IMG/VR virus record: IMGVR_UViG_3300039066_000010
Length of the DNA stretch: 64,000 nucleotides
Reading direction: 5' to 3' (one strand)
Source: a virus
Both the position numbers and the translations under genes were made by a program. Below, piece after piece: positions 1-64,000 of this stretch. The notes under the pieces are model-generated. The model searched no databases. It was given only the letters and a program-made list of their open reading frames with translations, and was not told the origin of the DNA. Positions within the stretch are counted from its first letter, which is position 1. Each line of letters opens with the position of its first letter.

Positions 1-48
1 GACATTTCCATTACAAAAGGAACGCTCTACCAACTGAGCTACTAAGGC
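1..48 (-). tRNA. tRNA-Thr (anticodon UGU), partial; truncated by window start
   Basis: Reverse complement gives acceptor GCCTTAG, D-arm GCTC/AGTTGGTAGA/GAGC, anticodon loop TTTGTAA (UGU); 3' half lies before position 1. Confidence 0.55.
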
Positions 49-51
49 TTG

Positions 52-516
52 TTAATTTCTTAAAATATAATTTAAAGTTCCTTTACTTGAAATATTAAAT
101 TTTTCCATTGTCTCTTTATAAGATTTATTAATAGAATGAAAATTTTGTATTTCATTTTTATCATATTTCTTCATAAAAGAACTAGCGTGAATAGATTTAA
201 CAAGTCTTAACTCTTTAGGTATATCTAACATATTATCAGATTGTGTACCAATCTTAATATTTTTACTAGAATTATCAGATTTAATGTTATTAACATGTCT
301 AACTACAATATCATCTTCAAATATTTTATCACCATGTTTCTGATAAGCTTGTAATCTATGACTTTTTAACTTTGTGTTTTTACCTGATATTCTTATAGTT
401 GTATAAACATAACCATTTGAATTAATACTTCCTATTTCTTTTTTAGAAGGATTAAGAAAAATACCTTTTTCTGTAACTCTGTATCCTCTTTCAAAAGCAA
501 TTTGTTCTATTTTCAT
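52..516 (-). CDS. HNH homing endonuclease (HNH_3-like)
   Basis: Motif VVRHVNNIKSDNSSKNIKIGTQSDN resembles H-x-N-x-N HNH_3 core of phage homing endonucleases; located inside tRNA array. Confidence 0.55.
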   Translation of the reverse strand: MKIEQIAFERGYRVTEKGIFLNPSKKEIGSINSNGYVYTTIRISGKNTKLKSHRLQAYQKHGDKIFEDDIVVRHVNNIKSDNSSKNIKIGTQSDNMLDIPKELRLVKSIHASSFMKKYDKNEIQNFHSINKSYKETMEKFNISSKGTLNYILRN

Positions 517-529
517 ACTTTAAAATCAG

Positions 530-603
530 CAGTACCGACGGAATTCGAATCCGCAATCTCCTCCGTGACAGGGAGGCAACATTCGCCAGTATGATGCGGT
601 ACT
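530..603 (-). tRNA. tRNA-Asp (GUC)
   Basis: Acceptor AGTACCG/CGGTACT, anticodon stem CCTCC/GGAGG, loop CTGTCAC, T-arm GCGGA-TTCGAAT-TCCGT. Confidence 0.7.
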
Positions 604-610
604 ATGTTTG

Positions 611-683
611 TAGCGGGGGTGGGATTCGAACCCACGACCTCAAGGATATGAACCTCACGAGCTGACCACTGCTCTACTCCGCT
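611..683 (-). tRNA. tRNA-Met/fMet/Ile2 (CAU)
   Basis: D-arm GAGC/AGTGGTCA/GCTC, anticodon loop TTCATAT (CAU), T-arm GTGGG-TTCGAAT-CCCAC. Confidence 0.65.
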
Positions 684-766
684 TAATTATTATGGTACAA
701 AGTTAATCAATAATTTAATACGTGTCAAGCATTTTACAAATTATTTTTAAAACTTTTTTCATTCGT

Positions 767-841
767 GCAGAAAGTGGGATTCGAACCCACGAAATCTTGA
801 TTGGAAGTCAAGTGCAATAGACCAAACTATGCGATTTCTGC
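767..841 (-). tRNA. tRNA-Gly (UCC)
   Basis: Acceptor GCAGAAA/TTTCTGC, anticodon stem CTTGA/TCAAG, loop CTTCCAA, T-arm GTGGG-TTCGAAT-CCCAC; enlarged D-loop. Confidence 0.65.
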
Positions 842-921
842 TGTTAAGGGGATTGTATTGTTTATTGTAACCTACGATTTACAATATGAAACTGTACATA
901 TTTTCTTAACTCCTCCCCTTG

Positions 922-995
922 TCGGTATAAATGGATTCGAACCACTCACCTTGGCAGTATCAGTGCCATGCTCTAACCAAATGAGCTATATACCG
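922..995 (-). tRNA. tRNA-Ile (GAU)
   Basis: Acceptor CGGTATA/TATACCG, D-arm GCTC/GAGC, anticodon stem TGGCA/TGCCA loop CTGATAC, T-loop TTCGAAT. Confidence 0.75.
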
Positions 996-1082
996 ATTAA
1001 ATAAACAAAGAATAGTACAGGTGTAATGAGTCTGGTAACTGTGACCTATCTCTGTTAGTCTGAGTTCATACTTGTTTATTTG

Positions 1083-1156
1083 TTCTCCCTGCAAGACTCG
1101 AACTTGCAATCCCTTCATTAAAAGTGAAGTGCTTTAACCAATTCAGCTAAAGGAGA
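1083..1156 (-). tRNA. tRNA-Lys (UUU)
   Basis: Acceptor TCTCCTT/AGGGAGA, anticodon stem CTTCA/TGAAG loop CTTTTAA, T-arm GCAAG-TTCGAGT-CTTGC. Confidence 0.75.
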
Positions 1157-1267
1157 ATGTGGTTAAGCAGCCTCGTCTTAACCTGTCGTCTTCTGGTTTA
1201 AAGGTTTTCATTCTGTTACCAGAACGCTCCGTGACGCTTATACCTTGAAACGTGAAAAGGCTTATCG

Positions 1268-1343
1268 TGGAGATGGTGAGATTCGAACTCACATCAGTCA
1301 GGTTGCAAACCTATCTCGCTACGCCTGAGAACATGCACCCCCA
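1268..1343 (-). pseudogene. tRNA-like remnant (canonical T-arm GTGAG-TTCGAAT-CTCAC but no matching 5' acceptor or anticodon arm)
   Basis: T-arm present at 1275-1291 (minus); expected 5' acceptor GGAGATG absent; putative anticodon region forms AGGTT-TGC-AACCT hairpin only. Confidence 0.3.
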
Positions 1344-1344
1344 A

Positions 1345-1379
1345 TAAAAAAGCCTCCAAGTTAATACAAGGAGGCTTTT
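1345..1379. terminator. Bidirectional intrinsic terminator-like hairpin (A-run, GCCTCC/GGAGGC stem, T-run)
   Basis: aaaaaaGCCTCCaagttaatacaaGGAGGCtttt seen directly. Confidence 0.4.
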
Positions 1380-1560
1380 GATATAATGATTGTTATCTAA
1401 ATAACTACATACCGATTCCTCCGGATGGTTTACCCCCGTCTTTAATATCCGCTATCGTAACAATTCTTTTCATCTGTGTTTTAATTTGGAGCAAAGATAA
1501 TGAAAAATATAATACCTTACAAATTTTCAGAGAAGAAAAACTTTAATTATTTTTATTTTG

Positions 1561-1633
1561 TCTCTCCGGATGGACTCGAACCACCAATCTTTCGGGTCGT
1601 ATCCGAGGGCTTTATCCATTCAGCTACGGAGAG
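1561..1633 (-). tRNA. tRNA-Arg (ACG)
   Basis: Acceptor CTCTCCG/CGGAGAG, anticodon loop ATACGAC (ACG), T-arm GGTGG-TTCGAGT-CCATC. Confidence 0.65.
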
Positions 1634-1637
1634 TTAG

Positions 1638-1720
1638 TACCGAGAGTGGGATTTGAACCCACAAAACCCCTGTTTCTAAGACAGGACACTCTACCAGCTT
1701 CGTTTTTACGTCACCTCGGC
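1638..1720 (-). tRNA. Atypical 83-nt tRNA-like gene with Leu-type anticodon loop CTTAGAA (UAG); ~9 extra nt in 5'/D region, short variable region
   Basis: T-arm GTGGG-TTCAAAT-CCCAC, anticodon stem CCTGT/ACAGG; acceptor pairing only found with GCCGAGG 83 nt upstream; not a canonical type II Leu. Confidence 0.3.
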
Positions 1721-1725
1721 TTTTG

Positions 1726-1795
1726 GGTGTTGCGGAGACTCGAACTCCATCAACTGAGTCACAATCAGTCTGCTTAACCATTAGCATAACAACAC
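1726..1795 (-). tRNA. tRNA-His (GUG)
   Basis: Acceptor GTGTTGT/GCAACAC, D-arm TGCT/AGCA, anticodon stem ACTGA/TCAGT loop TTGTGAC, T-loop TTCGAGT. Confidence 0.55.
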
Positions 1796-1797
1796 AG

Positions 1798-1869
1798 TTG
1801 GGATATAGAGACTCGAACTCCAACGAGATGGCTCAAAACCACCGATGCTAACCATTACATCATATCCCA
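1798..1869 (-). tRNA. tRNA-Gln (UUG)
   Basis: Acceptor TGGGATA/TATCCCA, D-arm ATGT/AATGGTTA/GCAT, anticodon stem GGTGG/CCATC loop TTTTGAG. Confidence 0.7.
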
Positions 1870-1927
1870 TTTTAAACATATAAGTCTTCTTTTTTATAAT
1901 CTTTTATATTCACAATAAAAATTTTAG

Positions 1928-2002
1928 TACTGCCTACGAGATTCGAACTCGCATTATCCACGTTGAAAGTGTGGTGTCCTATTCCAATTAGACGAAAGCA
2001 GC
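1928..2002 (-). tRNA. tRNA-Glu (UUC)
   Basis: D-arm GTCT/GGAC, anticodon loop CTTTCAA, T-arm GCGAG-TTCGAAT-CTCGT; acceptor with two G-U pairs. Confidence 0.6.
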
Positions 2003-2012
2003 TTTTAATTAG

Positions 2013-2082
2013 TTGGGGATGTAGGATTCGAACCTCGCCTCGCACGTCCAAGGTGCGGATGCTAACCATTACAACACATCCC
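2013..2082 (-). tRNA. tRNA-Pro (UGG)
   Basis: Acceptor GGGGATG/CATCCCC, anticodon stem CGCAC/GTGCG loop CTTGGAC, T-loop TTCGAAT. Confidence 0.7.
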
Positions 2083-2273
2083 CAAAATAAAAAAGACCCC
2101 ATATTACTATGAGGTCTAAAAATGAAATATAAATACGTTACAAACTTTAAGTTTGATTAGTATGTACACACTTAGCCTCAAAAACCATTTCCGGTTCTTG
2201 TTGTAAACGTTCGATATGTAGTACTAATCTTTTCATGGGTACAAAGTTATAAAATTTTTTAATACACTCCTAA

Positions 2274-2483
2274 TTAATTTATCATTTTTTTATAATGTAC
2301 TATTAATTTTTCCATTTTGTCATTGTAGAAGTCATCAAACCAAGGGTGTCCCTCAGCATTTTGCTCCCATAACTTAAAGAAAACTTCCCTCAGTCTAACT
2401 GAAGGTGTTTTAGGTTTTTCCTCTTTTGTTCTCTCTGACCTACTCATAAAACTATTATTTACATAATTGTTTGAACGCTTCAT
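2274..2483 (-). CDS. Hypothetical small protein
   Basis: ORF only; overlaps next gene start by ~29 nt. Confidence 0.3.
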   Translation of the reverse strand: MKRSNNYVNNSFMSRSERTKEEKPKTPSVRLREVFFKLWEQNAEGHPWFDDFYNDKMEKLIVHYKKMIN

Positions 2484-3102
2484 AATACTCTGATATCTCT
2501 AAAGCTATCTTTAAAACATCCTGTCTAACCGTCTCTAAACGAAAGACATCTAAACTTCTATCGATGATTTCAAATTGACTACCTAATACAAGGGTTTCAC
2601 CTTTGAAAGCATTACCAAGTCTTTCAATTAAAACAACCTCTGCTTTATCTGGGAGAACCCCTGTTTCCTGTTCTAAAGCTAAAGCGTAAATCTCCAACTG
2701 GTAATAATCATCGTTATCATACTCTGTTCTTTTACCCATATCACCGGTTTTATAATCTATGATATGTTTAAAGTCAGAGCTGTTGGTGTCAATAAATCCT
2801 TTGATGTAAAATCCTTCTGGGAATTCTAATCTAATCATCCTTTCGAAACTATCCAATCTTGGGAGTTGTAATAATAACTTCCTCTCATCTCTTGAAAAAT
2901 CAGAGAAGTCATTGTTTTCAAGTGCTTCACCGACTTTCTTCCCTAGGTCTGTGTATTGATTCCCATCAAATCCTTCACCTAAGAAATACTGCCTGATATA
3001 ATCTCTCTTACTTCTCTTCCAAGTGGCAATTTGAGAATAAGAGAGGTACGGTGTACCCCCCTCATCTTTTCTAGGTAAATCTATTTTATTGTTTTTAGCC
3101 AT
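2455..3102 (-). CDS. PD-(D/E)XK nuclease (Cas4/RecB-like or phage exonuclease family)
   Basis: Motifs IIDYKTG (D-x-K) and QLEIYALAL (QhxxY) in order typical for PD-(D/E)XK exonucleases. Confidence 0.55.
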   Translation of the reverse strand: MAKNNKIDLPRKDEGGTPYLSYSQIATWKRSKRDYIRQYFLGEGFDGNQYTDLGKKVGEALENNDFSDFSRDERKLLLQLPRLDSFERMIRLEFPEGFYIKGFIDTNSSDFKHIIDYKTGDMGKRTEYDNDDYYQLEIYALALEQETGVLPDKAEVVLIERLGNAFKGETLVLGSQFEIIDRSLDVFRLETVRQDVLKIALEISEYYEAFKQLCK

Positions 3103-4001
3103 GCTTTTGTAACATTTGTGATTTTACCTTTAGCTGTTGATGTCAGAGCTTCTAAAACAACCATGGTTTTCACCTTGTCTTTAGAATTATTATAAATCTC
3201 CAACAATTCAGCTTGTTCTTTCTCTCCGAATTTACCACCATTAAACAATTTAATGACTAATGGAATTTTCTCGATATCACTATCATCAACTAGAGAATGT
3301 ACAGGTTTCAAAACATCTTCAAATCTACACTTTCTAACGACGTTAGCAACGGTTAAAACATCCTTTTCACAATAAGTTATAATTCTGTCTAAACCTTCTT
3401 GACCTTCACTGTAATAAACTCTAGCTACGTCAGCCCCAGATATGTCATCTTTAGGCGATGGTAAACCAAGTGTTGAAGCAATAGCAATAAGCGAAGCTCC
3501 GTTAAAACCAGTTCCTTTCCATAACACATTCGTATCAATTAATGTATCTAAAACCTCCCATGGTTTCTTGTCAGATGTATCTAACATATCATGTGGTTGA
3601 ATACCGTTAGCAAGACATCTCCTTAACAAATAAGGGATGTCGAACCCAACTATAGCCTGACCACATAAAAGCGTCTTAGGATTCTTATCTGTAACTTTCT
3701 GAAGGTCTTCTGTAAATTCGATTAATAAATCTCTCTCTTCACCACTGTAAGATTTAAGATTTAATTCACCCCCTTTAATTCGACCTACTGAAATCACTAC
3801 AATCTTCCCGAACTCTGGGTAAAGAGCAGCTGTCTTACTGAATAATTCAGCAGCGTCTTCTTCATTTTTCCCATCTCGTTTTATTTTATAAACCCATGCG
3901 TCATATACAGGATGGTCTGGAGTCAGTTCTTCAACAATTCCAACCGTTTCAATGTCTATGAAGACAACGTTGTCTAAATTTAATCTTTTTAATGCTCTCA
4001 T
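3081..4001 (-). CDS. DnaQ-like DEDD 3'-5' exonuclease
   Basis: FIDIETVG (Exo I), later YCEKDV (Exo III Y-x3-D). Confidence 0.6.
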   Translation of the reverse strand: MRALKRLNLDNVVFIDIETVGIVEELTPDHPVYDAWVYKIKRDGKNEEDAAELFSKTAALYPEFGKIVVISVGRIKGGELNLKSYSGEERDLLIEFTEDLQKVTDKNPKTLLCGQAIVGFDIPYLLRRCLANGIQPHDMLDTSDKKPWEVLDTLIDTNVLWKGTGFNGASLIAIASTLGLPSPKDDISGADVARVYYSEGQEGLDRIITYCEKDVLTVANVVRKCRFEDVLKPVHSLVDDSDIEKIPLVIKLFNGGKFGEKEQAELLEIYNNSKDKVKTMVVLEALTSTAKGKITNVTKAWLKTIK

Positions 4002-4993
4002 TACGCTGTAGGTGTTACTAAATGTTTATACTTCGCTTCTGATTTTCTACTTCTACCAATACTTCCACAACTCTTACATCTAAATGCTTCGTAAATAGCT
4101 ACTGAAGTGTGATATTCCCCACCTCTCTCTAACTCTTCACTTGCACAAGTAGGGCAGCATTGAATATCCTCTGTAATATGTAACCCCATATTTGGATGAG
4201 GTTTGATAAATCTCCTAATTTTCAAGTAAACATCCTCTAAAAGTGTTACATCACCTTTATTGTAAGTCTCCATTTTAATTAGGGCATCAGTATCCCCTTT
4301 TACACATCGTTTCCAAAGGTCAAATCCTCCAGTCTCTGCTTTTCTACCTACGTTTAAAAACTCACCTAAATAATCTAACTTATTAGAGGAAACCGATAAT
4401 TGCTTACGAGCATGTTCCAAGGTATCGATTAATTTATAAGGCATTGGCTGAGGTAAATCGTGTTTCAAGAACCTTGTGTTAATTCTTTTAACATCGAACT
4501 TCTTACCATTATGAGCGATAATTACATCGGCTTCATTAATTAATTCCCATAGACTTTGAGTGATTCGTTTATCATCTTCCTCGACTGCCTCAATACTAGT
4601 AAGTCTATCTGACATAATCTCTGTCCCGAATAACCATTTAGCCGACCATGTTAACATGTACCAGTCTGACTGTAGCATCGCTAAGTTATGACCAATGTTC
4701 TGATTCCATAATCCCCAGATGTAAGCAGTTAAAGGAGCTGTCTCAATATCAAATAATAAAATCTTAGCTTGATGAGGAGGTTTTACAATTTCATGGTCTA
4801 CAACCACTATATGATTCACCCTGTCTCTGTATTTCCTAGACAATCCTAATCGTTTAGCCCACTTCCTAACTGTTCTGGCGTATACATCAAACTTTCTACC
4901 AACCATATCATAGATAACATTTTTGTTGGTTTGGGTAGTGTATACTTCCTTTATCCAAAGTTTATCCTCCGGTGTTAAATCTCTATACGTCAT
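4001..4993 (-). CDS. DEDD 3'-5' exonuclease with N-terminal HTH-like region and C-terminal Cys4 zinc ribbon
   Basis: LFDIETAP (Exo I), IIAHNGKKFD (Exo II), YNKGDVTLLEDVY (Exo III); CCPTC...CKSCG. Confidence 0.6.
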   Translation of the reverse strand: MTYRDLTPEDKLWIKEVYTTQTNKNVIYDMVGRKFDVYARTVRKWAKRLGLSRKYRDRVNHIVVVDHEIVKPPHQAKILLFDIETAPLTAYIWGLWNQNIGHNLAMLQSDWYMLTWSAKWLFGTEIMSDRLTSIEAVEEDDKRITQSLWELINEADVIIAHNGKKFDVKRINTRFLKHDLPQPMPYKLIDTLEHARKQLSVSSNKLDYLGEFLNVGRKAETGGFDLWKRCVKGDTDALIKMETYNKGDVTLLEDVYLKIRRFIKPHPNMGLHITEDIQCCPTCASEELERGGEYHTSVAIYEAFRCKSCGSIGRSRKSEAKYKHLVTPTA

Positions 4994-5139
4994 TTGTTAA
5001 TGTTAAGTTACTTTTTAAACTTTTCAGTTTATTTATTACAGCATCTATTTTAGATGCACTTTTCTTATCCTCATCAACAATAGATTCGTATATTTCATCT
5101 ATATCCTTGTGGATGTCATCGGTAAGTTTGAAAACGGTA

Positions 5140-5592
5140 TTAGCTGCTTTTGCGTCCATATCCTTTATCTTTTAAGATTTTAATAACCTGCTCACAATCA
5201 ACCTTACTTTTCGGCATGAATAAAACTGGAGGTTTATCCCTTTTATTCATTAAGTCTTTGAACAATTTCCAAACAACTGGAAATCTTTCATTAGGTCTAC
5301 CTTTTACTTCAATCACAAAAGATTCATCAGGTGATACGAAATCCGGTGTGTAACGCATTGGTTGAGCTTTACGTTTATCGGACATCTCTGGGGAGTCTTT
5401 CCTTGTCCTCTCCCAGTTTTCCTCTTTGTAAGCAAAACCATCTACTAACACATAAACTTGTGATTCATAACCGGCTTCTATCCCTGACTCTTTTAGTAAT
5501 TTGTACATGGTAGATTCTAGGGTTGATGCGAAATTAATCCCATCGATTGTAATCTTTTTGGCGTTTACAATCATTTTACCTTTTTTCCTCAT
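5140..5592 (-). CDS. Phage PD-(D/E)XK-type endonuclease (DUF1064-like, FDS-x2-E family)
   Basis: IDGINFASTLESTMYKLL then YTPDF ... IEVKG pattern. Confidence 0.4.
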   Translation of the reverse strand: MRKKGKMIVNAKKITIDGINFASTLESTMYKLLKESGIEAGYESQVYVLVDGFAYKEENWERTRKDSPEMSDKRKAQPMRYTPDFVSPDESFVIEVKGRPNERFPVVWKLFKDLMNKRDKPPVLFMPKSKVDCEQVIKILKDKGYGRKSS

Positions 5593-5595
5593 TTA

Positions 5596-6531
5596 TTATT
5601 TGGTTTTAATGGTAGGTATTCCATATTTAGTTGTCAACCAATCTCGTTTATACATGTCGTACTGTCTTTGTGTTGGTAATTTATCAACACAGTATTTAAC
5701 ATAATTAGCCTCTTCCTTCTCTAGTTTGATTCTCTCCCTTTCCAATCTGGAGATATTCTCTAATCTTTCTAAAGTTCCGTCTATCTTATGTATGATTTTA
5801 TAACACTCGTCTATGTAATAATCATAATTGATATCATAATCTGATATGTCTTTCGGTACGAAGGTGTTGAAAATAGTAACAAGTTTTCCTGATTCAATCT
5901 CTATACTCCTGTCGTCTTTTAACTTCCTGAAAGTTCTACCATTTGTTGATATAAAATATCTGTTTGTTTTTTGTTCCGGTCTATGATTCTTTCCGACCCC
6001 TTCTTTAATATCTAAAGTTTCTGAAACCCATCCGTGTGAAGCATTGAATGTTTTACAGAAATCATAAATATTAGTGTGATTTCTAACAGTTTGTTCAACC
6101 GGAATGTTTTTAAGGAAGTAATCAGATACAGCCAAAGCAACAATTCCTTGAGAGAATGATTTATGATACTCCCCATCTTTAATCATTTCCTGATTAGATT
6201 TGAAAGTACCTTTGTATTTGACTTTACCATTAACTCCTACAGCGATGTAGTTATTAACATTTAATATTATCATTTTCTGATAAGCTACATACTCTAAAAC
6301 TAATCTCGTTCTAGCCTCCCATTCTTTACAAATCTCCCAGTATAATTTCTTATATTTTATTGGGATTCGAACAGTTAAACCATCCGTATTGATTTGTAAC
6401 ATTTTTAAATCCGGTACTCTAGTCATTAACATTTCAGACAACATACATAAAGCTAATTGTCCAGCTAATGTTGTTTTCAAAGTGTATAACGGGTCGTATA
6501 AAAAACTGTACTCTGAGTTTGATTTTCCATA
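5596..6531 (-). CDS. Family B DNA polymerase, exon 3 (motif B tail YGK, motif C INTDG, KxY region)
   Basis: In-frame upstream extension of track ORF reads RYGKSNSEYSFLYDPLYTLKTTLAGQ; LQINTDGLTV matches PolB motif C (DTD). Confidence 0.55.
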   Translation of the reverse strand, partial: YGKSNSEYSFLYDPLYTLKTTLAGQLALCMLSEMLMTRVPDLKMLQINTDGLTVRIPIKYKKLYWEICKEWEARTRLVLEYVAYQKMIILNVNNYIAVGVNGKVKYKGTFKSNQEMIKDGEYHKSFSQGIVALAVSDYFLKNIPVEQTVRNHTNIYDFCKTFNASHGWVSETLDIKEGVGKNHRPEQKTNRYFISTNGRTFRKLKDDRSIEIESGKLVTIFNTFVPKDISDYDINYDYYIDECYKIIHKIDGTLERLENISRLERERIKLEKEEANYVKYCVDKLPTQRQYDMYKRDWLTTKYGIPTIKTK

Positions 6532-6532
6532 T

Positions 6533-7556
6533 CTTTATTTGTTATCTTGTAAGCTCTTTATCTCACAACTCTGCATTTTATTTTGTTATATGCAGTTCAG
6601 ACTATATCATCATCTTTCGATGTCGGACGCTCGTGTCGAGTTTATTGTTTACGCTACTCACTCATTAGTCGTTGAACCTTCTAGTTACTTATTGCGTTTC
6701 ACTAGCTTGGCTGCTGATTGTCCACTTCTGGAGTTTCCAGCAATTCATCCAATTTTAATTCGGCATATTTGAAAATCAAACCTTTGTAGGTTTTACCTGT
6801 TTTACAACTCTTGTTAATATTACAACTCATTAACATTTTATAAGGAATACCTAGTCTATCACTACTAAATCTACTTTTAATGGGTAATTCATTTTCTGAG
6901 GTTAATGACCACTCTTCTAAGTCTTTACTTGATTCCCAAGTACCTAATAACACCTTATCTAAAGAGTAAACGCTTATTTTTGGGCTATTTAATCTACTTC
7001 TTTTAGAAGTGTTTTTATGAGCCTGTTTTAGTTCATCGCTTATTGTCTTAGGTACTTTTAAATAAGAGTAATCATGTTTTTCTTTAGTCAATCCCTTATT
7101 CCAAGTTCTCCTCCCATAAAATGTAGATTTTAATTCTCCTCTTGTGTATCTATCTTTTAATGTTTTAGCTCTCTTAATTATAGTTTCTTTAGATAAATTA
7201 GGTGTACCAGAAGCTAAAGGGTTTATATTAAATAAATTATCAGTGTTATCTAAATAAATTTGTTCACGGTTTAACACTTGTTCTTTATCTTCTACAATCT
7301 CTAAAATGTTTATTTTAAATTTATCTTCACCGTGTTTATTATAACTTCTTTGTAAATGAGAATTTTTATGTTTGTTGTTTCTCAACATACAAATGTGATG
7401 ATTCAATCTTTTTTTAAACGATTGAGTAGTAGAACCTATATATCTTTTATTAGATTCTGTACAAACTATTTCATACACTCCTATTTTATCTAAATCTTTC
7501 AAGTTATTCAGCATATTATCTTTATTTTTACACAAAGATAATAAAAATATTAATTT
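6533..7556 (-). mobile_element. Group I-like intron 2 in polB (interrupts motif B) carrying GIY-YIG homing endonuclease ORF
   Basis: 5' exon ends in T (…TCGGT|), intron ends in G, joining gives KLSANSV|YG = KxxxNSxYG; ORF-free structured 3' segment 6533-6701 shares blocks with intron 1 core. Confidence 0.55.
6702..7535 (-). CDS. GIY-YIG homing endonuclease (intron-encoded) with C-terminal NUMOD-like DNA-binding region
   Basis: GVYEIVCTESNKRYIGSTT...RLNHH classic GIY-x10-YIG...R...H. Confidence 0.8.
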   Translation of the reverse strand: MCKNKDNMLNNLKDLDKIGVYEIVCTESNKRYIGSTTQSFKKRLNHHICMLRNNKHKNSHLQRSYNKHGEDKFKINILEIVEDKEQVLNREQIYLDNTDNLFNINPLASGTPNLSKETIIKRAKTLKDRYTRGELKSTFYGRRTWNKGLTKEKHDYSYLKVPKTISDELKQAHKNTSKRSRLNSPKISVYSLDKVLLGTWESSKDLEEWSLTSENELPIKSRFSSDRLGIPYKMLMSCNINKSCKTGKTYKGLIFKYAELKLDELLETPEVDNQQPS

Positions 7557-7789
7557 ACCGAATTTGCTGATAACTTGAAACCGTCAGCCATTACTTTATC
7601 ACCTTCTTTCTTAGCTTTTAAACGAGGGATTACAATTCCATTTTCATAAATAGAAGAAAACTCTTCCCCTAAATGTTCTGGGTAAAGACCTAATGTTATA
7701 GCTAAACTTGGATATAAACTTGCGACGTCTGCGTCGACAATGATATATTCCTCGTCTGATTTATACACTCCTTCTTTGATACAACCATG
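7557..7789 (-). CDS. Family B DNA polymerase, exon 2 (motif A DxxSLYPS and start of motif B)
   Basis: IIVDADVASLYPS (motif A) and FKLSANSV (motif B first half); in-frame upstream extension beyond track start (GTG) to a stop near 7790. Confidence 0.55.
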
Positions 7790-8888
7790 TCATTTGTTAT
7801 CGTAACGGTTTTTTATCCATTACTTCTTATAATTTATTATCTTATAAGTTCGGCATACATTTTCATCTGAAATTCAGATGTCGAACACTCGTGGGGAGAT
7901 TATTGATTCCATAACTCTCACTCCCTATGCTCTACGATACTAACTGGTCTCATTAGTTATCTCGGTATTGAATTAAAAAAATTTAGCTTTTTTTCTAGAT
8001 AGGTAATAATTAGAGTCTTTATATAGATAGTCAAATATTTTTTGTCTTGATTCATAACCTAGATTTATCATCAACCTGTAATATTCCATTTTATTACAGT
8101 CTGTTCTTAATCTACTAGTTGTTCCCAATTCGTTAAATATACTTTCTATTTCTTGCATAAACGGTTTACTTGTAGAAACAAATTTAATTTCTGATTTAGT
8201 CACACATCCGTCTCCATCTAAGAAACCCCTTATGAAATCTCTTATTAAATGCGAAGGTATTTTGTCTAAAATTGTAAATTGTAAGTCTTGTGTTTTATTA
8301 GGTGTGACTCCTAATCTTAGTAAATCGTCTGCTATTTGCTGAGATGAAAACTTAAAAATAATAGTATTTTTACGTGTTATCGAATCCGTCGATTTATTAA
8401 TTGTTTTTAAAACAAATTCTGGAATTATAGAATCTCTAATCAACTCTATTACTTCCAAGTCATCTATATTATTACAAAAACTTATTCTTTGTTGTCTATT
8501 TCCTTTTTTACAGGAAATGTTACCGTCTGCTACTAAAAACCCTAATATATAACTCTTCAGTTCGGAGTTTATGTTTTCAAAGAAATCATGATTAATATAA
8601 TATGTGAAATTTTTTCTTATTTCTACTTTGAAAAAATTCGTAATATCTGATAATCTTTTTTCTGGAATATTTAACTCTTCACTGATTTTTCTTAAGTTAC
8701 ACCCTTTATTCGCTAATTCTTTTATTTTGTCAATTGTATCGGGTTGTAAGTATTTCTTAAATTTCATATCTCTAATTTTATTCAAAGATAATTAAAAAAT
8801 CCACACGTTCCATTTTTTTAATTGACTCAAATATCTTCTACCGATATTGCTCGATTTATTACCTATTTGTCACCAAATAGGAGGACAC
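7790..8888 (-). mobile_element. Group I-like intron 1 in polB (between YxGG and motif A) carrying LAGLIDADG homing endonuclease ORF; boundaries approximate
   Basis: Exon 1 ends FEYGGFTFDLGTGG (YxGG), exon 2 resumes (IKEG)VYKSDEEYIIVDADVASLYPS; spacing to motif A matches PolB only if ~1.1 kb removed; ORF-free 7769-7972 segment homologous to intron 2 3' segment (gatgtcgRacRctcgtg, actcactc, cattagt). Confidence 0.45.
7973..8785 (-). CDS. LAGLIDADG homing endonuclease (double-motif)
   Basis: LGFLVADGNIS and RGFLDGDGCV motifs ~100 aa apart; TTG start. Confidence 0.8.
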   Translation of the reverse strand: MNKIRDMKFKKYLQPDTIDKIKELANKGCNLRKISEELNIPEKRLSDITNFFKVEIRKNFTYYINHDFFENINSELKSYILGFLVADGNISCKKGNRQQRISFCNNIDDLEVIELIRDSIIPEFVLKTINKSTDSITRKNTIIFKFSSQQIADDLLRLGVTPNKTQDLQFTILDKIPSHLIRDFIRGFLDGDGCVTKSEIKFVSTSKPFMQEIESIFNELGTTSRLRTDCNKMEYYRLMINLGYESRQKIFDYLYKDSNYYLSRKKAKFF

Positions 8889-9769
8889 TATTCTATCCCA
8901 CCTGTACCAAGGTCGAAGGTAAAACCTCCATATTCAAAACTGTACTTAAACGATTCCTTTAACGTGTCTACCTTAATTCCTTTAAGATAAGACAATAACT
9001 CATTGAACTCAGATGTTTTAAAATCGATGTAATCCGGAATACATTCTGCAAAGTTAAAAACCTTTCTGTGTGTCCTCCTTCTTTTAACGACTGCTTCTTT
9101 CTGACTAGTGTGATGACAATAAAGTCTTAACATTAATGATTCCCCAATCTTACTATCTGAAAAATTTAAACAATTCAATCCGTATTGTTGTAACAATCCT
9201 TTTCTAAGTTCTAATTTCTCTTCAGTTAATTTATAAAAATCAAAAGTAGCGTTAACATCATTCTCGTTGTAATCTAGAATCTCACCAACTTGTTCGATGT
9301 TTGTAATTTCCTCATCATGTTTGTACGGCATATCTTGAACGTTAGGGAAGTTCATCGCTATCTCTAGCTTTTTTAAACTTGTCATCCTAGCTCTATTGTC
9401 AAAATGCCAGATTTTAAATAAATCTAATTGTGGGATAATTACTTCGTCCTCTCTAATTGCTGAAAACTCTTCTTTTATTGTTTCTTGTGCGACTTCGTAA
9501 ATGAAGCTCACAATTTCTTGGGTTGTTTGAGATAATAAAATAGCTCTGTTTACAATCATCCTGTGTAAAACAGGATAGTCAAAATTAATGTTGTTAAAAC
9601 CAATTTGACCTTTGCATAACTCTAGGTGGTCTAATAATTCAGGGAGCTGATTAACATCTCCCCAAATTACGAACTTGACAACCTCTAATGTATCTCTGTT
9701 TTTAGCAGTATATGTAAAACAATTTTTCAATGTCTCAATATCATACACCCAAACTTGTTTGTTCTCCAT
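8888..9769 (-). CDS. Family B DNA polymerase, exon 1 (N-terminal 3'-5' exonuclease domain plus YxGG)
   Basis: VYDIETL (Exo I), FNNINFDYPVL (Exo II), YNENDVNATFDFY (Exo III), FEYGGFTF (YxGG). Confidence 0.65.
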   Translation of the reverse strand: MENKQVWVYDIETLKNCFTYTAKNRDTLEVVKFVIWGDVNQLPELLDHLELCKGQIGFNNINFDYPVLHRMIVNRAILLSQTTQEIVSFIYEVAQETIKEEFSAIREDEVIIPQLDLFKIWHFDNRARMTSLKKLEIAMNFPNVQDMPYKHDEEITNIEQVGEILDYNENDVNATFDFYKLTEEKLELRKGLLQQYGLNCLNFSDSKIGESLMLRLYCHHTSQKEAVVKRRRTHRKVFNFAECIPDYIDFKTSEFNELLSYLKGIKVDTLKESFKYSFEYGGFTFDLGTGGIE

Positions 9770-9788
9770 TAATTCTGACTTGTTTTAA

Positions 9789-11351
9789 TTAATAACTTGC
9801 TATAACACAATCAGTAGTTAATATTGTTCCGGCTACAGATGAAGCACTCTCTAAAGCAACTCTTGTTACTTTCTTAGGGTCAATAATACCCTTTTCATAC
9901 ATGTTAACCAAACTCCTAGATACCACATCATATCCAATATCCATATTATCATTGTTCTCTACTAAATAAAGTGCTACTTCACCATTCTCTCCACCATTCT
10001 CTACAATTGTAATAAGTGGTGAATTTAAAGCTTTCCTAACGATTTGTATCCCTAATCTTTCATCGAAGTTATCACTATCATCAGTGATGGCTACAGCAGC
10101 TCTGATTAAAGCAGCTCCACCCCCAATAACAACACCTTCTGAAACAGCTGCTTTAACTGCAGCAACAGCGTCATCAACCCTGTCTTTCTTCTCTTTCATT
10201 TCGATGTCTGTAAAAGCCCCAACTTTAATAACAGCAATACCACCGGTTAATCGAGCAATACGTTCTTTAGCGTATTTGTCCTTCTTACTAAGTTCCTCTA
10301 AACCAGTGATATATGTTTTCAAATCTTCCTCGTCAACATCACCTTCGATAATCATTGTCTGAAGTGAATCTGAAACTACTTTCTCAGCATACCCTAAATC
10401 TTGAATCAATACTGTTTCTAATGACCCTCCAGCCTTAGCTGAAATTACATTTGCTCCAGTTGCAACAGCGATGTCACTAAGTGTCTCTCTGTTTAATTCC
10501 CCGAAGTTAGGAGTTTTGATAGCATTTACTTTTAAAAACCCCCTGACTTTATTAGCGGCTAAAGTATGTAGAACTTCAGGCTCGTAATCATTAGCGATGA
10601 TTAAAATAGCTCTACCTTGTTGACCAATTTCTGTCAATATAGGTGAAAGCTCTCTAAATGAAACAATTTTATCATCGTATAATAAGATGTAAGGTTTCTC
10701 TAATATCGCCTCTTTAGTTGACTCAGACGTGATGAAGTGATGTAAAGCGTAACCTCTTTCGATTTTAACACCTTCTACAATCTCTGAATAAGTCTCTTGA
10801 GTTTCTGATGTCTCAACTGTAACCATTCCTTTTTCCCCAACTGTAGAGAAAGCTGTAGAAACTAATTCTCCTATCACTTCATCACCATTGGCTGAAATTG
10901 TTGCCACTTGTTTTAACAATCCACTCTTAATACTCACTTCTTTAGACATAATGTCCAATTGCTCTACGACCTGTGCTACGGCTTTATCAATCCCACGTTT
11001 TAAATCGATAGGATTTGCTCCAGCAGTAACATACTTATGTCCTTCACTAACCATGGCTTGAGCTAAAACTGTAGCGGTTGTTGTTCCATCACCAGCATCT
11101 TTAGCAGCTTTAATTGAGGCTTCCCTCACCATATCAACTCCTAATTGCTCAATGATATCGACAGTGTCAACGTTTTCAGCAACTGTAACCCCATCCTTAG
11201 TGGCATGAGCTTTCCCATCTTTACCTCGAATCACTACGAATCGTCCTTTAGCACCTAAAGTGGTTTTAACAGCGTTACATAAAAAATCTACCCCGTTCTT
11301 TAAGGACTCTCTGGCTTTATCTTTAAAAGCTATTTCTTTTTGACTACTCAT
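9789..11351 (-). CDS. groEL: GroEL-like chaperonin (Cpn60) without C-terminal GGM tail
   Basis: AKDAGDGTTTATVLAQAMV and overall GroEL-length 520 aa with equatorial/apical motif pattern. Confidence 0.9.
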   Translation of the reverse strand: MSSQKEIAFKDKARESLKNGVDFLCNAVKTTLGAKGRFVVIRGKDGKAHATKDGVTVAENVDTVDIIEQLGVDMVREASIKAAKDAGDGTTTATVLAQAMVSEGHKYVTAGANPIDLKRGIDKAVAQVVEQLDIMSKEVSIKSGLLKQVATISANGDEVIGELVSTAFSTVGEKGMVTVETSETQETYSEIVEGVKIERGYALHHFITSESTKEAILEKPYILLYDDKIVSFRELSPILTEIGQQGRAILIIANDYEPEVLHTLAANKVRGFLKVNAIKTPNFGELNRETLSDIAVATGANVISAKAGGSLETVLIQDLGYAEKVVSDSLQTMIIEGDVDEEDLKTYITGLEELSKKDKYAKERIARLTGGIAVIKVGAFTDIEMKEKKDRVDDAVAAVKAAVSEGVVIGGGAALIRAAVAITDDSDNFDERLGIQIVRKALNSPLITIVENGGENGEVALYLVENNDNMDIGYDVVSRSLVNMYEKGIIDPKKVTRVALESASSVAGTILTTDCVIASY

Positions 11352-11642
11352 TTACTTTAATTCTTTAAATTCGATTATTCCTTCTTTTTCAAGTTGTTTT
11401 ATAACTTTACCTGTTGTAATAGACATGTTCCCAGCTTCTTTGCATATCTCGTAATTTGCAGTAAGATGATTACTTAAAGCACATGAAGCATGTCTACGTT
11501 GTGACCAAATTCTTTTACCTGAATCCATGATTAATTGTCTTCCGTGATAAAGAATGATTACACCTTTACTTCCTTCGACAGTTTTCATTTTATCAAGTCT
11601 GATTGTAACAATCTCTTTAATTTTATCAGTTATAACACTCAT
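11352..11642 (-). CDS. Putative GroES-like co-chaperonin (weak)
   Basis: 96 aa, immediately upstream of groEL in same orientation; KTVEGSKGVIIL loosely resembles GroES mobile loop/beta-hairpin. Confidence 0.3.
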   Translation of the reverse strand: MSVITDKIKEIVTIRLDKMKTVEGSKGVIILYHGRQLIMDSGKRIWSQRRHASCALSNHLTANYEICKEAGNMSITTGKVIKQLEKEGIIEFKELK

Positions 11643-11643
11643 A

Positions 11644-12078
11644 TTATTTAAGATTTACACATTTATCATTCTCACAAGTACATTCAAAACAAGCCGTTAA
11701 AGAATATTGAGGGTCTACTTTCATTTTCTTAATTTCCTCATGTAACATCCCTTGAACATTAAACATCATTCCACAAAGATTATCAATCTGATTCTCGTGT
11801 GTTTCAACACCTCTGTGATTACTCCATACATCGAAGAAATGTCTCCACATTGACTTCATATAAGCCGTAATAGGTATCCCTTTCTGCCAGTTGTCACTAT
11901 CACGAAGTTTACCATCGGCTTGAAGTCTGTTCTTGTGCATGTACTCAGCATAAGCTTTTAACGCTAAAGGTGATAAGAATCCTTCGTAATCTAACTTGTT
12001 ATGGTCTAGATTTCTTGTAGCTCCTGTTTCAAATTGTCTCATTCCGATTTCCATGTCTGGTTCTGTTTCTTTACTCAT
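11644..12078 (-). CDS. Hypothetical protein (Cys-rich C-terminus)
   Basis: ORF, no recognisable motif. Confidence 0.4.
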   Translation of the reverse strand: MSKETEPDMEIGMRQFETGATRNLDHNKLDYEGFLSPLALKAYAEYMHKNRLQADGKLRDSDNWQKGIPITAYMKSMWRHFFDVWSNHRGVETHENQIDNLCGMMFNVQGMLHEEIKKMKVDPQYSLTACFECTCENDKCVNLK

Positions 12079-12427
12079 AGAATTTATCTATTAAAATTTT
12101 ATAAATTTCTTCCCATTCCGGAAGACCTGTTAAACATCTGTCGTCGATGTAAACGTCCGCTGATATCTTACGACAATCGCTACTGTACTGCTTGATAAGA
12201 ACTGGGTCATTTTCATTAAAATAATGAAACCTGATTTTATTCTTAATCAAAAAATTCTTAGCGTTCTCTGCAAATACTCCTGAGCGACAAGTGTTGATGA
12301 TGATTGTAAAACCATCATCGTACAACTTGTTGATATAGTATTTTGCTTCAGCTCTTAATTCCCCTATATTAGGGTAATTTTCTTCAACGATTGTTCCGTC
12401 GAAGTCTAGTGCTATCCTTTTATTCAT
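12071..12427 (-). CDS. HAD-superfamily hydrolase (nucleotidase-like)
   Basis: LDFDGT (DxDGT motif I) near N-terminus. Confidence 0.55.
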   Translation of the reverse strand: MNKRIALDFDGTIVEENYPNIGELRAEAKYYINKLYDDGFTIIINTCRSGVFAENAKNFLIKNKIRFHYFNENDPVLIKQYSSDCRKISADVYIDDRCLTGLPEWEEIYKILIDKFYE

Positions 12428-12471
12428 CTACAGACGTTATAATAAGGAAAACCACTAATATTAACACATAA

Positions 12472-14370
12472 CTAAAATATCCCATCTTGTAATTTTTTAG
12501 GTTGGAATTTAAATAATACGTCATCCGGTTTTTCCGGAGCAACTTTTGTTTTGTTGATTTTCTTGAAGGCTTCATACATTGGGTTGTTGTTTGCTTCATC
12601 CCAATATCCTAAAAACCCGTCTTTAACTCCCCATTTTAAAGGTGTATATTCACCCATTGAGTGTCTAGCTCCACCTGTCTCTTCTTCTTTAACCTTGTGC
12701 ATGATGAACTGTAGAGTTGTTTTAATATCTCTACTTGGATGATTCAAAATACGATGGAAGATAAAAAAGTCATCAACTCGATATGGGAAATCCGCACCAC
12801 CCTGAATTTCATAAGCTGTAGGTGGTTTTAAAAACCCTTTTTCATCTTTGTTTTTTCTAGGTGACTCAGAAGAAGGGTGAGCCATGATGTAAACAGAACA
12901 ATATTTCTCAGCGAATACTCTGAACTCAGATAAAACCCTATTGTTCCATTTGTAATCATTTACTCCTTCCCCAACTTTAAAGAAATTCCAAGGGTCAACA
13001 AGTAAAGCTTTAATACCGTACTCATCAAACAATCTTTTCCCCATATCAATTACATCAAGAAGACTGTAGTGTTGTTTATTTGAAACAATCTTAAAATCAG
13101 TCATTGTTTTCTCTCGATAATGGTTGAACAAATCTTTGTCCATATGTTTGATTTCTTGACCAGTCATACATTCAATAAGTCTTCTCCTACTCATCGCTGT
13201 CTTATTCTCTGGTAAAACCATCCCCCATTTCCAATTATGTTGAACATTAGATGCCCCAGCTAAAGATAAAGTAAGTAATGATTTACCAACCCCATCATAT
13301 CCTAGCCCCATATTGAAACTATTCTCCTTAAACCTGAAGTACTCATCAAGTTCAGACCATCCTGTTGGTAAACCTAATGGAATCCTATCTTCTAAAGAAC
13401 GAAGTAAGAAATCATCTTCTTCGTCTTTAGTCGATATGAAAGATAAGTCATCTAATGATTTTTCAATAGTTTCATTATCTCTAGCACCTTGAGATGTCCT
13501 ACTCCCGCTTTTCACCGTACCGAATCCTTTCTGATTCAGTTCTTTGTAAGCTTTAACATAATCACCATCGTGTTCTAACTCAGCATAAATAGCGTAGTTA
13601 TTATACGGTTGACGTTGTTGGAAGACAGTGGATGTTGTATGAACGTATAGGAAATTACCCTCTAAATTATATCCGGCTGATAAACCCTCTGTTTTATCCG
13701 GTCTTCTTAACTCAATCCATGGGTGAGCTTCCCTGATTATTTTCCATCCATGCTTCTCTAATAATTCAAGAGCTATTTCTGGGTCACTATCATACTTTGG
13801 GAACTTGTTAAACTTGTCGGTGTTTTTTCTCTTCTCGTAGTTTTTATAAACCTCCTCGTCTAAGAAGTAAGCGGCTGACATCAATTTGTTTCGTTCTAAA
13901 GGAGTAATGATTGGGATGTTATCAAAACTACCCTGAATCATTTTATACCCCTCAGATGGATAACATTTGATAAATCCTCCTTCACCTCTGGTTTCAATAA
14001 GAACTTCCCCCTTCTTGTTTTTAGCAATGATTTTGTTGGGTTCGATATGAGGACATCTGTAAATAAAATGATACCCTTTGTTTATCGTTGATTGAACAGT
14101 AAGTTTCTTTAATAGTTCAACCCCAACTTTATCTTTCCATTTTTGTAAGAAAGCTGCAGGTTCATCATGATATTTCAAATCGAAATCGATAGCCTCTAGA
14201 CCTCCAGATACAACTCCGGTACAAATTCCAATAGATGTGTAATCAAAAGTATCAACTTCCTCTCTTGTCCTTGGTTTCTCCCAACCTTTTATCAAGGGTA
14301 TTTTTTCTTTAAGAGGAATTGGGTTTAAACCCATGTCTAAATAACTACTTCCTATTTCTTTGTCTCTCAT
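12472..14370 (-). CDS. Bifunctional primase-polymerase / P-loop helicase (D5/DnaB-like C-terminal NTPase)
   Basis: N-terminal prim-pol-like region (AIDFDL...YHFIY), C-terminal Walker A GLGYDGVGKS and Walker B LLVDPWN. Confidence 0.6.
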   Translation of the reverse strand: MRDKEIGSSYLDMGLNPIPLKEKIPLIKGWEKPRTREEVDTFDYTSIGICTGVVSGGLEAIDFDLKYHDEPAAFLQKWKDKVGVELLKKLTVQSTINKGYHFIYRCPHIEPNKIIAKNKKGEVLIETRGEGGFIKCYPSEGYKMIQGSFDNIPIITPLERNKLMSAAYFLDEEVYKNYEKRKNTDKFNKFPKYDSDPEIALELLEKHGWKIIREAHPWIELRRPDKTEGLSAGYNLEGNFLYVHTTSTVFQQRQPYNNYAIYAELEHDGDYVKAYKELNQKGFGTVKSGSRTSQGARDNETIEKSLDDLSFISTKDEEDDFLLRSLEDRIPLGLPTGWSELDEYFRFKENSFNMGLGYDGVGKSLLTLSLAGASNVQHNWKWGMVLPENKTAMSRRRLIECMTGQEIKHMDKDLFNHYREKTMTDFKIVSNKQHYSLLDVIDMGKRLFDEYGIKALLVDPWNFFKVGEGVNDYKWNNRVLSEFRVFAEKYCSVYIMAHPSSESPRKNKDEKGFLKPPTAYEIQGGADFPYRVDDFFIFHRILNHPSRDIKTTLQFIMHKVKEEETGGARHSMGEYTPLKWGVKDGFLGYWDEANNNPMYEAFKKINKTKVAPEKPDDVLFKFQPKKLQDGIF

Positions 14371-15094
14371 ATGCTTGTCTTAATTCCTCAGTGATAATTA
14401 ATCCTTCTTTAGATTGTGGTAAACCACCTCTCCAGTAATCTGGGTAGATTATTCTCTCCCCGTATTTAATGTGGAAATATTCATATCCTATTGGAGCATC
14501 ATTTTGTTTTTTCAACTTGTTAGAGTCTCTGCACCACACATTCCTCATTTTGCTCTTCCAGTCAATAATTTGTTTCCCTCTACTGTCAACCCAGCTTTTT
14601 TTCCTATATAATTCAGCCTGTCTACTGTAGTATTCTACAACTGCTTCCCCATCCACTACGTGTCCTATGGATATACAATAATCTGATACCTCTTGAGCAG
14701 TTGGTTCTACAAACACCCCTTCTTTAGTTGAAATGTCTATGTCTTGTTCAACCCACTCTTTAACTTTTTCAGGGAGCTTGTTTAAAATATCTTGAGCTTT
14801 CTTAAATGTCAAACTACCAGTGGGATTAGTCTCGTAGTGTTTCACTAATAAAAAATAAACCACAGAATCAAACTTCAAGACTTTTAAAACCTTTTTATTT
14901 ATCAATTCTGTGGTAGATTTACGAAAGTCTTCGATACTCAAACCTGTCTCTAATACAGAGACTTCCGGATTTAGTTGAACAACCCCAACCGTATTAAGTT
15001 GGGGATGTGTCATAAGATAAATGTATAAAAGTCTTGACTCAGATGAAACATCTTTGAAGTTTGCTTTAAAAACTGTATTTGCTTTTATACTCAT
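14345..15094 (-). CDS. Hypothetical replication-module protein
   Basis: Position between SSB and primase-helicase; no motif. Confidence 0.4.
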   Translation of the reverse strand: MSIKANTVFKANFKDVSSESRLLYIYLMTHPQLNTVGVVQLNPEVSVLETGLSIEDFRKSTTELINKKVLKVLKFDSVVYFLLVKHYETNPTGSLTFKKAQDILNKLPEKVKEWVEQDIDISTKEGVFVEPTAQEVSDYCISIGHVVDGEAVVEYYSRQAELYRKKSWVDSRGKQIIDWKSKMRNVWCRDSNKLKKQNDAPIGYEYFHIKYGERIIYPDYWRGGLPQSKEGLIITEELRQAYERQRNRK

Positions 15095-15110
15095 AACTTT
15101 ATCTTTTTAA

Positions 15111-15770
15111 CTAGAACGGAAGGTCATCTTCTTCTTCTTTCTTTTCTTCTGAGGCTGGGGCTTCCGCAGAAGCAGCACCACCTTTAAAATAAGCTTGTAA
15201 TTCTTTGTCTTTTTCAGTTGCTAATTCCTCTTGCTCTGCAGTAATAGGTGTTAACTCAAAAGCCGGTAAGAAGAAGGTGTTACTTCCTTTTTTCTCTTTA
15301 GAACCTTTAACGATTGTTAACATATTCCCGTAGATATCTGGTTTCCCAGCTTCGAAATCCATCCAACCTTTTAAACCACTTCTAGACAACTGTAAGTTAC
15401 CCATTACCATTTCACCATTAATCTCAGTCATTAAGAATAAGTTAGTTGTGAAATCTCCACCTGCGTTTTTAGCCTCTACTTTGAAATTTTCATACAAACC
15501 TTTGAACAATGTTCTCTTGCTTGTTTTAACTGTCAACTCTTCTTTTGTAGACGCTACGAAATTAGAGTAGATAGCAGAAGTATCATTATCATTCCAACCT
15601 GTAATAGAACTTCTTCTGTCTAACAGAATGAAATCTAAACTATCGAAGAATACATCTTCTTTTTTCTCTTTATCGTAATAAGAAACTTTCCCTTCTTTGG
15701 CGTTAAACTTAAAACGATACTGCACTGGTGATGGGCTACCCCCACCTGTTCTTGGATTACTCCTACTCAT
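15111..15770 (-). CDS. ssb: Single-stranded DNA-binding protein (acidic DDLPF C-terminal tail)
   Basis: C-terminus EEKKEEEDDLPF resembles SSB DDDIPF tail; replication-gene context. Confidence 0.5.
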   Translation of the reverse strand: MSRSNPRTGGGSPSPVQYRFKFNAKEGKVSYYDKEKKEDVFFDSLDFILLDRRSSITGWNDNDTSAIYSNFVASTKEELTVKTSKRTLFKGLYENFKVEAKNAGGDFTTNLFLMTEINGEMVMGNLQLSRSGLKGWMDFEAGKPDIYGNMLTIVKGSKEKKGSNTFFLPAFELTPITAEQEELATEKDKELQAYFKGGAASAEAPASEEKKEEEDDLPF

Positions 15771-15772
15771 AA

Positions 15773-16318
15773 TTACTTAATTAAATATTTAACATTGTTT
15801 ACAATCACCCAGTTTAATGTTCTTGGGTCAACTAATCGACTTCTACCGTCAAACTCTGCTTTTGTTCCTTTTTCTTGCTCCATGTCAACAAAGTGAATTC
15901 TACCAAAGTCATCAGTTCCACCGTGGTGTCTACCAATCATTACTCTTTCTTCACCGTTTAATCCTTTCTTAACAGCGGCTTTCATAGCTTTCTCAGCCTC
16001 TTTTGGAGCTGTTCCTTCATATGCTGTCATGATTTCCTTAACCACGTCTGCCTCTTTAACTTGCTTGTTAAAACAAACAGTCATCGCAACTCTAGGATGA
16101 GATAAGAAAACTTCAGCCATCTCTGTCTTAGTTATTTTCTTTTCCTCTTTGAAATCATGTGCCGACATTAAGAACGACTCTACATACTTAGAATCTACTA
16201 CAACCGGTTCACCAGATTCTGTGGCTAATTGAACTCTATCCCCAGAAATCTTTTGTACTTTGTAGTATTGAGATTCAGAAAGAATACTACCTTCTTTCAA
16301 TTTTTTAAAATCGCTCAT
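15773..16318 (-). CDS. Hypothetical protein
   Basis: ORF only. Confidence 0.4.
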   Translation of the reverse strand: MSDFKKLKEGSILSESQYYKVQKISGDRVQLATESGEPVVVDSKYVESFLMSAHDFKEEKKITKTEMAEVFLSHPRVAMTVCFNKQVKEADVVKEIMTAYEGTAPKEAEKAMKAAVKKGLNGEERVMIGRHHGGTDDFGRIHFVDMEQEKGTKAEFDGRSRLVDPRTLNWVIVNNVKYLIK

Positions 16319-16319
16319 A

Positions 16320-17156
16320 TTATAATAATTTAGTCATTGATTTGTAAGCACCAATTAATTCACTATCACCAGAAGCTTCAGCACTACGCATTGATGTTGT
16401 GAAAGCATCCACGTTTGTTCTAGCGTAAGTCAATCCTTCAACAATAGTTGAGATGTTTTGAGATTTCTTGTAATGCATGCAAACACCGTCTGTTAATTCA
16501 GATACTTTTTTGTAGAATGTTCTACCTGTTATATTCAAAGTATCAATTTGAATTTGATTAGATGCAGCATTTCTTACTTCGTCTTCCCAATTAACAGTGT
16601 GATTTACACCATCGTATCTGTAACTATCCCCATGTGGGTCAGCATCCCCAATTAAGAATAAAGATTTTTTAACCCCTTCTCTCCATTGTGTCTCTCTAAC
16701 AACTTTTTTGATAACTAATTCGTAGAATTCATCACCATCTCCACCACTTGTATTCTGAGCGTTTCTGATAAAGTTTTGAATAGCTACTTCATCATTAGTT
16801 GGAGGTAATACTTGATAAGCTTTTCCGAATTTACCTCCTACGACACTCTGCATATCACAATAATCCCCAAACGCTACAACCCCAATCCTTAAATTAGGAG
16901 AGTTTTTGAATAAAGAAGATGTCATCTCTGACACTTTTCTTTTAACATCGCTGATATAACTACTCATACTACCAGTAGTATCGAAAGCTATAACCATGTC
17001 TAACCCATTTTCAGATGGGAGTACAACTTTAGATGCAATATGTTCTCTGTACTCATCTGCTGTTGAAAACCCAGCGTTATTAGCTATCGTTTCTTTTCTT
17101 TTCTTAGTCGCCTTATCAAAGACCTCTAATAATTCATTAGGTGTTTTTAACGCCAT
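16320..17156 (-). CDS. von Willebrand factor A (vWA) domain protein
   Basis: MIDAS motif DMVIAFDTTGSM (DxTxS) plus downstream GDAD. Confidence 0.6.
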   Translation of the reverse strand: MALKTPNELLEVFDKATKKRKETIANNAGFSTADEYREHIASKVVLPSENGLDMVIAFDTTGSMSSYISDVKRKVSEMTSSLFKNSPNLRIGVVAFGDYCDMQSVVGGKFGKAYQVLPPTNDEVAIQNFIRNAQNTSGGDGDEFYELVIKKVVRETQWREGVKKSLFLIGDADPHGDSYRYDGVNHTVNWEDEVRNAASNQIQIDTLNITGRTFYKKVSELTDGVCMHYKKSQNISTIVEGLTYARTNVDAFTTSMRSAEASGDSELIGAYKSMTKLL

Positions 17157-17406
17157 TTTGTATTTGTTTTAATTGTTGTGGTGTATATTGTACATTACTG
17201 TAAATATTAATTCCGGCATAAGTGGTCGGAACAAAAACTTTTACGTTACCCTCAAATTTCACGCTTGTATTGTATGCTTCTTTTGTAGTGAACACCCAGC
17301 CCTCTGTCAATAGTTTAAAACGTGTTGTGAAATCTGATATAGCAACTCTTAAAACTTTTTGTGATGGGATTAGACCCATGTATAACCACTTCTCTTTATT
17401 CTTCAT
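17137..17406 (-). CDS. Hypothetical protein
   Basis: ORF only. Confidence 0.35.
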   Translation of the reverse strand: MKNKEKWLYMGLIPSQKVLRVAISDFTTRFKLLTEGWVFTTKEAYNTSVKFEGNVKVFVPTTYAGINIYSNVQYTPQQLKQIQNGVKNT

Positions 17407-17827
17407 GGTATTTGTTTTTTAATTGAGTTAATCTTGTTTTGTAGAAAAATAAAAGGTCGATGTAATCATTCATATTCTTGTTACAAATTTTTACTTTTTT
17501 GACATCTTTATTTTTAGTGTGCTCTCTTTTTAATCGTGAGAGTTTTTCAATCTTCCTAGTGTATGTTTCAACTCTTAATTTATCTCGATTAAGCATGATG
17601 ATATCGCAACCTTTAATAAAACCAAGTGATTCAAGTAATGCTAAATCTTCCTTTTTAACAGGAGAATAAAATTCACTGCCTCTTACATCTTGAATTGTAT
17701 AGGTGTCATCTAACTTTTTGAAAAGTCTAAATCCTTTGTATATTAAGGATGTCCCATCACTATAAGAGAGTTTGACTACGGCATCATAGCCAAACCCTTC
17801 TTTAAACCATTTGTCTAACATTATCAT
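17396..17827 (-). CDS. Hypothetical protein
   Basis: ORF only. Confidence 0.4.
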   Translation of the reverse strand: MIMLDKWFKEGFGYDAVVKLSYSDGTSLIYKGFRLFKKLDDTYTIQDVRGSEFYSPVKKEDLALLESLGFIKGCDIIMLNRDKLRVETYTRKIEKLSRLKREHTKNKDVKKVKICNKNMNDYIDLLFFYKTRLTQLKNKYHEE

Positions 17828-17879
17828 CTATAATTTGTTGATAACAAAGTTATTAATTATAATGCAGAAAAGCAAGTTA

Positions 17880-18692
17880 TTATTTAATATTTTTTAATAA
17901 ATTTGGTGAATTAACCCCGAACATATTATTTTGACCATAAGGTGATTTACCATGACGTCTAAAACCATCCCACATTATTGCTTCATTCTCTAAACGTTTC
18001 AATTCTAACATCTTAGGTTGAGACATAATGTCTTTTGTTTTAGCATCATATAAAGCAGCTTCGTATTTACCTTTCGACTCAGCAATTAATGCTGAAGCTA
18101 ACGCTACTTTTTCAGCCTCTTTCTTACTAGCTAACATATTACTAGATTCTTGAACTGCGATTGCTGTTGCTTTGTTTGAAATACCTACTGGAATATCAAC
18201 ATCTGTAATCGAAACTCTAACACATTCTACGTAAATTGAACCTAAATCCTTATCTAAAATAGTTTTGATTTTAGATTCTGCTGCAGCTCTGTCTGTTTTA
18301 TTTAATCCTTGTGCTGAGTATTGAGGTATAACTTCTTTTAACGCCCCTAGAAATAATGGTTTTAATTTAACTGTTTGATAATCTTGACCGACTTCTTTAT
18401 GTAAACGAGTTAAACTCTTTTTAACAGGTCGGAAATAAAGAGTTACTTCAACCGGCACAGGCATGTCTTTGATATCGTTGTACTCTTTTTTCAAAGTGAT
18501 GGTTTGTTCTCTCACTGAGTATTCAACTACATCGTCTACAATGTAATTCAACCCGTAGTTAACCCCTTCGTCTAGAACTTCAGTTCCGGTTTTACCTCCC
18601 CAAGATACTGGGACTCCGGCACTACCTGAATCAACGGTTGTACATGATAACATCATAATTGCGGCTAACGCCATGTAAATAAACTTCTTCAT
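17880..18692 (-). CDS. Lipoprotein with SPFH/band-7-like domain
   Basis: Signal peptide with lipobox-like LSC; SPFH-like beta/alpha region and Ala/Lys-rich coiled-coil tail. Confidence 0.45.
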   Translation of the reverse strand: MKKFIYMALAAIMMLSCTTVDSGSAGVPVSWGGKTGTEVLDEGVNYGLNYIVDDVVEYSVREQTITLKKEYNDIKDMPVPVEVTLYFRPVKKSLTRLHKEVGQDYQTVKLKPLFLGALKEVIPQYSAQGLNKTDRAAAESKIKTILDKDLGSIYVECVRVSITDVDIPVGISNKATAIAVQESSNMLASKKEAEKVALASALIAESKGKYEAALYDAKTKDIMSQPKMLELKRLENEAIMWDGFRRHGKSPYGQNNMFGVNSPNLLKNIK

Positions 18693-18718
18693 TTGATTTA
18701 ATTTAATTGTTTTATTCT

Positions 18719-19051
18719 TTACTTTTTCTTTTTGATTTTAATTGTGATTTCTGATATCAACATTAATGGTATAATTATAAACCATAACCACCTTAAAATT
18801 ACACCTAATATCAAAGATATAATGATTGTACATATACAATACACAGTTAAACTAACCATGGTACAGACAAACCTTTCAGTTTTTGTCATCGTTTGACCAT
18901 CTGTACCTTTAACTTGATTAACCCAGAAAAACCCAACATCCCCTAAAAATGTCCCTTCCATGAATACTTCATACTTCTTACCATTTTCCCCAATTAAGCA
19001 GAAAATTGTTATCCCTATGAATATTAATGTGGATAAAATAATAACTAACAT
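18719..19051 (-). CDS. Small integral membrane protein (possible NfeD-like partner of SPFH protein)
   Basis: Three hydrophobic helices; adjacent to SPFH gene. Confidence 0.4.
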   Translation of the reverse strand: MLVIILSTLIFIGITIFCLIGENGKKYEVFMEGTFLGDVGFFWVNQVKGTDGQTMTKTERFVCTMVSLTVYCICTIIISLILGVILRWLWFIIIPLMLISEITIKIKKKK

Positions 19052-19159
19052 ATTATTTCTTTTTTCTGAGTTTAGGGTTTCTGAACCAATGCCAACTCAT
19101 CCATAAAAACCATATCAACGCTGTGATAGTGATTAAAATTGCTAAACCTCTTACCATAC

Positions 19160-19396
19160 TTACCCTTCGATTAATTTTTTAAAGTTTGTTGTGATTTTAG
19201 AGTTTTTCTCAGAGATTTCACGTAATTCTTTTTGTTCGATTTCACGTTCAAGAATTTCGTTTGCCAACTGATTGTTTCTCTTATCTACTTCTTGTTGCAC
19301 TTTGTCCAAAGCGTTTAAAGTTTTGTTGAAAGCATCTAAAATAGTAGATGTTCTTTTTGACAGCGTCGTGGCTGTCTTTTTAAGCGGGTTTTGCAT
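19160..19396 (-). CDS. Hypothetical coiled-coil protein
   Basis: ORF, heptad-like E/K/L pattern. Confidence 0.35.
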   Translation of the reverse strand: MQNPLKKTATTLSKRTSTILDAFNKTLNALDKVQQEVDKRNNQLANEILEREIEQKELREISEKNSKITTNFKKLIEG

Positions 19397-20948
19397 AATT
19401 ATTAATATTAGTTGATACTCTATTTTTGATTTGTTCTAATTTCTCAGTGTTATGAAAAATACCATCTTGGTAGATGACCCTTAACCATCCTATTTCAGAA
19501 CTTCTTCTGCTAACTTGGTCTATCAATTTGTAAGTTCCGTCTTCATCGTTCCCAACACATAATAAACCTTTTGCTGATTTTTTAGTTCCGGAATCAGTGA
19601 TTGGGTCTTTAAAGATTGGTGTGTCAACCCCTTTAATAGTCACGTTTGTTGCTTTCATAGCAAATCCGAAACTGTCTCTGGTGTTAAACTGATAAGTGTA
19701 AGAGCCAATTCCTAAAACAACGTTTGTTGCAGCAAATCCTTTTACCTCTAATCTTTCAAGAATATCCTGAGCAATTGTGATAGTGATACTATCCCCGTAA
19801 ATTACACCAATATGAGGGTCAAGAACTTTATATCCTTCATCAGATGTTGTTCCACCAAACACTTCGTAAAGTAATTCTACTACACCTTTAATAACAGTTT
19901 CTGGATATTCGATATCTCCTTCTAACATTAACCATTTTCCATCTTCATCTTGATAACAGTCTCCTTTGAACCCACAAATAATATCTGCAGGATTACCAGA
20001 GTCAGGTCTTATAACAACCTTCCCATCTCTAGCCATGATTTCATCTTTCAATCTTGGTAAGATATTAGTACAAACATGCCATAAATCCCATGTATCACTA
20101 ACGATTGATACAACACCTGTAGGATAAGCTTTCAAAATTCTCCTGAATGTTTCAATTTCATCCTCAGCACCACCGGCACACATCACTGAATGTTCAGATG
20201 CTGGAACACCCATAGCAATTACACCTTCTTGATGGTAATATTTTCTACCACCTTTGATTGCTGAAATACTGTCACTACCTGTAAAACTTAACAAGTGACC
20301 CAACCCAGATGTTATTGTTGTGAAAGGGTCTAAACCTCTAGCTGAGAAATCGTGCCCCATAAACGGTACAAACCCTATGTTTTTAGAGTCTGTCTTCTTA
20401 ACAAAGAATTCAAATAACTTTCTGTATTCGAAGGCGATGGTAGCGGATGTCATCGGTTTCCACAACAATTGAGACAGTAAAGTTTCAAGGTAATTAGGCA
20501 ACCAATAGAAATCTTTATTAGTGTTTTCAATAGTCAACACTGGGACACCCATCGGTACTAAATCACCTTCTGGTAAAGACTTTACAATAATAGGTAAATA
20601 ACCTAAATCATGTAATGCTTCAAAGTGTGACACATCGTAAGCAGTTCCTAAGTAATCACTGAATTCTTGTTCAAGTTCAGCTAAAACATCTGCTTTTCTT
20701 CTACTGAAAAAAGACCTTTTAAACATATCATGGATATAAATTACAGCCATTTGTTGTCCGAAGGAAACGATTGAATCAATAGATTTCCCATCTATACCTT
20801 TTGGAGCATGTTTGTTACTTCTTGGTGTGAAGTTGGAGTAAACATTCTCTGTACCTTCCGGATACATTTTGTGATGACTCAGTTTATAACCGTCTGTTAA
20901 AAATAATGGATTCATATAAATATTTGATTTAATTTCTACCTTTTTCAT
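19380..20948 (-). CDS. nadV: Nicotinamide phosphoribosyltransferase (NAMPT)
   Basis: N-terminal LTDGYKLSHHKMYPEGTENVYSNFTPR matches NAMPT signature; ~520 aa. Confidence 0.85.
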   Translation of the reverse strand: MKKVEIKSNIYMNPLFLTDGYKLSHHKMYPEGTENVYSNFTPRSNKHAPKGIDGKSIDSIVSFGQQMAVIYIHDMFKRSFFSRRKADVLAELEQEFSDYLGTAYDVSHFEALHDLGYLPIIVKSLPEGDLVPMGVPVLTIENTNKDFYWLPNYLETLLSQLLWKPMTSATIAFEYRKLFEFFVKKTDSKNIGFVPFMGHDFSARGLDPFTTITSGLGHLLSFTGSDSISAIKGGRKYYHQEGVIAMGVPASEHSVMCAGGAEDEIETFRRILKAYPTGVVSIVSDTWDLWHVCTNILPRLKDEIMARDGKVVIRPDSGNPADIICGFKGDCYQDEDGKWLMLEGDIEYPETVIKGVVELLYEVFGGTTSDEGYKVLDPHIGVIYGDSITITIAQDILERLEVKGFAATNVVLGIGSYTYQFNTRDSFGFAMKATNVTIKGVDTPIFKDPITDSGTKKSAKGLLCVGNDEDGTYKLIDQVSRRSSEIGWLRVIYQDGIFHNTEKLEQIKNRVSTNINNYAKPA

Positions 20949-21714
20949 CTGGATAAAGTGTCATAACTTTATCTGATTGAAATACTTCCCCTGTTTCGAT
21001 GTTTTGCATACTTAGTTTTCCGTTCCAACCAGCTCCTGTGTCTACATTTGTAATGTTTACAGCAGTCATAGGATAATCTTTACCCCAGTTTGTTGTTTGA
21101 GTGTGACCTATGTAAACATGAGATACTTCCTCTGCTATTTTATACTTCATCTTAGATGATTCAGCACTTAAAGCTCCCATCCATAAGTCTCTATCCCACC
21201 AGTAAATATCGTCTTTGTACTGTTCGTTTAAAGGGTAGTGTCTGTTGAAACCACCGTGGATAAACAATCTTTTCTTATCATCCTTGTAACTTCTTACCTG
21301 ATTCTTAAAGAATTGTAAGTGTGTTTGAGGGATGTCAGAGTTCAATAAGTTAGTGGTGTAATAATTCTCTATCCTCCCGTTGTTTCCATACGGATGAGAG
21401 TGATATTTAAAATGTTCACCTAAAACATTCACCCCATAACTTTTAGCTGTAGCTAAACCACCTTGCTCCCATCTTACTGGGTGAATCCCAAACATTAAAA
21501 ACTCTAGAAACCAATGGTCATGATTACCATGAATATCGATTCTATTCTTAACCTTTAGTAATTCTTCGACACATTCGTAAGACTGACCCCATCCATCAAC
21601 AATGTCTCCGATGGTGATTAACTTATCATTTTCATAGTCGAACCCAGAACGTTCAAGAACTTGTTTTAATGCCTTAAATGCACCGTGGATGTCTCCAATT
21701 ACGAAGGTTCTCAT
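20929..21714 (-). CDS. Calcineurin-like metallophosphoesterase (PPP-family Ser/Thr phosphatase-like)
   Basis: GDIHG, GDIVDGWG, GNHD motifs in order. Confidence 0.75.
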   Translation of the reverse strand: MRTFVIGDIHGAFKALKQVLERSGFDYENDKLITIGDIVDGWGQSYECVEELLKVKNRIDIHGNHDHWFLEFLMFGIHPVRWEQGGLATAKSYGVNVLGEHFKYHSHPYGNNGRIENYYTTNLLNSDIPQTHLQFFKNQVRSYKDDKKRLFIHGGFNRHYPLNEQYKDDIYWWDRDLWMGALSAESSKMKYKIAEEVSHVYIGHTQTTNWGKDYPMTAVNITNVDTGAGWNGKLSMQNIETGEVFQSDKVMTLYPDEKGRN

Positions 21715-22586
21715 ATGTAATCGATTTCAATAGTTAAACCCTTGCTTCTGTATGATTTACAAGAGTTTGTTGTGAATATCTTAGTGAAATACTCACTTAA
21801 TTTTAAGAACCCTTTAGAGAAAATCCCATGAGTTACAGCTAAATATAAAGCTGCTGGTTTTTTAGCTTTTAATTCATCAGCCAACCCTAAAAATGTAGCA
21901 CCTCCATCACAAATATCATCGATGATTAATACTAATCGACCATCTAAATCAACATCGTTTGGAATTGAGAATTTATCTAACCTCCCAGTTGTTGTGTCAC
22001 GCTGTTTTGTACAAAGTAAAACATCGTTTGGTAAGTTTAAATTCTTAACCACTGTTAACAATTTTTTATGTGCTCCGGCATCTGGAGCTACAAGCACTAC
22101 TTCATTAGGTTTATCAAAACCATCTAAAATGTTTTCAATAAATGTTTCGTTATTGACGTTAGTAGCGTTTTTGATTAATGCCTCAGTAACTGGTGAATGA
22201 CTATCGTAATAAATAACTTCTTCGAAGTTCATATTATTGATAGTATCAGCTACAACTCTCAATCCGAAAGCCTCACCTTTATTCATTGTTCTATCTTGTC
22301 TTGCTGCTGGTAAGTAAGGGATTAATAAAATCAATTTTTTAAATCTCTCTTGACGTAAAGCATCTACAGCCATTTGTAAGAATCCAATATCCACCCATGA
22401 GTTATACCTCATAGTTATGATAGTGAAATCCTCTGCATCTGGGTGAGGTACTTTATCAAGTAAAAGTTTAACATGTGGTTCACCTGCATTGAAGGTCATT
22501 TTTTCAAAAGGTATGATTACATCTCCTTCTACCATTTCGGCAGCTAAAGGATTAAATGCATCATCTAAATTCAGGAAGTAGTTCAT
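21711..22586 (-). CDS. prs: Ribose-phosphate pyrophosphokinase (PRPP synthetase) family
   Basis: IPYLPAARQDR and PRPP-binding VLIIDDICDGGAT. Confidence 0.8.
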   Translation of the reverse strand: MNYFLNLDDAFNPLAAEMVEGDVIIPFEKMTFNAGEPHVKLLLDKVPHPDAEDFTIITMRYNSWVDIGFLQMAVDALRQERFKKLILLIPYLPAARQDRTMNKGEAFGLRVVADTINNMNFEEVIYYDSHSPVTEALIKNATNVNNETFIENILDGFDKPNEVVLVAPDAGAHKKLLTVVKNLNLPNDVLLCTKQRDTTTGRLDKFSIPNDVDLDGRLVLIIDDICDGGATFLGLADELKAKKPAALYLAVTHGIFSKGFLKLSEYFTKIFTTNSCKSYRSKGLTIEIDYI

Positions 22587-22604
22587 TTTATTATTGTTAT
22601 TAAT

Positions 22605-22979
22605 TTATACTCTTTTCATTGTTTTAAGTAGTTCGTTTAAACACTTTAATGATTCAGTGTTTATATAATCTAAGTTACTTATAATGTCTCTCTTTAAGTC
22701 AGCGTTAGGTTTAACGTCTAATAATAGATTGTCATATACTTTTTGAACATACGTGTCACAATCATATAAGTAGTCGAAGTACTCTAACCCATTAATTACT
22801 GTACCATGTGCTTTAAATCCAGCAACATGTGCAATAGCTTCTAAAGACATCCCAGCAGCTCGAAGTAAAGCGTAAAAGATACCTCTTGCTTTAGTGTATC
22901 TTTCTTTTCGTGACTTAGAGAAAAGGTTTGTAATTTTAAACTCTGTCTCTAAAGAACTTCTTAATAATTGTATATTCAT
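22605..22979 (-). CDS. Hypothetical protein
   Basis: ORF only. Confidence 0.4.
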   Translation of the reverse strand: MNIQLLRSSLETEFKITNLFSKSRKERYTKARGIFYALLRAAGMSLEAIAHVAGFKAHGTVINGLEYFDYLYDCDTYVQKVYDNLLLDVKPNADLKRDIISNLDYINTESLKCLNELLKTMKRV

Positions 22980-23120
22980 TTTCTAAATCTTATCGTTATT
23001 ATTATTACCACTATTATTACAATGTTAACTATTAACCCTAATACTATATTTTCCGAACTCATGTTATTTTGATTACAAAGTTATTGTAAATTAATAAATT
23101 ATGCAAATTATTTAACACTT

Positions 23121-23453
23121 TTAACTATAATCATCCATGTCTATCATCAAAAGTTTTTTGAAGTTAGTCCCTGTTTTAGATGTGTTAAAAGCCATTAAAT
23201 CTGTAGGTTGACCCCACGTTTCAGTGCTACTATCGTAGATAACACCATAACCAAGGGTGCTGACGATGTCACCGTTGTGCTCCATCTCTTTGATTTCCTC
23301 TTTTGTAGGGAAAGTTGGGTTTTTAGGGGTGAAGTTTTTGATTTTTAATTCACCTTGTACCAGAGAGTCTGCTACTCCTGTAGCACTAATGAAGATAAGT
23401 CCTTCTTTAAAGCCTTTTTCTCTTGCTTGTTTTAATAAATCTTTAGTTTTCAT
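23121..23453 (-). CDS. Hypothetical protein
   Basis: ORF only. Confidence 0.4.
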   Translation of the reverse strand: MKTKDLLKQAREKGFKEGLIFISATGVADSLVQGELKIKNFTPKNPTFPTKEEIKEMEHNGDIVSTLGYGVIYDSSTETWGQPTDLMAFNTSKTGTNFKKLLMIDMDDYS

Positions 23454-23806
23454 GACCTTTTAATTTCTTTATGTGATATTTTTAATAACTCTTCGAAGTT
23501 TACATGTGGGTTGAATAATATAATCCCATCCACTTTAAAACCTTCCATAACTTCATGTTCCACAGCTGCTTTGAACGCTCCGTATGAAGTTTTGATAATT
23601 TCGTCGTCTGTCATAAACTCCGATAGATACCATTTGCGTCCTTTCCACTCCATTTCCTCCCCAGAGTGTGTGCATGGAGATATGTAAGCGACTTGTAAAT
23701 ATATTCTCCCACCGTGGATATTGTCTTCTCGAACTATAATCCTGAAAGTTTTCCCAAAGAGTGTCATTGTCACCCGCTGGGTTAATTTTTTGATTTTGCC
23801 TAACAT
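23450..23806 (-). CDS. Hypothetical protein
   Basis: ORF; overlaps 3' part of SLT ORF in another frame. Confidence 0.4.
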   Translation of the reverse strand: MLGKIKKLTQRVTMTLFGKTFRIIVREDNIHGGRIYLQVAYISPCTHSGEEMEWKGRKWYLSEFMTDDEIIKTSYGAFKAAVEHEVMEGFKVDGIILFNPHVNFEELLKISHKEIKRS

Positions 23807-24197
23807 AATCTTTGTATTTTAGATATTTGTAATAATACTTTAATGTTTTATTATTCCGGTAGCCGTTGTAAATCCCACCATTCCACATCCTGACAATATC
23901 TTGTTCTGATGGGTAACGATTGTATTTCTTCAGGTATAACTCAACACCTCTTAACATGACCAGATTAAAAACCTCATCTGAGTATTTTTCTGTAAACATC
24001 TGATAATGATGATAGTGAGTTTTGTAATTTCGATTAACTTCTCGGATTGCTATAGGTCTTATCTGTAGTATTCCGAAAGCTGTACTATTGTCACCTACTA
24101 TTTTTTCATTTCCTTGAGACTCAACTAATTTTAACACCTCTCTTATTTCTTGAATGATGTTGTAGTTGAATAAGGAAATTAATAGTAAGAGTTTCAT
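23553..24197 (-). CDS. Secreted lytic transglycosylase (SLT domain); C-terminal ~85 codons overlap next gene and may be spurious/frameshifted
   Basis: Signal peptide; LVESQGNEK and AFGILQIRP (E-S...GLMQ SLT motifs). Confidence 0.5.
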   Translation of the reverse strand: MKLLLLISLFNYNIIQEIREVLKLVESQGNEKIVGDNSTAFGILQIRPIAIREVNRNYKTHYHHYQMFTEKYSDEVFNLVMLRGVELYLKKYNRYPSEQDIVRMWNGGIYNGYRNNKTLKYYYKYLKYKDYVRQNQKINPAGDNDTLWENFQDYSSRRQYPRWENIFTSRLHISMHTLWGGNGVERTQMVSIGVYDRRRNYQNFIRSVQSSCGT

Positions 24198-24247
24198 CTG
24201 AAAATTATTTGTGTATTACTCATAACTTAAAATTTTAAATTAATAGT

Positions 24248-24329
24248 GAGGGAGACAGGATTCGAACCTGTAATCCCAATGATATTGTAACCGTACATGT
24301 ATGGACTCGAACCATATACCACTCCCTCG
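24248..24329 (-). ncRNA. tRNA-like element with perfect acceptor (GAGGGAG/CTCCCTC), canonical T-arm and a second T-arm-like hairpin in D position; no canonical anticodon arm
   Basis: Minus-strand: GAGGGAG-TG-GTATATGGTTCGAGTCCATAC-...-ACAGG-TTCGAAT-CCTGT-CTCCCTC. Confidence 0.4.
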
Positions 24330-24617
24330 TGTAACCGTCTTTCCAGTCTGTCAGTCTTACTCTTAATTTACGCCCTTCATAGTTAAAAATGACAAAGTGA
24401 TTAAACGAACGTTTGATTCTGATTCATAACTTCAGAACATTAAGTGATAGCAACCTTGCCGACAAGCAAAGAGTTTTAAAAGTTTAATCACCTACTTTAT
24501 TTTATTTTTTCTTTTGCTGCTCGTCTTACACGAGGCATATCAGAAATACAATATTTACTTTTTACTACGTGTTTCATCCATGCTAAAAATCTAGCCTGAT
24601 TGTTCGTGAGGTAGCTA

Positions 24618-24803
24618 TTAGTCATCATCATCATCCAGATTTACAGGGTTTGTGATTCTTTCGTAGTCTTTGTCTCTTCTGGTGGTGGTTAAATATTTTA
24701 ATCGATGTCTCCCAACGATTAATAAATTCTGACCTAACTTAGTGATTTTTGTATCTTTTGTCACCCTTACTGATGTGAACGCTTCGTCTGTGAAATTTGC
24801 CAT
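24618..24803 (-). CDS. Hypothetical small protein ending in DDDDD
   Basis: ORF; start codon directly preceded by conserved AAAATAATCACTATC. Confidence 0.35.
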   Translation of the reverse strand: MANFTDEAFTSVRVTKDTKITKLGQNLLIVGRHRLKYLTTTRRDKDYERITNPVNLDDDDD

Positions 24804-24978
24804 GATAGTGATTATTTTTTAACTCCTTTATAAATAAAGTAGATGATGTTGATAATTGATGAACCGAAAAAGAAATTGAACAAAGGGTGTGTTAACATCT
24901 TAGTGTCAAGTAGGGCTATGGTCGCTGTAACCATAACCCATATTACTGATAGAGTGAACTCTAGATAATAATTTCTCA

Positions 24979-26034
24979 TTATTTAACCCCTTTGATTTGA
25001 ATAGTTCCTCTCTCGATTTGACCGAAGATGTTGTCAGCAATCGCATAAAGGATGAACTTTTTACGCATTGAATCAGTGATGTACATCCCAGTGTCGATAG
25101 CTGTTTTTTCTTTATCAGCTCTACCAAGAGCAATCATATTTGCTAACTCTTGATTAGTTTTATCCTCTGGGTTTTTAACTGAATATCCGGCTTTAATTTT
25201 AGTTCCGGCAGTGATTAGGACAGCTACTGTTACTTCTCTATCCAATCCATTGATTTTGATTGTTTTTGTTTTGATTGCGTTCATAGGTTTTTGTGGTTGT
25301 GATACTGTTTTAATATCTGTTATTGAATCTTGTGTTGATGCGTCTGGTGTTCCTACGGTTATGGGTTTAGCTATCTCTAAAAATTGTTCGTAAGAGATTT
25401 CTGTATATTTCTCAGGGAGTCTATCGTTATCCATCATGTGAGTGTATGCTGAAAAGATTCTTCCCTCAACTTTACTTGGATAGACTAAACCTTTATTAAA
25501 TTTAATTCTATCTTTTATTTTATAAGATGCTTCACCAATTCCTTGATTGAACCAATCAAATATTACTTGGTCTTTTACATCATCACCTGTAAATCTAACC
25601 CACCATTTTTCTGGGGTAGTTATCTTTCTAAATGTTTCTATGTCAATCTCTTCACATGTTTCATTTTCCCCATAATCCATGTAACTATTATCACTTCTAG
25701 GTATAGATGTGACATATCCTTTTACATCGTAACTTCTATCTATGTTTGGTTGTCGTTTTAACCATTGAGTAAGCTCTTCTTTATTTTGCGGAGTAACTCT
25801 TATTTTCCATTTTTTTAGGTCTTCTTCTGGAAGAGTGATTATGTTTAAAGTATTATCTTTAAGCCAACATCCGAATTCATTATTTTTAACCCCGTAATAA
25901 GAATCCTCTAACCACTTAAATGTTTCAAGTCTGTCTAGTCTTAAGGTTGATTTAGGTAAATTTAAACTTTGAAAGTATTTTTTAACTTTCTGACCATGTT
26001 CTAGATTTAGAACTTTTATAACTACGTTTTCCAT
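24979..26034 (-). CDS. Hypothetical protein (351 aa)
   Basis: ORF only. Confidence 0.45.
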   Translation of the reverse strand: MENVVIKVLNLEHGQKVKKYFQSLNLPKSTLRLDRLETFKWLEDSYYGVKNNEFGCWLKDNTLNIITLPEEDLKKWKIRVTPQNKEELTQWLKRQPNIDRSYDVKGYVTSIPRSDNSYMDYGENETCEEIDIETFRKITTPEKWWVRFTGDDVKDQVIFDWFNQGIGEASYKIKDRIKFNKGLVYPSKVEGRIFSAYTHMMDNDRLPEKYTEISYEQFLEIAKPITVGTPDASTQDSITDIKTVSQPQKPMNAIKTKTIKINGLDREVTVAVLITAGTKIKAGYSVKNPEDKTNQELANMIALGRADKEKTAIDTGMYITDSMRKKFILYAIADNIFGQIERGTIQIKGVK

Positions 26035-26035
26035 T

Positions 26036-26632
26036 TTATTCTGTTTTAAGTTGTTTTAATCTTTTCCATGCTACCCATGTGATAGCTTGCATATATGAAG
26101 GGTCTACATTTTCTTTTCTAGCTGCTATTTGATAACATCTTTGAAAGAATTCGTTTTGGATTTTTGTAATCCCAACACCTTCATTACCAGTGATACTTCT
26201 ACCAATTGCTACGGCTAAAGCGTGTCTGTCAATGGTTACAACATTTTTATAACCTACAATATTAAGGAAGAAAGCCGTAACTTTATTACCGTTTAAGATA
26301 TCACAAATGGTTTCAACTTTCCCATCACAGTTTAGAATATCAACTGCTTTTTGATGATTAGTTTTTGTATGTGATGTCTTCCCGTTCTGTAAAAACGTGA
26401 TAGTGATTCGCTTGTTCTCCTCCCATGATTTTAATGGGGAAAGAGCTGCTATAATTCCGGCTACTTTTACATGACTCACACTTTCAGTTGTTTGATTCAT
26501 TGCAAATATTCTAGCGTCATCATACCACATATTTTTCTTTTCTTCAGGTGTGGCTTGATTATAAATCTTAATGATGGAGTTAACGCATTTTGTAAACGTT
26601 AACTCCATTCCTTTGAATGATTGCTTTCTCAT
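26036..26632 (-). CDS. Hypothetical protein
   Basis: ORF only. Confidence 0.45.
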   Translation of the reverse strand: MRKQSFKGMELTFTKCVNSIIKIYNQATPEEKKNMWYDDARIFAMNQTTESVSHVKVAGIIAALSPLKSWEENKRITITFLQNGKTSHTKTNHQKAVDILNCDGKVETICDILNGNKVTAFFLNIVGYKNVVTIDRHALAVAIGRSITGNEGVGITKIQNEFFQRCYQIAARKENVDPSYMQAITWVAWKRLKQLKTE

Positions 26633-26852
26633 TGTGTTGATTTTAATAAATTAAACCTTTACTTGTGTACGTGTACTTTCTACCGTAGTTATCGGTGAAT
26701 GTTTTACCTTCATCTTGTGAAGAGTGCTCTCTTGTTACTGCTCTGTTAACAACCCCACCTTTATTCATATCTGAAGGGTAGCCGATGTTGTTAGGGATTT
26801 TTCCTGTGTTTGTCATGATATTGTTTTTAAATAGTTTTCAATATTATCTAAA

Positions 26853-27575
26853 TTAATTTGATTCGTAAATTGCTTCTCCGTTACTGAATACTGCTACGCA
26901 TTTTAAAGGTTGTGATAGTGATTCATACACTTCTTCAACCATTGAAACTAATCTTTCCTTTTGTTTTTCACACCATTTCTCTGCGTGTCTGCGTTGAATT
27001 ACTTGTAAACCTACTGACATATCAGATGATTGAAAATCGTACTTTAAATCAAGGATGTCGCTGTCATTATACTCCATTTCCCAATCTAATACGGCTCCTT
27101 CATGGTAGCCGGATGTGATATTACCTTTGATTACTACTTCAACTTCGACGTCACCAAATGACTTGGATACACTTAGTTCGAAAATGTATCGACCACCATA
27201 ACTACGGTCATTGATACTTTCATCAGAGTCTCTGTACCATAAATCTTTGAATGGTGTTTTCTTCTCTAATATTATTTCTTGAATGTTACCGATAAGGTCT
27301 TCGTACTCATACGATTCACTTCCCACCCATTCAGTTTTTAGTGTTATATTTGTATCATCACACGCTGAACATGTTGTGATATTTTCAAAACTTTCCTTAT
27401 TATATTCATAACTATATTGTTTCTCATTACAGTTATCACATTCAAAGAATGTTTCTTCTCTACTCATTAGTACTGCAAATATCTTATTTGCATTTACTCT
27501 TCCAAAATTAGGTGCTCCCATAGTTTTTTTAATTTTTAATGATGTCGTCCTATTTCTTCTAGGGTGAAGTACCAT
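26853..27575 (-). CDS. Hypothetical protein with N-terminal CxxC...CxxC
   Basis: CDNCNEK...CSACDD. Confidence 0.45.
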   Translation of the reverse strand: MVLHPRRNRTTSLKIKKTMGAPNFGRVNANKIFAVLMSREETFFECDNCNEKQYSYEYNKESFENITTCSACDDTNITLKTEWVGSESYEYEDLIGNIQEIILEKKTPFKDLWYRDSDESINDRSYGGRYIFELSVSKSFGDVEVEVVIKGNITSGYHEGAVLDWEMEYNDSDILDLKYDFQSSDMSVGLQVIQRRHAEKWCEKQKERLVSMVEEVYESLSQPLKCVAVFSNGEAIYESN

Positions 27576-27592
27576 GTTATAGCTTTCATAAC

Positions 27593-28171
27593 TTAAGATT
27601 TAATAATTTCACCATCTAATAAAAATCGTAATGTAAACAATCTCTGATTACTTACAAACTCCTCAAACTTCATAAAATGTAAGGCTTGTGCTACAATCTC
27701 ACAATTAACTAGTTGTTTTTCAAAGTACCATTCAACCGGTAACTCAGCCATTTGTATCTGACACACAGCTGTTTCCCCGATGAAGTCATAACCTAATCGT
27801 TTAGTGATATGAATGTAATCATGCCACGCTCTAAAGTAATGGTTTACTTGCTCAGATGCGAAGATAGTGCCTTCACTTGCTCCTCTCCAGATGTGAATTT
27901 TACCGGTTTCCTCGTATCTATCTAAGTGTTTTTGAAATGTGCCTTCGATATCTGATTCATCAAAATCATCCTCGTCTGTGAATACAAACATGTGATAGTG
28001 ATTCTCAAACCAGTCTGTAATCCATTGATTTAACCTTGGGCTGAATGGAGTAGCATTTCTGAACTCTTCTTTAATTCTGGTGTTACATAAAAAATTAATA
28101 GTCTTTTGACCATCTGTAAACCCGTTGACTAACGAATTTATTTCTTCGCTTGTTTCGATAAATGTTTTCAT
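27593..28171 (-). CDS. Hypothetical protein
   Basis: ORF only. Confidence 0.45.
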   Translation of the reverse strand: MKTFIETSEEINSLVNGFTDGQKTINFLCNTRIKEEFRNATPFSPRLNQWITDWFENHYHMFVFTDEDDFDESDIEGTFQKHLDRYEETGKIHIWRGASEGTIFASEQVNHYFRAWHDYIHITKRLGYDFIGETAVCQIQMAELPVEWYFEKQLVNCEIVAQALHFMKFEEFVSNQRLFTLRFLLDGEIIKS

Positions 28172-28202
28172 TGTTCGTGATTTTAAATTGATATTTGTAG
28201 AG

Positions 28203-28225
28203 TGCAGGGGAATCGAACCCCTGCA
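28203..28225 (-). other. tRNA T-arm-like hairpin (GCAGGGG-TTCGATT-CCCCTGC) immediately after gene stop
   Basis: Seen on minus strand; no complementary acceptor found, so not a full tRNA. Confidence 0.35.
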
Positions 28226-28233
28226 ATAAACCG

Positions 28234-28533
28234 TTACTCTTGTGCTCCCATTTGTTGTAACATTCTTTCAAATGGAGACTTTCTGAAGAACTCAGATAAA
28301 TCAGATGCGACCACTGATAACACTTCCTCTGTTGTGAAGTTGTCGTTCAAATATCTTAATATTTGTCCGGCTGTACGGATTTCTTTCTTTTCTACTAGGT
28401 TTGATAAAGCTTCTACCTTATCACTGATACCTTGACCAAAAGCCTCTGCTTCTGGTACACCATCCGCATATCCTAATGCGTTAGCAATTGATTCTTTTTC
28501 TTCTGTTGCCGGAGCTAATTTTAATAAACTCAT
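28234..28533 (-). CDS. Hypothetical acidic protein
   Basis: ORF only. Confidence 0.4.
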   Translation of the reverse strand: MSLLKLAPATEEKESIANALGYADGVPEAEAFGQGISDKVEALSNLVEKKEIRTAGQILRYLNDNFTTEEVLSVVASDLSEFFRKSPFERMLQQMGAQE

Positions 28534-28744
28534 AATGTTAATTTAAAAAGGTTAAAATGTCTACACTGAATACTCGTAACACTTCCTCTCTCAGTGCTTG
28601 AAGAGAAGATGTTTTTATTTCTATTATTCCGCAATTGTAGTGGTACGGAGTCTGGTCTGTTTCTACGTATGTGAACATGATAGTGATTATTTTAGTTTTG
28701 ATATTAGGTGTTCGATAAATAATATTCGTTGATTCACTTCCTTA

Positions 28745-29083
28745 TTAATAAGGATTAATTGTTGGGTAATTAGTTTTTAGAAACTCTGTTCTGTATTGTT
28801 TGAATTGATTCCAGAACTCATCACAATCTACAAATGTAAACTCTGTTTGTATACTAAAATACAATGAATCACGCTGAGTACTACCTATTTTTAAAACTTT
28901 TGTGTCCATGTCGAACTCCTTGAAGTTAAAGTAACGAGGTGTTTCTGCCGGTGTACCGATAACTTTGAATAAACCACATATTGTATGTAAGTTTTCGTCT
29001 AGTTTTTCTTTTAATGGGGTGATATAATCCATATTAAATAATTTTGTGTTAGATACAAGGTTTACACCTTGTATTTCGACCAT
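28745..29083 (-). CDS. Hypothetical protein
   Basis: ORF only. Confidence 0.4.
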   Translation of the reverse strand: MVEIQGVNLVSNTKLFNMDYITPLKEKLDENLHTICGLFKVIGTPAETPRYFNFKEFDMDTKVLKIGSTQRDSLYFSIQTEFTFVDCDEFWNQFKQYRTEFLKTNYPTINPY

Positions 29084-29258
29084 TAAGGTCTCATCAGTAA
29101 CACTTAAGAGCGTAACGCATGACCCGCTGCACTTCCTAACTCTGATAATACTGTATTGATTTTTGATAATAAGTTTTTCATGATGTTTGAATTTTAAATT
29201 TTAGTTATTGTTTGAAATTGTTATACATGTACATGATTCACATGTACCATTGCAGTTT

Positions 29259-29507
29259 TTACTCTGTTCCATGTTGAAATTGTCCGTTAATGAATAAAGG
29301 TTCGTATTCTCTATGGTCTTGTAACATGTCACCAGTCTCCCAGAATTCTGTATAACTTGCAAGTTTTAACTCGTGACAGATTGCAATTACTGGAGCTTCA
29401 TCACCTTTTAAAGGGTGTTCTACTAACTCGATAACTTGACCTATTGAGTTGGTCATTATGTCGTATATGGTCGGGGAAAGGTCGACTAATTTTTGGTAGT
29501 TTAGCAT
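29259..29507 (-). CDS. Hypothetical protein
   Basis: ORF only. Confidence 0.35.
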   Translation of the reverse strand: MLNYQKLVDLSPTIYDIMTNSIGQVIELVEHPLKGDEAPVIAICHELKLASYTEFWETGDMLQDHREYEPLFINGQFQHGTE

Positions 29508-29528
29508 TATTTTAATTATTAAAATGAA

Positions 29529-29562
29529 TAAAAAAAGGGTTACACTTTTACGTATAACCCTT
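29529..29562 (-). terminator. Intrinsic terminator (AGGGTTA/TAACCCT stem followed by T7 on minus strand)
   Basis: Seen directly after stop of 29573..29950 gene. Confidence 0.45.
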
Positions 29563-29572
29563 GTTAGTTAGT

Positions 29573-29950
29573 TTATTTTACTGGATTGATTAAAGTTGCA
29601 ACATCTACTAATTCAACTTTGCGTAGTAAGTCTTCACTTAAGGCGAATACTACCTTTGCGAATTTTTGTTTACGCTCGATAGTACTGTTTAACTTTAGTT
29701 TTGTACGCTCCAATTTGTCGATTTTAAAGGTATCAACTTTTATCCCGTTTGAACTCATGATAATATCGAACGGTTCATTCATTTTGAATAGTTTGTAAAC
29801 TCCTTGTTTCTGTCTGTCTACTTTGTGGAACAATTCACTGCATACTGTACCGACTAGAGTGTTTAAAGCAACTTTTTTAGTCGTTTGAATTTCGATTGTA
29901 CGTTCAACTACAGTTGAACCGTTAACAAATTTGAAGTTAATTTTTGTCAT
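29573..29950 (-). CDS. Hypothetical protein (first gene of leftward early block)
   Basis: ORF only. Confidence 0.4.
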   Translation of the reverse strand: MTKINFKFVNGSTVVERTIEIQTTKKVALNTLVGTVCSELFHKVDRQKQGVYKLFKMNEPFDIIMSSNGIKVDTFKIDKLERTKLKLNSTIERKQKFAKVVFALSEDLLRKVELVDVATLINPVK

Positions 29951-30563
29951 GATTTTAAAATTTAGATTGATATTTCGATTTATTTTGTGCCCTAGTTGGT
30001 TTGAACCGTAACAACAACTTTTTAGTTTTGTCTAGGGCTGGATGTTCCTTAACTTTTGTATTTTCAAGCCTTTGCAATACCGGACGTTTAAACCGTATGA
30101 CTTTGTTTATTTTGAAATAACGTATTTTTAATACGTTTGTCCGTCGAATAGTTATTTAATAACTATATTTGTTTTTTTGTACGTCATATAATAACACTTA
30201 TCTATTTTGCGGGGTTGAAATTTAACCCGATAAGAATATTCGCCTTATTATTATATACAAGCCTCTCACTTTTCGTGCCTCTTTTCGCTTGTGGCGTGTA
30301 ACCATTATACACACTATTTGTCTAAATTAAGTATCTAAACTTAATAAATAAGTATTTCAATTTGCTAGATTAAAATCTTACACTTTTTACCGTTAGGATG
30401 GTTTCAATATTTCAATGAACGAGTTTACAAAGTTACTTTTAATCTTTATAACGGGCTCGTGCACCCTTGTTAAAAAATATTAAATTGTAAACCAATAATT
30501 TTAAGAACTTGTTGGTAGTTGTTATTAAACTACGTTGCAAAGTACGTTTGTTTTTTTGAGATG

Positions 30564-30982
30564 TGCAAGTTTTTTTTGAATTTTAACAAAATTTTAACAT
30601 TTGGTTGCTATTTTATTGACTTTTAACCATGTAAGCGGACGATATAACCTTTTTTGTTGTCTTTACATGAAGTGGTACAATACTCGGACAAATGGTTTGT
30701 TTAAATTAATCCTTTTATTGTGGATTCATTTTTAAACAAACAGAATTTGTTTTTTGTTGACTTGCTTATTCTCAAAATTTCAATGTACTTAAGTTATGCG
30801 TTTTAATTCTGGTACAAAGTAAGGTTATTATTTTTTATTGTGCAAATGTTTTAATGATTTTAACAAAATTTTAACATTTGCGTTATTGTATAACCTTGTT
30901 TCTTTATTACTAGCGTAAAATTAGTTAATTGCATTTTAATATGCAAGTAAATAAATAATTTTAACATAATTTTAACATATTG
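30564..30982. repeat. Three ~42-bp direct repeats TGCAA(G/A)T...TTTTAACA-N-AATTTTAACAT-N-TTG at 30564-30604, 30841-30880, 30941-30982
   Basis: Seen directly; each unit has internal TTTTAACA duplication 11 bp apart. Confidence 0.6.
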
Positions 30983-31868
30983 AATGTAAAACTACATTGT
31001 ATATAGTCATTACTTATGACACGTAAACAAACAATAAATAAAATTTATAATCAATCATATATCTACTTGTTACAATTCATAAACGAACGTTTAACAAGTG
31101 TTACGCTTTCTCTTACATGACGGTATAACATAACATCATACACACGAACGCCCACAAACAAGGCATAAGAAGACACGAACACACACGGACACAATTCGCA
31201 AGCCTCAAATGTTTTGTGCAAAAATCCTAAAAACGAACCCCACCCCGTTAAAACATTGGCGTTTCCCTTTTTACACACGACCCCTAAAACCCCATATAGA
31301 CCCTATGCTCGTCAGTTGAATCCATTTCAAAGTCATCAAATAGCGTTTAAATCGATTTTAAGGCATCAATTTTTAATTTTTTATCGTCGTGAATATATTG
31401 ATATAGAAGACCACAAAATAATCTCTTAAATCGCCTTATTTTAATTCATCAAACCAAACCCCGTATTTTCAAACATCTTCAAACCATCAACAAAACACTC
31501 CTCACAATCACCCACAACGCCACCAGTCACAGAAACCGGTCAAAATCGATTCAACGCAGATTGAATCTTTCATAGAAATTATAAGCATTCGCTCTTATTT
31601 TTAATCTTAAAAGGCTTTGTATTAAATATTATTTATTACATAACTCTTCTCTGCTTAAACCATCTCTTAAGAACATAGTTCTTCTTAACTATAGATATTT
31701 ATTAAATAATATATTTATAAATAATATATTTATTCAAATATGCACGCACACACGTACATATAACAGTATCAAAATCTAAAACCTACTAAAATGGTTAAAA
31801 ATTTTTCAAAAATCGACCACAACAATCCTCTCTAAACCCCTGTTACACTTCATAAACGTTAAATAATA

Positions 31869-31908
31869 AAATATTTTACATCATTTTACTTGCAGATGTA
31901 AAATATTT
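31869..31908. promoter_or_regulatory. Perfect 14-bp inverted repeat AAATATTTTACATC-N12-GATGTAAAATATTT
   Basis: Seen directly, ~280 bp upstream of serine recombinase gene. Confidence 0.5.
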
Positions 31909-32189
31909 GATATAACTTTGTATAAAATTTAACATCGATATGAAGAGACAAATAAATGTACCAGAAGAACTTTTCCTACAAGTCTATCAATTCCTTGTTT
32001 TATACGGTCTTCTCCACGGAATAGGAGAAACGGATATGTTCAACTCAAAATTACGAGAGATGGAAGAAATATACGAAGAACAAACCGGAGAATCTATTTA
32101 ACATCTATTTTCTCCAAATTTAAACATCAAATCATAGATGTTTTCAATAAATCAAGAATCAGGTGTAAAAAATATTAGTTTCAACAAAA

Positions 32190-32903
32190 ATGAGTGTAAA
32201 ATTTATAGCATATTATCGAGTATCCACAAAAGAACAGGGTAAAAGTGGTTTAGGATTAGACTCTCAAAAAGATTCTATCCAAACTTACATCACCTCAATC
32301 AAGGGTGAATTGATTTCAGAATTTACAGATATTGAAACCGGTAAAAATGACAATAGAGAAAATCTATGGGTTGCAGTAAACGAAGCTAAAAACCAAGGTG
32401 CAACTTTAATTGTTAAAAAATTCGACAGATTAAGTCGTGGAGGTTTAGAAGTAATGTCTCGATTGGAGAAATTAAAAGTTCCATTTATCGAGTGTGATTC
32501 TCCACACGATAACACATTGTTGAAAGAGTTAAAATTTTCAATCGCCAGAGATGAGGTTCGTAAAACATCTGAACGAACACAATCAGCATTGTCTATGATT
32601 AATAAAAAAATAAAATCCGGAGAACCTCATATATCAAAATCTGGGAAAATGGTTACAAAACTTGGTAATCCTGAGAATTTAACCAATGAAGCTAGAGAAA
32701 AAGGCAGGGAAAAGCGTATATTAAACGCTAGGAACGAAGAAGAAAACAAAAGGGCTTATTCATTTGTCAAATTGATGAAAGAATCAGCCGGATACAGTCA
32801 CACAAAAGCAGCTAAAAAACTGAACGAATCTGGATTTTTAACCCCTAAAGGAGGGATGTTTTCAACGATTCAAGTTATAAGATTAATTAAATTATTTGAA
32901 TAA
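32190..32903 (+). CDS. Small serine recombinase (resolvase/invertase family) with C-terminal HTH
   Basis: YYRVSTKEQ catalytic Ser motif, GLGLDSQ, KFDRLSR. Confidence 0.8.
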   Translation: MSVKFIAYYRVSTKEQGKSGLGLDSQKDSIQTYITSIKGELISEFTDIETGKNDNRENLWVAVNEAKNQGATLIVKKFDRLSRGGLEVMSRLEKLKVPFIECDSPHDNTLLKELKFSIARDEVRKTSERTQSALSMINKKIKSGEPHISKSGKMVTKLGNPENLTNEAREKGREKRILNARNEEENKRAYSFVKLMKESAGYSHTKAAKKLNESGFLTPKGGMFSTIQVIRLIKLFE

Positions 32904-33084
32904 ACATGAAAAAAGTAATATTATTCGCATTTTTAATCATCGGGATGATGGTAAATACACAGATTAAATTTGTTGATAGGGAATTTCTAAAAGGACAGGG
33001 TTTCCTAAAATAGCCTATAACGTTCCCTCGCTTGGCTTAGTGCCGAGTTATGAAAACTAAATTTAATCATTAAAATAAAACGTA

Positions 33085-33351
33085 ATGAAAAACGATATAA
33101 ACGAAAATAAGGCATTGAGCCAAACGAGTGTTACAAGCAGTTTTTTTGATTTTGACCATTGGAATAAATGTAATGCTTTATGGAAAGTATCCCCGCATCA
33201 TTATTCTAATAATTTAGTAATTATTGAATACACTGGTACAAGTAAAATGAGAATTTCTGTTTGTGTAGAAAAAAACGAATTTGAATCAGGATTAAATAAA
33301 TTTTGGGCAGAATTTAAACGCCAAAGTGAGAATAACGCAATGCGTAATTAA
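33085..33351 (+). CDS. Hypothetical protein
   Basis: ORF only. Confidence 0.35.
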   Translation: MKNDINENKALSQTSVTSSFFDFDHWNKCNALWKVSPHHYSNNLVIIEYTGTSKMRISVCVEKNEFESGLNKFWAEFKRQSENNAMRN

Positions 33352-33426
33352 AATTGCTTGTAACGTTTCGCGGCTTTGTGATGTTGCCGAAAAAACACAC
33401 ATTAAACTTTAAATTAAAGACAGATT

Positions 33427-33645
33427 ATGAAAGTACAAAACAATAATTCAGTTCAAGACCAAGACGGCAATAGCACAAAACCGCTGTTATGTGATGTTAC
33501 TTTAAAGTTCATTTTAGAAGATGTAAATCTAAGAATGGAGATACTAAGAAACAGAGACGACAGTATGTTAAATACGGCAAGAATGCACGAAACAACATTA
33601 ATGCAGGTATATCTTCAAGATATGATTTTGGCTAATATCACATAA
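33427..33645 (+). CDS. Hypothetical protein
   Basis: ORF only. Confidence 0.35.
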   Translation: MKVQNNNSVQDQDGNSTKPLLCDVTLKFILEDVNLRMEILRNRDDSMLNTARMHETTLMQVYLQDMILANIT

Positions 33646-33721
33646 CGTTTTGTGGCTTGACGCAGGTGGGAAAAGTACACCTGAACTTTGAATTAATAAC
33701 TAATAATAAATACACAAACTA

Positions 33722-34006
33722 ATGACTGAATTTAAGACCGATGCCCACTTGCTTCAAACCACTGTTATAAGAAGTGCGGATTTAAAAACTAGAATTATTA
33801 AAAAAGATAATAGGTTTTACCCACAATATTTTGATAACGGAATATTTGGATTTTTTAAAGGATGGAAATTTTATAAAGATGAAGAATTATGGTTAAATGG
33901 TATTTATACATTTTCAACTGAATGTGATTTGTCTTATCCAAAATTAGAATGGGCAAAAGATTATTTAGAAAGTTTGGACAATAAAATAGAAATAGTATAT
34001 GAATAA
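33722..34006 (+). CDS. Hypothetical protein
   Basis: ORF only. Confidence 0.35.
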   Translation: MTEFKTDAHLLQTTVIRSADLKTRIIKKDNRFYPQYFDNGIFGFFKGWKFYKDEELWLNGIYTFSTECDLSYPKLEWAKDYLESLDNKIEIVYE

Positions 34007-34892
34007 AGATATTATAGCCTGGTGGAGTGGTGGGATTACATCCGCAGTTGCTTGTAAGAAAGCAATAGATATTTTTGGAAAAGAAAGAGTAAGAGTGATT
34101 ATGATTGATACTGAAAATGAACATCCAGACACTTATCGTTTCAAAAAAGATTGTGAAGATTGGTATGATTTACCAATTGAAATAATTACAGGAATTGGTG
34201 AAAAGTATGGAAACATTTTTGATGTTTGGAGAAAACATAAATCTCTTAATACTGCAACAGGAGCAATCTGTTCTACAAATTTAAAAAGACTTGTTCGTGA
34301 AAAGTGGGAAAAAGAAAATCCTAATTACACACATCAAGTTTTTGGTTTTGAATTTGATAAAAAAGAATTTAACAGAGCTTTATCTATGACAATGAATCAT
34401 GGACACAGAGTAAAAGCAATTTATCCTTTATTGATGTTTGGACTTGATAAAAAAGATTGTTTAGAAATAGTAAATACAGCTAATATTGAAGTTCCTGAAA
34501 TGTATAAATTAGGATTTCAAAATAATAATTGCTTTTCAACAGGTTGCGTTCAAGGAGGAATTGGGTATTGGCAAAAAATGGAAAAAGATTTTCCTGAAAA
34601 GTTTAATGTAATGGCTGATTTAGAACACGAATTAACTTTATTAAAAGGCGAACCTGTGACAATGTTGAAAGACCAATCAAATGAAGCAAAAGAAGCTATT
34701 AAAACAGATAAAAAAGCTAATTTAGTATTTCTTAAAAAACATACTGATTATCCAAATCATAAATGTTTAGCGGATATGTCACCAAGAAAAGTAGAGCCAT
34801 TATTCGAGTGTAATGGAATGTGTGGAATAAATGATTTGTCAGAAAGAAAAGAAACTGAAAAAGAAATTAATTACGAAAATGTTGAATTATAA
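33999..34892 (+). CDS. PP-loop ATP pyrophosphatase (PAPS reductase/QueC-like family) with C-terminal Cys clusters
   Basis: AWWSGGITSAV (SGGxxS PP-loop), CFSTGC and CNGMCG. Confidence 0.6.
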   Translation: MNKDIIAWWSGGITSAVACKKAIDIFGKERVRVIMIDTENEHPDTYRFKKDCEDWYDLPIEIITGIGEKYGNIFDVWRKHKSLNTATGAICSTNLKRLVREKWEKENPNYTHQVFGFEFDKKEFNRALSMTMNHGHRVKAIYPLLMFGLDKKDCLEIVNTANIEVPEMYKLGFQNNNCFSTGCVQGGIGYWQKMEKDFPEKFNVMADLEHELTLLKGEPVTMLKDQSNEAKEAIKTDKKANLVFLKKHTDYPNHKCLADMSPRKVEPLFECNGMCGINDLSERKETEKEINYENVEL

Positions 34893-35069
34893 CGTAAACG
34901 TAGCATTTCTTATAACGTTATCTCGCTTGGCGAAGAAGCGGACAAATAAAAACTATCGTTTTCCTGAAGCCAAGAAGACGATAACACAAAACAGATTTTA
35001 AATTAATAACCGAACCCGCTTTTTTGCCAAACACTTGTTATGTGAGGTTGTGGGTTTTAAAAACAAAAC

Positions 35070-35288
35070 GTGATGACAATAAAAGAATTAGAAAAATTAT
35101 TAGAAGATAATGACATTTTAGTACAGATACAATATAATAAAAGAACTATTTATGAATTAAGAAATTCAAACGATGTTAAAAAGGTTAGCATTACTTCAAG
35201 ACAATTTGATAACTTAAAAGAAAGATTAAATTTTAATTATTTAAAATCAGAAGGATTAGGGGTGCGAAAACATTATTATAAACGATAA
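35070..35288 (+). CDS. Hypothetical protein
   Basis: ORF only. Confidence 0.35.
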   Translation: MMTIKELEKLLEDNDILVQIQYNKRTIYELRNSNDVKKVSITSRQFDNLKERLNFNYLKSEGLGVRKHYYKR

Positions 35289-35408
35289 TGTAGCAATCTC
35301 ACATAACTCGCATATATACGCAATACAATTTTAAACTAATTAATAACCAGCAAGTTAAAAAAACTAACACTTACGTAAAATAAAATATAAATCAAATCAA
35401 TTATAAAT

Positions 35409-35717
35409 ATGGCAAAAGGTTATTGGGAATTAGAACAGGATGTTCTAAAATGGGCAGCAGACAAAGGAATTATGGAAAAAGGTAATCCTGCGGCACAGTC
35501 TGAAAAAACAAAAGAGGAAGTAGAGGAATTGATTCAAGCAATCAAGGACAACAACCCTGTAGAAATTAAAGATGCTTTAGGTGACATTTTAGTAACAATC
35601 ATCATCCAAGCTGAAATGCAAGGTTTACATCTGGAGGATTGTTTAGAGACAGCTTACAACGTCATAGCTAAAAGGACAGGTAAAATGGTAGATGGTCAAT
35701 TTTTGAAAGATGAGTAG
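35409..35717 (+). CDS. MazG-like nucleotide pyrophosphohydrolase
   Basis: EKTKEEVEELIQA ... ALGDILV pattern (E-x2-E...D) of all-alpha NTP-PPase. Confidence 0.5.
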   Translation: MAKGYWELEQDVLKWAADKGIMEKGNPAAQSEKTKEEVEELIQAIKDNNPVEIKDALGDILVTIIIQAEMQGLHLEDCLETAYNVIAKRTGKMVDGQFLKDE

Positions 35718-35901
35718 TAGTTTAACCACAACAGAAAAAGCACAACATTTATTATTAAATGATGCTTACAATAAAGTGACATTATCAGAAATACTTGGGG
35801 TGTCACGACCTACTTTGAACACTAGATTAGAGATAGGTAACTGGAAAAAATTAGAGGTTAGGATGATTGATAATCTGTATAATAATGCTACAGGTTCTTA
35901 A
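35710..35901 (+). CDS. Small HTH-like protein
   Basis: TLSEILGVSRPTLNTRL helix-turn-helix-like. Confidence 0.35.
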   Translation: MSSSLTTTEKAQHLLLNDAYNKVTLSEILGVSRPTLNTRLEIGNWKKLEVRMIDNLYNNATGS

Positions 35902-36118
35902 AGACAATGAAGAATTCTTAGACAAGGTGGCGATTGACGTGATGAATGGTATCATAGCTAATCGCCCACCTACGTCTCCACAAGATTCTTCAAACATTGC
36001 ATCCATTGCTTACAAACAAGCTTTGGCTATGCTGGATGCTAAACTATCCATCGAGCAAATCTTAAATAAAACTAAGTTTCTATATCCTTACCGTAAACCT
36101 AAAAAAGAAGAAATATGA
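35867..36118 (+). CDS. Hypothetical protein
   Basis: ORF only. Confidence 0.35.
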   Translation: MIICIIMLQVLKDNEEFLDKVAIDVMNGIIANRPPTSPQDSSNIASIAYKQALAMLDAKLSIEQILNKTKFLYPYRKPKKEEI

Positions 36119-36323
36119 ATTACGACGATTGGAAATTAGAGACACCGGACACCCCTGCCGAAAAAGAATGTGATTATTGTGGTGAACCAAGTGATAAAAG
36201 GTTCTGTAGTACCTCATGTAAAAAAGCCTACGACGCTGATAACTAAAGGGTTACATAAAAAATTATGATATATAAAATAATTTATATATCTTTGTACTCA
36301 GAAACTTAAACAATAAAAATAAC

Positions 36324-36611
36324 ATGGGAGTATTCGGTACAGACACAAGAGTAGTGACTTTAGCAATCACAGGAGCAGCTTTAACATATGAAGCATTAGA
36401 GGTAGCAGTAGCAAAAGTTAGGGAGATGGAGCAATTATATGCTGTAAATCCATCAGCTGTTACAAATTTAACAGGGGCTACATTAGTCTTAACAGGTAAA
36501 ACACCTTATAAAGTGTTTATCTTTGAAGTAACAACAGTAAAAGCAACAGGTGCTTACACTTTTGAGTGTACAGAGATTGCACCAAACGTAGAAACAGCAA
36601 CAACATTATAA
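36324..36611 (+). CDS. Hypothetical protein
   Basis: ORF only. Confidence 0.4.
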   Translation: MGVFGTDTRVVTLAITGAALTYEALEVAVAKVREMEQLYAVNPSAVTNLTGATLVLTGKTPYKVFIFEVTTVKATGAYTFECTEIAPNVETATTL

Positions 36612-36711
36612 AAATTATGAAAAATTGTAATAACATATCGTTTAATTATTTCTGGAGTAAATCCGGCAGGGGAAGGTATGGTTATTAACAATATAGTTTT
36701 TTAACATTATA

Positions 36712-36747
36712 AAATCCCCTATGTTCATTCGTAGGGGATTTTTTTTA
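36712..36747 (+). terminator. Intrinsic terminator (CCCCT...AGGGG stem + T9)
   Basis: aaaatCCCCTatgttcattcgtAGGGGattttttttt. Confidence 0.6.
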
Positions 36748-36750
36748 TTT

Positions 36751-36829
36751 AGGAGTATTGAGCAATTGGTGGCTCAGCGGTCTGTAAAATCGTGGTGAAA
36801 ACATGTGGGTTCGAGTCCCTCTACTCCTA
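36751..36829 (+). tRNA. tRNA-Tyr (GUA), long variable arm
   Basis: Acceptor AGGAGTA/TACTCCT, D-arm GAGC/GCTC, anticodon loop CTGTAAA, 11-nt variable arm, T-loop TTCGAGT. Confidence 0.7.
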
Positions 36830-36834
36830 CAACA

Positions 36835-36923
36835 TAGAAAGTGAAGCAGTCCATTGGTGGGCGACTGGTCTTGAAAATCAGGTCTCGTTAAATCGGGCGG
36901 GGTTCGACTCCTCCTCTTTCTAC
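36835..36923 (+). tRNA. tRNA-Ser (UGA), type II
   Basis: Acceptor TAGAAAG/CTTTCTA, anticodon loop CTTGAAA, long variable arm CTCG-TTAAAT-CGGG, T-loop TTCGACT; close to E. coli Ser(UGA) layout. Confidence 0.65.
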
Positions 36924-36927
36924 AATT

Positions 36928-37014
36928 AGAAAAGTGTCAGAGTGGCTGATTGAGCATCCCTGCTAAGGATGTGGGGTATAAACACTCCCGTGGGTTCGAA
37001 TCCCACCTTTTCTG
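36928..37014 (+). tRNA. tRNA-Ser (GCU), type II
   Basis: Acceptor AGAAAAG/CTTTTCT, anticodon stem CATCC/GGATG loop CTGCTAA, long variable arm, T-arm GTGGG-TTCGAAT-CCCAC. Confidence 0.65.
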
Positions 37015-37019
37015 CAAAA

Positions 37020-37093
37020 TGCTTTGTCGTAATAATGGTTTAATACGTCCGACTGTTAATCGGGTTATAAGGGTTCAAATCCCTTCAAAGCAG
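37020..37093 (+). tRNA. tRNA-Asn (GUU)
   Basis: Acceptor TGCTTTG/CAAAGCA, anticodon stem TCCGA/TCGGG loop CTGTTAA, T-arm AAGGG-TTCAAAT-CCCTT. Confidence 0.6.
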
Positions 37094-37098
37094 CAAAT

Positions 37099-37169
37099 AC
37101 GTCAGTAGTGTAACGGTAACACGATGGTCTCCAAAACCATTAATAAAAGTTCGAACCTTTTCTGATGTG
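37099..37169 (+). tRNA. tRNA-Trp (CCA)
   Basis: Acceptor ACGTCAG/CTGATGT, D-arm GTGT/ACAC, anticodon stem ATGGT/ACCAT loop CTCCAAA, T-arm AAAAG-TTCGAAC-CTTTT. Confidence 0.7.
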
Positions 37170-37216
37170 CAAACAATAGATTTTATTTATATACCTATAG
37201 ACAAAATCTATTATAT

Positions 37217-37290
37217 GGGGATGAAGCTAACTTTGGTAGAAGCGGTAGTCTGAAAAGCTACAGGAGTTGGTTCAAATCCAACTATCCCCA
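37217..37290 (+). tRNA. tRNA-Phe (GAA)
   Basis: Acceptor GGGGATG/TATCCCC, anticodon stem GTAGT/GCTAC loop CTGAAAA, T-arm GTTGG-TTCAAAT-CCAAC. Confidence 0.7.
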
Positions 37291-37295
37291 CAACT

Positions 37296-37376
37296 GCTCT
37301 TATGTCCGAGAGGTTAGGTGGACGCTTGCAACCCGTCCCACACAGGTTCGAATCCTGTTAAGAGTTCAAAAACATA
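37296..37376 (+). tRNA. tRNA with irregular anticodon arm (possible Cys GCA; GGACG/CGTCC stem would give 9-nt loop CTTGCAACC)
   Basis: Acceptor GCTCTTA/TAAGAGT, T-arm ACAGG-TTCGAAT-CCTGT, Ser-like D region TCCGAGAGGTTAGG. Confidence 0.4.
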
Positions 37377-37393
37377 ATATCCTTGTTATTTTA

Positions 37394-37401
37394 TATCTTT
37401 G
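37394..37401 (+). promoter_or_regulatory. Putative -7 promoter element TATCTTTG (TAnnTTTG) 26 nt upstream of tail fibre start
   Basis: Motif match to Bacteroidetes sigma-A -7 consensus. Confidence 0.35.
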
Positions 37402-37426
37402 TATAAATTTTTAAAACATTAACACA

Positions 37427-39271
37427 ATGACGAAAATACAAGAAAGCGTTAACGATAACACTAGATTCTTTAATGTAAACGGTTTAGATTACCCTAAAAA
37501 TCAATACATTTACAAATACAGAAATGAAGTCGTAAATGATGGAAATGTAGACACAACAGTTATAGAAATCGCTATAGTTGATAAATACACTGGAGAATTA
37601 TTAATATCTTATAGCAGAGTTGAGGATTATGTTAACGCATTTGATGTAGAATACACATCAATTGAAACCCTACTTGCGGATTTATCTATATTACTGGGTT
37701 TTAATTGGGGCGGGACAGCCCCAACAGGCGACCTATCTACTTTTAATTCATTAAGTAGTAATACATTTAATCATTTAAACAATCCAAAGCCTATACTTAG
37801 TGCAGGTGTTTGGGATGCTAATATTAGAGAGATAGGTAATATTCTTAGAATCTCAGATACTCAATTAGCTTTAGTATATACAGGAACATTAATCCCATAC
37901 ACAGAAGGAGTTAATGAATATATTGGATTAGCAACATCTAATGATAATGGATTAACTTGGACTAAAGGAGGAGCTTTAGGGGATGGTAAAATTACAAGTA
38001 CAAATTCAGAAGACCCTTATTTAGTTAAAAACCCAGCTAATGGGCTTTACCATTTATATGCTGAGAGAAAAGTGGTTGCGGGTACAAAACATGATGGAAT
38101 TGAACTATGGACTTCAAGTGATTTAATTAATTTTACTTCACAAGGAATTGTTTTACAAAAAGATGTTTTAATACCATCAGAGACACAAGATGTATCTTCC
38201 CCAACAGTTATGATAGAAAATAACATTTGGTATTTATTTTATGAAGGTAGGTCAAACCCTAGTAATGGAGGTTCTGTAGCATTAGCTATTTCTTCTGACG
38301 GTATCACATTTACAAAACAAACACCTAATCCGTTAATTTATGGTATGCAATGGGACACTATTGCTCCTAAAGTAAGTTGGGCTACTCATTTAGTTCCTGA
38401 TGATATAATTAAAATAGATAACGATTATTACCTTACTGCCCACGCTTATAATGGGGTTATATTCGCAACAGGTTTATTTACATCAACTGATTTATTAAAT
38501 TGGACAGATGTTCTAGGAACTTGGGTTACTAAGTATGACAACAACGATAGCTTAGGAGATGGACTGATGTTTTTTAATGATGGTTTTGGTAATTTTAAAG
38601 GTCTTATTAAATCTTCTAGTACTCAACTAGCTATTGTAGATTTAACTTATAACCCTTATCAAAAAGAATTGTTTACAGCAAGAACAACAGCTACAGGTAT
38701 TAGTAATATGATAAGTGGTAATAGAAGTGAAACAGTTTATGCAAATATAACAGCTGATAGAACTTTTACAATGTCTAAAAATTACATTAGTAATTCAGGA
38801 GTTGTAAAAACTATTATAAATAATTCTGCATTTGTTTTAACAATAACTCCTGCTACAGATGTATTATTCAATGGTTTGTCAACATCTATTGTCTTACAAG
38901 CAAATGAAATTGTAACACTAGTTTGTACAGGTATCAACACTTGGAATTTTTACACATTAAGTCAAGCTATACCAAGTGCTCAAACTTTAACGCAAAGAAG
39001 TACTTTAACAAGTGGTACAGAGACTATTGCAAATACAAGTAGAAATACAGTCTTAATACATGAAGCTGGGGCAACTACAGCTTTAACTGTAAATTTACCC
39101 GCAACTCCTGTAAACAATCAAACAGTAAATATGATGTCAGTTGGTGGTATTGTTGGGTTAACCGTAGCTACCCCTGTTGGTTCAATAGTTGGTAACATAA
39201 CAACACTACCAGCATTAGGAAATGCTAGATTTATGTGGGTAAACTCCCAAAACAAATGGTATAAAATCTAA
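37427..39271 (+). CDS. Tail fibre/spike protein with putative beta-propeller glycoside-hydrolase-like central domain
   Basis: 614 aa; N-terminal 75 aa shared with next gene; DPYLVKNPANGLYHLYAE, WYLFYEGRS resemble GH32/43-type propeller motifs. Confidence 0.5.
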   Translation: MTKIQESVNDNTRFFNVNGLDYPKNQYIYKYRNEVVNDGNVDTTVIEIAIVDKYTGELLISYSRVEDYVNAFDVEYTSIETLLADLSILLGFNWGGTAPTGDLSTFNSLSSNTFNHLNNPKPILSAGVWDANIREIGNILRISDTQLALVYTGTLIPYTEGVNEYIGLATSNDNGLTWTKGGALGDGKITSTNSEDPYLVKNPANGLYHLYAERKVVAGTKHDGIELWTSSDLINFTSQGIVLQKDVLIPSETQDVSSPTVMIENNIWYLFYEGRSNPSNGGSVALAISSDGITFTKQTPNPLIYGMQWDTIAPKVSWATHLVPDDIIKIDNDYYLTAHAYNGVIFATGLFTSTDLLNWTDVLGTWVTKYDNNDSLGDGLMFFNDGFGNFKGLIKSSSTQLAIVDLTYNPYQKELFTARTTATGISNMISGNRSETVYANITADRTFTMSKNYISNSGVVKTIINNSAFVLTITPATDVLFNGLSTSIVLQANEIVTLVCTGINTWNFYTLSQAIPSAQTLTQRSTLTSGTETIANTSRNTVLIHEAGATTALTVNLPATPVNNQTVNMMSVGGIVGLTVATPVGSIVGNITTLPALGNARFMWVNSQNKWYKI

Positions 39272-39282
39272 ACATTAACACA

Positions 39283-40389
39283 ATGACGAAAATACAAGAA
39301 AGTGTTAACGATAACACTAGATTTTTTAATGTAAACGGTTTAGACTATCCTAAAGGGCAGTATATTTACAAATACAGGAATGAAATCATATCTGGAGGAA
39401 ACACAGACACAACAGTTATAGAAATCGCTATAGTTGATAAATACACTGGAGAATTATTAATATCTTACAGCAGAGTTGAGGATTATGTTAACGCATTTGA
39501 TGTAGAATATAATTCATTAGAATTATTACTTATAGACCTTGGTATATTACTGGGTATTAACTCAGAGGAGATAGAATTAGGAAATTATATTCCTTTAACA
39601 GGTACAGAAGTTGATAATCCTGTAACGGGAGATATTGAAATAATTAAACAAACAGACCAACTTGTAATGGGTTTAGTTTGTAATGACATAGATATTGATA
39701 ATCAAAGATATATAGGTTTTGGAGATGATGGAACTGTAGTATTAAAGAATATTAATACATCTACAGGCGATGAAGTTTCTTTGAGCGTAGACCCAGCTAA
39801 TATTATTTTCGGTTCAAGTTTACCAAGTTCAAGAGGGATTTCTGGTAGTTCTGATTTTACACCAAACATAACAGATTTAGACTACACTCAAAAAATATAT
39901 GTAGATACTAAACAACCTAAATTTTATTCTTTTAAATTAGCGGCACCGAGTATATACGCAACGGGAACAACAGCAGAAGTAGAACTTGTAAAAATAACAA
40001 TTCCAGCTAATACTTTTTCAGCTAATGATATTATAAAAATACCTAATATTATTTTTAATAAGTTAGGTACAGCAAATGCTGTTGCAGTTCGTCTTAAAAT
40101 GAGCACAAGTTCAACAATGCCTATGGGACTTACTGGGCAAATAGGTCAGATTACAATAGGTGCAACTTCTTTGTATTCACAAGGAGTAAGAACTTTCATA
40201 GTTAATGGTGGTAATTTAAAAGGTTATTCATTTACAACTGCTGCCTTGACAGACATAGTACCTTTAGCAACCGCAATAAGTAGTGTGGTATTCGATGTAA
40301 CGCAAACACAATATTTTTATATTAGTGCTGCTTTATTAAACGCATCGGATAGTTTACGAGTAGACTGCTTACAAATAACAAACTATTAA
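39283..40389 (+). CDS. Tail fibre paralogue (shared N-terminal anchor module, divergent C-terminus)
   Basis: First ~75 aa ~90% identical to 37427 gene. Confidence 0.55.
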   Translation: MTKIQESVNDNTRFFNVNGLDYPKGQYIYKYRNEIISGGNTDTTVIEIAIVDKYTGELLISYSRVEDYVNAFDVEYNSLELLLIDLGILLGINSEEIELGNYIPLTGTEVDNPVTGDIEIIKQTDQLVMGLVCNDIDIDNQRYIGFGDDGTVVLKNINTSTGDEVSLSVDPANIIFGSSLPSSRGISGSSDFTPNITDLDYTQKIYVDTKQPKFYSFKLAAPSIYATGTTAEVELVKITIPANTFSANDIIKIPNIIFNKLGTANAVAVRLKMSTSSTMPMGLTGQIGQITIGATSLYSQGVRTFIVNGGNLKGYSFTTAALTDIVPLATAISSVVFDVTQTQYFYISAALLNASDSLRVDCLQITNY

Positions 40390-40408
40390 TTATGTTATAA
40401 CAATAACC

Positions 40409-40446
40409 AAAAAAAGGAGTCCCGAACAGGACTCCTTTTTTTTATT
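40409..40446. terminator. Bidirectional intrinsic terminator (A7-GGAGTCC...GGACTCC-T9)
   Basis: Seen directly between convergent genes. Confidence 0.6.
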
Positions 40447-41005
40447 CTTTCTTTTTATTCATTTGTTTGATAACATTCATGTAGTATTTATCAACCGTTT
40501 TACTTGATGAAACTAAAGCGTTGTGAGAGGTTTCAGGTATCTGAGATTCACCAGTACATATCTTATGTAATTTCCCACATAATATTTTACCTTTTGTACT
40601 TAAGGTGTACAACGCAGATTGTCTCCCTTTTTTAGCTCTCCATAACACAACCCAACCATCTTCTACTAACTTATTAAAAACCCTAGCGTATTTCATATCT
40701 AGTGTCCTTGTAAAGATTTCAATATCTGTCCTTTTGAAAAGACCGATTGGATAAATATACAATAACAACTCTAAATAAGGGCGTGATATATCATGAGATG
40801 TACAAGCCCAGTTAAAAGCAATTCTTATGTACTGCAGGAAATCATATTGAACCCTTTGATGAAATGTTTCCGGAGGTAGTTGAACATCACCTACTCTGGT
40901 ATAAATTACTTCACTGAAATTATCTTTTTTAGATAATCTCCTTTTGTTTACTTCTTTTAAACGCTCGTCTTGTCGTTTACTTCTTTGTAGGGGTGTTTCC
41001 TTCAT
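40442..41005 (-). CDS. Hypothetical protein (possible winged-helix regulator)
   Basis: ORF only. Confidence 0.35.
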   Translation of the reverse strand: MKETPLQRSKRQDERLKEVNKRRLSKKDNFSEVIYTRVGDVQLPPETFHQRVQYDFLQYIRIAFNWACTSHDISRPYLELLLYIYPIGLFKRTDIEIFTRTLDMKYARVFNKLVEDGWVVLWRAKKGRQSALYTLSTKGKILCGKLHKICTGESQIPETSHNALVSSSKTVDKYYMNVIKQMNKKKE

Positions 41006-41250
41006 CTTCCTCCTTTTTTTAAATTACATTTTGCACAAGTCCATTGTAAATTAGATATTGAATGTAAACCTCCTTTTATTAAAGGTGTTATATGGTCTAA
41101 ATGAACTGAGTTTTTAACTTCCCATTTTAAATTATCCCCGCATATAGCACAAAAATCTTTAGGCAATCCCATCAACGATGTTTTAGTAACTGTACCATCA
41201 GACTGGTTTACACATCTTTCTCTTCTTTCTGAACGATATATCCTAACCAT
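41002..41250 (-). CDS. HNH endonuclease
   Basis: HLDHITPLIKGG...NLQWTCAKCNLKKG (H-x-D-H ... N ... C-x2-CN). Confidence 0.7.
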   Translation of the reverse strand: MVRIYRSERRERCVNQSDGTVTKTSLMGLPKDFCAICGDNLKWEVKNSVHLDHITPLIKGGLHSISNLQWTCAKCNLKKGGR

Positions 41251-41275
41251 CTCTGGGTTATTAACAGTCCATTTT

Positions 41276-41566
41276 TTAGTTATTCTTTTTCTTTTTTTCA
41301 GGATTGTTTTTATTCCAGTTAACAGCTCTTTTAACGTTTAATGTTTTGTTCTTACCTTTTATGATTTTCTGACAGTCTTTACAATAAGGATGATGACCCG
41401 TACTTCTAGTTGAATCTTTTATAAATTCTGTGACAGGTTTTAAAATAAGGCATTTCCTACATTCAAAATTATTTTTTAGACTTTCCACCTCTTGCATTAA
41501 CATCTCCTTTAGTTCCGGTTTTAGCCCCTCTATTAACAGAGGACTTAACAAAACTATCTGTACCAT
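41276..41566 (-). CDS. Hypothetical Cys-containing small protein
   Basis: ORF; overlaps next ORF. Confidence 0.3.
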   Translation of the reverse strand: MVQIVLLSPLLIEGLKPELKEMLMQEVESLKNNFECRKCLILKPVTEFIKDSTRSTGHHPYCKDCQKIIKGKNKTLNVKRAVNWNKNNPEKKKKNN

Positions 41567-41743
41567 GATTATAGTCTTTACCTGTTATGTTTTTACCGGC
41601 TTTTTTAGCATCTGCTCTTTTTTTGTTAGCCTCTGTTCTCTTTTTTATTTGTTCAGGTTTGGCGTTAATCTTTTTATCCGTAGCTGCTTTTTTCTTTCTA
41701 GCCTCTGGATTTTCCTTGTAATACTTAGTACTATCTCCCATAA
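41469..41743 (-). CDS. Highly basic Lys/Ala-rich small protein (likely starts at internal Met, MGDSTKYYK)
   Basis: ORF; composition K/R-rich. Confidence 0.3.
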
Positions 41744-41760
41744 TTAAATGTTTGGTTAAA

Positions 41761-41786
41761 ATTATTATCTTTGCAAAGATAATAAT
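41761..41786. promoter_or_regulatory. 24-bp perfect palindrome TTATTATCTTTGCAAAGATAATAA containing TATCTTTG on both strands (candidate bidirectional promoter/operator)
   Basis: Seen directly; TAnnTTTG on plus ~27 nt before ATG 41800, mirror copy on minus before 41743 gene. Confidence 0.5.
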
Positions 41787-41799
41787 AATATTTGACACG

Positions 41800-42336
41800 A
41801 TGAAAGAGTTTTGTCAATTTTTAAAAATACATAAAAGATTTTATATGAAGTTTAAGTTGCTTTTCAGTAGCTGGGCGGGAAGGTCATGTCTGATTTCCGC
41901 TTTTGCGTTCCCAGTTTTAAATAATATTCAATTAGCGTTAGTGATACTACTAGGTGCTTTTATTGCTGATTTCCTTTCCGGATGGTTAGCCAGCTACATG
42001 GAGATTAAAAGAGGAGAGAGGGAAATGCCTAAAAGTGGGTATTCTTTTGAAAGCACTAGAGCTAGAGAATCTGTAGTTAAAGCGATTGGTTATATTATTT
42101 TAATATTAGGGTCATTAGCTTTAGAACATTTATTCTTCGATAAGAAATTCGAATTCTCTAACTTATCTTCAAAGTCAGTTGGGGTTACTGAGTTAATCAT
42201 AGGGTTTTGTGTAGCTATTGAATTATACAGCACAATGGTTGAAAATATGAAAAGAGCAGGATTCGACATAGTGGGTAAAGTAACTAACGCTGCAACATCT
42301 CTTTGGGACGTGTTCAGAAAAATAAAAGGAGAATAA
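41800..42336 (+). CDS. Multi-pass membrane protein, holin candidate (ATG start at 41800; track TTG start at 41752 less likely)
   Basis: Three hydrophobic helices; immediately upstream of endolysin. Confidence 0.45.
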   Translation: MKEFCQFLKIHKRFYMKFKLLFSSWAGRSCLISAFAFPVLNNIQLALVILLGAFIADFLSGWLASYMEIKRGEREMPKSGYSFESTRARESVVKAIGYIILILGSLALEHLFFDKKFEFSNLSSKSVGVTELIIGFCVAIELYSTMVENMKRAGFDIVGKVTNAATSLWDVFRKIKGE

Positions 42337-42378
42337 TGACACAAGCACAGATAAACCACCAAAAACAAAAGAAAACAA

Positions 42379-42909
42379 ATGGATAATTTATCACTTTTAA
42401 GAGCTTCAGAAGCACACCCGAAAATAAGACAACTATTAATAGACACGTATATTAAAGCAAACAATGTTTTAGGAAAAGGTTGTAGATTAAGATTATCTTA
42501 TGTGTACCGTTCACCCGAAGAGCAGAACGCTTTATATGCACAAGGAAGAACAACCAAAGGAGCTAAGGTCACAGATGCTAAAGCTTGGCGTAGTTTTCAC
42601 AATTTTTCTTTCGCTTTCGACATTGTACTTATGTATGATAAAGACGGAGATGGTAAATTTGAAGATGTTTCTTGGGATACAAAAAGAGACGGAGATAAGG
42701 ATAACATAGCAGATTGGTTAGAAGTAACTAAAGTATTCACAGAGGCAGGATTTACTAACGGGTTCATATCTAATGGTAAAAAATGGGACTTACCACACTT
42801 TCAAAAAACATTTGGTTTAACTTGGCAACAAATGAAAACTAAAATTGACGTAGGAGAATATACAGAGGAAATACAAAACGGTAAAAAAATTAAATATATT
42901 AAAATCTAA
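42379..42909 (+). CDS. Peptidase M15 (VanY / L-alanyl-D-glutamate peptidase-like) endolysin
   Basis: SYVYRSPEEQNALY and SFHNFSFAFDIV (S-x-H-x2-G-x-A-x-D) motifs. Confidence 0.7.
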   Translation: MDNLSLLRASEAHPKIRQLLIDTYIKANNVLGKGCRLRLSYVYRSPEEQNALYAQGRTTKGAKVTDAKAWRSFHNFSFAFDIVLMYDKDGDGKFEDVSWDTKRDGDKDNIADWLEVTKVFTEAGFTNGFISNGKKWDLPHFQKTFGLTWQQMKTKIDVGEYTEEIQNGKKIKYIKI

Positions 42910-42912
42910 TAT

Positions 42913-43330
42913 ATGAAAAATAAATATTACGTTTATTTGCATATTAAATTATCAACAGGAGAACCCTTTTTATGTAGGTAAAGGAGTAGGGAGACAAGAC
43001 TTGAAGAAAGGTACTCTATGTAATTTAACAAATGGAGGAGAAACCACACATGGGTTTGTACATACTGAGGAATCTAAATTGAAAATGTCTAAAAGTAGAA
43101 AAGGAATTCCCACATCAGAACTTCAAAAAGAGATGGTGGGAAAATTGTTTAAAGGTAAATTTGGAGTAGACCACAACAGAAGTAAAGCAGTTACATGTGT
43201 TGAAACAGGAGAAATATATGGTTCGATGAGTGAAGCCTCTAGAGAGTTAAAAATAACAGTAAGTTCTGTTAGTTGGTCAGTAAAACATAAAAAACCGATT
43301 TTCGGTTTACATTTTCAAATCAAAAACTAA
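42913..43330 (+). pseudogene. Degenerate GIY-YIG homing endonuclease remnant with +1 frameshift in T5 run (~42966-42970) and retained NUMOD-like DNA-binding tail
   Basis: ATG frame reads MKNKYYVYLHIKLSTGEPF then stop; next frame continues YVGKGVGRQ...HTEESKLKMSKSRKG (NUMOD3-like) ...; catalytic E/N region missing. Confidence 0.5.
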
Positions 43331-43332
43331 TT

Positions 43333-43899
43333 ATGCAAAAAATAAAAGACAAACTACCGTGGATTCTATCTGCGGTATTACTTTTTATAATCTTCCTTGT
43401 TAAATGTGGAGATGGTAAAACACCAGTTGGTAAAACAACTGTTAAGACCGACACCATTTACACAACTAAGATTGTAAAAATACCAGAGATAAAACAAGTT
43501 TTTATAAAAGAAAAACCAAAACCTGAAACAGAAGTTGCTATCGGTTTAACCGATACCGTCAGAACATATAATAATATATTCAAGGATTCAACAGGTTTAG
43601 TTGAAGTTGTTGTAAAAGACTCAGTAAATGGACATCTATTAAAACAGGTGGTGTCATTCAATGTAAAAGAAAGGGAGATTCAATACAAAGAGAAAACCAT
43701 AACCAATACAATAACGACTAAATTAAAACCTAGTTTTGTAATATCAGGAGGTTTAAAAACACAAATAGGACTTCACCCATCAGTAGGAGCTGAGTTAACG
43801 TTTAAAAACAAAAACGGATGGAGCTTAGACTTAGGAACTAATACAAACAAAGATGTGTTAGTCGGAGTTAAGAAAGACATAATAACTTTTTACAAATAA
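43333..43899 (+). CDS. N-terminally anchored protein (possible lipoprotein/spanin-like lysis accessory)
   Basis: Hydrophobic N-terminus followed by Cys (FLVKCG); follows lysis genes. Confidence 0.3.
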   Translation: MQKIKDKLPWILSAVLLFIIFLVKCGDGKTPVGKTTVKTDTIYTTKIVKIPEIKQVFIKEKPKPETEVAIGLTDTVRTYNNIFKDSTGLVEVVVKDSVNGHLLKQVVSFNVKEREIQYKEKTITNTITTKLKPSFVISGGLKTQIGLHPSVGAELTFKNKNGWSLDLGTNTNKDVLVGVKKDIITFYK

Positions 43900-43904
43900 C
43901 ATAG

Positions 43905-46040
43905 ATGGGGAGAATAAAAAACAAAGGGTTATACCCTGACGATATAGTTTTAGATGGTAATGAGTCGTTAATCGGCTCAGATATTACCAACAACGGTGAA
44001 ACTAAAAACTACACACTTAACTCAATCAGGGATTTCTTAATACAAGGGTTATCACCAGAGGAAGGAGGAGTGCTAAAAATAACAGAGATTATATACTCTG
44101 GGGAGTTAACAACACCTGAAGAAGTAGCAAATCAATTAGACCCTGTATACTTAGTACAGAGATATGAGGTTGTAATATTAAATGTAAACGGTGATAAATA
44201 CTTATTTCAGTTACAAGATGTGAACATTGGGGTACTAGAAGACGATGTATCATCTACAGATTTCATTGCTATTAATTTAATCTCTGAAAACTTATCAAAC
44301 GATATTAGTTTCTACAAAGGATTTAACCCAGTAACAGGAAGAGAGGAACACTACTCTGTCAATTCAGTTGGTTTAAATATCGCAAAAGAAATGTCCGGAT
44401 TAGATGAGACAGGAGTAATATTAATAGAACAAACAGAACAGACTAATCTAGGGACAGGTGTTTCAGTTTACAAAGGGTTAAACTCAACAACAAAATTACA
44501 AGAGTTCAGAAGAATATCATCTGATACGCAAATAATTGAATTAGACGGAGATACTATATTGATTAACACTCCTTCTACAGCATCAATCCCTGCTTTATAT
44601 GTGAACGATTTATACATCCCAACATATAACGATTGGTTAACTGAAAACGAATTTCAAAACTCAGGTACAGCGGTAATCGGATTTATATTCAGAGGAAAAG
44701 GAACTTTAGCTCAACCATTCACAAACAACACGGTTTATCCATTAGCAGGAGGTTCAGTTACAATTACTCCAAATACAGCAATTCAAAATGTTTTAGACGG
44801 AGATACTGCTTATAATACACCTTACAGCTATCAAGGGACAGGAACTAGAATAGCTCCTCAAAAAAGCGGTCAAAAAATCATAGTTCAAGACAATAATAGT
44901 TTTTATACATTTACAGGAGATTTTAATTACGAGAACTTAAATTTAAAATTAGAATGTTCTGTAGTGGCAACTACATCAGGTTATTTAATAGACATGGATA
45001 ATCCTTTGTATTTTAATGCAAATAATGGTAGATTTTTAATAACAATTATAGAAAATAAATTATTACAATTTACTGATTCATTAGGATTTAGAAATTCAGG
45101 AAATACTTCAAGTATTCCTCCTTCGTTTGATTCAGGCAGAATTGGATTTATACATGGAGAAGGAACTCTTTACTCTAGCTACAGTGGTGCAAACATATTG
45201 ACTAGATATATTTTCAATGGAGATGGTAATAATAATGATGATAACGTACATTTTGAAATCAGATGTAAAGTAAGAGCCGACCAACAAGGAATATATCTTA
45301 CTAAAAACAAAATGAGGATAGACTTTTATAATCTATTACAATCAGGTATTTTAACAGGTAGTGGAAACATAGCTTTAAAAGCTTTTCACATGACAGGAGG
45401 TCAAATTAGGTTTTATGAAAAAGGAAGTATAGATTTAAGCAACCATGTAACAGGAAGGACTTATGGATTTACCTTTGAACCTATAGATGATGGAATCGGT
45501 TATTGTAATTTTCAATTAAACTCAGCAAAAGTAGCGGGAAATTCTGAAAATTGCTTTGCAAAATTAAATAACGAAGCTGTCGGCTTTTTAGCTTTTAATT
45601 CTCCAAGTGGAGATGGTTTCTCTACAACATTAGTTGGGACGGGTACTATAGTAGACGGACTTTTTGAAAACTTAGGGGTTACACCTTGGGAAGTAAATTT
45701 TAAAAACAATGTGTTTTCATTTACAGGTATTGACCAAACTAAGGTTGACTTAACACAGGGTAATAACGTTTCTACTATTAACTTTATTGGTAACAATCTT
45801 GTAGAAAACCTAGTTGTTTACGGTTCGAAAGCAAACGCATTAGCAGCAGGAATACCTATAAATTCAACATTCTTAAAAAGAAATGTATTTAATGCTGTAG
45901 ATTTAATAGCAGGGGTTGAATACAAAGTAGTAACTGCAGGTTCACCAAGTTTAGGAACTGTTGGTAGTTTCTTCACAGCAACCGGAAGTGAAACAGGTAC
46001 AGGTACAGCTAGTTTAGAAACTAGAGAGATAATAACATAA
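43905..46040 (+). CDS. Large tail fibre / structural protein
   Basis: 711 aa, Gly/Thr/Asn-rich beta-type composition. Confidence 0.45.
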   Translation: MGRIKNKGLYPDDIVLDGNESLIGSDITNNGETKNYTLNSIRDFLIQGLSPEEGGVLKITEIIYSGELTTPEEVANQLDPVYLVQRYEVVILNVNGDKYLFQLQDVNIGVLEDDVSSTDFIAINLISENLSNDISFYKGFNPVTGREEHYSVNSVGLNIAKEMSGLDETGVILIEQTEQTNLGTGVSVYKGLNSTTKLQEFRRISSDTQIIELDGDTILINTPSTASIPALYVNDLYIPTYNDWLTENEFQNSGTAVIGFIFRGKGTLAQPFTNNTVYPLAGGSVTITPNTAIQNVLDGDTAYNTPYSYQGTGTRIAPQKSGQKIIVQDNNSFYTFTGDFNYENLNLKLECSVVATTSGYLIDMDNPLYFNANNGRFLITIIENKLLQFTDSLGFRNSGNTSSIPPSFDSGRIGFIHGEGTLYSSYSGANILTRYIFNGDGNNNDDNVHFEIRCKVRADQQGIYLTKNKMRIDFYNLLQSGILTGSGNIALKAFHMTGGQIRFYEKGSIDLSNHVTGRTYGFTFEPIDDGIGYCNFQLNSAKVAGNSENCFAKLNNEAVGFLAFNSPSGDGFSTTLVGTGTIVDGLFENLGVTPWEVNFKNNVFSFTGIDQTKVDLTQGNNVSTINFIGNNLVENLVVYGSKANALAAGIPINSTFLKRNVFNAVDLIAGVEYKVVTAGSPSLGTVGSFFTATGSETGTGTASLETREIIT

Positions 46041-46052
46041 TCATTAAACTAA

Positions 46053-46077
46053 AGACCCCTTCGAGGGTCTTTTTTTA
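46053..46077 (+). terminator. Intrinsic terminator (AGACCC...GGGTCT + T7)
   Basis: Seen directly. Confidence 0.6.
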
Positions 46078-46082
46078 TGAGT

Positions 46083-46110
46083 GTCCATATTTTTATTAAA
46101 TTTGCATTAA
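46083..46110 (+). promoter_or_regulatory. Conserved late-promoter-like box TCCATATTTTTATTAAATTTGCA (TAAATTTG at 46099-46106, 22 nt before ATG)
   Basis: Near-identical copy at 53057-53085 with same spacing to start codon. Confidence 0.5.
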
Positions 46111-46127
46111 ATTAAAATCAAAAACAT

Positions 46128-46370
46128 ATGAATCTAATTAGAAAAATATCAGTTGGGTCAAACTACCCAGACAAGGTTCTACATTACCAAGTTGATAAAC
46201 CCGTGAGAATGGGAGCAGAAGAAAAAAATGTAAAACGTATTGAAGAATCATTCGAAGAAGGAAGTAAGGTATATAAGATTTTCGTAGAAGGGGAAATGAA
46301 TTCCGCATTGTTATGGAAGAAAATTATAAACGTTCCTGTAGTAGTTGAATATTTAATAGGGTTCGATTAA
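46128..46370 (+). CDS. Hypothetical protein
   Basis: ORF only. Confidence 0.4.
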   Translation: MNLIRKISVGSNYPDKVLHYQVDKPVRMGAEEKNVKRIEESFEEGSKVYKIFVEGEMNSALLWKKIINVPVVVEYLIGFD

Positions 46371-46930
46371 TGATAACTTTAAACTGCCTAGTAGTAGAAG
46401 TTGAATCAGAATATGAAAATGAAAGAGAGGGTATCGTTAGTAATATTGATTATAACGATACCTTTTTTATAACTAGAAAAGCTACAGTTGTATCAGCCCC
46501 TAAGTTCACGATTTTAAAAAAAGGAGATACAGTTGTGTGTCATCATAATATATTCAGGAAAAAAGGGAGCACATCCGGAACTATTATACATAGTGCTTTT
46601 CATATCGAAGACAACTTATATCATGTACCTCTAGACGAGGTTTTCATGTTTAAAAGAGATGGTGAAGATTGGGTATCACTATCACCGTTTTGTTTTGTTA
46701 CCCCAATAAAAGATGAAAACTTTAATCATTTATCTGAAACAGAAAAACAATTCGAAACACATAAAGGTTTTAAAAAGAATAGAGGGATATTAGCTTATCC
46801 TTGTAAGGAGTTAGAGCAGCATAAAAACAAAGAAGTTATATTCAGCAATGATTCCGAATATGAATTTTTAATAGACGGTGTACTATATTACAAAATGAAA
46901 TTAAATGATATTTTAATATTTATTGAATGA
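46370..46930 (+). CDS. Hypothetical protein
   Basis: ORF only. Confidence 0.4.
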   Translation: MITLNCLVVEVESEYENEREGIVSNIDYNDTFFITRKATVVSAPKFTILKKGDTVVCHHNIFRKKGSTSGTIIHSAFHIEDNLYHVPLDEVFMFKRDGEDWVSLSPFCFVTPIKDENFNHLSETEKQFETHKGFKKNRGILAYPCKELEQHKNKEVIFSNDSEYEFLIDGVLYYKMKLNDILIFIE

Positions 46931-49900
46931 AAGGATTAAGTAGCGATATAGAATCAGCGATTGAAACAATTTTAGAAGGACTTAATTACGAGTTTGACAT
47001 AAATATTTTAGATGATTCTAAAATGAAGGCAACAATGGATTCAAAAGTTGCTTCCTTCAACACAGCAAAAAAACTATTAGATAGATGGGGTAATTCGATG
47101 AATAGTCCCGCACAAGAAAAATTAGAAACATATGTCGAAAGATTGATTATAGCTGGTGAGTCAGCTATTGTCAATTTAAGGACAGCTCTAGGTAAGACCA
47201 TCAACTATGATGGTATGAAAGAGGAAAAGTTCACAGCTGCTGTAAAAGCTAAACCATTAATCTTAGATGCTATCCTAGATTTGGACGTAGGGGTTAATGA
47301 GTTAAGATTACAATTAGATGCTGGGAATGTAAACCTAGGGGAAAAAGAATTTAAAACAGGGTATCCAGAAAAGTTTGCCAACGGTGAATTTTACCCATTG
47401 AAAAAATATCATAAGAATTGGTTAGACAAAGAGAACGATGCTATAATAATCGACCCTCATTGCACACTGGGTGAAATCATAGAGATATCTGGATTAAGAA
47501 TACGCCTACCTAAAGTACCGGAAGACCAAACTAAAATATTATTTTCAGAGTTCCCTAAAGAAGAACAATACTGGAGAAGACAAGAACAACCGAAGGGAAT
47601 CACGCCAGATTCTGTAGAAGCTTTTGACGCATATATCGTTGAAGAATACAGAAGAATTAGAGAAGGTATATGGTTCATGAATAATGGAGTTCCTGTTTAT
47701 TTGACTGGAAATATGTACTTCGCCTTACAATATTGTGAAATGATTGACAACGGTGATTTCATGAATTTCCGTATCGCTCAGTTAGAGATGTTCTATCATT
47801 TAGAAGCTTGTATAGTAGATAAAAGATGTTTAGGTCAAATATTCTTGAAATCTCGTCGTACAGGATTTACATACATCATCTTAGCTATTTTATTAAAATT
47901 AGCAATCACCACTAAAAATGGTAAATTCGGGATGACATCTAAATCTGGGGATGACGTTGTGGAAGCATTTAGTAAATTCTCGTACATGTTCTTAAATTTA
48001 CCATTCTGGTTAAGACCGGTTGTAAAAGGTAAAGAGGATTCTTTAACGTCTTTAGAATTTGGTAAACCATCAAACTTATCTAAAGAGGCTAAAAAGAAAA
48101 GAGATAGTAACACCGGTGATTATTTGAATACAATCATTGACTGGAGACCTACTAAAAATGGTTCTTATGACTCAGTAAAACTTAATGGTTATTTAGGGGA
48201 TGAGTGTTTTGAATTTGGTACTAAAATACGAATGAGTAACACATCTCTTAGAAACATAGAGGATATACAAATAGGAGAATCTGTTTTAACAGGTTCTGGG
48301 AAGTCAGCGATAGTTGTAGATAAAGTAGAAGGTGTAGATGAAATGTATAAAGTCACATCTAAATACGGGGTAGATTTTGTAATAAACTCCGCACATAGAT
48401 TACTAATTGAATTTAAAAACCAAAAGAAAAAAGAACATAACGGAGTTAGAGAATTAACTCCTGAAGAATATTTACAGCTTACAGATTATCAAAAAAGAAC
48501 CACACATTTAATAAAATGTTCAGTTATAAAAAACCCAGAACAAAATCTAGAGATAGACCCATATATCTTTGGATGCTGGTTGGGAGACGGGTACTCTAAA
48601 GATAGTCAATTCATAATTAACCATAAAAAAGACCCTGAAATTTTAGAAGAGGTTTTGAAATATGCAGTAATTAATGATTTTGACACATCAGAAGTAGAAA
48701 GAACAGAGACATATGTAAAAATCAGATTGCTAGATAAATTATCCACAGGTGCTAATCAAAGTACAGGTAGTAAACATAAGTTTATCAAGAGTTTGAAACA
48801 ATTAAACGTATACGGAGATAAAAGAATACCTGAGAAATATTTAAACTCTTCAGAGGAGCAACGTTTAGAGATACTTTCCGGAATAATCGATACAGATGGA
48901 TATGTTAAAAGAGGAACAGCTTATATATCGATGAGTAGATTAGAACTAATGGAGGATATCTATAATTTAGTGAAATCATTGTCTATACCATGTTCTGAAA
49001 TAAAACATAGAATATCTAATTTTGAAACCGATGTTTATTCACTTTCTTTAAATATGAACTCTGATATTAAATGTAGAGTTAGTAGAAAAATACATAAAGA
49101 AAGTAGAAAAAACAGCAGAAGAGAGTCCTTTAATGTTGAATACATAGGGGTTGGTAGTTATTGTGGTATAACATTAGACTCTGAAAACACGGTAGTTCTT
49201 CAAGATTACACAGTGCAGAAAAACTGCGGGAAATGGGAGCGTCCAATGGATTACATTACCCACTTAGGTCAGATTAGACCAACAATGATGCCGTCTGGTA
49301 AAGTTGTAGGTAAAGCCTTTATCGGTTCTACCATGGGGTCAATGGTTAAAGGGGGTCAACAATTCAAAGAATTGATAAATGGTTCTTACGTTCACCTTAG
49401 AAATGAAATCACAGGTAAAACACCTACAGGTCTTTATTTCCACTTCTTACCGGCTCAAAATAACATGGAGCAGTTTACAGATAAATATGGGACATGTTGG
49501 ACAACAGCTCCTCCAAAAGGAACTTTAAATGTAGAGGGTGATGAAATAAAAATAGGGTCTTTAGATTATTTAATAGCTACAGAAGAGCAATTAAAAACAA
49601 TGGATGATAAAGCTTTGAATGAGCAATATCGTACATACCCTAGAACTGTAGAACATGCAATGCGTGATGAAGCAACAGAAACTGTTTTCAACATCACTAA
49701 GATATACCAACAGTTAGAGAACAATGAGAAATTAGGTGAGAACACTTTATTCTCTCAAGGTAATTTTGATTGGGAGAATGGTATAAAAGACGGGAAGGTT
49801 GAATGGAATCCTAACCCTAAAGGTAGGTTCAAATTATCTTGGATTCCTAGTGAAGCAGATAATACATTATCTTTGCGTAATAATGTTAGAGATGTAAATG

Positions 49901-50622
49901 GTAAATTCTACCCTTTAAATGATAATGTTGGGGCTTTAGGTTGTGACCCGTTCACATTAAAATCTACACATGGTAAAGGTTCTAAAGGAGCAATACATGG
50001 TAAAACATTACATTTCCCAGAAGGAAACGCACCATCAAATACATTCTTTTTAGAATATGTTGCTCGTCCATCAGATGAGACAATTTTCTTTGAAGACGTT
50101 ATCATGGCTTGTCGTTTTTACGGGATGCCGGTTTTAGTAGAGTCAAACAGAATTGACTTACTTAGACACATGAGGAATAGAGGTTATAGAGGTTTCTCTA
50201 TAAACCGTTTAGATAGACCTTTCAAATCATTAAATGAGAATGAAAGAGAATACGGTGGACAAGTGATGTCTGGTAAAGATATTATCGATTCACATATGAA
50301 CGCTATCGGGTCATGGATTACAGATTACGTTGGGGAAAGTACAAAAGAACAAATCAGACCTGTTGGTGAGATTGGGAACTTCGCTTTCCAAGAAACATTA
50401 AAAGACTGGTTAGGATTTAACCCAGATAACAGAACAGACTATGATGCAACCATTTCAAGTGGTTTAGCGATTATGGCTTGTCAAAAAGACAAATATAGAG
50501 GTAAAAAAGTTAAACGAGTTGAAAACAAAGCGGTTAACTTCTTCCCTAAGTACAGCAATAACGGAGACTTCGGCTCTAGAATCATAACACAAAAAACAGA
50601 TAAATCAGATGAATTGGAATAA
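46927..50622 (+). CDS. Terminase large subunit containing an intein
   Basis: Deviant P-loop KSRRTGFT, Walker B LNGYLGDE; long C-terminal nuclease-type region; order terminase-portal-scaffold-capsid. Confidence 0.6.
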   Translation: MKGLSSDIESAIETILEGLNYEFDINILDDSKMKATMDSKVASFNTAKKLLDRWGNSMNSPAQEKLETYVERLIIAGESAIVNLRTALGKTINYDGMKEEKFTAAVKAKPLILDAILDLDVGVNELRLQLDAGNVNLGEKEFKTGYPEKFANGEFYPLKKYHKNWLDKENDAIIIDPHCTLGEIIEISGLRIRLPKVPEDQTKILFSEFPKEEQYWRRQEQPKGITPDSVEAFDAYIVEEYRRIREGIWFMNNGVPVYLTGNMYFALQYCEMIDNGDFMNFRIAQLEMFYHLEACIVDKRCLGQIFLKSRRTGFTYIILAILLKLAITTKNGKFGMTSKSGDDVVEAFSKFSYMFLNLPFWLRPVVKGKEDSLTSLEFGKPSNLSKEAKKKRDSNTGDYLNTIIDWRPTKNGSYDSVKLNGYLGDECFEFGTKIRMSNTSLRNIEDIQIGESVLTGSGKSAIVVDKVEGVDEMYKVTSKYGVDFVINSAHRLLIEFKNQKKKEHNGVRELTPEEYLQLTDYQKRTTHLIKCSVIKNPEQNLEIDPYIFGCWLGDGYSKDSQFIINHKKDPEILEEVLKYAVINDFDTSEVERTETYVKIRLLDKLSTGANQSTGSKHKFIKSLKQLNVYGDKRIPEKYLNSSEEQRLEILSGIIDTDGYVKRGTAYISMSRLELMEDIYNLVKSLSIPCSEIKHRISNFETDVYSLSLNMNSDIKCRVSRKIHKESRKNSRRESFNVEYIGVGSYCGITLDSENTVVLQDYTVQKNCGKWERPMDYITHLGQIRPTMMPSGKVVGKAFIGSTMGSMVKGGQQFKELINGSYVHLRNEITGKTPTGLYFHFLPAQNNMEQFTDKYGTCWTTAPPKGTLNVEGDEIKIGSLDYLIATEEQLKTMDDKALNEQYRTYPRTVEHAMRDEATETVFNITKIYQQLENNEKLGENTLFSQGNFDWENGIKDGKVEWNPNPKGRFKLSWIPSEADNTLSLRNNVRDVNGKFYPLNDNVGALGCDPFTLKSTHGKGSKGAIHGKTLHFPEGNAPSNTFFLEYVARPSDETIFFEDVIMACRFYGMPVLVESNRIDLLRHMRNRGYRGFSINRLDRPFKSLNENEREYGGQVMSGKDIIDSHMNAIGSWITDYVGESTKEQIRPVGEIGNFAFQETLKDWLGFNPDNRTDYDATISSGLAIMACQKDKYRGKKVKRVENKAVNFFPKYSNNGDFGSRIITQKTDKSDELE
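48205..49224 (+). mobile_element. Intein (340 aa) with LAGLIDADG homing endonuclease domain, inserted after Walker B glutamate of terminase
   Basis: Starts C(FEFGTKIRM) after LGDE, contains GCWLGDGYS and GIIDTDGYV, ends ...VVLQDYTVQKN followed by C+1. Confidence 0.55.
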
Positions 50623-53041
50623 AAATTTTCCGGATTACTTAGCATCAGATGAAGAAAAAGCTACCAAGGAGTACGGACTTAAAATGGGGAGAGCGATTCA
50701 GTATCAATGGTTTCATAGACCAGAGAACGGAGGGAGCACTTACTACTCTAAAAGAGAAGACTACCATAAATTAAGACTGTACGCCAGAGGTGAGCAATCA
50801 GCCGACATCTATAAAAAGTTATTAGCTGGAGGTAATGATGCGACATATACAAATTACGACTGGAGACCTTTACAAATCATCCCTAAATTCGTTAAGCTTA
50901 TCACCAATCAAATGTCAGAGAGACTTTACGAAGTTAGAGCTGAAGCGGTTGATAAATACTCTACGGATTTAAAAGAGAAGTATAAAGATTATTTACAGTC
51001 TGTTGTAGCATCTAAACCTATTTATGATTTAGCTCAAGAAACGTTTAATGTAAATATCGCTCCTCCAAATATTCAGGAATTACCTGAAACAAACGAGGAA
51101 GTTGAATTACATATGGCTCTTAAATACAAACCTGCTATTGAGATTGCTGCAGAGACAGCTTTGAAATTCACGTTTGATTTGAATGATTACAACGAAACTC
51201 AAAGTAGAGTGATTGAAGACATCACCACTATTGGATTAGGATGTGTAAAACATACAACAGACCCAGTTAAAGGGATACTGATTGACTATGTTGACCCAGC
51301 TAATATGGTGTATTCATTCCCAGATTCTAGAGATTTTAAAAACGTACATTATTTCGGAGAGGTTAAAAGAATCACGATACATGATTTAAAAAGAATATCA
51401 GGGGAAACATTCACTGATGAGCAAATTAGAAAGTTCGGGGTTGCAACAAGAGATTGGACATCTTATCATGGTATAGCTAGTAACCAAAACTCAAATAGAG
51501 ATGAGGATTTGGATAATATCATGGTTGACGTTTTATTCTTCACGTACAAAACGATAAACACCATTACTTATAAGAAAAAGTTAAAAAACAATGGTGGGTA
51601 CAATATGATTAAAAAAGAATCTACTTTCAAACTTAAAAAAGGTAAGGAAGCAGAGGATGGATACGAAGTCGTTAAAAAGAATATCGACGTATGGTATGAA
51701 GGAGCTTTAGTATTGGGTACTGATGAGATATTCAACTATAAACTTTGTGAAAACATGATTAGAAGCAATGGTCATCTTAACATCACAATGCCTAACTACG
51801 TAATGTATGCACCAGAGATATATCAAAACAGAACTACTAGTTTAGTTAGTAGAATCATAGGGTATGTCGACCAGATGCAGCAAATACACATCAAGTTACA
51901 ACAATTAATTGCTAAGGCTAGACCTAATGGTATCTACATTGATGTTGACGGTATAAATGAAATCAACATGGGGGACGGTAATTTCCTTACACCATTAGAG
52001 TTGATTAAAATTTATGATGAAACCGGTAACGTTTTAGGGTCATCTCTAACAACAGAAGGGGATTACAATTATGGTAAAGAACCTATTAGAGAACTTAAAA
52101 ACGGTGTTGTTGACGGATTAGACAGAATGATTAATGCTTATAACCATTACTTAAATTTATTAAGAGATGCTATAGGTATTCCTCAAGGAGCAGATGCAAG
52201 TATGCCTCACCCTGATACATTAGTTGGGGTTCAGCAACAAGTGGCTTTAAATTCAAATACAGCAACTAGACATATTTTAGAAGGTTCTTTGAATATTACT
52301 AAAAATGTAGCTAAAGGTTTATCGTTAAGACTTAAGGATGTTTTCAAATATAGCAACCTTAGAGAAGTTTATACAAACGCTGTTGGTAAATTAGGGATGA
52401 AAGCTTTAGAAGCTATTGAGTATTATGCGTTACATGATTTCGGTATCAATATTGAATTGAAACCAGACGCTGAAGAAAAACAATATCTAGAGCAAAATAT
52501 CCAAACAGCTTTAGGTAAAGATTTAATTACTCTTCCGGATGCTATCGATATTCGTTCTATTAATAACATCAAGTTAGCAAATAGAGTTATTGAGATTAGA
52601 ATCAAGAAAAGACAGAAAGAGAAATCGGAAGAAGCTAAAGCAATGGTTCAAGCTAACGCTGAAGCTCAAATACAATCATCTCAAGCAGCTGCTCAATCTA
52701 AAATGCAACAAATTCAAGCTGAGTCTCAAGCTAAATTAATGATTAAAGAAGCCGAAACAGAAGGTTCTATAAAAGTACTTCAAACTGAAGCGGGTCTTAA
52801 GAAAGAGTTAATGGAACTTGAATTCAATTATAACATGCAGTTAAGAGGAATTGAAGTAGAGGCTAAACATTCTATCGAATCTTATAAAGAAGATAGAAAA
52901 GATAACAGAACTAAAATCTCAGCTACACAACAATCTAAGATTGATGAAAGCAAAAGATTTAACAAACCAGCTATAAACTTCGAAAGTAGCGAAGACAATT
53001 TAGCAGGTAGTATGAACTTAGAAGAAATGAACCCCTCTTAA
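50609..53041 (+). CDS. Putative portal protein
   Basis: 810 aa directly after terminase; Q/A-rich coiled-coil C-terminus. Confidence 0.5.
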   Translation: MNWNKNFPDYLASDEEKATKEYGLKMGRAIQYQWFHRPENGGSTYYSKREDYHKLRLYARGEQSADIYKKLLAGGNDATYTNYDWRPLQIIPKFVKLITNQMSERLYEVRAEAVDKYSTDLKEKYKDYLQSVVASKPIYDLAQETFNVNIAPPNIQELPETNEEVELHMALKYKPAIEIAAETALKFTFDLNDYNETQSRVIEDITTIGLGCVKHTTDPVKGILIDYVDPANMVYSFPDSRDFKNVHYFGEVKRITIHDLKRISGETFTDEQIRKFGVATRDWTSYHGIASNQNSNRDEDLDNIMVDVLFFTYKTINTITYKKKLKNNGGYNMIKKESTFKLKKGKEAEDGYEVVKKNIDVWYEGALVLGTDEIFNYKLCENMIRSNGHLNITMPNYVMYAPEIYQNRTTSLVSRIIGYVDQMQQIHIKLQQLIAKARPNGIYIDVDGINEINMGDGNFLTPLELIKIYDETGNVLGSSLTTEGDYNYGKEPIRELKNGVVDGLDRMINAYNHYLNLLRDAIGIPQGADASMPHPDTLVGVQQQVALNSNTATRHILEGSLNITKNVAKGLSLRLKDVFKYSNLREVYTNAVGKLGMKALEAIEYYALHDFGINIELKPDAEEKQYLEQNIQTALGKDLITLPDAIDIRSINNIKLANRVIEIRIKKRQKEKSEEAKAMVQANAEAQIQSSQAAAQSKMQQIQAESQAKLMIKEAETEGSIKVLQTEAGLKKELMELEFNYNMQLRGIEVEAKHSIESYKEDRKDNRTKISATQQSKIDESKRFNKPAINFESSEDNLAGSMNLEEMNPS

Positions 53042-53068
53042 AAAAAGAGGGTGTTCATATTTTTATTA
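53032..53068 (+). terminator. Intrinsic terminator (CCCTCTT...AAGAGGG + T-rich)
   Basis: Seen directly. Confidence 0.5.
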
Positions 53069-53085
53069 AATTTGCACTAAATAAA
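53057..53085 (+). promoter_or_regulatory. Second copy of late-promoter-like box (TAAATTTG at 53067-53074, 22 nt before start)
   Basis: Matches 46083-46110 copy. Confidence 0.5.
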
Positions 53086-53095
53086 ATAAAACACA

Positions 53096-54184
53096 ATGTT
53101 AATAGAAGATAATTTAAATATTCCAGAAGAAGGAATAACACACGATTTTAGTATTAACCAACCAGTTGATACTCCAGCCGATGTAATAATCGATACCCCA
53201 GTTGATACTCCAGCCGATGTAATAATCGATACCCCAGTTGATACTTCAGCCGATGTAATAATCGATACCCCAGCTGATATCGTGACACCAGAAGAATTAA
53301 GCGATGAAAAATTATTTAACGTTCTTAGCGAGAAGCTAGGAAGAGAAGTTAAAAGTTTCGACGATATAAAACAAAAAGAAGTGGAGTTAAATCCACAAAT
53401 CAAAGCCATTGCCGAGTGGGCTGAAAAAACAGGTAGACCAGTAGAAGATTGGGTTAAGTTCAACAAGGACTATGATTCAATGTCTAATCTTGAAAAAGCA
53501 GAGGAAATTTTAAAGTTAAAATACCCAACGCTTACTGATAAAGAGATAGGTTTAGAGTTAAGTAGGTACACAGAGTACGAAGATGATTTAGAAGAAGAAA
53601 AAGCAGCGAAGTCTTTAGAGTTAAAGAAATTAGTGGCTGAAGGTTCTAATACATTGGAGAGCAACAGATTGAAATTCGGAGAACCTGTAGAAGGTTATAA
53701 AACATTAACTCCGGAGATTCAAGAGCAATTGGAATTTGCTAATCAAGCTAAAACAGAATACGAAAAAGCAATCAACAACCAGAAACTTTATGATGAAGCC
53801 ATCGTAAGTTCAGTTTCTAAATTAGATTCTTACGAAATTCCATTAACCGAAGGATTAAGCATCCGTTACAACTTGACACCAGAAGACAAAAAAGAATTAC
53901 CAAAGTTCTTATCATCTATGCCTCACTGGTATAATGAAGACGGAACACATAATCACAGTAAAATTACTGAAGATGCTTTGAAAATTAGAAATTTTGATAA
54001 CCTTATTAAAATGGCTTACGAACAAGGTATTGCAGCAGGAACAGAAGAAAGTATTAAAGTTCAAAACAATATTACTTTAGATAGACCAGCTGTAGGTTCT
54101 GAACAAGATAACAACAACCAAGGTATTGTTATTGAAGGTAATTTCAAAAGAAGCGGTACAAAAGTTATTTTCGGTAAAAAATAA
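53096..54184 (+). CDS. Putative scaffolding protein (acidic, coiled-coil, tandem PVDTPADVIIDT repeats)
   Basis: Position between portal and capsid genes; composition. Confidence 0.45.
   Translation: MLIEDNLNIPEEGITHDFSINQPVDTPADVIIDTPVDTPADVIIDTPVDTSADVIIDTPADIVTPEELSDEKLFNVLSEKLGREVKSFDDIKQKEVELNPQIKAIAEWAEKTGRPVEDWVKFNKDYDSMSNLEKAEEILKLKYPTLTDKEIGLELSRYTEYEDDLEEEKAAKSLELKKLVAEGSNTLESNRLKFGEPVEGYKTLTPEIQEQLEFANQAKTEYEKAINNQKLYDEAIVSSVSKLDSYEIPLTEGLSIRYNLTPEDKKELPKFLSSMPHWYNEDGTHNHSKITEDALKIRNFDNLIKMAYEQGIAAGTEESIKVQNNITLDRPAVGSEQDNNNQGIVIEGNFKRSGTKVIFGKK
53162..53285 (+). repeat. 36-bp tandem repeat x3.4 within scaffold gene
   Basis: ccagttgatactccagccgatgtaataatcgatacc repeated head-to-tail. 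Confidence 0.7.
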
Positions 54185-54209
54185 CATTAATTATTAAACA
54201 CAAACAAAT

Positions 54210-55553
54210 ATGGCATTAAATGCAAACCCAGCACCTGCACTACAACCTTCAGCGGTAAAAGTACAGTTGCCTACCAATTACATCTCTTTATTTGACTATA
54301 CAAGTCAATACGCTCCAGAGACACACGACGAAATGGTTGACATCTACGGTTCTCAATCTGTTAACGGTATGTTACACATTTTAGGGGCTGAAGCAGCAAT
54401 CGCTTCTGACCAGTACATTTGGACAGAGAAAGGTAGATTACACACAGTATACAAAGACGTTGCGAGAGCAGGTAATGTATTCACAAAAGCAGGTCACAAC
54501 TTCCGTAAGAACGAAATGGTTCACATCTCTGATGGTTCTGTTAAACGTATCGGGGTTATTACAGCTGTACCAGACGCCAGCACATTTACTGTAGCGGCTT
54601 ATAAAGCAGCAGGTTTCACAGCATTAGGAACAACAAACTTAACAGTTTTTGCTTTTGGTTCTGAATTCCGTAAAGGTACTAACGGTATGGAAGGTTCTTT
54701 AGAAACAGATTTCACAATCTTAAAGAACAAACCAATCATCATGAAAGACATGTATGAAGTGTCTGGTTCTGACGCTACTCAAATTGGGTGGGTTAAAACT
54801 TCAAATGGTGGGTACTTATGGTACATGGAATCTGAAGCAGACATGAGACGTAGATGGGAAGACCGTTTAGAGTTAGCCTTAATATTAGGGGAAATGGCTG
54901 AAGATGGTTCTGATGCTGCAGTAGCAGGATTAAAAGGTACTGAAGGTGCTTTCGACTCAGTTAAAAGAAGAGGTAACTCTTTCCAAGGTGTTGCTGATAC
55001 TTTAGCTGAATGGGATACAATCTTAAAAAGATTCGATGCTCAAGGTAAAATTGATGGTTACATGTACTACTGTGACCGTGATTCATCTTTAGGTATTGAT
55101 AACTTATTAGGTGAACTTAACGCTGGTTACTCAGGTGGTGTATCTTACGGGGTATTCGACAACAGTGAAAGCATGGCGGTTAACTTAGGATTCAGAGGAT
55201 TCCGTAGAGGTTCTTACGATTTCTACAAAACTGACTGGAAATTGTTAAACGACCCAACATTGTTAGGTGCAGTTGATGCAGCAGCAGGTAAAGTTAGAGG
55301 TCTATTAGTTCCAGTAGGTACTAAAGAAGTTTACGAAGGTGCAGGTACAGATGGTGGTAAAAAAGCCAATCCATACTTACAAATCAAGTATAGAGCTTCA
55401 GGTGCTGAGAACAGAAAATACAAAACTTGGGTTACAGGTTCTGTAGGTGGAGTTCACACTAATGATAGTGATAAAATGCAAGTGCATGAATTATCAGAAA
55501 GAGGATTAATGCTTGCAGGAGCAAACAACTTCATGTTATTTGAAGGTAACTAA
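54210..55553 (+). CDS. Putative major capsid protein
   Basis: 447 aa after scaffold; strong terminator downstream; biased codon use. Confidence 0.5.
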   Translation: MALNANPAPALQPSAVKVQLPTNYISLFDYTSQYAPETHDEMVDIYGSQSVNGMLHILGAEAAIASDQYIWTEKGRLHTVYKDVARAGNVFTKAGHNFRKNEMVHISDGSVKRIGVITAVPDASTFTVAAYKAAGFTALGTTNLTVFAFGSEFRKGTNGMEGSLETDFTILKNKPIIMKDMYEVSGSDATQIGWVKTSNGGYLWYMESEADMRRRWEDRLELALILGEMAEDGSDAAVAGLKGTEGAFDSVKRRGNSFQGVADTLAEWDTILKRFDAQGKIDGYMYYCDRDSSLGIDNLLGELNAGYSGGVSYGVFDNSESMAVNLGFRGFRRGSYDFYKTDWKLLNDPTLLGAVDAAAGKVRGLLVPVGTKEVYEGAGTDGGKKANPYLQIKYRASGAENRKYKTWVTGSVGGVHTNDSDKMQVHELSERGLMLAGANNFMLFEGN

Positions 55554-55566
55554 TAACAAATAAATA

Positions 55567-55598
55567 AGAAGCGGGGATGAAAGTCCCCGTTTTTATTA
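55567..55598 (+). terminator. Intrinsic terminator (GCGGGGA...TCCCCGT + T5)
   Basis: Seen directly. Confidence 0.6.
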
Positions 55599-55621
55599 CA
55601 AAAATCAAATTTTAATATAAT

Positions 55622-56395
55622 ATGAGTCAATTAAAAGCAAAGACATATCGTCTATTAGAGGATAGGTCAGGTCAATCTTTCTTGTTAAAGGTTGGTAGAA
55701 AGGGAGATTTACTTACTTTCGATACAGAATTAAGTTACAATAGAGCAATTAGACATGCTCCCAATGAGAAGTCACCATTCATGGACGAACAAAGTGATTA
55801 CGCAGTAGTTACTCCAATTCTATTTGAAGGGGGATATTTGGAAACAACGGAAAGACAAGTTCACACACAACAATTCCTAGATTTACATCCTGACAATGCT
55901 GCAAACGGTGGAAGCTGGTTTGAGTTAGTTAATGATGAGAAAGAAGCTGTTGACGAAGTTAGAAAAGAAGATGCTGTTTTAGATGTAAAACAAGCCATTA
56001 GAGACAAAGAAAAAGAAGAGGATGGTATATTTGCATTAGAAGCACTTACCGCTGTTCTTAAAGGCTCTGTAGCAGGCGTTAAAGAAATGTCTAAATCAGA
56101 GATGAAACGTGAGATATACGCTGCTGTAGATGAGAATCCATTCAGATTTATCGACGCTAAAGGAAATGTAACTATCTTTGAAGACGAATCAGTATCTAGA
56201 AAATACATAGTACTTAGAGCAATCAGTGATGGTATTATTACAGTTTCTGCAAACAACAGAGGAGTTGAGTGGAGTAGAACAAAAGAAAATATAGTTAATG
56301 TGCCTATGGGAATGAAACCTGTAGACTTTTTAACAGACTTCTTAGCGACAAATGACGGGATGTTAGTCCTTGATGAAATCATGAGAAGAAGCTAA
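55622..56395 (+). CDS. Hypothetical virion-module protein
   Basis: ORF only. Confidence 0.4.
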   Translation: MSQLKAKTYRLLEDRSGQSFLLKVGRKGDLLTFDTELSYNRAIRHAPNEKSPFMDEQSDYAVVTPILFEGGYLETTERQVHTQQFLDLHPDNAANGGSWFELVNDEKEAVDEVRKEDAVLDVKQAIRDKEKEEDGIFALEALTAVLKGSVAGVKEMSKSEMKREIYAAVDENPFRFIDAKGNVTIFEDESVSRKYIVLRAISDGIITVSANNRGVEWSRTKENIVNVPMGMKPVDFLTDFLATNDGMLVLDEIMRRS

Positions 56396-56402
56396 ATTAA
56401 AA

Positions 56403-56434
56403 AAGAGACCGTCATAATTGGCGGTCTTTTTTAT
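56403..56434 (+). terminator. Intrinsic terminator (GAGACCG...CGGTCT + T6)
   Basis: Seen directly. Confidence 0.55.
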
Positions 56435-56437
56435 TTT

Positions 56438-56452
56438 TATTATCTTTGTGGA
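56438..56452 (+). promoter_or_regulatory. Promoter-like box TTTTTATTATCTTTG (TATCTTTG, 19 nt before ATG)
   Basis: Resembles boxes at 46083 and 53057. Confidence 0.4.
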
Positions 56453-56466
56453 AATAAAAACATAAA

Positions 56467-57174
56467 ATGATGATTGATACAGTATATCAAACTCTCTTAA
56501 CCATACTATCTAAAGATAACCAAGGGTATGTTACACCCACAGAATTTGACAGGATAGCACACTTGGTTCAAACTCAAATATTCAGAGAGTACTTCGAGGA
56601 TGAGAACAGAGACAAAATTAAACAGAATAGAGGTTTATCCAATAGGGGATATTCAAATCTTCCTTTCAACACAAGACAAAGGATAACACAATTTGCAGAG
56701 ACAGCGACAATAACTAAAACTTTCGGTGTATATAATCTACCAGCTGATTTATATTTCATAGAGGATAATGGTTTAAGTCTATCATCTAACGGGAATGTTG
56801 TCGACGAGGTAGAAAGAACAGCACTAAGTTTCATGATGAAATCTGAATTATCTAGACCTAGTTTGACTTATCCTGTTTACGAAGGGTTCTCAGACAATGT
56901 TAAGGTTTATCCGGATACAGTGACAGAAGGTATTATTTGTAGATATCTTAGAACACCTAAAGAACCAAAATGGACTTATTTCATTCTTCCTAACGGAGAG
57001 GTGAAATTCGACCCTACAAACGCTAGTTTCCAAGATTTCGAATTACATGAATCTGAATTCGTAAATATCGTGTTAAAGATGCTAACTCATTTTGGAGTAG
57101 CTATCAGAGAGACAGAAGTGGTACAAGTAGCTGAGACACTAAAGAACGAAGTTAAACAAAACGATAACACATAA
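56467..57174 (+). CDS. Hypothetical virion-module protein
   Basis: ORF only. Confidence 0.4.
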   Translation: MMIDTVYQTLLTILSKDNQGYVTPTEFDRIAHLVQTQIFREYFEDENRDKIKQNRGLSNRGYSNLPFNTRQRITQFAETATITKTFGVYNLPADLYFIEDNGLSLSSNGNVVDEVERTALSFMMKSELSRPSLTYPVYEGFSDNVKVYPDTVTEGIICRYLRTPKEPKWTYFILPNGEVKFDPTNASFQDFELHESEFVNIVLKMLTHFGVAIRETEVVQVAETLKNEVKQNDNT

Positions 57175-58040
57175 TGGCAGCAATAGATTATTACAATGAT
57201 GAAGCCCAATGGGGTAATTATCAATACGTAAATTTAGACGAGGTGATTAACACTTACATTGCTTCTAGAACACCAGATGACTACACTATAACAATCCCTA
57301 GATTTCAAATACTTCTTCAAGCTAGAAGAGGGATGAGAGAGTTATACTACGATGTCGTTAGAGAGATTAGAGCTATTGAGTTAGAGATATCACCGAGTTT
57401 AATGATAACACTTCCTCCGGACTATGTGAACTTTGTTAGGATTTCATACGTTGATGCTAACGGTAAACTACATCCAATGGCTGTAGATAAGAGTATGAAT
57501 ATCGCACAAGCTTATTTACAAGATGACCAGTTTAATTTATTATTCGATAATACAGGTTGTGTTTTAATTGGGGATGGTGTAAGAGAGCCTGTGAATCCAG
57601 ATACAGAAGAAGTTACTACAAATGATTTTACAGAGTATTATTTTTCAGATTCAGCGTTCACACCTAATTATAACTTAAGTAAGAATTTCGATAACGGTAA
57701 ATACAGAATCGATAAAGCAAGAGGTGTTATAGAATTCGGTTCATCGGTTGTAGGTAAAAATATAGTTCTTGAATATATTTCAGATGGGTTATTTACAGGA
57801 TGCGAAGGTAGACCAGAGGCAGACATAAGGGTTCATAAGTTTGCTGAGGAAGCATTAATGAGTTACATTTATTTAGAGTTGGTTAAACGAAATAGAAATG
57901 TACCAAGCTACGAAAAACAAAGAGCAGAGAAAGATTTTAATAAAAACAAAAGAAAAGCGAAAAGACGTATTAATACAATTAATTACGACGAATTAATGCA
58001 AATATTTAAAGGACAAACTAAATGGATAAAAGGAGTTTAA
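57174..58040 (+). CDS. Hypothetical virion-module protein
   Basis: ORF only. Confidence 0.4.
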   Translation: MAAIDYYNDEAQWGNYQYVNLDEVINTYIASRTPDDYTITIPRFQILLQARRGMRELYYDVVREIRAIELEISPSLMITLPPDYVNFVRISYVDANGKLHPMAVDKSMNIAQAYLQDDQFNLLFDNTGCVLIGDGVREPVNPDTEEVTTNDFTEYYFSDSAFTPNYNLSKNFDNGKYRIDKARGVIEFGSSVVGKNIVLEYISDGLFTGCEGRPEADIRVHKFAEEALMSYIYLELVKRNRNVPSYEKQRAEKDFNKNKRKAKRRINTINYDELMQIFKGQTKWIKGV

Positions 58041-58306
58041 TTGAAACAGGAACATCACACAATAATCACATTTTATGTGTAATCGTTCCGGAGGAAGAAG
58101 TGGTTAATGGATTATATAAACCTGCTGCCATCAAGGAAAAAAGGTATAAAAAATTAAGAGTTGTAAAACAGCTCGACGAGGATGTTTTAAAAGATGATAT
58201 ATTATATGTCCCTTTACATTCAGGAACAGAGGTTGAAACACCGGAAGGAGTTTACACCATCGCAAATAAAAGAGATATTTTATTCTTAGATAGAGATGCA
58301 AAGTAA
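58022..58306 (+). CDS. Hypothetical protein
   Basis: ORF only. Confidence 0.35.
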   Translation: MDKRSLIETGTSHNNHILCVIVPEEEVVNGLYKPAAIKEKRYKKLRVVKQLDEDVLKDDILYVPLHSGTEVETPEGVYTIANKRDILFLDRDAK

Positions 58307-61300
58307 AAACACATTCTTACAAAGTAAAATGAACAAGGACGCAGACGAAAGACTGCTTCCTGAAGGAGAATACCCTCACGCAGAAAACGTGAGGGTTATT
58401 GATTCTGGGGATGCTCATGTAGGAGCTATAGAGAACGTACTGGGTAACGAAGCTTTGACAGATTTTAATCTGATTAACGCTGTTACTCTAGGAGGGTGTG
58501 TAGATACATCAAATCAAAAGATATATTTCTTTACTACTTCTCAAACAAAAGATTTAGTCATAGAATACGATGATTTCAATAAAGTTACAACTGTTTTATT
58601 AGAGTCAACTAAACCGAACAGTGTTTTAAACTTTAACCCTAATTATTTAATTACAGGGGTGAATAAAATAATCAACGAGGACAGCGATAAGGATTTATTG
58701 ATTTGGACAGATGATTACAATGAGCCTCGTATGATTAATATCGAAAGAGCTAAGTCATACACTGTTGACGGATTCATCGACGATGATATCAACGTTATTA
58801 AAAAACCACCTTTTTACCCACCTTCTATCACACCTTTTGTATCAAGTGATTTAGCCTCTAATAATCTTAAGGATAAGTTTTTAGCTTTCTCATACAGGTA
58901 TAAATATTTAGATGGAGGGTATAGTGCTTTATCACCATTTTCTTATTATAACTTCACACCTTCTCCGTTTAAAGTTGATTATGACATATTAGCGAACGAC
59001 GCAATGGTTAATACTTATAACTCTGTAGTTATAGATTTTAACACCGGTGATAAAAGAGTAATCGGGATAGATATTGTTTTCAAAGAGTCTAATTCAAACA
59101 CTGTTTATTTAATTCAGTCTTTCGATAAAAAGAAAGAGAACTGGTTAAATAATACAAATGTGACATATAATTTCTCAAATAGTAAATTATACAAAGCTTT
59201 ACCAGAGACTGAATTATCAAGACTTTTTGATAATGTCCCAAGAAAAGCTAAGGCTCAGGATATTGTTGGTAATAGAATCGTATATGGTAATTTCTTAGAG
59301 AATTACGATATAAAAGATGCTAAAGGTGAAGATATCAAAATCGATTACACGGTAGGACTGAATACTGAGGTCTTAACAGAGATAGATGTCCCAACATCTG
59401 TTGGAAGTTTACCTACTTTCACAGATAACTTATTGACGTTTGATTTAACAGGGGTTGAATTAAAAAAGGATTTAACTATTACTTTTTACATCAGGCTTAC
59501 AGAAAGAACTTATAATTCCGGTTCTTTCAATAGTTCTTTGAGTTATACATTAAAAGAAGATTTCGCTACAGTTGCTGACTTAAAAACATCTTTGGATTTT
59601 ATAAATTTTATCCAAGTAGTTGCTACAAACATCTTTACAACTACTTATAATGTTCCAAGTCCTCCTGCAGGAAGTACAGTTGACAGCATCACACCTTTTA
59701 ATATAGAGACTACAATAGGGGATATCATTACAATTAAAGCACCTATTGTTAATTACCTTATAACAGGTGTTCCTTCGATTGTTCAGTCTAAATGGGGATT
59801 TATATCAACCCAGACAAATGTGACTTATAGATTAGAGGCTTCTATCGGAAGTTTAAAATCAAACAGAAGTAATGAAGTAGGGATAATATATTCAGATGAG
59901 TCAGGTAGAAGTACTACAGTTTTAACCAGTGTTGATAATACAGTTAATATTCCACACGCTAATGCTATAACTCAGAATAAATTTAACGTTACTATAAACA
60001 ACCCAGCTCCGAAATGGGCTACAAGATTTAAATTAGCGGTTAAAGAAAACAAAGAGAGATATCATGAAATATACGTTAGTACCTTTTATCAAGACGGTGT
60101 TTACAGATGGTTGAAATTAGAAGGAGATAATAAAAGTAAAGTTAAAGAGGGTGATATTCTAATTATTAAAACAGACCTTAGCGGATTTGTCCCAACTCTA
60201 ACAACGGTTACAGCTTTAGAAGTCGATATCAAACCAGAAAACTTTATATCAACTAATGCAGGAGGTGAACTAGCCGGAAGATACGTAAAAATAAAACCTC
60301 CAGTAGGTATAAATATAAACGTATCAGCAACACCAGCTTATACTGTAGAGGGTAATGCTCGAAGCAGTGGTGGGGGATTCTCAATGATACTTAAATATTT
60401 TCCGCAACCTATAACACAAGGTAGTAGAATACAAATAGCATTGAGTAATATAAAATACGGTAGTAACGGAGGAGCTTATTATTATGATAAGACTTTTACA
60501 GTTGGTGCTGATTATGACAACATTGCAGACTGGTACGCAGTTGAAGTAGTAGCTGTTTCACCATTCACTATTATATGGGGGATAGACGGTGGAGGATTAT
60601 ATGCAGCAGTACCTAATATTTTAAACGGTAACGGACAACATGATTCTTATATCAATGGTGCAATAACAGTTACACCTAATAATGGATTAATTGTACTTGA
60701 AACTACACCTGATGAAAGATTAGGGGATTTCTACTTCGAATCATCTGAGGTTTTTGACATAGTGGATGGATTGCATCAAGGTAATTTACAGAATCAAACA
60801 TCAATTGTTCCAGCAATAGTAGAGTTAGATTATTACAATTGTTTTGCTTTTGGTAACGGGGTGGAAAGTAACGCTTATAAGAGTGGTTTTACAACTAATT
60901 ACTTAAGTATGGACTTACGTCCTACGGCTACTAATTTAGAACCATATAAAGAAAACAGAAGATTCGCTGATTTAACTTATAGTGGGATTTACAATAACTC
61001 TACTAATATCAACGAGTTAAATAATTTCAACCTGTCAACAGCTAATTTCAAAGATGACATCGAGAAAAAATACGGTGGGATTCAGAAGATAGTAGCTAGA
61101 GATACAGATTTAGTAGTTTTCCAAGAAGATAAAGTATCTAAGGTTTTATACGGTAAAGCTGTTTTAAACAATGTAGACGGTACTGGAAACGTTGGTAAAA
61201 TTAAAGATGTACTAGGTCAGCAAATAACATACGATGGTGAATACGGGATAAGTCAAAACCCAGAGAGTTTTGCGTTCTTCGGTAACAGAATGTACTTTAC

Positions 61301-62756
61301 AGATGTTAAAAGAGGAACACCTTTACGTTTATCAAATGATGGGATTTCTGAGATTAACGATGGGATGAGTAATTACTTTAAGGATAATTACAGAGACGGG
61401 TTGTTTGTCAAGAAAGTTGGGGGATACGACCCATGTAACGACCAATATATCATAGTTGATGATAAAATAAACACTTATAAAGATTCTACGTTAGGATGTG
61501 GAGTAAATAAGTACTTCAAAGATTTCATAGGTGTTGCAGATGTATTCATTAATTTTAAAGGGTTGAGTGGTAATAGCACATTAAATTACACCATTGCATC
61601 CGGAACGATAACAATCAAACAGGAAAATGAAGGAGTCGTAACAACAGTTGGGACATTTAATTCAACTGGGTCAAGCCCTATAAATGTAGAGATTACAGAT
61701 TCTTATAATAAGAGAATAATTATAGAGTCTTCATCAGATGCGACATTTATTATTAATTCATCTTGTATTGTTGGGGAAAACCTTAAAATTGTCAATATCG
61801 TTTTAAACGATAACGATGATGTAGGTTTAACATTAAACTCAAGATTTAAATGGTATGATGCGATTTCACAATCGTCATATAAGACTTATAACACACCGTT
61901 CAGTCCTAGTTTAATAACTCAATTTGATGCAATAAATGGATTTAAAGGGGTTGGTAATATACCAGCTGAGGATGCAACGGTTATCATGGAGAGTGTTAAA
62001 ACAGTAGGTGACACAGGAGAGTTGATAAGTTTAGATAAAATGAAATATTTAATCACAACAAATGATTATGATGAGTCAGATATCGCAACAATATTAACAG
62101 ATTCTACATTATTATCTACAACGATTAACACTAACCCTTCCGGAGACATTGTTAAAAGTGCAAACTTTACATTGAACACTTTACCTAATGAGATTTTATA
62201 TTTGATTTGGGATTATAGAACAGCGGTTGAAGCGGTTGATGACGAGTCTGAAGTAGCGGAATATGAATCTGCAAACATTAATGTAATGAGTAATGATTTG
62301 GGTATTTTAACTAATTACACACCAGTGATAGTGACAACTCCTAGTTCAGGTACAGCTATTGTGAATCCAGATAAAACTATAACCTACACATCAACAGGTG
62401 GTACAGGAACTGATACATTCACATATGAATTAAACAATGGGGATGTTACAAGTAATATAGCAACGGTGAATATCAATATAGGTGCGGCAATGATTATATC
62501 TACTTACTTTAGTGATGTGAGTACACCAACATCTAATTGTGATGGTGCTGGGATTATATCATATCCTTTATTATTACATTACGAAAAGATAACAGAATCT
62601 TACCCTTACTTTGAACTAGGTCAAGTTTTATATACAGATGTAGAATTAACAACTCCTTTTGTAGGTACTGATGATTGGTATCATATAGACCCTAGCTTAT
62701 CAGTAAGAGTAAATATCACAGGTGTCATAGTAGAAATAGATAATTGTACAATATAA
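58296..62756 (+). CDS. Very large (1486 aa) virion structural protein (tail/baseplate-associated candidate)
   Basis: Size, beta-rich composition, position in structural block. Confidence 0.45.
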   Translation: MQSKNTFLQSKMNKDADERLLPEGEYPHAENVRVIDSGDAHVGAIENVLGNEALTDFNLINAVTLGGCVDTSNQKIYFFTTSQTKDLVIEYDDFNKVTTVLLESTKPNSVLNFNPNYLITGVNKIINEDSDKDLLIWTDDYNEPRMINIERAKSYTVDGFIDDDINVIKKPPFYPPSITPFVSSDLASNNLKDKFLAFSYRYKYLDGGYSALSPFSYYNFTPSPFKVDYDILANDAMVNTYNSVVIDFNTGDKRVIGIDIVFKESNSNTVYLIQSFDKKKENWLNNTNVTYNFSNSKLYKALPETELSRLFDNVPRKAKAQDIVGNRIVYGNFLENYDIKDAKGEDIKIDYTVGLNTEVLTEIDVPTSVGSLPTFTDNLLTFDLTGVELKKDLTITFYIRLTERTYNSGSFNSSLSYTLKEDFATVADLKTSLDFINFIQVVATNIFTTTYNVPSPPAGSTVDSITPFNIETTIGDIITIKAPIVNYLITGVPSIVQSKWGFISTQTNVTYRLEASIGSLKSNRSNEVGIIYSDESGRSTTVLTSVDNTVNIPHANAITQNKFNVTINNPAPKWATRFKLAVKENKERYHEIYVSTFYQDGVYRWLKLEGDNKSKVKEGDILIIKTDLSGFVPTLTTVTALEVDIKPENFISTNAGGELAGRYVKIKPPVGININVSATPAYTVEGNARSSGGGFSMILKYFPQPITQGSRIQIALSNIKYGSNGGAYYYDKTFTVGADYDNIADWYAVEVVAVSPFTIIWGIDGGGLYAAVPNILNGNGQHDSYINGAITVTPNNGLIVLETTPDERLGDFYFESSEVFDIVDGLHQGNLQNQTSIVPAIVELDYYNCFAFGNGVESNAYKSGFTTNYLSMDLRPTATNLEPYKENRRFADLTYSGIYNNSTNINELNNFNLSTANFKDDIEKKYGGIQKIVARDTDLVVFQEDKVSKVLYGKAVLNNVDGTGNVGKIKDVLGQQITYDGEYGISQNPESFAFFGNRMYFTDVKRGTPLRLSNDGISEINDGMSNYFKDNYRDGLFVKKVGGYDPCNDQYIIVDDKINTYKDSTLGCGVNKYFKDFIGVADVFINFKGLSGNSTLNYTIASGTITIKQENEGVVTTVGTFNSTGSSPINVEITDSYNKRIIIESSSDATFIINSSCIVGENLKIVNIVLNDNDDVGLTLNSRFKWYDAISQSSYKTYNTPFSPSLITQFDAINGFKGVGNIPAEDATVIMESVKTVGDTGELISLDKMKYLITTNDYDESDIATILTDSTLLSTTINTNPSGDIVKSANFTLNTLPNEILYLIWDYRTAVEAVDDESEVAEYESANINVMSNDLGILTNYTPVIVTTPSSGTAIVNPDKTITYTSTGGTGTDTFTYELNNGDVTSNIATVNINIGAAMIISTYFSDVSTPTSNCDGAGIISYPLLLHYEKITESYPYFELGQVLYTDVELTTPFVGTDDWYHIDPSLSVRVNITGVIVEIDNCTI

Positions 62757-63481
62757 TGGTTATAAATTATGATGAGAGAGTAAAAGGGTGGACATCGTTC
62801 CACTCTTACACTCCAGATTTAATGTTAGGGATGAATAATAAATTCTTCAGTTGTAAAAATGGAGATTTATACATACACGACTCATTAAATTCAGAAAGGA
62901 ATACTTTTTATGGTGTTTATTCAGATTCAAAGATATCGGTAATTGTTAATCCAGAAGCTTCTGAGGTTAAGGAAATGTTAGCTTTAAAGTTAGAGGGTAA
63001 TGATTCATGGGATGCGGTGATTTCAGCTTATATTTCAAGTTTGGAGAATCCGATATCATCATCGATATCTAAGGTAGAGTTCGTTAAAAAAGAAGGTATG
63101 TGGTATGCGTACACCAGACGTAATGAAAGTTCTACACATTTTGATTCTAAATCTACTTACGGGATAGGTAGAGTTACAGGTATAGCAGGAAATATTATCA
63201 CTTTTAATGGTGGTAACTCCTCTCTTTGTGTCGGTGATAAAATAGTAAAAGGTTCAAACCTAGCGGTGATTGGAGAGATTCAAAGTATGACGCCTACAAC
63301 ATTAACTCTAGACACTGTTGTCGGATTAGTCAATAATGATTTCATTGTCGGTATGAAAGACGCCAGAACAGAAGGAGGAGGACTAAGAGGTTATACTTTT
63401 AGAGTGGATTTAACATCAGAGCGTAAAGAAAAGTTAGAATTATTTGCAGTAAATACAGAAATAATTAGAAGTTATAGTTAA
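62744..63481 (+). CDS. Hypothetical structural-module protein
   Basis: ORF only. Confidence 0.4.
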   Translation: MYNIMVINYDERVKGWTSFHSYTPDLMLGMNNKFFSCKNGDLYIHDSLNSERNTFYGVYSDSKISVIVNPEASEVKEMLALKLEGNDSWDAVISAYISSLENPISSSISKVEFVKKEGMWYAYTRRNESSTHFDSKSTYGIGRVTGIAGNIITFNGGNSSLCVGDKIVKGSNLAVIGEIQSMTPTTLTLDTVVGLVNNDFIVGMKDARTEGGGLRGYTFRVDLTSERKEKLELFAVNTEIIRSYS

Positions 63482-63517
63482 ATTCATTATCTTTGTCTTA
63501 ATTTAAATTTAAAGACA

Positions 63518-63919
63518 ATGTTTGAATACAGAATAGAAGGTAGGGATTTCCAACCTGTTTTAAAAAAATGGTGGGAAGGACAAGATTTCGTAGTGTTAAC
63601 TGAGGAATTATTACCTAATCGAATATTTGTAGCTTCATTAAACGGTGTAGATTTTTACGCTATACCAGTTTACGCAACAGATTCAGCTTTTGCTTGGATG
63701 GGGTTTCCAACGGCAAATCCAGAAATAAAACAAGAAGATAAAGAATTAAAATCATCTTGTTTTGTATATTTATTAGAACAACTTGAAACCTGTCTCAAAC
63801 GAGACGGGTTTTCTAGGATTATAACAACAAGTATGCACAACAGTGTGATGAACAACTTAGAAAAAAGAGACTTCTTAAAAGTAGACGAAGGAACTAATTT
63901 CTTTATAAAAATAGTATAA
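63518..63919 (+). CDS. Hypothetical protein (weak GNAT-like resemblance)
   Basis: ORF only. Confidence 0.3.
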   Translation: MFEYRIEGRDFQPVLKKWWEGQDFVVLTEELLPNRIFVASLNGVDFYAIPVYATDSAFAWMGFPTANPEIKQEDKELKSSCFVYLLEQLETCLKRDGFSRIITTSMHNSVMNNLEKRDFLKVDEGTNFFIKIV

Positions 63920-63929
63920 TATGGCTTTA

Positions 63930-64000
63930 CAATTAGGAGTAGCAGCAGTAGGTGCTGGAATGTCTTATTTCCAAGGTAAAAAAATGGAGAAGGACGCTAA
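63930..64000 (+). CDS. Start of a further gene (MALQLGVAAVGAGMSYFQGKK...), truncated by window end
   Basis: ATG with open frame to window end. Confidence 0.3.

What the first reader, a model, noticed from the sequence alone, without database searches (positions are those of the whole stretch)
46927..50622. Terminase large subunit interrupted by a LAGLIDADG intein immediately after the Walker B glutamate
The 1231-aa ORF has a P-loop (KSRRTGFT) and Walker B (LNGYLGDE). Directly after the E begins C-FEFGTKIRM (intein block A-like), then two LAGLIDADG motifs (GCWLGDGYS, GIIDTDGYV), and the element ends ...DYTVQKN followed by Cys. Excising 48205-49224 leaves a conventional ~890-aa terminase. The C-terminal splice junction is K-N and not the usual H-N, which would be a less common intein variant.
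Basis: partly seen in the sequence, partly recalled or inferred. Interest (0 to 1): 0.55.

Follow-up and report, generated by a model that had tools for sequence, protein, structure and literature searches.

The report
Intein inside a phage terminase gene
The DNA-packaging enzyme gene of this marine Bacteroidota-type phage is interrupted, right after a catalytic residue, by a self-splicing protein element (an intein) that carries its own homing nuclease; this is real and cleanly delimited, but it is a common kind of element.

Summary
ORF 46927-50622 (+) encodes 1231 aa. Residues 427-766 (nt 48205-49224) are a 340-aa class 1 intein with a PI-SceI-like Hint domain and a double-motif LAGLIDADG endonuclease. 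It sits between the Walker B Glu426 and Cys767.

- **Intein identity:** Pfam, a PDB profile match to PI-SceI (E=3e-32) and an AlphaFold model (pLDDT 88.7; Foldseek PI-SceI E=1e-27) agree.
- **Sporadic distribution:** 99 of the 120 closest metagenomic homologues lack the segment precisely (…GDE|[A/S/C]xKW…). The other 21 carry an intein at the same site.
- **Host protein:** the 891-aa host has no Pfam or PDB sequence match. It is PHROG 6681 TerL, and a model of an 85%-identical intein-less homologue matches only large terminases (T4 gp17, E=2e-12).
- **The K-N end:** this is real and typical of this insertion-site lineage. At this site 38 of 44 sampled inteins lack the penultimate His, against 0 of 79 related P-loop-site inteins.

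Terminase inteins, a Walker B insertion site and non-His penultimate residues are all published. This is a new member of a known kind. Splicing and homing are inferred, not shown.

The parts
46927..50622 (+). Terminase large subunit precursor ORF (1231 aa, 140.5 kDa), stop codon included
   Evidence: The identical protein P0001 is in the metagenome database.
46927..48204 (+). N-extein (aa 1-426): helical N-terminal extension plus the first part of the ATPase domain, up to the Walker B Glu
47848..47871 (+). Deviant Walker A / P-loop, KSRRTGFT (aa 308-315)
   Evidence: K308, S309, R310, R311, T312, G313 and T315 are invariant in 30 homologues. In the AF2 model the motif lies between strand 303-307 and helix 314-328.
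48181..48204 (+). Walker B, LNGYLGDE (aa 419-426). Glu426 is the -1 residue of the intein.
   Evidence: D425 and E426 are invariant. They end strand 421-425 in the AF2 model of P0002. The model's fold matches T4 gp17.
48205..49224 (+). Intein (340 aa, 39.1 kDa), class 1, PI-SceI-like
48205..48207 (+). Cys1 of the intein (block A nucleophile)
   Evidence: Invariant in the 20-sequence family alignment. It aligns to Cys1 of PI-SceI.
48376..48405 (+). Block B, FVINSAHRLL. His64 is B:10. Asn61 is at B:7, as in PI-SceI.
   Evidence: H64 and L66 are invariant. B:10 is His in 155 of 155 relatives, and B:7 is mostly Asn.
48571..48597 (+). LAGLIDADG motif 1 (GCWLGDGYS; catalytic Asp128 of the intein)
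   Evidence: G127, D128 and G129 are invariant. The motif aligns to LLGLWIGDGLS of PI-SceI.
48820..48822 (+). Lys206 of the intein, in the conserved NK-IP motif of the endonuclease domain
   Evidence: K206 and P209 are invariant. The residue aligns with the GVKNIP lysine of PI-SceI.
48880..48906 (+). LAGLIDADG motif 2 (GIIDTDGYV; catalytic Asp231 of the intein)
   Evidence: D229, D231 and G232 are invariant. The motif aligns to LAGLIDSDGYV of PI-SceI. Pfam Hom_end and LAGLIDADG_3 match here.
49153..49224 (+). Blocks F and G, GSYCGITLDSENTVVLQDYTVQKN. F:4 is Gly. There is no His at the F:13 position, where this copy has a 4-aa deletion relative to all family members. G:6 is Lys339 and G:7 is Asn340.
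49225..49227 (+). +1 Cys767, the first residue of the C-extein and the nucleophile for trans-thioesterification
   Evidence: Cys in 20 of 21 intein-bearing homologues and Ser in one. Intein-less alleles have A, S, C, V, I or Y here.
49225..50619 (+). C-extein (aa 767-1231): the rest of the ATPase domain, including a candidate coupling motif IGST at 49321-49332, and the nuclease domain

Best explanation
The gene encodes a 140.5-kDa terminase large-subunit precursor. A 340-aa class 1 intein is inserted between the Walker B catalytic Glu426 and Cys767.

Inferred pathway after translation:
1. An N-S acyl shift at Glu426-Cys427.
2. Trans-thioesterification to Cys767.
3. Cyclization of Asn766, which releases the intein.
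4. An S-N shift, which gives the mature 891-aa (101.4 kDa) terminase reading …YLGDE-CGKWERP….

The insertion splits the ATPase core directly after the Walker B strand. Packaging activity should therefore require splicing.

The free 39-kDa intein is a PI-SceI-like monomeric LAGLIDADG endonuclease with both catalytic Asp residues. It most likely cuts intein-less alleles of this terminase in co-infecting related phages, around …GGTTATTTAGGGGATGAG|TGCGGGAAATGG…. Repair using the intein-bearing copy then spreads the element (homing).

The intein belongs to a lineage specific to this site in PHROG 6681 terminases. That lineage has largely replaced the penultimate His (G:6) with Met or Lys. It usually has Arg or Lys where PI-SceI has the block F His.

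What is shown: the domain identity, the exact boundaries, conservation of the catalytic residues, sporadic presence and absence among homologues, and the terminase fold of the host. What is inferred: splicing, endonuclease activity and homing.
For: **Boundaries and motifs.**

**Intein identity.** Pfam Hint and homing-endonuclease hits are above cut-off. PI-SceI is the best PDB relative, by single sequence (E=3e-10) and by family profile (E=2.8e-32). The alignments cover Cys1, both LAGLIDADG Asp residues and the C-terminal …N|C. The AF2 intein model has pLDDT 88.7, and Foldseek matches PI-SceI 1ef0 at E=1.3e-27 with TM 0.80. I-DmoI matches the nuclease part.

**Sporadic distribution.** 21 of the 120 closest homologues have an intein at the identical site, and 99 lack it without any gap. 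The gene of the intein-less P0002 aligns gaplessly across the junction at 77% nt identity.

**Conserved catalytic set.** C1, H64, D128, K206, D229, D231 and N340 are invariant, although the other inteins are only 35-46% identical to the window's.

**Signs of mobility.**
- The window intein is at most 46% identical to any other. Its extein is up to 85% identical to intein-less genes, and the 15 nearest extein relatives are all intein-less.
- For the window, intein and extein identities are uncorrelated (rho -0.24).
- P0004 and P0113 have 55% identical inteins in 49% identical exteins.
- GC3 is lower in the intein (0.218 against about 0.287).

**Host is a terminase.**

**Gene is maintained.** It is identical in three samples.

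**Precedent.** TerL inteins splice and home in mycobacteriophages, including at a Walker B site, and non-His penultimate residues (Gly, Lys, Ser) occur there (PMC5050341). About 5% of functional inteins lack His at G:6, and neither G:6 nor F:13 His is universally required (PMC4031507).
Against: No experiment shows splicing or DNA cleavage.

This copy lacks both histidines usually credited with assisting Asn cyclization: G:6 is Lys, and there is no His at F:13. It also has a 4-aa deletion in the block F loop that removes the Arg/Lys present in most lineage members. Its splicing could therefore be slow or conditional.

No intein-less allele of this same strain was found by exact junction search, so recent homing is not documented.

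The endonuclease target site is inferred only from the insertion point.
Confidence: 0.9

Rival explanations
1. The intein still splices, but its endonuclease no longer homes. It would then be a fixed, vertically inherited passenger late in the homing cycle.
For: The window intein is a deep singleton lineage, at most 46% identical to any other. No empty-site allele of the same strain was found. A decayed endonuclease exists in the family: P0012 has a 48-aa deletion and DSDRY.
Against: Both LAGLIDADG Asp residues, the conserved Lys206 and the whole nuclease fold are intact and modelled with high confidence. The nearest extein relatives are all intein-less, which is the pattern expected of an element still subject to gain and loss.
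Confidence: 0.3
2. The intein is splicing-defective, so the gene is a dead terminase in a defective or decaying phage genome.
For: There is no His at G:6 or F:13. There is also a unique 4-aa deletion in the block F loop.
Against: The 3696-nt ORF is uninterrupted. All invariant catalytic residues are kept. The sequence is identical in three independent samples. It sits in an intact packaging and structural module. 38 of 44 inteins at this site lack the His at G:6, so that feature is compatible with viable phages. Functional inteins without these histidines are documented (PMC4031507; PMC5050341).
Confidence: 0.05
3. The 340 residues are an ordinary, non-excised accessory domain of this terminase: a domesticated Hint/LAGLIDADG module that stays in the mature protein.
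For: Nothing specific. It remains possible only because splicing has not been shown.
Against: 99 of the 120 closest homologues lack it exactly, with no compensating sequence. The splice-junction residues C1, N340 and +1 Cys/Ser are conserved. The insertion sits directly after the Walker B Glu inside the ATPase core, where a 39-kDa insertion should disrupt the active site.
Confidence: 0.02
4. The insertion is a self-splicing group I or II intron whose homing-endonuclease ORF happens to be in frame with the exons.
For: Phage structural and packaging genes often carry such introns (PMC7886860).
Against: The insertion begins and ends with Hint-domain splicing blocks that are split around the nuclease, which is the hallmark of an intein. 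The reading frame is continuous across both junctions. There are no nested ORFs of 60 aa or more on either strand inside the insertion.
Confidence: 0.01

Closest known systems
PI-SceI, the Saccharomyces cerevisiae VMA1 intein (PDB 1vde, 1ef0, 1lws)
   Same: Best sequence and structural relative. It shares the same architecture: a Hint splicing domain split by a double-motif LAGLIDADG nuclease, Pfam Hom_end_hint plus Hom_end. It also shares Cys1, Asn at B:7, His at B:10, Gly at F:4, a terminal Asn and a +1 Cys.
   Different: The window intein is 340 aa against 454 aa, with smaller insertions in the splicing and DNA-recognition part. PI-SceI ends …VVVHN and has a block F His, whereas this intein ends …TVQKN and has no block F His. 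The host is a phage terminase and not a V-ATPase subunit. Structural alignment shows about 18% identity.
Mycobacteriophage terminase large-subunit inteins (Kelley et al. 2016, PMC5050341), including TerL1-e in the Walker B motif
   Same: These are inteins in the ATPase domain of TerL at catalytic motifs. They are shown experimentally to splice, and some to cleave intein-less alleles. The penultimate His is often replaced, by Gly, Lys or Ser.
   Different: The phage group and terminase family differ (Actinobacteria phages with Terminase_1/6, against the Bacteroidota-phage PHROG 6681 family). The paper groups TerL1-e with class 3 inteins, whereas this one is class 1, with Cys1 and Gly at F:4. 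The exact residue of the TerL1-e insertion was not compared here.
TerL inteins of crAss-like phages, 'Hint-Hop type' (Yutin et al. 2021, PMC7886860)
   Same: Phages of Bacteroidota in which TerL 'typically contains an intein' of the Hint plus Hom_end kind. The window also encodes a crAss muzzle-like protein (PF25731).
   Different: Those are human-gut Delta and Zeta group Crassvirales. The nearest cultured relatives of this window are Baltic Flavobacterium (Elemovirus, 50% TerL identity) and Cellulophaga (Pachyviridae, 32%) phages, whose deposited genomes are intein-less. Insertion sites were not compared.
P-loop-site inteins of phage terminases and helicases (Aeromonas pIS4-A, Salmonella 65FD, Vibrio VCO139, Klebsiella MEW1)
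   Same: They belong to the same PI-SceI-like intein superfamily, at 24-26% identity to the window intein.
   Different: They are inserted in the Walker A motif and not after Walker B, and all end …THN. In the wider sample, 79 of 79 P-loop-site relatives keep the penultimate His.

Membership tests
Intein, class 1 | Hint-fold splicing domain split around an optional endonuclease | tested here: met
   Pfam PF05203 E=1.2e-13. The AF2 model matches PI-SceI at TM 0.80, E=1e-27, and Prp8 inteins match the Hint part.
Intein, class 1 | N-terminal nucleophile (Cys or Ser at position 1) | tested here: met
   Cys427 follows Glu426 directly. It is invariant in the family.
Intein, class 1 | Block B His (B:10) with a polar residue at B:7 | tested here: met
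   In INSAH, His64 is invariant. B:7 is Asn, as in PI-SceI and in most of 155 relatives.
Intein, class 1 | C-terminal Asn (G:7) | tested here: met
   Asn766 is invariant. It is Asn in 135 of 135 full-length relatives.
Intein, class 1 | Penultimate His (G:6). This is typical and not obligatory: about 5% of functional inteins differ (PMC4031507). | tested here: not met
   The residue is Lys765. 0 of 21 close family members have His, and 38 of 44 at this site lack it.
Intein, class 1 | +1 Cys, Ser or Thr on the C-extein | tested here: met
   Cys767. It is Cys in 20 of 21 and Ser in 1 of 21 intein-bearing homologues.
Intein, class 1 | In-frame insertion at a conserved host site that is precisely absent from homologues | tested here: met
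   99 of 120 homologues lack it without a gap. At the DNA level, the P0002 gene aligns gaplessly across the junction.
Intein, class 1 | Protein splicing: ligated exteins plus free intein | not testable with these tools
   This needs expression with SDS-PAGE or mass spectrometry.
Intein, class 3 (as the paper groups mycobacteriophage TerL1-e) | No position-1 nucleophile; WCT triplet with Cys at F:4 | tested here: not met
   Position 1 is Cys and F:4 is Gly. It is therefore not class 3.
LAGLIDADG homing endonuclease, monomeric double-motif type | Two LAGLIDADG helices, each with the catalytic acidic residue | tested here: met
   In GCWLGDGYS and GIIDTDGYV, D128 and D231 are invariant. They align to the PI-SceI motifs.
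LAGLIDADG homing endonuclease, monomeric double-motif type | Nuclease fold | tested here: met
   Foldseek matches to PI-SceI, I-DmoI and I-Tsp061I. Pfam PF05204 and PF14528 also match.
LAGLIDADG homing endonuclease, monomeric double-motif type | Site-specific cleavage of the intein-less allele | not testable with these tools
   This needs a cleavage assay on a synthetic …GGTTATTTAGGGGATGAG|TGCGGGAAATGG… site.
Terminase large subunit | Sequence membership in a terminase family | tested here: met
   phrog_6681 E=1.4e-157, with weaker hits to phrog_2 and phrog_5989. No Pfam terminase model and no PDB sequence matched, even with a 30-sequence profile.
Terminase large subunit | ASCE ATPase plus RNase H-like nuclease fold | tested here: met
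   An AF2 model of the 85%-identical intein-less homologue P0002 (pLDDT 82.5) has 25 Foldseek hits at E<=1e-3. All are large terminases (T4 gp17, HK97, T7, D6E, P74-26). The test used the homologue, not the spliced window protein itself.
Terminase large subunit | Walker A and Walker B motifs in the expected structural positions | tested here: met
   KSRRTGFT lies between strand 303-307 and helix 314-328. The DE ends strand 421-425. All are invariant in 30 homologues.
Terminase large subunit | Position in a packaging module next to the portal gene | tested here: met
   The portal (phrog_6547, E=6e-172) starts at 50609 and overlaps the terminase stop.

The most novel reading that the evidence does not exclude
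The inteins that occupy this Walker B site of PHROG 6681 terminases form a lineage that has dispensed with both histidines normally assigned to Asn cyclization. 38 of 44 have Met, Lys or another non-His residue at G:6, and most have Arg or Lys at the F:13 position. They may use a different catalytic arrangement, possibly involving the basic residue, the conserved …EDYT… strand, or the invariant extein Glu(-1) and Lys(+3). Splicing might then be slow or conditional, and so act as a post-translational timer or switch for DNA packaging. The window's copy, which has also lost the F:13 basic residue through a 4-aa deletion but has Lys at G:6, would be a natural test case.
Probability: 0.2. Interest if true: 0.45.

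Novelty: new member of a known kind. Interest (0 to 1): 0.3.

Why it matters
**Annotation.** The gene should be recorded as an intein-containing terminase large subunit precursor, with a mature product of 891 aa. In the nearest deposited phages the intein-less homologue is still labelled 'hypothetical protein', and the family is invisible to Pfam.

**Intein biology.** The finding adds one more example of the well-known preference of inteins for ATPase catalytic motifs of terminases. It also gives a clean, well-sampled set for study: 44 inteins at one site, mostly without the penultimate His, against 79 P-loop-site relatives that all keep it. This set could be used to study how Asn cyclization is catalysed without the canonical histidines. 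It could also supply compact non-canonical inteins for protein engineering.

None of this changes current understanding.

Tried and rejected
- **Extein against PDB sequences.** Neither the single sequence nor a 30-sequence profile found a terminase. Pfam on the intein-less homologue gave nothing. Terminase identity therefore had to be established through PHROGs and structure prediction.
- **pIS4-A tblastn extension.** A tblastn match to the Aeromonas pIS4-A terminase extended into the C-extein and suggested a shared insertion site. Inspection showed that this intein sits in the P-loop (GGRG|C…THN|SGKT), so the idea was rejected.
- **Other copies in the window.** A family-HMM search of all 252 stop-to-stop ORFs of 50 aa or more found only the one intein.
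- **Same strain without the intein.** Exact searches for the spliced junction gave 0 hits in viral contigs and in metagenome contigs.
- **Occupied junction.** The exact occupied junction gave 0 hits in viral contigs. An earlier attempt used a mistyped pattern and is void.
- **Co-conversion of flanking extein.** Identity to P0002 is flat at 0.65-0.82 along the gene, with nothing distinctive at the junction, so there is no evidence either way.
- **Side-chain contacts around Asn340.** I could not inspect these because model coordinates are not exposed.

Full report
**1. Observation**

The ORF listing and translate show a single uninterrupted ORF at 46927..50622 (+) of 1231 aa.
- KSRRTGFT at aa 308-315
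- LNGYLGDE at aa 419-426 (nt 48181-48204)
- Cys427 opening CFEFGTKIRM
- GCWLGDGYS at aa 549-557
- GIIDTDGYV at aa 652-660
- …DYTVQKN ending at aa 766, followed by Cys767

The segment 48205-49224 is exactly 340 codons. Removing it leaves 891 aa. No ORF of 60 aa or more lies inside the segment on either strand. The same 3696-nt gene, with zero differences, is on contigs from two other samples (SRR1974497 and JGI 3300039097), so it is not an assembly artefact.

**2. The inserted segment is an intein with a homing endonuclease**

Several independent lines agree.
- Pfam places Hom_end_hint at aa 427-527 (E=1.2e-13), and Hom_end and LAGLIDADG_3 at aa 642-694. All are above the curated thresholds.
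- Against PDB sequences the best relative is PI-SceI, the yeast VMA1 intein (E=3.4e-10). The alignment covers Cys1, both LAGLIDADG motifs (LLGLWIGDGLS against IFGCWLGDGYS; LAGLIDSDGYV against LSGIIDTDGYV), the GVKNIP lysine, and the C terminus (YYGITL…VVVHN|C against YCGITL…TVQKN|C).
- A profile of 20 family members raises the PI-SceI match to E=2.8e-32.
- An AlphaFold model built on that alignment has mean pLDDT 88.7. Foldseek finds PI-SceI structures first (1ef0, E=1.3e-27, TM 0.80). The TliVMA and Prp8 inteins and I-DmoI follow, matching the sub-domains.

**3. The boundaries are exact and the element is sporadic**

The phage database contains only intein-less relatives of the host protein. 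These are 68 Flavobacterium 'elemo' phages (50% identity), 15 Cellulophaga phages, and a few others. Their sequences read YLGDE|ASKWEKP and ILDE|SGKYPP across the site.

In the metagenomic protein collection, 120 close homologues were retrieved.
- 99 lack the segment with no gap, reading …[GL]DE|[A/S/C/V/I/Y]xK[WI]….
- 21 carry an intein of 298-346 aa at precisely the same position. All 21 begin with Cys and end with Asn, followed by Cys (20) or Ser (1).

At the DNA level, the gene of the closest intein-less homologue (P0002, 85% extein identity) aligns without a gap across the junction at 77% nucleotide identity. This disposes of the second refutation criterion, that homologues carry the region as an ordinary domain.

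**4. The host is a terminase large subunit, but a divergent one**

The spliced sequence matches PHROG 6681 'terminase large subunit' at E=1.4e-157. No Pfam model matches. No PDB sequence matches either, even with a 30-sequence profile. The homologues in deposited phage genomes are annotated 'hypothetical protein'.

I therefore modelled the intein-less homologue P0002 (pLDDT 82.5). All 25 Foldseek hits at E<=1e-3 are large terminases: T4 gp17 (E=2e-12), HK97, T7, D6E and P74-26.

In the model, KSRRTGFT is the loop between strand 303-307 and helix 314-328, which is a P-loop. The invariant Asp425-Glu426 end strand 421-425, which is Walker B.

The gene context fits. A portal gene (phrog_6547, E=6e-172) overlaps the terminase stop. 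Structural genes follow, including one with a crAss muzzle domain.

From memory, not tested here: the K-S-x-R-x-G-[FY]-[ST] form of Walker A resembles that of lambda gpA, and T4 gp17 also reads …IDE-C… after its Walker B.

**5. How it most likely works**

The catalytic inventory of a class 1 intein is complete apart from the penultimate His.
- Cys1 is present.
- Block B reads N-x-x-H, with His64 invariant.
- F:4 is Gly, as in PI-SceI.
- The terminal residue is Asn340.
- The +1 residue is Cys.

The inferred pathway is the standard four steps, as reviewed in PMC4031507. The products would be a 101.4-kDa terminase with the junction …GDE-CGK… and a 39.1-kDa free intein.

The insertion directly follows the Walker B glutamate in the ATPase core. 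The precursor should therefore be inactive, and splicing should be obligatory for packaging. Kelley et al. drew the same inference for mycobacteriophage TerL inteins, which they showed to splice (PMC5050341).

The nuclease part keeps both catalytic Asp residues and the conserved Lys. All are invariant across a family whose members are only 35-46% identical to the window's intein, which argues for selection on nuclease function.

Several observations fit a homing element. None of them proves current mobility.
- The 15 nearest extein relatives are all intein-less.
- For the window, intein identity does not track extein identity (rho=-0.24).
- P0004 and P0113 have 55% identical inteins in 49% identical terminases.
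- One family member (P0012) has a decayed nuclease.
- The intein's GC3 is lower than that of its exteins (0.218 against 0.287).

**6. The K-N junction**

None of the 21 same-site inteins among close homologues has His at the penultimate position. They have Lys (10), Met (7), Leu (2), Gly (1) and Ser (1).

A profile search of 1.84 billion representative proteins found 25,839 relatives at E<=1e-3, which shows how common this intein type is. Among 155 full-length relatives analysed, including the 21 above:

| Insertion site | Penultimate His present |
|---|---|
| After a P-loop G-K | 79 of 79 |
| Other sites | 30 of 32 |
| After DE or EE (this site) | 6 of 44 |

At the DE/EE site the non-His residues are Met (20), Lys (11), Leu (3), and Phe, Arg, Ser and Gly (1 each). 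Eight hosts sampled from this site class were checked, and all are PHROG 6681 terminases with the intein at the same profile position, about 297-299.

The position aligned to the PI-SceI block F His (F:13) is Arg or Lys in 36 of 44 inteins at this site. The window's copy has a unique 4-aa deletion there (LDSEN----TVVLQDYTVQKN) and so has neither.

Related phage inteins in the P-loops of other terminases and helicases (pIS4-A, 65FD, VCO139, MEW1), and the one in Phrappuccino gp2, all end …THN.

The literature already records three relevant points:
- About 5% of functional inteins lack His at G:6.
- Neither histidine is universally required (PMC4031507).
- Phage inteins often carry Gly, Lys or Ser at this position (PMC5050341).

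The variant is therefore known. What is new here is only its tight association with this insertion site.

**7. Comparison with what is known, and novelty**

Terminase large subunits are the commonest intein hosts in actinobacteriophages: about 40% of mycobacteriophage inteins in PMC5050341, and 293 of 784 in the 2025 survey. Seven insertion sites are described, including one in Walker B, which the paper groups with class 3 inteins. TerL of Delta-group crAss-like phages 'typically contains an intein' of the Hint-Hop type (PMC7886860).

The present element is class 1 and PI-SceI-like. It sits in a different terminase family, from marine or Baltic-type Bacteroidota phages whose cultured representatives are intein-less. 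I rate it a new member of a known kind.

The most novel reading that remains open is that this site-specific lineage uses a distinct catalytic solution for Asn cyclization, possibly tuned to regulate packaging. I give that about 0.2 probability.

**8. Limits**

Splicing, nuclease activity and the target site are inferred. The terminase fold was tested on an 85%-identical homologue, not on the spliced window protein. Model coordinates could not be inspected, so I cannot say which side chains surround Asn340. No empty-site allele of the same strain was found.

Noticed in passing
window 610-2084 (-) and 36751-37367 (+): There are 17 tRNA genes in two clusters: 11 on the minus strand near the window start and 6 on the plus strand just before the late genes. 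This is a large set for a phage of about 60-75 kb.
   Followed up: no
window 9792-11351 (-) and 46370-46927 (+): The phage encodes a full-length GroEL/Cpn60 homologue (PF00118, E=7e-67). It also encodes a GroES-like protein (phrog_13932) immediately upstream of, and overlapping, the terminase start. The GroES-like gene is syntenic in Flavobacterium elemo and Cellulophaga phi18:3 phages.
   Followed up: partly
window 46927-47420 (aa 1-165 of the terminase): The terminase has an N-terminal extension of about 165 aa that is not covered by the PHROG profile. In the homologue model it is predicted as long helices (H4-20, H30-55, H63-89, H99-132). No separate small terminase subunit turned up among the neighbouring genes scanned, so this could be a fused TerS-like or oligomerisation module.
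   Followed up: no
window 58290-62753 (+): A 1488-aa virion protein has an N-terminal crAss muzzle domain (PF25731, E=6e-15) and a C-terminal Big_9 domain. This suggests a crAss-like tail architecture in this marine-type phage.
   Followed up: no
window 19383-20960 (-): A nicotinamide/nicotinate phosphoribosyltransferase homologue is present (NAPRTase E=1.5e-36, plus NAMPT_N). It is an auxiliary NAD-salvage gene.
   Followed up: no
window 3084-4996 (-): Two adjacent ORFs (314 and 331 aa) both match RNase_H_2 and the PolB-type 3'-5' exonuclease domain. They could be a tandem duplication or a split gene.
   Followed up: no
window 49153-49224 (intein block F loop): This intein has a 4-aa deletion relative to all 20 other same-site family members. 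The deletion removes the acidic loop and the Arg/Lys at the position of the PI-SceI block F His.
   Followed up: partly
metagenomic homologues P0004 / P0113 and P0012: P0004 and P0113 carry 55%-identical inteins, both with atypical ends (…ISN, …TLN), in terminases only 49% identical. This is a likely intein transfer. P0012 has a 48-aa deletion in the nuclease domain and a mutated second LAGLIDADG motif (DSDRY), so it is a decaying copy.
   Followed up: partly
representative-search hits such as P0122, P0124, P0145, P0123, P0171: Many related proteins carry two or more inteins of this superfamily in one polypeptide, with up to 7 matched stretches. P0145 is a PHROG 6681 terminase with a second intein upstream of the Walker B one.
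   Followed up: no
window 37415-39268 (+): A 618-aa protein has a glycoside hydrolase family 32/43-like beta-propeller domain and follows the second tRNA cluster. It may be a polysaccharide depolymerase or tail fibre enzyme.
   Followed up: no
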